From assembly GCA_002269645.1 (NCBI GenBank), contig NIVC01000828.1, forward strand, positions 54,978-92,003: a stretch of DNA of 37,026 bases, read 5' to 3'. A model generated the notes under the pieces. The model worked only from the letters and a program-made list of their open reading frames with translations. It did not search any database and was not told the origin of the DNA. Shown here in pieces: positions 1-37,026 of the stretch (positions are counted from its first letter, which is position 1; every line of letters begins with the position of its first letter). The position numbers and the translations under genes are program-made. The stretch comes from Macrostomum lignano. Lineage: Eukaryota.

Positions 1-48
1 AAATTTGGATCAGTTTTGCACATCAAAAACTGTTTTTATTACCTACCA

Positions 49-59
49 TTGATCTACAG
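49..59 (+). promoter_or_regulatory. Possible splice acceptor (TTGATCTACAG) at the AT-rich to GC-rich transition
   Basis: AT/pyrimidine-rich sequence ends in CAG at 57-59 and coding-like composition follows. An in-frame TGA at 208-210 argues against a simple join; an alternative acceptor is TTGCCTTTCGAGTCCAG (AG 232-233). Confidence 0.3.
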
Positions 60-210
60 GCAGCGTGAAAGCGCAGTCACTATGCAGTGCAAGTCACCGG
101 GAGCTCGCAGACAGAGCGGTCATATCGGTAACGAACTCGCAGAGCATGGACACACACCGATCTTCTATTCGAAGGTAGAAGGGCAGCCTTCGCGACAGTC
201 GCGAGTCTGA

Positions 211-3200
211 GTGGTATTGCCTTTCGAGTCCAGGCCAGTCGACCTAACCAGCATCCGGGATCTGACAGTCGCCAAGGATCAGGTCCGCCAGCAGCTCAGA
301 CGTGCGTCAATGAGCGAGAGCACGCAGACCAAACCGCCCCCAAGGAGTCCGGTGGGGCTCCTGTCTCCCACTTCGAAATCTGTGCAGGCCGGTTATTCGG
401 AATATCGACAGAACTCTACTCAGGATATTGAGGATCCAGTATTTCGTCAGGCTGTGTACAACTACATTCAAGAGTACGAGTCCGAAGTAAAACGCTACCT
501 GCACGAAAATATTCCGAGTCCGATAGTGCACTCTCAGTCCGCGTACGCTGCTGCGTCGGCATCTGAGGGCCGATCCCAGCTGAGAGTTGACGTCGAAGAA
601 AAGTTAGAGTACTCGGAAACGCGAAAGCTTGCAACGGCCATTTCGAGCTCCAATGAAAGCGAAGCGAATGCGACTTCAAGCTCAGGCTCCGGCACCGGTG
701 CTGCTGTTGGAAAAACCCAAGCAGTCACGCGCGAGGCTGGCTGTCAAACTGCGCAGATACCAATAGCCAGCACAGGTTGCGATAAGCAGAGCGTCATGGC
801 GGAGAGCAAGATTGCCTGCCACCTGCACTATACTGTGCAGAATGATCTGTTCTGTCTAGAAATAGAAAGCAGCGACTCAGAGACTCAAACAGATCAGTCT
901 GGCCAAACAGTGGAGACGGAAGAGAAACTCATTAAGTACGAAAGCCGGGTTGATGAGAGAGTCGAAAGACAAAGCGTAGACATCGAGATAAAAATCGAAG
1001 AGGAGACAAACCGTAAAAAGCTCATGGCAACTCAACCACCTGAGAAAGTAGAAGTTCAAGATGCCTGCGTAAAAACGACCTGTGAAACAGAGGAATCGGT
1101 TTTAGTTGTTAAGCAACAAATAAAATATATGCAACTGTCTCAGGAGCTAGTCACTGCCGAACAGGGAGTCAACTGCGTAATCGAAAACCAAATTTCAGAT
1201 TTTGAGTGTTCATTTGACCTGGAATTTGCGGATAGCAGTGTAAATTGCAAAACTGAAGAAAAAACTCAGGAAATCAGCACTTGCGAAGTGCACTATGAGA
1301 ACCACTTTTAGTGAAGCCGCTCTTTCAAACAGATTCTTTCACAGGCGAAAGCAGCATCTCCGTAAGCCCAAAACTTGCGTGCATGAGCGTTGAAATGGAA
1401 ATTTCAACCGAAGATGCGTCTGTTTTATGCAAAGATGAGACAAAAAATTCGAGAGTGTTTCTCCCACTTAGAAAATCTTATAAGGAAAGCAACACCAAAG
1501 CACAGATAACAACGAAAGACGTTTCTGTAACAGCCAAACAAGTCGTCAGCGAACTGGGATTTGCTGAAGAAGTGCAAAAAATCAAAGCAGTTAACAGCAA
1601 CGTAAAATTCAGTAACATGCCGAAAATTCTAGAGTGCAACAGCTCGCTTGAACTTATGCACGAAAATGCTGGTGTACGAGCACAGCCGACCGTAGATGAG
1701 ATGGGCGTCTGTGAGCAAGTTATGTTCTCTGATGGTGCCATGAGATTCAAGGATGAACCGAAGGTCGAAGAGTGCGCCAGCTCGCTTGAGTTGTTGGTCA
1801 AGTCAGGCTTCGTTCGTACGAAAACTAAAGTCCAAGAAGCTTCTGTGCAAGTCAATCAAGAAGTCGGAGAGATTGGCGTATACAACGAGGTACTAAGCGC
1901 GAGCGAAAACGTAAGATTCAAGGACGAACCGCAGGTCGAAGAGTGCACCAGCTCGCTTGAGTTGTTGGTCAAGTCAGGCTTCGTTCGTACGAAAACTAAA
2001 GTCCAAGAAGCTTCTGTGCAAGTCAATCAAGAAGTCGGAGAGATTGGCGTATACAACGAGGTACTCAGCGCGAGCGAAAACGTGAGATTCAAGGACGAAC
2101 CGAAAGTTGAAGAGTGCGCCAGCTCGCATGAGCTTATACACAAAACGACTGGTGTGCGAGCACAGCCAACCGTGGATGAGATGGGCGCTTATGAGACGCT
2201 GCTCACATCAGACGGGTCGGTACGCTACAAAGAAGAGCCGAAGCTCAACGAATGCGCCTCATTCCTGGAAACGACTGTCTTGAGTGAGTCATTCGAGTAA
2301 GCCAGAGTGTGAACGAAATGGGCTTCTGTGAGATGTTGGAGACATCAGACACGACAATGCGCTACAAAGAAGAGCAAGAAGTGAGAGACTGCGCATCGTT
2401 CCTCGAGACATCCGTCATGATAGGATCTGTTCGAGTGAAACAAGAAATAGACGACATGGGCGTCTGTGAGATGCTGCTCGCATCAGACGCTTCGGTACGA
2501 TACAAGGAGGAGCCGAAACTCGACGAGTGCTTCACATTCTCCGAGACCACATTCCTGGAAGGCGCTATCCGAGTAGAGACACTTGTGAAGGAGGCTTCAG
2601 TTCAAGTGGAACAGTCAGTCGATGGAATGGGCGTCTGTGAGATGCTGCTCACATCAGACGGGTCGGTACGCTACAAGGAAGAGCCGAAACTCGACGAGTG
2701 CTTCACATTCTCCGAGACCACATTCCTGGAAGGCGCTATCCGAGTAGAGACACTTGTGAAGGAGGATTCAGTTCAAGTGGAACAGTCAGTCGATGGAATG
2801 GGCGTCTGTGAGATGCTGCTCGCATCAGACGCTTCGTACGATACAAGGAGGAGCCGAAACTCGACGAGTGCTTCACATTCTCCGAGACCACATTCCTGGA
2901 AGGCGCTATCCGAGTAGAGACACTTGTGAAGGAGGCTTCAGTTCAAGTGGAACAGCCAGTCGATGGAATGGGCGTCTGTGAGATGCTGCTCACATCAGAC
3001 GGGTCGGTACGCTACAAGGAAGAGCCGAAACTCGACGAGTGCTTAACATTCTCCGAGACCACATTCCTGGAAGGCGCTATCCGAGTAGAGACACTTGTGA
3101 AGGAGGCTTCAGTTCAAGTGGAACAGCCAGTCGATGGAATGGGCGTCTGTGAGATGCTGCTCACATCAGACGGGTCGGTACGCTACAAGGAAGAGCCGAA

Positions 3201-6200
3201 ACTCGACGAGTGCTTCACATTCTCCGAGACCACATTCCTGGAAGGCGCTATCCGAGTAGAGACACTTGTGAAGGAGGCTTCAGTTCAAGTGGAACAGTCA
3301 GTCGATGGAATGGGCGTCTGTGAGATACTGCTCACATCAGACGGGTCGGTACGCTACAAGGAAGAGCCGAAGCTCAACGAATGCGCCTCATTCCTGGAAA
3401 CGACTGTCTTGAGTGAGTCCATTCGAGTAAGCCAGAGTGTGAACGAAATGGGCTTCTGTGAGATGTTGGAGACATCAGACACGACAATGCGCTACAAAGA
3501 AGAGCTAGAAGTGAGAGACTGCGCATCGTTCCTCGAGACATCCGTCATGATAGGATCTGTTCGAGTGACACAAGAAATAGACGACATGGGCGTCTGTGAG
3601 ATGCTGCTCGCATCAGACGCTTCGGTACGATACAAGGAGGAGCCGAAACTCGACGAGTGCTTCACATTCTCCGAGACCACATTCCTGGAAGGCGCTATCC
3701 GAGTAGAGACACTTGTGAAGGAGGCTTCAGTTCAAGTGGAACAGCCAGTCGATGGAATGGGCGTCTGTGAGATGCTGCTCACATCAGACGGGTCGGTACG
3801 CTACAAGGAAGAGCCGAAACTCGACGAGTGCTTCACATTCTCCGAGACCACATTCCTGGAAGGCGCTATCCGAGTAGAGACACTTGTTAAGGAGGCTTCA
3901 GTTCAAGTGGAACAGTCAGTCGATGGAATGGGCGTCTGTGAGATGCTGCTCACATCAGACGGGTCGGTACGCTACAAGGAGGAGCCGAAACTCGACGAGT
4001 GCTTCACATTCTCCGAGACCTCATTCATGGAAGGCGCTATCCGAGTAGAGACACTTGTGAAGGAGGCTTCAGTTCAAGTGGAACAGTCAGTCGATGGAAT
4101 GGGCGTCTGTGAGATACTGCTCACATCAGACGGGTCGGTACGCTACAAGGAAGAGCCGAAGCTCAACGAATGCGCCTCATTCCTGGAAACGACTGTCTTG
4201 AGTGAGTCCATTCGAGTAAGCCAGAGTGTGAACGAAATGGGCTTCTGTGAGATGTTGGAGACATCAGACACGACAATGCGCTACAAAGAAGAGCTAGAAG
4301 TGAGAGACTGCGCATCGTTCCTCGAGACATCCGTCATGATAGGATCTGTTCGAGTGACACAAGAAATAGACGACATGGGCGTCTGTGAGATGCTGCTCGC
4401 ATCAGACGCTTCGGTACGATACAAGGAGGAGCCGAAACTCGACGAGTGCTTCACATTCTCCGAGACCTCATTCATGGAAGGCGCTATCCGAGTAGAGACA
4501 CTTGTGAAGGAGGCTTCAGTTCAAGTGGAACAGTCAGTCGATGGAATGGGCGTCTGTGAGATACTGCTCACATCAGACGGGTCGGTACGCTACAAGGAAG
4601 AGCCGAAGCTCAACGAATGCGCCTCATTCCTGGAAACGACTGTCTTGAGTGAGTCCATTCGAGTAAGCCAGAGTGTGAACGAAATGGGCTTCTGTGAGAT
4701 GTTGGAGACATCAGACACGACAATGCGCTACAAAGAAGAGCTAGAAGTGAGAGACTGCGCATCGTTCCTCGAGACATCCGTCATGATAGGATCTGTTCGA
4801 GTGACACAAGAAATAGACGACATGGGCGTCTGTGAGATGCTGCTCGCATCAGACGCTTCGGTACGATACAAGGAGGAGCCGAAACTCGACGAGTGCTTCA
4901 CATTCTCCGAGACCACATTCCTGGAAGGCGCTATCCGAGTAGAGACACTTGTGAAGGAGGCTTCAGTTCAAGTGGAACAGCCAGTCGATGGAATGGGCGT
5001 CTGTGAGATGCTGCTCACATCAGACGGGTCGGTACGCTACAAGGAAGAGCCGAAACTCGACGAGTGCTTAACATTCTCCGAGACCACATTCCTGGAAGGC
5101 GCTATCCGAGTAGAGACACTTGTGAAGGAGGCTTCAGTTCAAGTGGAACAGCCAGTCGATGGAATGGGCGTCTGTGAGATGCTGCTCACATCAGACGGGT
5201 CGGTACGCTACAAGGAAGAGCCGAAACTCGACGAGTGCTTCACATTCTCCGAGACCACATTCCTGGAAGGCGCTATCCGAGTAGAGACACTTGTGAAGGA
5301 GGCTTCAGTTCAAGTGGAACAGTCAGTCGATGGAATGGGCGTCTGTGAGATGCTGCTCACATCAGACGGGTCGGTACGCTACAAGGAAGAGCCGAAACTC
5401 GACGAGTGCTTCACATTCTCCGAGACCACATTCCTGGAAGGCGCTATCCGAGTAGAGACACTTGTGAAGGAGGCTTCAGTTCAAGTGGAACAGTCAGTCG
5501 ATGGAATGGGCGTCTGTGAGATGCTGCTCACATCAGACGGGTCGGTACGCTACAAGGAAGAGCCGAAACTCGACGAGTGCTTCACATTCTCCGAGACCAC
5601 ATTCCTGGAAGGCGCTATCCGAGTAGAGACACTTGTGAAGGAGGCTTCAGTTCAAGTGGAACAGTCAGTCGATGGAATGGGCGTCTGTGAGATGCTGCTC
5701 ACATCAGACGGGTCGGTACGCTACAAGGAAGAGCCGAAACTCGACGAGTGCTTCACATTCTCCGAGACCACATTCCTGGAAGGCGCTATCCGAGTAGAGA
5801 CACTTGTGAAGGAGGCTTCAGTTCAAGTGGAACAGTCAGTCGATGGAATGGGCGTCTGTGAGATACTGCTCACATCAGACGGGTCGGTACGCTACAAGGA
5901 AGAGCCGAAGCTCAACGAATGCGCCTCATTCCTGGAAACGACTGTCTTGAGTGAGTCCATTCGAGTAAGCCAGAGTGTGAACGAAATGGGCTTCTGTGAG
6001 ATGTTGGAGACATCAGACACGACAATGCGCTACAAAGAAGAGCTAGAAGTGAGAGACTGCGCATCGTTCCTCGAGACATCCGTCATGATAGGATCTGTTC
6101 GAGTGACACAAGAAATAGACGACATGGGCGTCTGTGAGATGCTGCTCGCATCAGACGCTTCGGTACGATACAAGGAGGAGCCGAAACTCGACGAGTGCTT

Positions 6201-9200
6201 CACATTCTCCGAGACCACATTCCTGGAAGGCGCTATCCGAGTAGAGACACTTGTGAAGGAGGCTTCAGTTCAAGTGGAACAGTCAGTCGATGGAATGGGC
6301 GTCTGTGAGATGCTGCTCACATCAGACGGGTCGGTACGCTACAAGGAAGAGCCGAAACTCGACGAGTGCTTCACATTCTCCGAGACCACATTCCTGGAAG
6401 GCGCTATCCGAGTAGAGACACTTGTGAAGGAGGCTTCAGTTCAAGTGGAACAGTCAGTCGATGGAATGGGCGTCTGTGAGATGCTGCTCACATCAGACGG
6501 GTCGGTACGCTACAAGGAAGAGCCGAAACTCGACGAGTGCTTCACATTCTCCGAGACCACATTCCTGGAAGGCGCTATCCGAGTAGAGACACTTGTGAAG
6601 GAGGCTTCAGTTCAAGTGGAACAGTCAGTCGATGGAATGGGCGTCTGTGAGATGCTGCTCACATCAGACGGGTCGGTACGCTACAAGGAAGAGCCGAAAC
6701 TCGACGAGTGCTTCACATTCTCCGAGACCACATTCCTGGAAGGCGCTATCCGAGTAGAGACACTTGTGAAGGAGGCTTCAGTTCAAGTGGAACAGTCAGT
6801 CGATGGAATGGGCGTCTGTGAGATGCTGCTCACATCAGACGGGTCGGTACGCTACAAGGAAGAGCCGAAACTCGACGAGTGCTTCACATTCTCTGAGACC
6901 ACATTCCTGGAAGGCGCTATCCGAGTAGAGACACTTGTGAAGGAGGCTTCAGTTCAAGTGGAACAGTCAGTCGATGGAATGGGCGTCTGTGAGATGCTGC
7001 TCACATCAGACGGGTCGGTACGCTACAAGGAAGAGCCGAAACTCGACGAGTGCTTCACATTCTCCGAGACCACATTCCTGGAAGGCGCTATCCGAGTAGA
7101 GACACTTGTGAAGGAGGCTTCAGTTCAAGTGGAACAGTCAGTCGATGGAATGGGCGTCTGTGAGATGCTGCTCACATCAGACGGGTCGGTACGCTACAAG
7201 GAAGAGCCGAAGCTCAACGAATGCGCCTCATTCCTGGAAACGACTGTCTTGAGTGAGTCCATTCGAGTAAGCCAGAGTGTGAACGAAATGGGCTTCTGTG
7301 AGATGTTGGAGACATCAGACACGACAATGCGCTACAAAGAAGAGCTAGAAGTGAGAGACTGCGCATCGTTCCTCGAGACATCCGTCATGATAGGATCTGT
7401 TCGAGTGACACAAGAAATAGACGACATGGGCGTCTGTGAGATGCTGCTCGCATCAGACGCTTCGGTACGATACAAGGAGGAGCCGAAACTCGACGAGTGC
7501 TTCACATTCTCCGAGACCACATTCCTGGAAGGCGCTATCCGAGTAGAGACACTTGTGAAGGAGGCTTCAGTTCAAGTGGAACAGCCAGTCGATGGAATGG
7601 GCGTCTGTGAGATGCTGCTCACATCAGACGGGTCGGTACGCTACAAGGAAGAGCCGAAACTCGACGAGTGCTTCACATTCTCCGAGACCACATTCCTGGA
7701 AGGCGCTATCCGAGTAGAGACACTTGTGAAGGAGGCTTCAGTTCAAGTGGAACAGTCAGTCGATGGAATGGGCGTCTGTGAGATGCTGCTCACATCAGAC
7801 GGGTCGGTACGCTACAAGGAAGAGCCGAAACTCGACGAGTGCTTCACATTCTCCGAGACCACATTCCTGGAAGGCGCTATCCGAGTAGAGACACTTGTGA
7901 AGGAGGCTTCAGTTCAAGTGGAACAGTCAGTCGATGGAATGGGCGTCTGTGAGATGCTGCTCACATCAGACGGGTCGGTACGCTACAAGGAAGAGCCGAA
8001 GCTCAACGAATGCGCCTCATTCCTGGAAACGACTGTCTTGAGTGAGTCCATTCGAGTAAGCCAGAGTGTGAACGAAATGGGCTTCTGTGAGATGTTGGAG
8101 ACATCAGACACGACAATGCGCTACAAAGAAGAGCTAGAAGTGAGAGACTGCGCATCGTTCCTCGAGACATCCGTCATGATAGGATCTGTTCGAGTGACAC
8201 AAGAAATAGACGACATGGGCGTCTGTGAGATGCTGCTCGCATCAGACGCTTCGGTACGATACAAGGAGGAGCCGAAACTCGACGAGTGCTTCACATTCTC
8301 CGAGACCACATTCCTGGAAGGCGCTATCCGAGTAGAGACACTTGTGAAGGAGGCTTCAGTTCAAGTGGAACAGTCAGTCGATGGAATGGGCGTCTGTGAG
8401 ATGCTGCTCACATCAGACGGGTCGGTACGCTACAAGGAAGAGCCGAAACTCGACGAGTGCTTCACATTCTCCGAGACCACATTCCTGGAAGGCGCTATCC
8501 GAGTAGAGACACTTGTGAAGGAGGCTTCAGTTCAAGTGGAACAGTCAGTCGATGGAATGGGCGTCTGTGAGATGCTGCTCACATCAGACGGGTCGGTACG
8601 CTACAAGGAAGAGCCGAAACTCGACGAGTGCTTCACATTCTCCGAGACCACATTCCTGGAAGGCGCTATCCGAGTAGAGACACTTGTGAAGGAGGCTTCA
8701 GTTCAAGTGGAACAGTCAGTCGATGGAATGGGCGTCTGTGAGATGCTGCTCACATCAGACGGGTCGGTACGCTACAAGGAAGAGCCGAAACTCGACGAGT
8801 GCTTCACATTCTCCGAGACCACATTCCTGGAAGGCGCTATCCGAGTAGAGACACTTGTGAAGGAGGCTTCAGTTCAAGTGGAACAGTCAGTCGATGGAAT
8901 GGGCGTCTGTGAGATGCTGCTCACATCAGACGGGTCGGTACGCTACAAGGAAGAGCCGAAACTCGACGAGTGCTTCACATTCTCTGAGACCACATTCCTG
9001 GAAGGCGCTATCCGAGTAGAGACACTTGTGAAGGAGGCTTCAGTTCAAGTGGAACAGTCAGTCGATGGAATGGGCGTCTGTGAGATGCTGCTCACATCAG
9101 ACGGGTCGGTACGCTACAAGGAAGAGCCGAAACTCGACGAGTGCTTCACATTCTCCGAGACCACATTCCTGGAAGGCGCTATCCGAGTAGAGACACTTGT

Positions 9201-12200
9201 GAAGGAGGCTTCAGTTCAAGTGGAACAGTCAGTCGATGGAATGGGCGTCTGTGAGATGCTGCTCACATCAGACGGGTCGGTACGCTACAAGGAAGAGCCG
9301 AAGCTCAACGAATGCGCCTCATTCCTGGAAACGACTGTCTTGAGTGAGTCCATTCGAGTAAGCCAGAGTGTGAACGAAATGGGCTTCTGTGAGATGTTGG
9401 AGACATCAGACACGACAATGCGCTACAAAGAAGAGCTAGAAGTGAGAGACTGCGCATCGTTCCTCGAGACATCCGTCATGATAGGATCTGTTCGAGTGAC
9501 ACAAGAAATAGACGACATGGGCGTCTGTGAGATGCTGCTCGCATCAGACGCTTCGGTACGATACAAGGAGGAGCCGAAACTCGACGAGTGCTTCACATTC
9601 TCCGAGACCACATTCCTGGAAGGCGCTATCCGAGTAGAGACACTTGTGAAGGAGGCTTCAGTTCAAGTGGAACAGCCAGTCGATGGAATGGGCGTCTGTG
9701 AGATGCTGCTCACATCAGACGGGTCGGTACGCTACAAGGAAGAGCCGAAACTCGACGAGTGCTTCACATTCTCCGAGACCACATTCCTGGAAGGCGCTAT
9801 CCGAGTAGAGACACTTGTGAAGGAGGCTTCAGTTCAAGTGGAACAGTCAGTCGATGGAATGGGCGTCTGTGAGATGCTGCTCACATCAGACGGGTCGGTA
9901 CGCTACAAGGAGGAGCCGAAACTCGACGAGTGCTTCACATTCTCCGAGACCTCATTCATGGAAGGCGCTATCCGAGTAGAGACACTTGTGAAGGAGGCTT
10001 CAGTTCAAGTGGAACAGTCAGTCGATGGAATGGGCGTCTGTGAGATGCTGCTCACATCAGTCGGGTCGGTAAGCTACAAGGAAGAGCTTGAAGTAAAAGA
10101 GTGCGCATCCTTCCTCGAGACTTCGGTCATGGTCGGCTCCGTTCGAGCGAAACAAGAAGTACACGGCATGGGCGTCTGTGAGATGCTGCAGACATCAGTC
10201 GGGTCGGTACGCTACAAGGAAGAGCTTGAAGTAAGAGAGTGCGCATCCTTCCTCGAGACTTCGGTTATGGTCGGCTCCGTTCGAGCGAAACAGGATGTGA
10301 AGGACATGGGCGTCTGTGAGATGCTGCAGACATCGGACTCGACAATGCGCTACAAAGAAGAGCTAGAAGTGAGAGAATGCGCTTCGTTCCTTGAGACATC
10401 CTTCATGGTCGGCTCCGTTCGAGCGAAACAGGATGTGGAGGACATGGGCGTCTGTGAGATGCTGCAGACATCAGTCGGGTCGGTACGCTACAAGGAAGAG
10501 CTTGAAGTAAGAGAGTGCGCATCCTTCCTCGAGACTTCGGTCATGGTCGGCTCCGTTCGAGCGAAACAAGAAGTAGACGGCATGGGCGTCTGTGAGATGC
10601 TGCAGACATCAGTCGGGTCGGTACGCTACAAGGAAGAGCTTGAAGTGAGAGAATGCGCTTCGTTCCTTGAGACATCCTTCATGGTCGGCTCCGTTCGAGC
10701 GAAACAGGATGTGGAGGACATGGGCGTCTGTGAGATGCTGCAGACATCAGTCGGGTCGGTACGCTACAAGGAAGAGCTTGAAGTAAGAGAGTGCGCATCC
10801 TTCCTCGAGACTTCGGTCATGGTCGGCTCCGTTCGAGCGAAACAGGATGTGGAGGACATGGGCGTCTGTGAGATGCTGCAGACATCGGACTCGACAATGC
10901 GCTACAAAGAAGAGCTAGAAGTGAGAGAATGCGCTTCGTTCCTTGAGACATCCTTCATGGTCGGCTCCGTTCGAGCGAAACAGGATGTGGAGGACATGGG
11001 CGTCTGTGAGATGCTGCAGACATCAGTCGGGTCGGTACGCTACAAGGAAGAGCTTGAAGTAAGAGAGTGCGCATCCTTCCTCGAGACTTCGGTCATGGTC
11101 GGCTCCGTTCGAGCGAAACAGGATGTGGAGGACATGGGCGTCTGTGAGATGCTGCAGACATCAGTCGGTTCGGTACGCTACAAGGAAGAGCTTGAAGTAA
11201 GAGAGTGCGCATCCTTCCTCGAGACTTCGGTCATGGTCGGCTCCGTTCGAGCGAAACAGGATGTGGAGGACATGGGCGTCTGTGAGATGCTGCAGACATC
11301 GGACTCGACAATGCGCTACAAAGAAGAGCTAGAAGTGAGAGAATGCGCTTCGTTCCTTGAGACATCCTTCATGGTTGGCTCCGTTCGAGCGAAACAGGAT
11401 GTGGAGGACATGGGCGTCTGTGAGATGCTGCAGACATCAGTCGGGTCGGTACGCTACAAGGAAGAGCTTGAAGTAAGAGAGTGCGCATCCTTCCTCGAGA
11501 CTTCGGTCATGGTCGGCTCCGTTCGAGCGAAACAGGATGTGGAGGACATGGGCGTCTGTGAGATGCTGCAGACATCGGACTCGACAATGCGCTACAAAGA
11601 AGAGCTAGAAGTGAGAGAATGCGCTTCGTTCCTTGAGACATCCTTCATGGTCGGCTCCGTTCGAGCGAAACAGGATGTGGAGGACATGGGCGTCTGTGAG
11701 ATGCTGCAGACATCAGTCGGGTCGGTACGCTACAAGGAAGAGCTTGAAGTAAGAGAGTGCGCATCCTTCCTCGAGACTTCGGTCATGGTCGGCTCCGTTC
11801 GAGCGAAACAGGATGTGGAGGACATGGGCGTCTGTGAGATGCTGCAGACATCAGTCGGGTCGGTACGCTACAAGGAAGAGCTTGAAGTAAGAGAGTGCGC
11901 ATCCTTCCTCGAGACTTCAGTCATGGTCGGCTCCGTTCGAGCGAAACAGGATGTGGAGGACATGGGCGTCTGTGAGATGCTGCAGACATCAGTCGGGTCG
12001 GTACGCTACAAAGAAGAGCTTGAAGTAAGAGAGTGCGCTTCGTTCCTTGAGACATCCTTCATGGTCGGATCCGTTCGAGCGAAACAGGATGTGGAGGACA
12101 TGGGCGTCTGTGAGATGCTGCAGACATCAGTCGGGTCGGTACGCTACAAGGAAGAGCTTGAAGTAAGAGAGTGCGCATCCTTCCTCGAGACTTCGGTCAT

Positions 12201-15200
12201 GGTCGGCTCCGTTCGAGCGAAACAAGAAGTAGACGGCATGGGCGTCTGTGAGATGCTGCAGACATCGGACTCGACAATGCGCTACAAAGAAGAGCTACAA
12301 GTGAGAGAATGCGCTTCGTTCCTTGAGACATCCTTCATGGTCGGCTCCGTTCGAGCGAAACAGGATGTGGAGGACATGGGCGTCTGTGAGATGCTGCAGA
12401 CATCAGTCGGTCGGTACGCTACAAGGAAGAGCTTGAAGTAAGAGAGTGCGCATCCTTCCTCGAGACTTCGGTCATGGTCGGCTCCGTTCGAGCGAAACAA
12501 GAAGTAGACGGCATGGGCGTCTGTGAGATGCTGCAGACATCAGTCGGGTCGGTACGCTACAAGGAAGAGCTTGAAGTAAGAGAGTGCGCATCCTTCCTCG
12601 AGACTTCGGTCATGGTCGGCTCTGTTCGAGCGAAACAAGAAGTAGACGGCATGGGCGTCTGTGAGATGCTGCAGACATCGGACTCGACAATGCGCTACAA
12701 AGAAGAGCTAGAAGTGAAAGAATGCGCTTCGTTCCTTGAGACATCCTTCATGGTCGGCTCCGTTCGAGCGAAACAGGATGTGGAGGACATGGGCGTCTGT
12801 GAGATGCTGCAGACATCAGTCGGGTCGGTACGCTACAAGGAAGAGCTTGAAGTAAGAGAGTGCGCATCCTTCCTCGAGACTTCGGTCATGGTCGGCTCCG
12901 TTCGAGCGAAACAGGATGTGGAGGACATGGGCGTCTGTGAGATGCTGCAGACATCGGACTCGACAATGCGCTACAAAGAAGAGCTAGAAGTGAGAGAATG
13001 CGCTTCGTTCCTTGAGACATCCTTCATGGTCGGCTCCGTTCGAGCGAAACAGGATGTGGAGGACATGGGCGTCTGTGAGATGCTGCAGACATCGGACTCG
13101 ACAATGCGCTACAAAGAAGAGCTAGAAGTGAGAGAATGCGCTTCGTTCCTTGAGACATCCTTCATGGTCGGCTCCGTTCGAGCGAAACAGGATGTGGAGG
13201 ACATGGGCGTCTGTGAGATGCTGCAGACATCAGTCGGGTCGGTACGCTACAAGGAAGAGCTTGAAGTAAGAGAGTGCGCATCCTTCCTCGAGACTTCGGT
13301 CATGGTCGGCTCCGTTCGAGCGAAACAGGATGTGGAGGACATGGGCGTCTGTGAGATGCTGCAGACATCAGTCGGGTCGGTACGCTACAAGGAAGAGCTT
13401 GAAGTAAGAGAGTGCGCATCCTTCCTCGAGACTTCGGTCATGGTCGGCTCTGTTCGAGCGAAACAAGAAGTAGACGGCATGGGCGTCTGTGAGATGCTGC
13501 AGACATCGGACTCGACAATGCGCTACAAAGAAGAGCTAGAAGTGAAAGAATGCGCTTCGTTCCTTGAGACATCCTTCATGGTCGGCTCCGTTCGAGCGAA
13601 ACAGGATGTGGAGGACATGGGCGTCTGTGAGATGCTGCAGACATCAGTCGGGTCGGTACGCTACAAGGAAGAGCTTGAAGTAGAGAGTGCGCATCCTTCC
13701 TCGAGACTTCGGTCATGGTCGGCTCCGTTCGAGCGAAACAAGAAGTAGACGGCATGGGCGTCTGTGAGATGCTGCAGACATCGGACTCGACAATGCGCTA
13801 CAAAGAAGAGCTAGAAGTGAGAGAATGCGCTTCGTTCCTTGAGACATCCTTCATGGTCGGCTCCGTTCGAGCGAAACAGGATGTGGAGGACATGGGCGTC
13901 TGTGAGATGCTGCAGACATCAGTCGGGTCGGTACGCTACAAGGAAGAGCTTGAAGTAAGAGAGTGCGCATCCTTCCTCGAGACTTCGTCATGGTCGGCTC
14001 CGTTCGAGCGAAACAGGATGTGGAGGACATGGGCGTCTGTGAGATGCTGCAGACATCGGACTCGACAATGCGCTACAAAGAAGAGCTAGAAGTGAGAGAA
14101 TGCGCTTCGTTCCTTGAGACATCCTTCATGGTCGGCTCCGTTCGAGCGAAACAGGATGTGGAGGACATGGGCGTCTGTGAGATGCTGCAGACATCAGTCG
14201 GGTCGGTACGCTACAAGGAAGAGCTTGAAGTAAGAGAGTGCGCATCCTTCCTCGAGACTTCAGTCGTGGTCGGCTCCGTTCGAGCGAAACAGGATGTGGA
14301 GGACATGGGCGTCTGTGAGATGCTGCAGACATCGGACTCGACAATGCGCTACAAAGAAGAGCTAGAAGTGAGAGAATGCGCTTCGTTCCTTGAGACATCC
14401 TTCATGGTCGGCTCCGTTCGAGCGAAACAGGATGTGGAGGACATGGGCGTCTGTGAGATGCTGCAGACATCAGTCGGGTCGGTACGCTACAAGGAAGAGC
14501 TTGAAGTAAGAGAGTGCGCATCCTTCCTCGAGACTTCGGTCATGGTCGGCTCCGTTCGAGCGAAACAGATGTAGACGGCATGGGCGTCTGTGAGATGCTG
14601 CAGACATCGGACTCGACAATGCGCTACAAAGAAGAGCTAGAAGTGAAGAATGCGCTTCGTTCCTTGAGACATCCTTCATGGTCGGCTCCGTTCGAGCGAA
14701 ACAGGATGTGGAGGACATGGGCGTCTGTGAGATGCTGCAGACATCGGACTCGACAATGCGCTACAAAGAAGAGCTAGAAGTGAGAGAATGCGCTTCGTTC
14801 CTTGAGACATCCTCATGGTCGGCTCCGTTCGAGCGAAACAGGATGTGGAGGACATGGGCGTCTGTGAGATGCTGCAGACATCAGTCGGGTCGGTACGCTA
14901 CAAGGAAGAGCTTGAAGTAAGAGAGTGCGCATCCTTCCTCGAGACTTCGGTCATGGTCGGCTCCGTTCGAGCGAAACAGGATGTGGAGGACATGGGCGTC
15001 TGTGAGATGCTGCAGACATCAGTCGGGTCGGTACGCTACAAGGAAGAGCTTGAAGTAAGAGAGTGCGCATCCTTCCTCGAGACTTCGGTCATGGTCGGCT
15101 CCGTTCGAGCGAAACAGGATGTGGAGGACATGGGCGTCTGTGAGATGCTGCAGACATCGGACTCGACAATGCGCTACAAAGAAGAGCTAGAAGTGAGAGA

Positions 15201-18200
15201 ATGCGCTTCGTTCCTTGAGACATCCTTCATGGTCGGCTCCGTTCGAGCGAAACAGGATGTGGAGGACATGGGCGTCTGTGAGATGCTGCAGACATCAGTC
15301 GGGTCGGTACGCTACAAGGAAGAGCTTGAAGTAAGAGAGTGCGCATCCTTCCTCGAGACTTCGGTCATGGTCGGCTCCGTTCGAGCGAAACAGGATGTGG
15401 AGGACATGGGCGTCTGTGAGATGCTGCAGACATCAGTCGGGTCGGTACGCTACAAGGAAGAGCTTGAAGTAAGAGAGTGCGCATCCTTCCTCGAGACTTC
15501 GTCATGGTCGGCTCCGTTCGAGCGAAACAGGATGTGGAGGACATGGGCGTCTGTGAGATGCTGCAGACATCGGACTCGACAATGCGCTACAAAGAAGAGC
15601 TAGAAGTGAGAGAATGCGCTTCGTTCCTTGAGACATCCTTCATGGTCGGCTCCGTTCGAGCGAAACAGGATGTGGAGGACATGGGCGTCTGTGAGATGCT
15701 GCAGACATCAGTCGGGTCGGTACGCTACAAGGAAGAGCTTGAAGTAAGAGAGTGCGCATCCTTCCTCGAGACTTCGGTCATGGTCGGCTCCGTTCGAGCG
15801 AAACAGATGTAGAGGCATGGGCGTCTGTGAGATGCTGCAGACATCGGACTCGACAATGCGCTACAAAGAAGAGCTAGAAGTGAAGAATGCGCTTCGTTCC
15901 TTGAGACATCCTTCATGGTCGGCTCCGTTCGAGCGAAACAGGATGTGGAGGACATGGGCGTCTGTGAGATGCTGCAGACATCAGTCGGGTCGGTACGCTA
16001 CAAGGAAGAGCTTGAAGTAAGAGAGTGCGCATCCTTCCTCGAGACTTCCATGGTCGGCTCCGTTCGAGCGAAACAGATGTGGAGGACATGGGCGTCTGTG
16101 AGATGCTGCAGACATCGGACTCGACAATGCGCTACAAAGAAGAGCTAGAAGTGAGAGAATGCGCTTCGTTCCTTGAGACATCCTTCATGGTCGGCTCCGT
16201 TCGAGCGAAACAGGATGTGGAGGACATGGGCGTCTGTGAGATGCTGCAGACATCAGTCGGGTCGGTACGCTACAAGGAAGAGCTTGAAGTAAGAGAGTGC
16301 GCATCCTTCCTCGAGACTTCGTCATGGTCGGCTCCGTTCGAGCGAAACAGGATGTGGAGGACATGGGCGTCTGTGAGATGCTGCAGACATCGGACTCGAC
16401 AATGCGCTACAAAGAAGAGCTAGAAGTGAGAGAATGCGCTTCGTTCCTTGAGACATCCTTCATGGTCGGCTCCGTTCGAGCGAAACAGGATGTGGAGGAC
16501 ATGGGCGTCTGTGAGATGCTGCAGACATCAGTCGGGTCGGTACGCTACAAGGAAGAGCTTGAAGTAAGAGAGTGCGCATCCTTCCTCGAGACTTCGGTCA
16601 TGGTCGGCTCCGTTCGAGCGAAACAGAAGTAGACGGCATGGGCGTCTGTGAGATGCTGCAGACATCGGACTCGACAATGCGCTACAAAGAAGAGCTAGAA
16701 GTGAAGAATGCGCTTCGTTCCTTGAGACATCCTTCATGGTCGGCTCCGTTCGAGCGAAACAGGATGTGGAGGACATGGGCGTCTGTGAGATGCTGCAGAC
16801 ATCGGACTCGACAATGCGCTACAAAGAAGAGCTAGAAGTGAGAGAATGCGCTTCGTTCCTTGAGACATCCTTCATGGTCGGCTCCGTTCGAGCGAAACAG
16901 GATGTGGAGGACATGGGCGTCTGTGAGATGCTGCAGACATCAGTCGGGTCGGTACGCTACAAGGAAGAGCTTGAAGTAAGAGAGTGCGCATCCTTCCTCG
17001 AGACTTCGGTCATGGTCGGCTCCGTTCGAGCGAAACAGGATGTGGAGGACATGGGCGTCTGTGAGATGCTGCAGACATCAGTCGGGTCGGTACGCTACAA
17101 GGAAGAGCTTGAAGTAAGAGAGTGCGCATCCTTCCTCGAGACTTCGGTCATGGTCGGCTCCGTTCGAGCGAAACAGGATGTGGAGGACATGGGCGTCTGT
17201 GAGATGCTGCAGACATCGGACTCGACAATGCGCTACAAAGAAGAGCTAGAAGTGAGAGAATGCGCTTCGTTCCTTGAGACATCCTTCATGGTCGGCTCCG
17301 TTCGAGCGAAACAGGATGTGGAGGACATGGGCGTCTGTGAGATGCTGCAGACATCGGACTCGACAATGCGCTACAAAGAAGAGCTAGAAGTGAGAGAATG
17401 CGCTTCGTTCCTTGAGACATCCTTCATGGTCGGCTCCGTTCGAGCGAAACAGGATGTGGAGGACATGGGCGTCTGTGAGATGCTGCAGACATCGGACTCG
17501 ACAATGCGCTACAAAGAAGAGCTAGAAGTGAAGAATGCGCTTCGTTCCTTGAGACATCCTTCATGGTCGGCTCCGTTCGAGCGAAACAGGATGTGGAGGA
17601 CATGGGCGTCTGTGAGATGCTGCAGACATCAGTCGGGTCGGTACGCTACAAGGAAGAGCTTGAAGTAAGAGAGTGCGCATCCTTCCTCGAGACTTCGGTC
17701 ATGGTCGGCTCCGTTCGAGCGAAACAGGATGTGGAGGACATGGGCGTCTGTGAGATGCTGCAGACATCAGTCGGGTCGGTACGCTACAAGGAAGAGCTTG
17801 AAGTAAGAGAGTGCGCATCCTTCCTCGAGACTTCGGTCATGGTCGGCTCCGTTCGAGCGAAACAGGATGTGGAGGACATGGGCGTCTGTGAGATGCTGCA
17901 GACATCGGACTCGACAATGCGCTACAAAGAAGAGCTAGAAGTGAGAGAATGCGCTTCGTTCCTTGAGACATCCTTCATGGTCGGCTCCGTTCGAGCGAAA
18001 CAGGATGTGGAGGACATGGGCGTCTATGAGATGCTGCAGACATCGGACTCGACAATGCGCTACAAAGAAGAGCTAGAAGTGAGAGAATGCGCTTCGTTCC
18101 TTGAGACATCCTTCATGGTCGGCTCCGTTCGAGCGAAACAGGATGTGGAGGACATGGGCGTCTGTGAGATGCTGCAGACATCAGTCGGGTCGGTACGCTA

Positions 18201-21200
18201 CAAGGAAGAGCTTGAAGTAAGAGAGTGCGCATCCTTCCTCGAGACTTCGGTCATGGTCGGCTCCGTTCGAGCGAAACAGGATGTGGAGGACATGGGCGTC
18301 TGTGAGATGCTGCAGACATCAGTCGGGTCGGTACGCTACAAGAAGAGCTTGAAGTAAGAGAGTGCGCATCCTTCCTCGAGACTTCGGTCATGGTCGGCTC
18401 CGTTCGAGCGAAACAGGATGTGGAGGACATGGGCGTCTGTGAGATGCTGCAGACATCGGACTCGACAATGCGCTACAAAGAAGAGCTAGAAGTGAGAGAA
18501 TGCGCTTCGTTCCTTGAGACATCCTTCATGGTCGGCTCCGTTCGAGCGAAACAGGATGTGGAGGACATGGGCGTCTGTGAGATGCTGCAGACATCAGTCG
18601 GGTCGGTACGCTACAAGGAAGAGCTTGAAGTAAGAGAGTGCGCATCCTTCCTCGAGACTTCGGTCATGGTCGGCTCCGTTCGAGCGAAACAGGATGTGGA
18701 GGACATGGGCGTCTGTGAGATGCTGCAGACATCGGACTCGACAATGCGCTACAAAGAAGAGCTGGAAGTGAGAGAATGCGCTTCGTTCCTTGAGACATCC
18801 TTCATGGTCGGCTCCGTTCGAGCGAAACAGGATGTGGAGGACATGGGCGTCTGTGAGATGCTGCAGACATCAGTCGGGTCGGTACGCTACAAGGAAGAGC
18901 TTGAAGTAAGAGAGTGCGCATCCTTCCTCGAGACTTCGGTCATGGTCGGCTCCGTTCGAGCGAAACAGGATGTGGAGGACATGGGCGTCTGTGAGATGCT
19001 GCAGACATCAGTCGGGTCGGTACGCTACAAGGAAGAGCTTGAGTAAGAGAGTGCGCATCCTTCCTCGAGACTTCGGTCATGGTCGGCTCCGTTCGAGCGA
19101 AACAGGATGTGGAGGACATGGGCGTCTGTGAGATGCTGCAGACATCGGACTCGACAATGCGCTACAAAGAAGAGCTAGAAGTGAGAGAATGCGCTTCGTT
19201 CCTTGAGACATCCTTCATGGTCGGCTCCGTTCGAGCGAAACAGGATGTGGAGGACATGGGCGTCTGTGAGATGCTGCAGACATCAGTCGGGTCGGTACGC
19301 TACAAGAAGAGCTTGAAGTAAGAGAGTGCGCATCCTTCCTCGAGACTTCGGTCATGGTCGGCTCCGTTCGAGCGAAACAGATGTGAGGACATGGGCGTCT
19401 GTGAGATGCTGCAGACATCGGACTCGACAATGCGCTACAAAGAAGAGCTAGAAGTGAGAGAATGCGCTTCGTTCCTTGAGACATCCTTCATGGTCGGCTC
19501 CGTTCGAGCGAAACAGGATGTGGAGGACATGGGCGTCTGTGAGATGCTGCAGACATCGGACTCGACAATGCGCTACAAAGAAGAGCTAGAAGTGAGAGAA
19601 TGCGCTTCGTTCCTTGAGACATCCTTCATGGTCGGCTCCGTTCGAGCGAAACAGGATGTGGAGGACATGGGCGTCTGTGAGATGCTGCAGACATCAGTCG
19701 GGTCGGTACGCTACAAGGAAGAGCTTGAAGTAAGAGAGTGCGCATCCTTCCTCGAGACTTCGGTCATGGTCGGCTCCGTTCGAGCGAAACAGGATGTGGA
19801 GGACATGGGCGTCTGTGAGATGCTGCAGACATCAGTCGGGTCGGTACGCTACAAGGAAGAGCTTGAAGTAAGAGAGTGCGCATCCTTCCTCGAGACTTCG
19901 GTCATGGTCGGCTCCGTTCGAGCGAAACAGGATGTGGAGGACATGGGCGTCTGTGAGATGCTGCAGACATCAGTCGGGTCGGTACGCTACAAGGAAGAGC
20001 TTGAAGTAAGAGAGTGCGCATCCTTCCTCGAGACTTCGGTCATGGTCGGCTCCGTTCGAGCGAAACAGGATGTGGAGGACATGGGCGTCTGTGAGATGCT
20101 GCAGACATCGGACTCGACAATGCGCTACAAAGAAGAGCTAGAAGTGAGAGAATGCGCTTCGTTCCTTGAGACATCCTTCATGGTCGGCTCCGTTCGAGCG
20201 AAACAGGATGTGGAGGACATGGGCGTCTGTGAGATGCTGCAGACATCGGACTCGACAATGCGCTACAAAGAAGAGCTAGAAGTGAGAGAATGCGCTTCGT
20301 TCCTTGAGACATCCTTCATGGTCGGCTCCGTTCGAGCGAAACAGGATGTGGAGGACATGGGCGTCTGTGAGATGCTGCAGACATCGGACTCGACAATGCG
20401 CTACAAAGAAGAGCTAGAAGTGAAGAATGCGCTTCGTTCCTTGAGACATCCTTCATGGTCGGCTCCGTTCGAGCGAAACAGGATGTGGAGGACATGGGCG
20501 TCTGTGAGATGCTGCAGACATCAGTCGGGTCGGTACGCTACAAGGAAGAGCTTGAAGTAAGAGAGTGCGCATCCTTCCTCGAGACTTCGGTCATGGTCGG
20601 CTCCGTTCGAGCGAAACAGATGTGAGGCATGGGCGTCTGTGAGATGCTGCAGACATCAGTCGGGTCGGTACGCTACAAGGAAGAGCTTGAAGTAAGAGAG
20701 TGCGCATCCTTCCTCGAGACTTCGGTCATGGTCGGCTCCGTTCGAGCGAAACAGGATGTGGAGGACATGGGCGTCTGTGAGATGCTGCAGACATCGGACT
20801 CGACAATGCGCTACAAAGAAGAGCTAGAAGTGAGAGAATGCGCTTCGTTCCTTGAGACATCCTTCATGGTCGGCTCCGTTCGAGCGAAACAGGATGTGGA
20901 GGACATGGGCGTCTGTGAGATGCTGCAGACATCAGTCGGGTCGGTACGCTACAAGGAAGAGCTTGAAGTAAGAGAGTGCGCATCCTTCCTCGAGACTTCG
21001 TCATGGTCGGCTCCGTTCGAGCGAAACAGGATGTGGAGGACATGGGCGTCTGTGAGATGCTGCAGACATCGGACTCGACAATGCGCTACAAAGAAGAGCT
21101 AGAAGTGAGAGAATGCGCTTCGTTCCTTGAGACATCCTTCATGGTCGGCTCCGTTCGAGCGAAACAGGATGTGGAGGACATGGGCGTCTGTGAGATGCTG

Positions 21201-24200
21201 CAGACATCGGACTCGACAATGCGCTACAAAGAAGAGCTAGAAGTGAAGAATGCGCTTCGTTCCTTGAGACATCCTTCATGGTCGGCTCCGTTCGAGCGAA
21301 ACAGGATGTGGAGGACATGGGCGTCTGTGAGATGCTGCAGACATCAGTCGGTCGGTACGCTACAAGGAAGAGCTTGAAGTAAGAGAGTGCGCATCCTTCC
21401 TCGAGACTTCGGTCATGGTCGGCTCCGTTCGAGCGAAACAGGATGTGGAGGACATGGGCGTCTGTGAGATGCTGCAGACATCGGACTCGACAATGCGCTA
21501 CAAAGAAGAGCTAGAAGTGAGAGAATGCGCTTCGTTCCTTGAGACATCCTTCATGGTCGGCTCCGTTCGAGCGAAACAGGATGTGGAGGACATGGGCGTC
21601 TGTGAGATGCTGCAGACATCAGTCGGGTCGGTACGCTACAAGGAAGAGCTTGAAGTAAGAGAGTGCGCATCCTTCCTCGAGACTTCGTCATGGTCGGCTC
21701 CGTTCGAGCGAAACAGGATGTGGAGGACATGGGCGTCTGTGAGATGCTGCAGACATCGGACTCGACAATGCGCTACAAAGAAGAGCTAGAAGTGAGAGAA
21801 TGCGCTTCGTTCCTTGAGACATCCTTCATGGTCGGCTCCGTTCGAGCGAAACAGGATGTGGAGGACATGGGCGTCTGTGAGATGCTGCAGACATCAGTCG
21901 GGTCGGTACGCTACAAGGAAGAGCTTGAAGTAAGAGAGTGCGCATCCTTCCTCGAGACTTCGGTCATGGTCGGCTCCGTTCGAGCGAAACAGGATGTGGA
22001 GGACATGGGCGTCTGTGAGATGCTGCAGACATCAGTCGGGTCGGTACGCTACAAGGAAGAGCTTGAAGTAAGAGAGTGCGCATCCTTCCTCGAGACTTCG
22101 GTCATGGTCGGCTCCGTTCGAGCGAAACAGATGTAGGACATGGGCGTCTGTGAGATGCTGCAGACATCAGTCGGGTCGGTACGCTACAAGGAAGAGCTTG
22201 AAGTAAGAGAGTGCGCATCCTTCCTCGAGACTTCGGTCATGGTCGGCTCCGTTCGAGCGAAACAGGATGTGGAGGACATGGGCGTCTGTGAGATGCTGCA
22301 GACATCGGACTCGACAATGCGCTACAAAGAAGAGCTAGAAGTGAGAGAATGCGCTTCGTTCCTTGAGACATCCTTCATGGTCGGCTCCGTTCGAGCGAAA
22401 CAGGATGTGGAGGACATGGGCGTCTGTGAGATGCTGCAGACATCAGTCGGGTCGGTACGCTACAAGGAAGAGCTTGAAGTAAGAGAGTGCGCATCCTTCC
22501 TCGAGACTTCGGTCATGGTCGGCTCCGTTCGAGCGAAACAAGAAGTAGGACATGGGCGTCTGTGAGATGCTGCAGACATCGGACTCGACAATGCGCTACA
22601 AAGAAGAGCTAGAAGTGAGAGAATGCGCTTCGTTCCTTGAGACATCCTTCATGGTCGGCTCCGTTCGAGCGAAACAGGATGTGGAGGACATGGGCGTCTG
22701 TGAGATGCTGCAGACATCAGTCGGGTCGGTACGCTACAAGGAAGAGCTTGAAGTAAGAGAGTGCGCATCCTTCCTCGAGACTTCGGTCATGGTCGGCTCC
22801 GTTCGAGCGAAACAGGATGTGGAGGACATGGGCGTCTGTGAGATGCTGCAGACATCAGTCGGGTCGGTACGCTACAAGGAAGAGCTTGAAGTAAGAGAGT
22901 GCGCATCCTTCCTCGAGACTTCGGTCATGGTCGGCTCCGTTCGAGCGAAACAGGATGTGGAGGACATGGGCGTCTGTGAGATGCTGCAGACATCGGACTC
23001 GACAATGCGCTACAAAGAAGAGCTAGAAGTGAGAGAATGCGCTTCGTTCCTTGAGACATCCTTCATGGTCGGCTCCGTTCGAGCGAAACAGGATGTGGAG
23101 GACATGGGCGTCTGTGAGATGCTGCAGACATCGGACTCGACAATGCGCTACAAAGAAGAGCTAGAAGTGAGAGAATGCGCTTCGTTCCTTGAGACATCCT
23201 TCATGGTCGGCTCCGTTCGAGCGAAACAGGATGTGGAGGACATGGGCGTCTGTGAGATGCTGCAGACATCGGACTCGACAATGCGCTACAAAGAAGAGCT
23301 AGAAGTGAAAGGATGCGCTTCGTTCCTTGAGACATCCTTCATGGTCGGCTCCGTTCGAGCGAAACAGGATGTGGAGGACATGGGCGTCTGTGAGATGCTG
23401 CAGACATCAGTCGGGTCGGTACGCTACAAGGAAGAGCTTGAAGTAAGAGAGTGCGCATCCTTCCTCGAGACTTCGGTCATGGTCGGCTCCGTTCGAGCGA
23501 AACAGATGTGACGGCATGGGCGTCTGTGAGATGCTGCAGACATCAGTCGGGTCGGTACGCTACAAGGAAGAGCTTGAAGTAAGAGAGTGCGCATCCTTCC
23601 TCGAGACTTCGGTCATGGTCGGCTCCGTTCGAGCGAAACAGGATGTGGAGGACATGGGCGTCTGTGAGATGCTGCAGACATCGGACTCGACAATGCGCTA
23701 CAAAGAAGAGCTAGAAGTGAGAGAATGCGCTTCGTTCCTTGAGACATCCTTCATGGTCGGCTCCGTTCGAGCGAAACAGGATGTGGAGGACATGGGCGTC
23801 TGTGAGATGCTGCAGACATCAGTCGGGTCGGTACGCTACAAGGAAGAGCTTGAAGTAAGAGAGTGCGCATCCTTCCTCGAGACTTCGTCATGGTCGGCTC
23901 CGTTCGAGCGAAACAGGATGTGGAGGACATGGGCGTCTGTGAGATGCTGCAGACATCGGACTCGACAATGCGCTACAAAGAAGAGCTAGAAGTGAGAGAA
24001 TGCGCTTCGTTCCTTGAGACATCCTTCATGGTCGGCTCCGTTCGAGCGAAACAGGATGTGGAGGACATGGGCGTCTGTGAGATGCTGCAGACATCAGTCG
24101 GGTCGGTACGCTACAAGGAAGAGCTTGAAGTAAGAGAGTGCGCATCCTTCCTCGAGACTTCGGTCATGGTCGGCTCCGTTCGAGCGAAACAGGATGTGGA

Positions 24201-25894
24201 GGACATGGGCGTCTGTGAGATGCTGCAGACATCAGTCGGGTCGGTACGCTACAAGGAAGAGCTTGAAGTAAGAGAGTGCGCATCCTTCCTCGAGACTTCG
24301 GTCATGGTCGGCTCCGTTCGAGCGAAACAGAGTAGACGGCATGGGCGTCTGTGAGATGCTGCAGACATCAGTCGGGTCGGTACGCTACAAGGAAGAGCTT
24401 GAAGTAAGAGAGTGCGCATCCTTCCTCGAGACTTCGGTCATGGTCGGCTCCGTTCGAGCGAAACAGGATGTGGAGGACATGGGCGTCTGTGAGATGCTGC
24501 AGACATCGGACTCGACAATGCGCTACAAAGAAGAGCTAGAAGTGAGAGAATGCGCTTCGTTCCTTGAGACATCCTTCATGGTCGGCTCCGTTCGAGCGAA
24601 ACAGGATGTGGAGGACATGGGCGTCTGTGAGATGCTGCAGACATCAGTCGGGTCGGTACGCTACAAGGAAGAGCTTGAAGTAAGAGAGTGCGCATCCTTC
24701 CTCGAGACTTCGGTCATGGTCGGCTCCGTTCGAGCGAAACAGGATGTGGAGGACATGGGCGTCTGTGAGATGCTGCAGACATCAGTCGGGTCGGTACGCT
24801 ACAAGGAAGAGCTTGAAGTGAGAGTGCGCATCCTTCCTCGAGACTTCAGTCATGGTCGGCTCCGTTCGAGCGAAACAGGATGTGGAGGACATGGGCGTCT
24901 GTGAGATGCTGCAGACATCGGACTCGACAATGCGCTACAAAGAAGAGCTAGAAGTGAGAGAATGCGCTTCGTTCCTTGAGACATCCTTCATGGTCGGCTC
25001 CGTTCGAGCGAAACAGGATGTGGAGGACATGGGCGTCTGTGAGATGCTGCAGACATCAGTCGGGTCGCGCTACAAGGAAGAGCTTGAAGTAAGAGAGTGC
25101 GCATCCTTCCTCGAGACTTCGGTCATGGTCGGCTCCGTTCGAGCGAAACAGGATGTGGAGGACATGGGCGTCTGTGAGATGCTGCAGACATCGGACTCGA
25201 CAATGCGCTACAAAGAAGAGCTAGAAGTGAGAGAATGCGCTCGTTCCTTGAGACATCCTTCATGGTCGGCTCCGTTCGAGCGAAACAGGATGTGGAGGAC
25301 ATGGGCGTCTGTGAGATGCTGCAGACATCAGTCGGGTCGGTACGCTACAAGGAAGAGCTTGAAGTAAGAGAGTGCGCATCCTTCCTCGAGACATCCTTCA
25401 TGGTCGGCTCCGTTCGAGCGAAACAGGATGTGGAGGACATGGGCGTCTGTGAGATGCTGCAGACATCAGTCGGGTCGGTACGCTACAAGGAAGAGCTTGA
25501 AGTAAGAGAGTGCGCATCCTTCCTCGAGACTTCAGTCATGGTCGGCTCCGTTCGAGCGAAACAGGATGTGGAGGACATGGGCGTCTGTGAGATGCTGCAG
25601 ACATCGGACTCGACAATGCGCTACAAAGAAGATCTAGAAGTTAGAGAGTGTGTCAGCTTTCTTGAACGTCCTTTTGTTCAGAGTGAACTTTTGGTTCATC
25701 CTATTTCTTCAAGCGTTGGTGTTCAGTGCAACCAGCCGATTGGTTCTACGTCCGTTTGTTTTGAGGTTTCGACATCGACTGGGTTTATTTCGACTTTCGC
25801 AACATTTGCCGATGCGTCGGCTCAAGTTTTTCAAGAAGTCCGTGGAACTGGTCTTCTTATTGAAGAGAAAATTTTCGTGACTCCTTTCGATTAA
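211..25894 (+). CDS. Giant tandem-repeat protein (~8,577 aa reconstructed) in one very large exon; frameshifted in this assembly; family unknown; true 5' boundary uncertain
   Basis: The + strand ORFs 211-1311, 1311-2300, 2309-2917, 2926-12441 and all later + ORFs to 25894 translate the same repeat family and abut at 1-3 bp deletions. Examples: TTTT at ~1306-1309 (one more T joins the frames), GAGTCATT at ~2286 vs GAGTCCATT in intact copies, and GCTTCGTAC at ~2836 vs GCTTCGGTAC. 211-25894 (25,684 bp) plus 50 missing bp = 25,734 = 3 x 8,578. 2926-12400 is open with no stop. No AT-rich intron-like interruption occurs. It ends ...KIFVTPFD* followed by AT-rich DNA. Confidence 0.85.
1605..2222 (+). 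repeat. Four degenerate founder repeat units (46, 57, 57, 46 aa)
   Basis: Units start at 1605 (KFSNMPK), 1743, 1914 and 2085 (RFKDEP), spaced 138/171/171/138 bp. They share the ...EC...(M/I)G(V/A)... skeleton of the downstream units. Confidence 0.85.
2223..10071 (+). repeat. Coding higher-order array: 8 copies of a 276-bp BC cassette (two 46-aa units) interleaved with 33 copies of a 171-bp (57-aa) A unit
   Basis: Cassette spacings are 1130 (1131 minus one deletion), 789, 447, 1302, 1302, 789 and 1302 = 276 + n x 171. This gives BC-A5-BC-A3-BC-A1-BC-A6-BC-A6-BC-A3-BC-A6-BC-A3. A = RYKEEPKLDECFTFSETTFLEGAIRVETLVKEASVQVEQSVDGMGVCEMLLTSDGSV. Confidence 0.95.
10072..25666 (+). repeat. Coding array of 113 full plus 1 partial 138-bp (46-aa) units in two main variants (X and Y)
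   Basis: Unit is RYKEELEVRECASFLETS(V/F)MVGSVRAKQDVEDMGVCEMLQTS(VGSV/DSTM). 10072 to 25619 is 15,547 bp = 113 x 138 - 47, which matches the 47 bp I counted missing at 33 deletion sites. Confidence 0.95.
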
Positions 25895-26218
25895 TTTTTT
25901 AATTTGATACAAAATGGATAAAATTTTATGATTTTTCTAAGTAGCAAGAAACTTTCGCCAGTTTTAATCTCCTCAACGTTTTTGTGCTTTTTTAGCTTCA
26001 GAAACGTTGAAATATTTATTAGTTTTGTGTTTTAGGTAGCTAAGAAGTAGATGGGCCCCTGCTTTTGCTATATTGCAATTGGGGATCTTTTTAGTTGTAT
26101 TTAACTAAACTTGGTGCAGCGAAATTCGAGTTATTGGCTGTCAGCTGTAAATTTTATGCAGCTTTTTAAAATCTTACAAATTAAGGTAGCATGAAGTGAG
26201 CAGGTTAATGCTTAATGG

Positions 26219-26224
26219 AATAAA
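26219..26224 (+). promoter_or_regulatory. Candidate polyadenylation signal for the giant-repeat gene
   Basis: AATAAA 325 bp after the TAA at 25894. The motif is common by chance in AT-rich DNA. Confidence 0.25.
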
Positions 26225-26460
26225 ATCACAGTACCATTAAGGTAGTCTAACTTATATATACTTTTTATTGCATACGTGGTGCAAGCCAGTGAGTTGTGGC
26301 CTGTCTATTGTTTTAATATCGGTCCAAATTACCCGTACAATATAAAGTTGCTTTTTTCGTTTCAACGAGTACCCTATTTTCTTGTGGTCATGAATATCTT
26401 TTAAACATTGAAATCAAACATTCATGGATTATGCAGGTATTTAAAAATAATTTTGTTGAT

Positions 26461-26784
26461 CAGTGGCGGATCCAGGAATTCTGTTTGGGAAGTGGCGGAC
26501 TGTCAGGGGGCGCCAATGACAATCACAAATGGGGGCGCCAGGGGGCCAATGTTGCGCCAGTGGAGCTAGGTTTAGTTTATTACCCTTTGCTGTCTTAGTT
26601 GGGAGGGGCACTAAAAATCTTCATATGGGGTGGGCCAGTATCAGGGTGGGGGTCGCGCAGCAGATGTCAGTCTTTAAGCACCTGGATGAATCCTTTCCGT
26701 AAGGTCGGTGTGCATTGGCGTCAGTGGGGGCGCCATAAACCCATGACCGAAATTTTCCCCCCCGCCCCCCTAAATCCGCCCTTG
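26461..26784. mobile_element. Non-autonomous hAT-type MITE (324 bp) with 8-bp target-site duplication
   Basis: Left end CAGTGGCGGATCCAGG; right end reverse-complements to CAAGGGCGGATTTAGG (12/16 match). Flanks are TTGTTGAT (26453-26460) and TTGTTGCT (26785-26792), 7/8 identical. GC-rich island in AT-rich DNA. Confidence 0.85.
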
Positions 26785-27536
26785 TTGTTGCTTAACATTA
26801 TTTTTACTAAATAACACAATTCAATGTGAAAGTGAAACTGATTACAGTATAGTGACTAACATTAGATTTATCTTTTGTTTATTTGAACAATAATATATGT
26901 TACGTTTTACTGTGACGCATGCAGTAGTGCATCATTCGATTTTTTCAATTTTGCTCGTGGTAGTTATTACATTACTGTTATTACAGTAAATTATTATGTT
27001 TGATATCCAGTTTTTAGTTTTTTCAATTTACTTCCTAATATATTTATTTAAAGTTAGTTTAAAAACAGTGCTGAGCTGGCCTTGGATTTTTTTGCTATAA
27101 AACGGTCTCTTTGGGTGAAGATATTGCTCTTTGCTAGAGACATTGCTGCAAAATACTATGTGCTTCAGAATAGAGTCATACAAGTACATGTACGTCATTT
27201 TAAGTAGTTTTTCTATCATTCATAAAATAAATAGTAAATTCGTATCATTAGATAATCATATACGATGCTCTATCATTCGTTGAAACTTACTCTACATTTG
27301 CTTAAGTCTTTAACATTGTAAAATGGTTGGTTTTACGTTACCCTACGTGCGTACTTGTACCAGTAAGATAGCTTGTATATACGCGTATACACGTGTTCTA
27401 TATTGCTACATCTACATGTGTGATAGCTATGATGCACGGACGCGTGGCGACAATGATGCAATTCGATATTACTATATAGTAAACAATGATAAATTATTAT
27501 TATTACACTTAAATTATTATTATAATAGTAACGCGC

Positions 27537-27860
27537 GACGTAACTATCACCCACACCTGCGCCTCAAGTCACCTGCACGCTTCTGCTATCGCCCCGCGCA
27601 GCTGCCACTTCGGCCGAGGCCCGCAAATCAGCCAAGTACACCGACCTGGGCGACCACGATGACTTCCACCCGGTCGGTGTGAAAATGCTGCAGTTGCCTT
27701 CGGCCCCCATGCCCTGAAGCTATACATGTAGTTGTCGCCCTTGCGGCCTGCATCCGCGCTAATTCTGGGGAGCGGGGGATCCGGGTGCGCATCTTCCGCC
27801 GACTCGGGGCAGTTGTTCCCAGGCTAGAAACGCCCCGCACCATTTTCGCCTCCCACGCCC
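27537..27860 (+). mobile_element. Frameshifted 3' relic of a non-LTR retrotransposon with a restriction-like endonuclease (CRE/R2-type)
   Basis: Mosaic translation DVTITHTCASSHLHASAIAPR / AATSAEARKSAKYTDLGDHDDFHPVGV / FGPHALKL / LAACIRANSGERGIRVRIFRRLGAVV. This follows the DVT...AExxKxxKY...FxPxxxE..GP...RL pattern of the C-terminal REL domain of these elements. Confidence 0.7.
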
Positions 27861-29000
27861 ACGCCACACTCACGTCTACGGGAGGCCCGCTGCTGAGTTT
27901 TGTTTCTTGCTTTTTACATCCTATGGGTAATTTTTTAACTACTTTGATGCTTAGCTCATTTCGAGTCACAAATTGTTATTATTGTTATTATTAATATTAT
28001 CATTATTATAAATAATATCATTCATAGATTAGATGATACTGCTGCACCCCAGCCACCCGTCCCCCAATCATGTACGTTGCTATTGCTATCGATTACTCAG
28101 CCCCTCTCACCCCTTCGCTTCCCAGTGTCAAAAACTCCGGCGAATCGCGCAGCGAAATGTCCCGGGAAACTGCAGCGAATCACCGGAGAAAAAACGCCGT
28201 TTTTTTACAGCCTACTTATAGTAGCATACTATGCGCATGAAATTAATCGAATCCTTTATAATTAGGCTGGTAGTTTACATTATAGGTTCACCGTGATAAA
28301 AAAATAGTGAAGACTATTTCATAACACAATTTAATAGAATTATTTAATTTTATAGATTATCAGATTTTATATTTTATCAGTATTTTATTATGCTTACGAA
28401 AATATACCAGTATAAAAAATGTCAGCAAATTAATAGCAGATAGAGTGATATTGCATTTTAATATATGCGCATGCATATTGCATACTGCTATTGGATGCAG
28501 TGAGAAACACACTACGTTAAATTCAATATTTTCACAGAGCAATTGATTAGGGCAGAAAATTTCATTTTAAACTTTGTAAAGCCAAATGTAAGCGTTATCA
28601 AACTTGTAAAAGAATAATTGTTTAGGAACGCTCTGAAAGGACTGATTGATAAGCAAGGAAGACAAGTTACAATTTGAAGAAAAACATATGCATTTATGAG
28701 TAAAGGTAATTAAGACATAAATCATATATATTGCCGCGCATGTATGAACATGTTATATACAATTAGCATTAGCACTAAAGATGCAAAAAATTACCACTTA
28801 CACGATTGAAATAGGTTAAGGAAAGAAATTACGAAAGTAAACAGTTAATTCATGTTACAAAAGAAGAGTAAAAGGCGCACATTGACTGATGTATACGTAT
28901 GCTTTATGATACTTTTAATAAATACAGGCTTTCTCTCGGTCGCACGTTCATTACCTACATGGCGTCGCAAGCAGGGGCCTTTTCATATTGCTTGCTCTGG

Positions 29001-29214
29001 TTCCAGAACCAGAACCAATTTGTGAAGTATAACTTTTTGTCTCCATAACTAGAGGGAGATACGTACTATAAAGTTTTTATTATTGAATGACAATCGCCAA
29101 GAAGAAAGTGAAAAATTGTGCTAAGTTAGGTTGTTAAGGCAGTCGAATATTAACAGAGTTTAATAGTTATACTGCTGTTTTTCTTGGAATTCCGAACCGA
29201 TTCTGGTTCTGGAA
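29001..29214. repeat. Perfect 14-bp inverted repeat pair
   Basis: TTCCAGAACCAGAA (29001-29014) and TTCTGGTTCTGGAA (29201-29214); no flanking TSD seen. Confidence 0.6.
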
Positions 29215-29235
29215 TTGGTAATATGAAAAGGCCCC

Positions 29236-29373
29236 AGGATCTGGACGAACACCGTCGGATGAAATCACGTGTGGCTGACATACTGAAGAAACACCAACTT
29301 TCAGTTTCTTGCGATTAAGTTTTAAATTCGACTGACGGGCTTCATTGAGCACCTTGAGTAGCTTCTGATCGTG
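29236..29373 (-). mobile_element. Small Ty3/Gypsy-like reverse transcriptase fragment
   Basis: Minus strand reads HDQKLLKVLNEARQSNLKLNRKKLKVGVSSVCQPHVISSDGVRPDP. This matches the HD...VL..AR...LKLN..K......YLGHVIS.DG..PDP segment of LTR-retrotransposon RT, with YLG degenerate. Confidence 0.65.
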
Positions 29374-29809
29374 CCATCAACTGACTTTCACGAGTGATCG
29401 CAAGCGTTCACACTGCAATCAACTGACATATACTGAGGAGAATGAGTGGGCGAACGCAAGTTTTCCAATTTTTTTCGCGAGTAATACTGTGCGCACATAT
29501 CTCCAGCTGAGCCCAGATTCGTGCATCTTTTCAGCAAGTTTGAGAAAACTACTTTGTGCTTTGAATTCAATACCAGTGTACAGTCTGTATCAGAGTACAA
29601 AGGCCAGCGCTCTTATTGATATAACTGGCGCGAGCTAACAAAAAACCAAGCACCTACACTTTTCCGATCGTCCTTTTTCCTGGTATTTCGATTGTCAATC
29701 AGGGTGCCGAAGGTCGTATATAAACAGGATTTTCTTGCACATTGTTTACCAGAGGTTCCAGCGGCAACCAACAGGCGCTGTTTTTTCACACTTGCCATTT
29801 CGCTTACGT

Positions 29810-30226
29810 CAGGGGGTCAGCAAACTTTTTTACCCCAAGGGCCAGAGCAGATAAAGAACCTAGAGCATGACTGCGTCCGGAGGAATTGAAGGAGGAGATG
29901 AGAGAGGGATCATAAAAAAGAAGGAAGGGAGATGGGAGAAGGGAGAGGCGAGGGAATAAAGGAGCAAAGATGAGAGGAGAGGAGAGATGAATTAGGCTAG
30001 GAGAGTAGAAAAGAGAAGAGAGAGGGATCGAGTAGAGGAATAAAGAGAGAGGAGAGAAGAAGAGGGGAGAGAAGAAGAGTGGAGAGAAGAGAGAAGAGCA
30101 CTGAGAAGAGACAAACATTGAGCGGGCCGAGTTACTATTGTGCAGTTTCAAAGGACCGCGAGGGCCGGATGAAGAGACTTTGCGGGCCGCATGTGGCCTG
30201 CGGGCCTGAGTTTGCCGCGACCCCTG
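29810..30226. mobile_element. Non-autonomous hAT (Charlie-like) element with an internal purine-rich tract
   Basis: Starts CAGGGGGTCAGCAAACTTTTT and ends GGGCCGCATGTGGCCTGCGGGCCTGAGTTTGCCGCGACCCCTG, the typical Charlie-type termini and GGGCCGC subterminal motifs. Flanks GCTTACGT and GCTCATAT are 5/8 identical (decayed TSD). Confidence 0.8.
29881..30110. repeat. GA-rich low-complexity tract inside the MITE
   Basis: Almost pure A/G on the + strand (GAGAG/GGAGA/AGAAG motifs). Confidence 0.85.
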
Positions 30227-30768
30227 GCTCATATGATGGAAAATAATAAAAATAGTTAATAACCTGCTGGGGTGTGATGACCAATCAATTTTGAAGCGAC
30301 AGTCAGACTAGACAGAGATTTGTTAAAATAGAGTGGCTTGAGTTGAATTTCGTGTGTTGCGCATTTTTGGGTGCTGTCTAAGAGGCAAGCTGTAGTTAGC
30401 TGCGATTTCAAGTGAACACAGAAAAATTATGAAATTCTGTGTGGTCAAACGAGTCATGTGATTTGGTCTTTCATTTGATTGCAATGTGAATGAGCCTTAA
30501 AGCGTGCTACCTTACCTGAATAATTTTACATTCTTTCTTATTTGGGCCCCCGAAGCTAGTGGAGACTAGATTGGTAGTAAGGTATCTAAAAAGTAAAAAT
30601 AACTTAGGCCTCTCAGCTAGAACTAAAACTATAGTTTCCAAAGCTTTTTAAACTTAGCAGCCGCAGTGAGCAATTTATCTCTGCATGGCAACGTCCACTT
30701 TGTTTGAATCGGTAAAATGTTTGCGTAAAGCCAGTGGTGGAAATTCGAACGAAATAATTTAGCGCAGA

Positions 30769-31206
30769 TTGAAAAAAAGAAAAGAAAATCAGCAACATAT
30801 TAAACTCTACAAAAACGCCTATCTCTACAAAAAAATCTGCAAGCCCGACCTGTCAAATTACTTTCCATGCACATTTAGAAACAAAAAATTCTTAACAACT
30901 CTCCTAAAACTGAAATGCGAGATTACACCCAACTTTTTTTTCTCAAGAACCATGTAAAATGTGTGGAGCGCGAATTGGTTCTGACATTCTACACTACTTG
31001 ACCGAATGTCCACAAACTGAAGAGATCAGGAAAAAATACTTCTGCGATCAATACCTCTTAAATGGCAATCAAATACACAAGATAGGATATGCTACAAATG
31101 AAAAAAGAGTCAGAAAAGAACTCACTGGTGTAGCTAAAATATATGAAGTCATGAATAGCTAAAACAGTTAAACAAACTGAATCAGATACATTAGCAGTGT
31201 AATAAA
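30769..31206 (+). mobile_element. 5'-truncated LINE-like 3' end (ORF2 C-terminal zinc knuckle)
   Basis: Joining the ORFs across the T-run at ~30934-30942 gives ...LLKLKCEITPN..SQEPCKMCGARIGSDILHYLTECPQTEEIRKKY..., a CxxC...HxxxxC knuckle. Stop at 31162, AATAAA at 31201-31206. Confidence 0.7.
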
Positions 31207-31780
31207 TCCGCTTTTCAGTTATTTATTCAAAAATAAGCGCTTTCAAAAATACTGCTATTGTAATTACGGTTATATATGCTTAGATATATTGGCATAAAAT
31301 AGTTATTTTTTTTCTTTATTTTTTTTCTCTTTTCGATTTTTCGTTCGAACTTTACTCGCAACTTATCGTAATCAAAGTAATCTCGCAATTAAAGCTAATA
31401 CCTCGTAATTCGTACTCATTTTTGTATTAATATTTATACTCGATGTTAGTTGTTAGTCGTCACTTTTCGCCCAAAAATACCGTAAAAATTCTGGCGCGCT
31501 TTCAAATACTTTATCTTTTACAATAACTCGTCATGCAATCGTCGTCAACGTCAAATCGTCTTTAAACCTCTATTTCGAAAATTTTTCCAAATACACAGCT
31601 CTATAATATATTGGCCAAACAGGCTAATCGCCTGAGCCAACTTCTTACTACTAATTGATTCCGCGGCCCTGCTGCAATTATTATCATCGACATCGATTAT
31701 GAAGATTCTCCAGCACATTATGCACGTAATCGTTCCTAGTCATGCAAGATCGTTGTCTTAATTACCATGCACTAACCAAA

Positions 31781-31891
31781 GGGAGTCATTTCGTCATCCA
31801 CCAGGCGCAATTGTGTTGGGAGTCATTTCGTCATTCACCAAGCGCAATTGTGTTGGGAGTCATTTCGTCATCTACCAAGCGCAATTGTGTT
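31781..31891. repeat. Three tandem 37-bp copies
   Basis: GGGAGTCATTTCGTCATYYACCARGCGCAATTGTGTT at 31781, 31818 and 31855, head to tail with no spacers. Confidence 0.95.
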
Positions 31892-31914
31892 TATTCTAAG
31901 TGAAATTTAGTATA

Positions 31915-32788
31915 TAGGCCTATATGTTAGGCCTATGTCAATAGGCCTATCTCCATCAGGCTATAAAATATAGACAAAAGTTGCTTAGAATTAGTTTTTA
32001 TAGGCCCCTATCATCATCTGTAATTTTATTTTAATATCTAGAAAGTCTAGAAGACTTGGCATCAATTTATTGGATCAAAATTTCAGTTTAACTTTGTGCC
32101 ATGTGTTCATATTTGTAGGCCTAACTAGTACGTAGGCCTAACCTTTGTACATTTGTAATTTTGTACCTTTTGGCCAGGAGGCATTGCAGCTATCCTGCAG
32201 AATCATTTGTTAAACTCAATCTATATGCACATTTTTAGCTATTGACATGAAATTTTCGAAATTATAGCATTGCATTTACATTGTCATCAATCAATTTTTT
32301 TATCACTTGGTATCAAAGACCTACTTAGTAGGCCTATGAAATTTTGGCACTTATGGCAATAGGCATAGACCTATGGTTTGCTTTAAAGTATTTGTAATTT
32401 TGGTATCCTAAGACTATGTATAGGTGCCACTAATATCAAATTTGTTAATAGGCCTTCTCCTTATCTAGGCCTAATTCAACAACTCAAAGCAGATCAAAGC
32501 ATGCCCAGTTGATAAAATGAAACAACTTTTGAATTATAGTTATTCAAAGCCAAATGCATATAGGCCTAGGGCCTAAAGCATTTAGCATTTGTTCAAAATT
32601 TTATTAATAGGCACCTAGTTTATTGGCCTATGGCTAATATTAAATATTTATTTCTTTATCATTGTCTAGGCTTATTGTTCTTTTTAAAATATCTCTTCTT
32701 TGTTATAGGGGCCTAATTGATAAGATAAAAGAATTTATAAGAGAATGAAATATGATTTTTTTATTTATTTCTAATTATATTAGGCCTA
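31915..32788. repeat. Dispersed cluster of the palindrome TAGGCCTA
   Basis: TAGGCCTA at 31915, 31928, 31942, 32116, 32133, 32329, 32466, 32561 and 32781, plus TAGGCCTT at 32449 and several near matches, in AT-rich DNA. Confidence 0.9.
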
Positions 32789-33213
32789 GCCTACTTCTCA
32801 AAAGATAAAAATTAATCAAGTAAAAAGTTAGGTCTATTAGAAATACTATAAAAGACAAATAATCATAATGACTAGGCTAATAAATAAAATACATTAAAAA
32901 ATGTTGAAAATTAAGGAGACAAAAGGATTTATAACTTTTTTTTAATTCACTAATTTAAAAAAAAGTTTTTACTCAGGCCCAAAAAATAAAAATTTTCAAA
33001 TAAAATAAAAAATATTAAAAAACATTTTTCAAAATCTCATTGTAGTCTTTATGTTAAAGCACAACTTAAGAAAGTATTAAAATCATCAATGTTAGGCAAG
33101 TTTCAGCTTGAAAAGTAAGTAACTCATAGTTAAATAACTTTCAATTCCAAAGAAAATAACTTTTGGCACTTGTTCTGGTGCTGGTACCTTTAAAACAAAG
33201 AGTAGTAGTATAT

Positions 33214-34398
33214 TAGTGATGGATCAAAATTATTTTTCAAATCAAAATTGAAATTGAAATTTTCGGTTCCTTAAAATCAAAATCAAAATCAAAATTTTTT
33301 GAGCTTAACAAATTTTTACTTTTTCGCTAATCATGCAAAAAAGTTAACACATTGCCTCTGCATGTATGAGCTTACATGTTTTATAAAAAGTATCTTTGAT
33401 ATGTGTAATCCAGAATACTTAAGATTTAACTTACTTTAAAAATACAAAATAGAAAATGCTGGTATAATATGTTATATACTCATACATAAAATATAGTAGA
33501 AGTTGTATTATATTTCACCACTGTTTTAGCTGAAGATCTAGATACAAGTAGCCTATATCAATTTCATTAAGGCTTTAAGTCTTTAGCCAATTAAAATCTA
33601 TGCCGATGAGTTCAGCCAGTGGGCTTGTAGAGGTTGAGGTGGGTGCAGCACAAGGCCTAGAACAGTGTATGCCCCGCACAATCTTTTCTTGTAGAAAAGG
33701 CAATTCTCACCTCCCCACTGAGTCTTTGAACCGCGCTTCCTTTTATTTCCTAAGATTTTCTTACTCGAGCATGATCATCAATGTCTAAATTGTTAAAATA
33801 TTAACCAAAATTTCAAAATGATTTTCGAAATGGTGTCGAAATTTGAACGATGCAAAATTAGTTTCAAAATTCGTATCAAAATCGAAATCGAACTTGAATA
33901 ACTATGACACCTTTCAGTGACATAAATGTTGCATCATCTAATTAGTTATCATATTAGTGCTGTAAATTAATTTACTTACAAGATTCAATCTATCTTGGGC
34001 ATACTATATCTATCTAGTATCTGAATTGAATGGAACTTAAAATATCATCTAACTAATTCCAATTACTAATACTAACTGTAATGATTACACTTAAACAATG
34101 ATTGCCTAAAAATGTTTCTGCAACTTAAGTTTAAATGACTCAAAGGTCCTGAAGTACTTAATTACACTTTAAAAATATATTTTATTCCAAGAATAGACAA
34201 TTGTCAAAACAAACAATATGACATTGAATTTTGTGTTTTCATTTTTTAATTTACTTTTTTTTCAAAAGTTTTATTTCTTTATGTTATATGTTTGCAAATC
34301 AAAATGTTTGCATAATTTTGTTTTTTATTTTTTCATATTCAGAAGGATTTCTAAAAAAGTGAGACTTTTTCGGATTTAGATATTCTGATCTATCACTA
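33214..34398. mobile_element. Possible degenerate non-autonomous DNA transposon (~1.2 kb)
   Basis: TAGTGATGGATCAAAAT (33214-33230) vs ATTCTGATCTATCACTA (34382-34398) form a 15/17 inverted match. Subterminal TCAAAA/TCGAAA repeats. No TSD found. Confidence 0.45.
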
Positions 34399-35222
34399 AT
34401 TTTGACTCTTTACAAATATAAACTATAAACAGAGCTAGATAATTTTTGACCAATAAATGTGTCATAATCAGTAATAATATTTCAGCTGACTTTAAGGTTG
34501 TATGATTCATTCTTGTTGCTTTAGTCTGTTCTAGTTTTATATAATAATAGGATAGCTTTACTATACTGTAAGTATAGTTTTATATTGCTAACTTATTTAG
34601 AATCAATGATAACCTTCTGGCAGCCTTAAAAAACCTTAAAAAACAAGAAAAAATGATCTAGGACAAAAATGGCTGCAATTTGATAGATAGACCATAGTTT
34701 ACAAGACATCAATTAATTTGATTTGTGTCATTGCTATACAATAAAAAATATAATTAGCCATAAAAGAGTTAAATTATTCTTAGTCATTCTGTTAACTTGT
34801 TTAAATAGTTACCAATAATTCTTTCATTCTATTAAAATATGATTCTATGATACCTAAAATGTGCTCTGACTTAAAAAGACCTCATGATCTAGAGTATATC
34901 TTTTTACCTTTGTATTACTATATTTTGGTAAAAGTTTTGCACTTTTGGGAAATATTTAGTACAAGCAGTTTAGCACCTAAATTTTCATTTTCAAGTACTA
35001 GAACTAGAAGTACTGGACTTTTCAAAAAGTAACTTCCAATACCAAAAGTGCGAGAAGTGTGGGAACTGTGCCCAACACTAGAAATTGTAATTTTTTTTTC
35101 AATTGCATATGCAAGCATACATGTGCAATTACATGTTTGCTAATATTTAAAGTATAATTAGACTTGGTAAGGCTGTAGCATATCTTCAATAAGATAATTC
35201 AACATATTAAACAAATTTTCAG

Positions 35223-35356
35223 GAGAACTCCACTGTTAGTGTAAGAGTTGCTCGTGGTCTGAATGGGCATTTAGAAGGTCTACTAGATGAGACTGATTGG
35301 TCTGGAGAATTCTGCTTTGTACAAGCAGCTGATACTCAGTTTGGACTTATTAGCCG
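35223..35356 (+). CDS. CPPED1: CPPED1-like calcineurin-like phosphoesterase, first visible coding exon
   Basis: Bounded by TTTTCAG (AG 35221-35222) and GTATGT (35357). Translates ENSTVSVRVARGLNGHLEGLLDETDWSGEFCFVQAADTQFGLISR, matching the CPPED1 W.G.F.F...AD.QFGLI metal-binding motif I. Not in the ORF track because it has no start codon. Confidence 0.9.
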
Positions 35357-35517
35357 GTATGTTTTTATTTTATTCTTTTAATAAATGTACTTTTCAAACT
35401 AATGAATTTAAGCTTATAAACTCCATAATTATATACTGTTGTGTCAGGAATAAAATAAAAAACCACCAATAGAGCAAGGTCTCAAAGCCTGCTCAAGGTC
35501 TGTCTTTTCTCAGCTGT

Positions 35518-35580
35518 CTTCTTTCTTCTCTTTTTTTCTTCTCCTCTCCTCTCCTTTCTCCCTATCTCTCTTCTCCATCT
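35518..35580. repeat. CT-rich low-complexity tract in the CPPED1 intron
   Basis: Nearly pure C/T run. Confidence 0.8.
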
Positions 35581-35852
35581 GGCAATGGAGGTAAAAAAAT
35601 TCACTATAGTTCACTATTATTAATTATCTACATATAATATTCTTCTATTTCTACTGTGACAAGTATAGCATATAGGATTTAATATAGTTAAATTTTTCTT
35701 GAAGTTCAGACTGTCAGTTTATTTTCCACTATAATAATGCCTACTAAAAATACAAGTAATATTCTACTAGTCTACTTCAAGTAAACGGCGATGCAAATTC
35801 GCGCAGAAAAACAAGCTGATTAGTAATAATTCTTAACCAATATCAATGACAG

Positions 35853-36182
35853 CTACATCGACAAGGCGGATCCTCAGCCAGCGATTCGCCAACCAATCGC
35901 GATGCGGACATTGCCAAGGAGGTGCACTTAACTCGCCGACTTGTCAGCGAAGTGAACGCAATTTCGCCGGCGCCTCGTTTTCTCATCGTCTGCGGCGATA
36001 TGATCGACGCATTTCCTGTTGCCGTTAGAGACGAAAATGGCGAACAGAGGCGCGAGCGGGAACAGAGGCGACAGCGTCAGCTGCGAGCGTTTGCTGACTG
36101 TTTTAGACAGTTGCGATCTGATGTTCCTTTGGTGTGCGTCTGCGGCAATCACGATATTGGCGATGCGCCCACGCCTGAATCT
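35853..36182 (+). CDS. CPPED1: CPPED1-like, second visible coding exon (start 35853 or 35882)
   Basis: KEVHLTRRLVSEVNAISPAPRFLIVCGDMIDAFP...LRSDVPLVCVCGNHDIGDAPTPES contains the GDxxD and GNHD metallophosphoesterase motifs. Strong donor GTGAGC at 36183. Confidence 0.9.
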
Positions 36183-36221
36183 GTGAGCAGCTCTTCGTGT
36201 CTTGAGGACCTTTGGAATGAG

Positions 36222-36720
36222 AGATCCCAGTTGCTGGAGCAGCCTCTAAGATCCACAGTTGCTGGCCAGGCTTCCAGAGTGTCAGTTGCTGGCCAGCCTC
36301 CCAGATATTCAGTTGCTGGGCCAGCCTCCCAAATCCTCAATTGCTGGGCCAGCCTCTCAAATCCTTAGTTGCTGGGCCAGCCTCAAGCTCCTCAGTTGCT
36401 GGGCCAGCCTCCCAGATCCTCACTTTCTGACCAGCCTCCCAGATCCTCAGTTGCTGGGCCAGCCTCCCAGATCCTCAGTTGCTGGGCAGCCTCCCAGATC
36501 CTCAGTTGCTGGGGCAGCCTCCCAGATCCTCAGTTGCTGGGCAGCCTCCCAGATCCTCAGTTGCTGGCCAGCCAGGCCCAGCCTCCTAGAGTGTCAGTTG
36601 CTGGGCCAGCCTCCCAGATCCTCAGTTTCTGGGCCAGCCTCCCAGATCCTCAGTTGCTGGGCCAGCCTCCAGATCCTCAGTTTCTGGGCCAGCCTCCAGA
36701 TCCCAGTTGCTGGGCCAGCT
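36222..36720. repeat. Intronic ~28-bp GC-rich minisatellite (about 17 degenerate copies)
   Basis: Consensus CAGATCCTCAGTTGCTGGGCCAGCCTCC with 27-29 bp variants, lying between two CPPED1-homologous segments. Confidence 0.9.
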
Positions 36721-36757
36721 CGGTTATCATAAAAAAACTCCAAAAACTCCGCCACAG

Positions 36758-37026
36758 GTGGCATCTACCGTCAGACCTGGGGCGACGACTACTTCGAGTT
36801 CTGGATCGGTGGCTGCCAGATGCTGGTAGTGAATTCTCAGTATTACGTCAACAGCAGCCAAGTACCGGAGGAGAAGTCCGCAATGACTCGCTGGCTGATG
36901 ACACGCCTCAGCCAAAGCAAACCGACGCATCGCATTTTATTCATGCACGTGCCGCGTCTCCTTACTGACGCCCACTCGGATGCCGACAGCTACTTCACTT
37001 TGCCCAAAGCTGACCGTCTGCCACTG
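36758..37026 (+). CDS. CPPED1: CPPED1-like, third visible coding exon (continues past the window)
   Basis: After CCACAG (AG 36756-36757), the frame from 36760 reads GIYRQTWGDDYFEFWIGGCQMLVVNSQYYVNSSQVPEEKSAMTRWLMTRLSQSKPTHRILFMHVPRLLTDAHSDADSYFTLPKADRLPL. This matches the CPPED1 TWGDDYF.FW.GG...LV.NSQ and F.H.P...YF.L segments. Confidence 0.9.

What the first reader, a model, noticed from the sequence alone, without database searches (positions are those of the whole stretch)
310..10071. Dozens of LC8/DYNLL-type docking motifs, carried by an 11-aa module that is inserted or absent in each repeat
Seen: the unique region has SESTQTK (~313-333), EAGCQTA (733-753) and DSETQTD (874-894). The 57-aa unit differs from the 46-aa unit by an 11-aa block (about ETLVKEASVQV), so E(A/D)SVQV(E/N) occurs in 33 A units and 2 founder units; the tail has SVGVQC and DASAQV. 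Known: dynein light chain LC8 binds short beta-strand motifs of the form x-x-x-[TVI]-Q-[TV]-[DE] (TQT in Bim and ASCIZ, GIQVD in nNOS) and forms multivalent ladders on tandem sites. Inference: this may be an extreme multivalent LC8 scaffold, with site number set by repeat expansion of the A unit.
Basis: partly seen in the sequence, partly recalled or inferred. Interest (0 to 1): 0.7.

Follow-up and report, generated by a model that had tools for sequence, protein, structure and literature searches.

The report
Flatworm giant plakin repeat with VQV module
The region is the front part of one giant exon of a Macrostomum lignano (flatworm) plakin-type cytoskeletal linker gene made of about 164 copies of an otherwise unknown 46/57-residue repeat; the 35 "EASVQV" sites are real and conserved, but whether they bind the dynein light chain LC8 cannot be decided from sequence, and several features argue against it.

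Summary
There are 35 E[AD]SVQV[EN] sites (33 A units plus 2 founder units), two TQT, one CQT, and SVGVQC and DASAQV in the tail, all at the stated coordinates. The window is Macrostomum lignano scaffold NIVC01000828.1:54978-92003. Bases 59-25894 are one terminal exon (about 8,600 codons) of a gene whose upstream exons encode a desmoplakin/plectin-type plakin domain. The frameshifts are single-base assembly errors.

The repeat is coding (dN/dS 0.15-0.5) and was found only in M. lignano. EASVQV is the best-conserved stretch of the 57-aa units across A units, founder units and a tandem paralog, with synonymous codon differences. It is therefore under selection.

For LC8:
- VQV anchors with +2 E or N are validated in GKAP and ATMIN.
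- Strong TQT/SQT candidates lie in the disordered linker.

Against LC8:
- The site has no Gly at -2, and Ala at -3.
- My PSSM places it in the bottom 8% of validated binders.
- Spacers are 49 residues long, conserved, hydrophobic, Cys-bearing and Pro-poor.
- The segment is homologous to an S-V-R-[VA]-x-Q strand present in every unit.
- AlphaFold2 gives an all-beta stack, at low confidence.

The most likely reading is an extra beta-strand module of an orphan repeat (about 0.45). LC8 docking gets about 0.25.

The parts
1..58 (+). End of an intron, with polypyrimidine tract and ctacag acceptor
   Evidence: Sequence read. Annotated proteins P0001 and P0002 continue ...SVQ|QRESQSLAVQV across this point. 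The window starts directly after a 1,505-N scaffold gap.
59..25894 (+). Single giant terminal exon (about 8,611 codons, stop TAA at 25892-25894) of a plakin-domain gene. The reading frame is broken only by single-base assembly errors.
   Evidence: Open-frame map. All odd-length units are 1-4 bases short and otherwise identical to intact units. The second copy on the same scaffold differs by 1-2 substitutions against about 55 indel columns and is open where the window is broken. dN/dS between unit types is 0.15-0.5. P0002 is 100% identical.
59..1553 (+). Acidic non-repeat linker between the plakin domain and the repeats. It holds the Q-centred candidates AVQVT (84-98), SSQTD (102-115), STQTK (322-330), GCQTA (742-750) and ETQTD (883-891).
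   Evidence: Coordinates. PSSM scores: VTGSSQTD 11.4, SDSETQTD 18.6, MSESTQTK 3.8, REAGCQTA 5.5, QSLAVQVT 4.9. FoldIndex is negative, reaching its minimum (-0.41) just past the ETQTD site. BLASTP places the first TQT opposite a TQT (TSCATQTD, 16.5 bits) of the paralog.
1554..2455 (+). Diverged founder units. Two are 57-aa units carrying QEASVQVN (1836-1856 and 2007-2027).
2456..10029 (+). A/B/C zone: 33 A units (57 aa, VKEASVQVEQ) in runs of 5,3,1,6,6,3,6,3, separated by seven B-C pairs (46 aa each, SIRVSQ / SVRVTQ).
10030..25714 (+). About 113 D units (46 aa, ...GSVRAKQDVED) with Arg in place of the motif's Gln. This zone holds about 33 single-base deletions from assembly.
25715..25894 (+). 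Short non-repeat tail with SSVGVQCN (25712-25729) and DASAQVF (25811-25828), then the stop codon.
   Evidence: SSVGVQCN scores 8.5 bits and ADASAQVF 3.6 bits, the latter with a poor anchor and a hydrophobic +2. The tail is about 93% identical in homeolog P0005.

Best explanation
Bases 310-10071 lie inside one giant exon of a Macrostomum lignano plakin-family cytolinker gene.

Shown:
- Upstream exons, outside the window, encode a desmoplakin/plectin-type plakin domain with its SH3.
- The exon encodes an acidic, probably disordered linker of about 500 residues, followed by about 164 tandem copies of an orphan, acidic 46-residue repeat known only from this species.
- The repeat is under purifying selection.
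- Every unit ends in an amphipathic segment S-[VI]-[RQ]-[VA]-x-Q-x-V.
- The 57-residue units carry two such segments in tandem. The first has Arg (IRV/VRT/ARA). The second has Gln (SVQV).
- The second segment is maintained by selection in A units, in founder units and in a tandem paralog.

Inferred:
- The repeats are beta-strand-rich and at least partly structured, as a stacked or serpentine beta array that serves as the rod or tail of this plakin.
- The EASVQV segment is an extra strand of that structure, not a free linear docking motif.
- The number of 57-aa units changes by unequal exchange of units and blocks.
- Any LC8 binding by this protein is more likely to occur at the TQT/SQT sites of the linker (SDSETQTD, VTGSSQTD) than at the 35 repeat sites.
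For: Identity and gene family:
- P0002 (NCBI BOX15_Mlig031564g3) is 100% identical, and P0001 is named an SH3_10 domain protein.
- PF17902 SH3_10 scores E=7.6e-12.
- PDB sequence hits are desmoplakin 3r6n and plectin 3pe0.

Coding and constrained:
- Unit lengths of 138 and 171 bp are multiples of three.
- dN/dS is 0.15-0.5 among unit types and against the paralog.

Orphan family:
- A profile search of 1.84 billion representative proteins found only M. lignano proteins.
- There is no real Pfam or PDB match.

The strand segment is shared by all units:
- The alignments show it.
- Gap placement is ambiguous over codons 36-46. With the gap after codon 36, A 'SVQVEQSVDG' aligns to D2 'SVRAKQEVDG' at 7 of 10 positions.

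Conservation:
- Sliding 8-residue identity across A, F1 and P57 peaks at 0.92 on V44-Q53. A second block, R15-P20, reaches 0.75.
- Six of nine invariant module columns carry synonymous differences.

Context is not like a disordered region:
- 37-39% of window-unit residues (28-30% in the paralog) are VILMFWYC. There is an invariant Cys, 0-1 Pro per unit in the window units (up to 2 in the paralog), and FoldIndex is +0.02 to +0.16.

AlphaFold2:
- Four units gave pLDDT 29, with hairpin strands that include SVQVEQ.
- Eight units gave pLDDT 51 and pTM 0.59, all beta. The D part scored 50-70 and the A part 35-52.

Linker sites:
- All PSSM hits of at least 4 bits in P0001 and P0002 fall after the plakin domain.
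Against: - No confident fold was obtained. The A-unit part of both models is below pLDDT 52, which is also what a disordered region gives.
- Foldseek found nothing significant. The best hit was E=0.2 with TM 0.10, and the nominal hits are beta-solenoids and curli.
- Island-like conservation of an 8-10-residue stretch next to a poorly conserved stretch (positions 26-41, identity 0.17-0.33) is what a functional linear motif looks like.
- The conserved face (A47, V49, V51) and Q50 correspond to the LC8-contacting positions -3, -1, +1 and 0.
- Weak sites can bind LC8 in a multivalent context (PMC12057147).
- The internal-duplication origin of the module is not supported at DNA level: 13 of 33 identities, no better than other segments.
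Confidence: 0.45

Rival explanations
1. The 35 [KQ]EASVQV[EN] segments are non-canonical LC8/DYNLL docking sites. LC8 dimers zip two chains in register, and the linker TQT/SQT sites nucleate the process. This plakin has no coiled-coil rod in the window, so it would dimerise and stiffen through an LC8 ladder. Valency would be set by A-unit copy number.
For: - VQV and IQV anchors are validated, and GVQVE (GKAP) and GVQVN (ATMIN) share anchor and +2 residue with these sites.
- Ser at -2 with Val at -1 occurs in the binders RHQSVQTE and RCVSVQTD.
- E at +2 and a polar -4 fit the published rules.
- The flank-only binder versus non-binder discriminant for KEASVQVE is +5.0; the binder median is 4.4.
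- The module shows island-like conservation with synonymous changes.
- The paralog's 46-aa unit has AAGIQVKQ.
- Strong linker sites SDSETQTD and VTGSSQTD exist, and a TQT matches by position in the paralog.
- AF2 pLDDT is below 52 for the A units.
- A multivalent context rescues weak sites.
Against: - The full PSSM score of 7.6 bits is in the bottom 8% of binders and below 56% of anchor-containing non-binders. The paralog and founder versions score 4.5-5.3.
- Ala at -3 is disfavoured, with only two Ala among tight binders.
- All five validated [VI]QV sites have Gly at -2.
- Known motifs lie in disordered regions: IUPred at least 0.42 in all but one (PMC5746249). Here the context is hydrophobic, Cys-bearing, Pro-poor and conserved throughout.
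- The 49-residue spacers are in the long-linker regime that lowers cooperativity.
- 129 of 164 units have Arg at position 0.
- The homeolog has few A units in its last 10 kb, and one of them has a stop at the Gln codon.
Confidence: 0.25
2. The module is a linear motif or modification site for something other than LC8. Examples are a beta-strand-addition site for another partner, such as intermediate filaments or another copy of the same protein, or a glutamine-donor site for transglutaminase cross-linking, as in the envelope-forming plakins.
For: - The conservation island covers V44-x-EASVQV-x-Q-x-V. It extends beyond the 8-residue LC8 footprint to Q at +3 and V at +5.
- Conserved Lys (K17) and Gln residues occur in every unit.
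- The plakin context is established.
- From general knowledge only, not tested here: envoplakin, periplakin and desmoplakin are transglutaminase substrates.
Against: No candidate partner or enzyme motif was tested. Nothing in the sequence specifically points to transglutaminase. The context arguments against an exposed motif apply here as well.
Confidence: 0.12
3. The 11-residue difference is a neutral length variant that spread by unequal crossing-over. The resemblance to an LC8 motif is chance in a Val/Gln/Glu-rich beta-prone sequence.
For: - The 33 copies are one event amplified.
- A hit this good arises 0.03 times per shuffled unit, so about 0.3 times over roughly nine unit types.
- The number of A units differs greatly between homeologs.
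Against: - EASVQV is invariant across A units, founders and the paralog despite 40-50% divergence elsewhere.
- Synonymous differences occur in 6 of 9 invariant module columns.
- Both unit lengths predate the gene duplication.
Confidence: 0.1
4. The array is non-coding satellite DNA or a decayed pseudogene, and the peptide motifs are meaningless.
For: Frameshifts occur at about 208, 1300, 2290 and 2900, and about 33 times after 12376. Some deletions recur at the same unit offset.
Against: - Every length anomaly is a deletion of 1-4 bases, and all but one such unit (the diverged founder at 2181) is otherwise identical or within one mismatch of an intact unit.
- The other copy on the scaffold is open across the window's breaks. 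It differs almost only by indels: 1 substitution against 38 gap columns in 6.9 kb, and 16 of 17 differences in the first 2.4 kb.
- dN/dS is 0.15-0.5.
- The homeolog array is in frame for 59 of 67 units.
Confidence: 0.03

Closest known systems
ASCIZ/ATMIN, the archetypal multivalent LC8 client (also Nup159, KANK1)
   Same: It has many Q-centred 8-mers on one chain, a mix of strong and weak sites, and one validated VQV site (ISTGVQVN) whose anchor and +2 residue match the founder and paralog sites.
   Different: - ASCIZ sites differ from one another and sit in a disordered domain, with variable linkers of 1-41 residues.
- Here there are 35 near-identical sites spaced by 49 conserved, hydrophobic, Cys-bearing residues, and 141 residues across the B-C pairs.
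- Valency would be about three times the 11 human ATMIN sites in the LC8Pred binder table.
- No binding has been shown.
GKAP/DLGAP1 non-canonical LC8 sites (QSVGVQVE, LSIGIQVD) and nNOS KDTGIQVD
   Same: They share the [VI]-Q-V anchor followed by an acidic residue. GKAP's GVQVE differs from SVQVE at one position (PMC12797016 listed).
   Different: All validated members have Gly at -2 and V, I, L or T at -3. Here these are Ser at -2 and Ala at -3, with Glu at -4.
Plakin family cytolinkers: desmoplakin, plectin, and Drosophila Shot and C. elegans VAB-10A isoforms with a giant plakin-repeat exon
   Same: There is a plakin domain with the SR-SH3 module, followed by one very large exon of tandem repeats. 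[quoted passage not shown]
   Different: - The repeats are not plakin repeats. There is no PF00681 or other Pfam hit above chance.
- The 46/57-residue unit has no relative outside M. lignano.
- No calponin-homology, spectrin-rod, EF-hand or GAR parts were seen in the annotated models.
Beta-solenoid / functional-amyloid repeat proteins (curli CsgA, FapC, autotransporter passengers)
   Same: The low-confidence AlphaFold2 model of eight units is an all-beta stack. These proteins are the nominal top Foldseek hits.
   Different: The matches are not significant (E at least 0.2, TM at most 0.18). Those proteins are extracellular and bacterial. This is a resemblance of a weak model only.

Membership tests
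LC8/DYNLL-binding linear motif (LC8Hub/LC8Pred definition) | Anchor triplet [T/V/I/S]-Q-[T/V/C] at positions -1, 0 and +1 | tested here: met
   VQV occurs in all 35 sites. VQV and IQV anchors are present in five of the 79 validated binders.
LC8/DYNLL-binding linear motif (LC8Hub/LC8Pred definition) | Favourable flanks: polar -4, large or basic -3, non-bulky -2, and D/E/P at +2. The overall score should fall in the range of validated binders. | tested here: inconclusive
   E at -4, S at -2 and E at +2 fit. Ala at -3 is disfavoured. My PSSM gives 7.6 bits, against a binder 10th percentile of 9.6 and median of 14.6, and a non-binder median of 8.8. The flank-only discriminant is +5.0, which is binder-like. 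The original LC8Pred matrices were not available, so this is an approximation.
LC8/DYNLL-binding linear motif (LC8Hub/LC8Pred definition) | Located in an intrinsically disordered region (IUPred at least 0.42 for all but one known motif, PMC5746249) | tested here: inconclusive
   IUPred was not available. FoldIndex of the units is +0.02 to +0.16, with 37% hydrophobic residues and 0-1 Pro. AF2 pLDDT is below 52 for A units, with predicted strands. The linker around ETQTD has FoldIndex -0.41.
LC8/DYNLL-binding linear motif (LC8Hub/LC8Pred definition) | Direct, Gln-dependent binding to the LC8 dimer groove | not testable with these tools
   This needs ITC, pull-down or a complex prediction.
LC8/DYNLL-binding linear motif (LC8Hub/LC8Pred definition) | Motif conserved in relatives | tested here: met
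   EASVQV is invariant in A, F1, F2 and the paralog's P57 unit, with synonymous codon differences. No orthologues from other species were found.
Multivalent LC8 scaffold (ASCIZ/Nup159 type) | Several motifs separated by short, variable, disordered linkers that allow in-register duplex ladders | tested here: not met
   The number of motifs is met. The linkers, however, are 49 residues long, conserved (dN/dS 0.15-0.5) and hydrophobic. ASCIZ linkers are 1-41 residues, and the long ones lower cooperativity.
Plakin family | Plakin domain (spectrin repeats with embedded SH3) | tested here: met
   It is encoded by upstream exons outside the window. PF17902 scores E=7.6e-12. Desmoplakin 3r6n and plectin 3pe0 score E of about 1e-8 to 1e-9.
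Plakin family | Plakin-repeat domains (PF00681) or a coiled-coil or spectrin rod after the plakin domain | tested here: not met
   There is no Plectin-repeat or spectrin hit in the linker or repeats. The only hits are scattered sub-domain matches inflated by repetition. Coiled-coil content was not tested.
Beta-solenoid / stacked-beta repeat proteins | A confident repetitive beta fold with structural matches | tested here: inconclusive
   AF2 on eight units gave pLDDT 51 and pTM 0.59. Foldseek had no hit with E at or below 0.001.

The most novel reading that the evidence does not exclude
This would be a plakin whose rod is built by LC8. The SSQTD/TQT sites in the linker and the 35 or more VQV modules would recruit LC8 dimers that pair two giant chains in register. 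The protein would then be by far the most multivalent LC8 client known, and an LC8 ladder would stand in for the coiled-coil rod of other plakins. Valency would evolve rapidly through unequal exchange of 57-aa units.
Probability: 0.2. Interest if true: 0.75.

Novelty: new variant of a known kind. Interest (0 to 1): 0.4.

Why it matters
Plakins are conserved cytoskeletal cross-linkers whose tails are normally plakin repeats or spectrin or coiled-coil rods. Here a flatworm lineage has put a species-restricted repeat of at least 8,000 residues in that place. This is a clean case of a new repeat taking over the tail of an old scaffold protein.

The EASVQV module is a short, strongly conserved element inside that repeat, and there is a concrete, cheap test for it: LC8 binding of one peptide against a Q-to-A control. 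A positive result would extend the known limits of LC8 multivalency and link LC8 to plakins. A negative result would leave a structural strand of an orphan beta repeat that is still worth a structure determination.

The work also shows that the gene is mis-annotated as several fragments because of indel errors and a gap in the Mlig_3_7 assembly.

Tried and rejected
- **Pfam on linker and repeat segments.** It returned only scattered hits (RRM_9, CBM_21, T6SS_Tdi1_C and others) with zero significant stretches and 20-40-residue overlaps. I rejected these as whole-protein scores inflated by repetition.
- **PDB sequence search with the unit profile.** Nothing was found; the best hit had E=1.1.
- **Foldseek of the eight-unit model against PDB.** Nothing was significant.
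- **Homology searches.**
  - The word-indexed search with A-A-A-D units found only M. lignano fragments.
  - The third search, with the last D units and the tail, returned nothing, even though P0005 exists.
  - The full profile search found only M. lignano proteins plus a spurious zinc-finger protein, P0006.
  - Comparison with other species was therefore impossible.
- **Internal-duplication origin of the 11-aa module.** DNA identity between the two halves is 13 of 33, no better than other in-frame segments. It remains only a suggestion from the shared pattern and the ambiguous gap placement.
- **Pseudogene or satellite reading.** Rejected on dN/dS and on the indel-only differences between the two scaffold copies.
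- **Rfam on the downstream 11 kb.** No hits.
- **Literature searches.** Searches for Macrostomum plus plakin terms, and for plakin plus LC8, found nothing relevant.

Full report
**What the window is**

The first 1,700 bases match protein P0002 (NCBI, hypothetical protein BOX15_Mlig031564g3, Macrostomum lignano) at 100%. They match P0001 (UniRef A0A1I8G870, 'SH3_10 domain-containing protein') at 79%.

The look-up of encoding contigs placed P0002 on scaffold NIVC01000828.1 (92,003 bp, assembly GCA_002269645.1). BLASTN shows that window base 1 equals locus L001 base 31218, so the window is NIVC01000828.1:54978-92003, the 3' end of the scaffold. The window begins directly after a run of 1,505 N.

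**Gene structure**

Bases 1-58 are the end of an intron, with a pyrimidine tract and a ctacag acceptor. From base 59 the annotated proteins read on (…QRESQSLAVQVTGSSQTDG…). Coding continues on the + strand to a TAA at 25892-25894, about 8,611 codons in one exon.

The upstream exons, outside the window, encode a plakin domain. PF17902 SH3_10 scores E=7.6e-12. PDB sequence matches are the desmoplakin (3r6n) and plectin (3pe0) plakin-domain structures.

**Frameshifts**

The reading frame is interrupted at about 208, 1300, 2290 and 2900, and about 33 times after 12376. I consider these assembly errors, for four reasons.

- Every aberrant unit is shorter than normal (137, 136, 135, 134 or 170 bp), and none is longer.
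- All but one aberrant unit (the diverged founder at 2181) is otherwise identical, or within one mismatch, to an intact unit, and most deletions fall in two-base runs.
- The same exon start and A array occur a second time on the scaffold, before the N gap (L001 20295-29712).
  - That copy is open (2,200 codons) where the window is broken.
  - In the first 2.4 kb, 16 of its 17 differences from the window are single-base indels.
  - Over 6.9 kb of array it differs by 1 substitution against 38 gap columns.
- A homeologous locus (L002) is in frame for 59 of 67 units.

Either the locus was assembled twice across a gap, or there is a very recent duplicate. In both cases the copy number of units is provisional.

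**Check of the observation**

- There are 35 E[AD]SVQV[EN] sites: two founder sites (1836, 2007) and 33 A-unit sites.
- TQT is at 322-330 and 883-891, and CQT at 742-750.
- SVGVQC is at 25712-25729 and DASAQV at 25811-25828.

The array has 164 units.

- Diverged founder units occupy 1554-2455.
- 33 A units (171 bp, 57 aa) lie in runs of 5,3,1,6,6,3,6,3, separated by seven B-C pairs (138 bp each), up to 10029.
- About 113 D units (138 bp) run to about 25714.

The A copies are 96-98% identical, so they are one site amplified, not 33 independent occurrences. A shuffled A unit yields a PSSM hit this good 0.03 times. The number of sites therefore carries little statistical weight.

The block that distinguishes 57- from 46-aa units cannot be delimited uniquely. 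Any gap position from codon 36 to codon 46 gives nearly equal identity, and MAFFT chose different solutions. With the gap after codon 36, the A-unit 'SVQVEQSVDG' aligns with the D-unit 'SVRAKQEVDG' at 7 of 10 positions. Under that alignment the VQV segment is the A-type version of a segment every unit has, with Gln for Arg.

**Is the repeat coding and constrained?**

Yes. Nei-Gojobori dN/dS is 0.15 (D1-D2), 0.26-0.43 among A, B, C and D, and 0.30-0.46 against the paralog's units.

**Relatives**

A profile of 16 units searched against 1.84 billion representative proteins found only M. lignano proteins.

- P0004 is a paralog, named by UniRef 'Desmoplakin SH3 domain-containing protein'.
- P0003 is a fragment of the same array.
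- P0005 is the tail of a homeolog.
- P0006, a zinc-finger protein, is a chance hit.

There is no real Pfam or PDB relative.

A paralogous gene lies immediately upstream on the same scaffold (L001 1-5690). It has strictly alternating units:

- P57: MGSCEQILTADGGMRYKDEPKLEACASSLEFSFEHGSARAASVVKEASVQVNQPVGA
- P46: MGAFDEVLTADGGMRYKDEPKLEACASSLELEYEAAGIQVKQAVSE

**Conservation of the module**

I compared three diverged 57-aa lineages: A, founder F1 and paralog P57.

- 24 of 57 columns are invariant.
- The longest invariant run is E46-A-S-V-Q-V51, flanked by invariant V44, Q53 and V55.
- Sliding 8-residue identity peaks at 0.92 there. It is 0.17-0.33 over positions 26-41, and 0.75 over the second block, R15-P20.
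- Six of the nine invariant module columns use different synonymous codons.

The amino-acid sequence is therefore held by selection and was not copied recently. This is the strongest point in favour of a specific function for the module.

**Fit to the LC8 motif**

I took the 79 validated binders and 32 anchor-containing non-binders from Table S4 of Jespersen et al. 2019 (PMC6607443), together with the paper's positional rules.

VQV and IQV anchors are validated in five binders: ISTGVQVN, QSVGVQVE, LSIGIQVD, KDLGIQVD and KDTGIQVD. The anchor and +2 residue of the sites here (VQVE, VQVN) match GKAP and ATMIN exactly.

All five validated sites, however, have Gly at -2 and V, I, L or T at -3. Here these positions are Ser and Ala, and the paper notes only two Ala at -3 among tight binders.

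I built a log-odds PSSM from the binders.

| 8-mer | Source | Score (bits) |
|---|---|---|
| KEASVQVE | A unit | 7.6 |
| QEASVQVN | founder unit | 5.3 |
| KEASVQVN | paralog P57 | 4.5 |
| EAAGIQVK | paralog P46 | 1.0 |
| SDSETQTD | linker | 18.6 (above 89% of binders and all non-binders) |
| VTGSSQTD | linker | 11.4 |
| TSCATQTD | paralog linker | 16.5 |
| MSESTQTK | linker | 3.8 |
| SSVGVQCN | tail | 8.5 |
| ADASAQVF | tail | 3.6 |

For reference, the leave-one-out binder 10th percentile is 9.6 and the median 14.6, and the non-binder median is 8.8. KEASVQVE is thus in the bottom 8% of binders and at the 44th percentile of non-binders.

BLASTP places TSCATQTD of the paralog opposite MSESTQTK. 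All hits of at least 4 bits in P0001 and P0002 lie after the plakin domain. This PSSM only approximates LC8Pred. A flank-only binder versus non-binder discriminant is favourable for KEASVQVE (+5.0).

**Context**

LC8 motifs lie in disordered regions. IUPred of at least 0.42 holds for all but one known motif (PMC5746249).

- The units here have 37-39% VILMFWYC (28-30% in the paralog's units), an invariant Cys25, a mostly conserved Cys4, conserved Gly and aromatic residues, 0-1 Pro in the window units (up to 2 in the paralog), and FoldIndex from +0.02 to +0.16.
- The linker is negative, reaching its minimum (-0.41) just past the ETQTD site.
- The whole unit is constrained, not only the module.
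- Site spacing is 57 residues, which leaves a 49-residue spacer. In Drosophila ASCIZ, linkers of 6-9 residues give homogeneous ladders, and linkers of 30-41 residues lower cooperativity and disfavour duplexes (PMC10046861).
- On the other side, weak sites of multivalent clients do bind (PMC12057147).

**Structure prediction**

- A-A-B-C (206 aa, 8-row alignment) gave mean pLDDT 28.8 and pTM 0.19. It has hairpin-like strands, including residues 48-53 (SVQVEQ).
- Three A plus five D units (401 aa) gave pLDDT 51.3 and pTM 0.59 in the best model, though three of the five models were below 26. The model is all beta, with long strands running from residue 20 of one unit to residue 8 of the next. The D part scored 50-70 and the A part 35-52.
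- Foldseek against the PDB gave nothing significant. The best hit had E=0.2 and TM 0.10, and the nominal hits are curli CsgA, FapC and autotransporter beta-helices.

It is neither met nor excluded.

**Copy-number change**

The A zone is built of higher-order blocks; for example, 6124 to 8215 is a 2,091-bp period of 6A+BC+3A+BC. The homeolog L002 has only four A units (two pairs) in the 10 kb before its tail. One of them reads EASV*VE, with TAA for CAA.

**Judgement**

The module is real, conserved and probably functional. The alternation V-x-E-A-S-V-Q-V-x-Q-x-V gives one face of A, V, V, (Q), V and one polar face, as in an amphipathic beta-strand. That pattern fits a strand in a beta-rich repeat, and it fits an LC8-bound strand equally well.

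Four things lead me to rank a structural strand first (0.45) and LC8 docking second (0.25): the non-IDR composition, whole-unit constraint, homology to the Arg-containing segment of all other units, and the weak flanks and long spacers. A different ligand or modification gets 0.12, a neutral variant 0.10, and non-coding DNA 0.03.

If the protein binds LC8 at all, SDSETQTD (883-891) and VTGSSQTD (102-115) in the linker are the likeliest sites.

**Novelty**

The gene models exist in databases as fragments of 'hypothetical protein'. I found no description of the repeat, nor of any plakin-LC8 link, in the searchable literature. What is present is a new variant of a known kind: a plakin-domain cytolinker with an orphan giant repeat in the position where Shot carries a giant plakin-repeat exon (PMC2173965).

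Noticed in passing
window 1-9400 versus L001 20295-29712 (NIVC01000828.1, either side of the N run at L001 29713-31217): The giant exon's start and A array are present twice on the scaffold. The two copies differ almost only by single-base indels. This is either a redundant assembly across a gap or a very recent duplication. The public annotation splits the gene into several fragment models (885, 406 and 1,826 aa).
   Followed up: partly
window 12376-25300: The single-base deletions in the D array recur at the same unit offsets, often about 820-827 bp apart, which is six units. This could reflect systematic consensus errors in identical contexts or errors and mutations propagated with a six-unit higher-order repeat. 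The two were not distinguished.
   Followed up: partly
L001 1-5690 (upstream on the same scaffold): A tandem paralog with a plakin SH3 domain has alternating 57/46-aa units (309-bp period, 13 or more copies). It has a non-repeat segment and then nine copies of a 23-aa repeat, VTRREGTALESTDSVSSARAQLG, near its C-terminus.
   Followed up: partly
L002 3223-3393 (homeolog, NIVC01000222.1): One A unit reads EASV*VE, with TAA in place of the motif's CAA codon. It may be a sequencing error or a real nonsense mutation. The public gene model restarts just after it.
   Followed up: no
window 35850-36965 (+): A calcineurin-like metallophosphoesterase gene fragment (GDxxDA…GNHD; Pfam Metallophos E=0.0016, below cutoff). 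A 27/55-bp tandem repeat at 36222-36719 stays open in two + frames. The same gene lies downstream of the homeolog's array in L002.
   Followed up: partly
window 10030-25714 versus 2456-10029: SVRA (GTT CGA GCG) in D units and SVQV (GTT CAA GTG) in A units differ by two transitions, both at CpG dinucleotides.
   Followed up: no
all units, positions 4 and 25: There are two conserved cysteines per unit (Cys25 invariant), so more than 300 Cys in what should be a cytoplasmic cytoskeletal protein. This hints at metal binding or oxidative or enzymatic cross-linking.
   Followed up: no
window 25900-35800: An AT-rich (25-43% GC) intergenic stretch with small tandem repeats: 37 bp x3 at 31781-31891 and an AG-rich microsatellite at 30007-30111. 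There were no Rfam hits and no convincing ORFs.
   Followed up: partly
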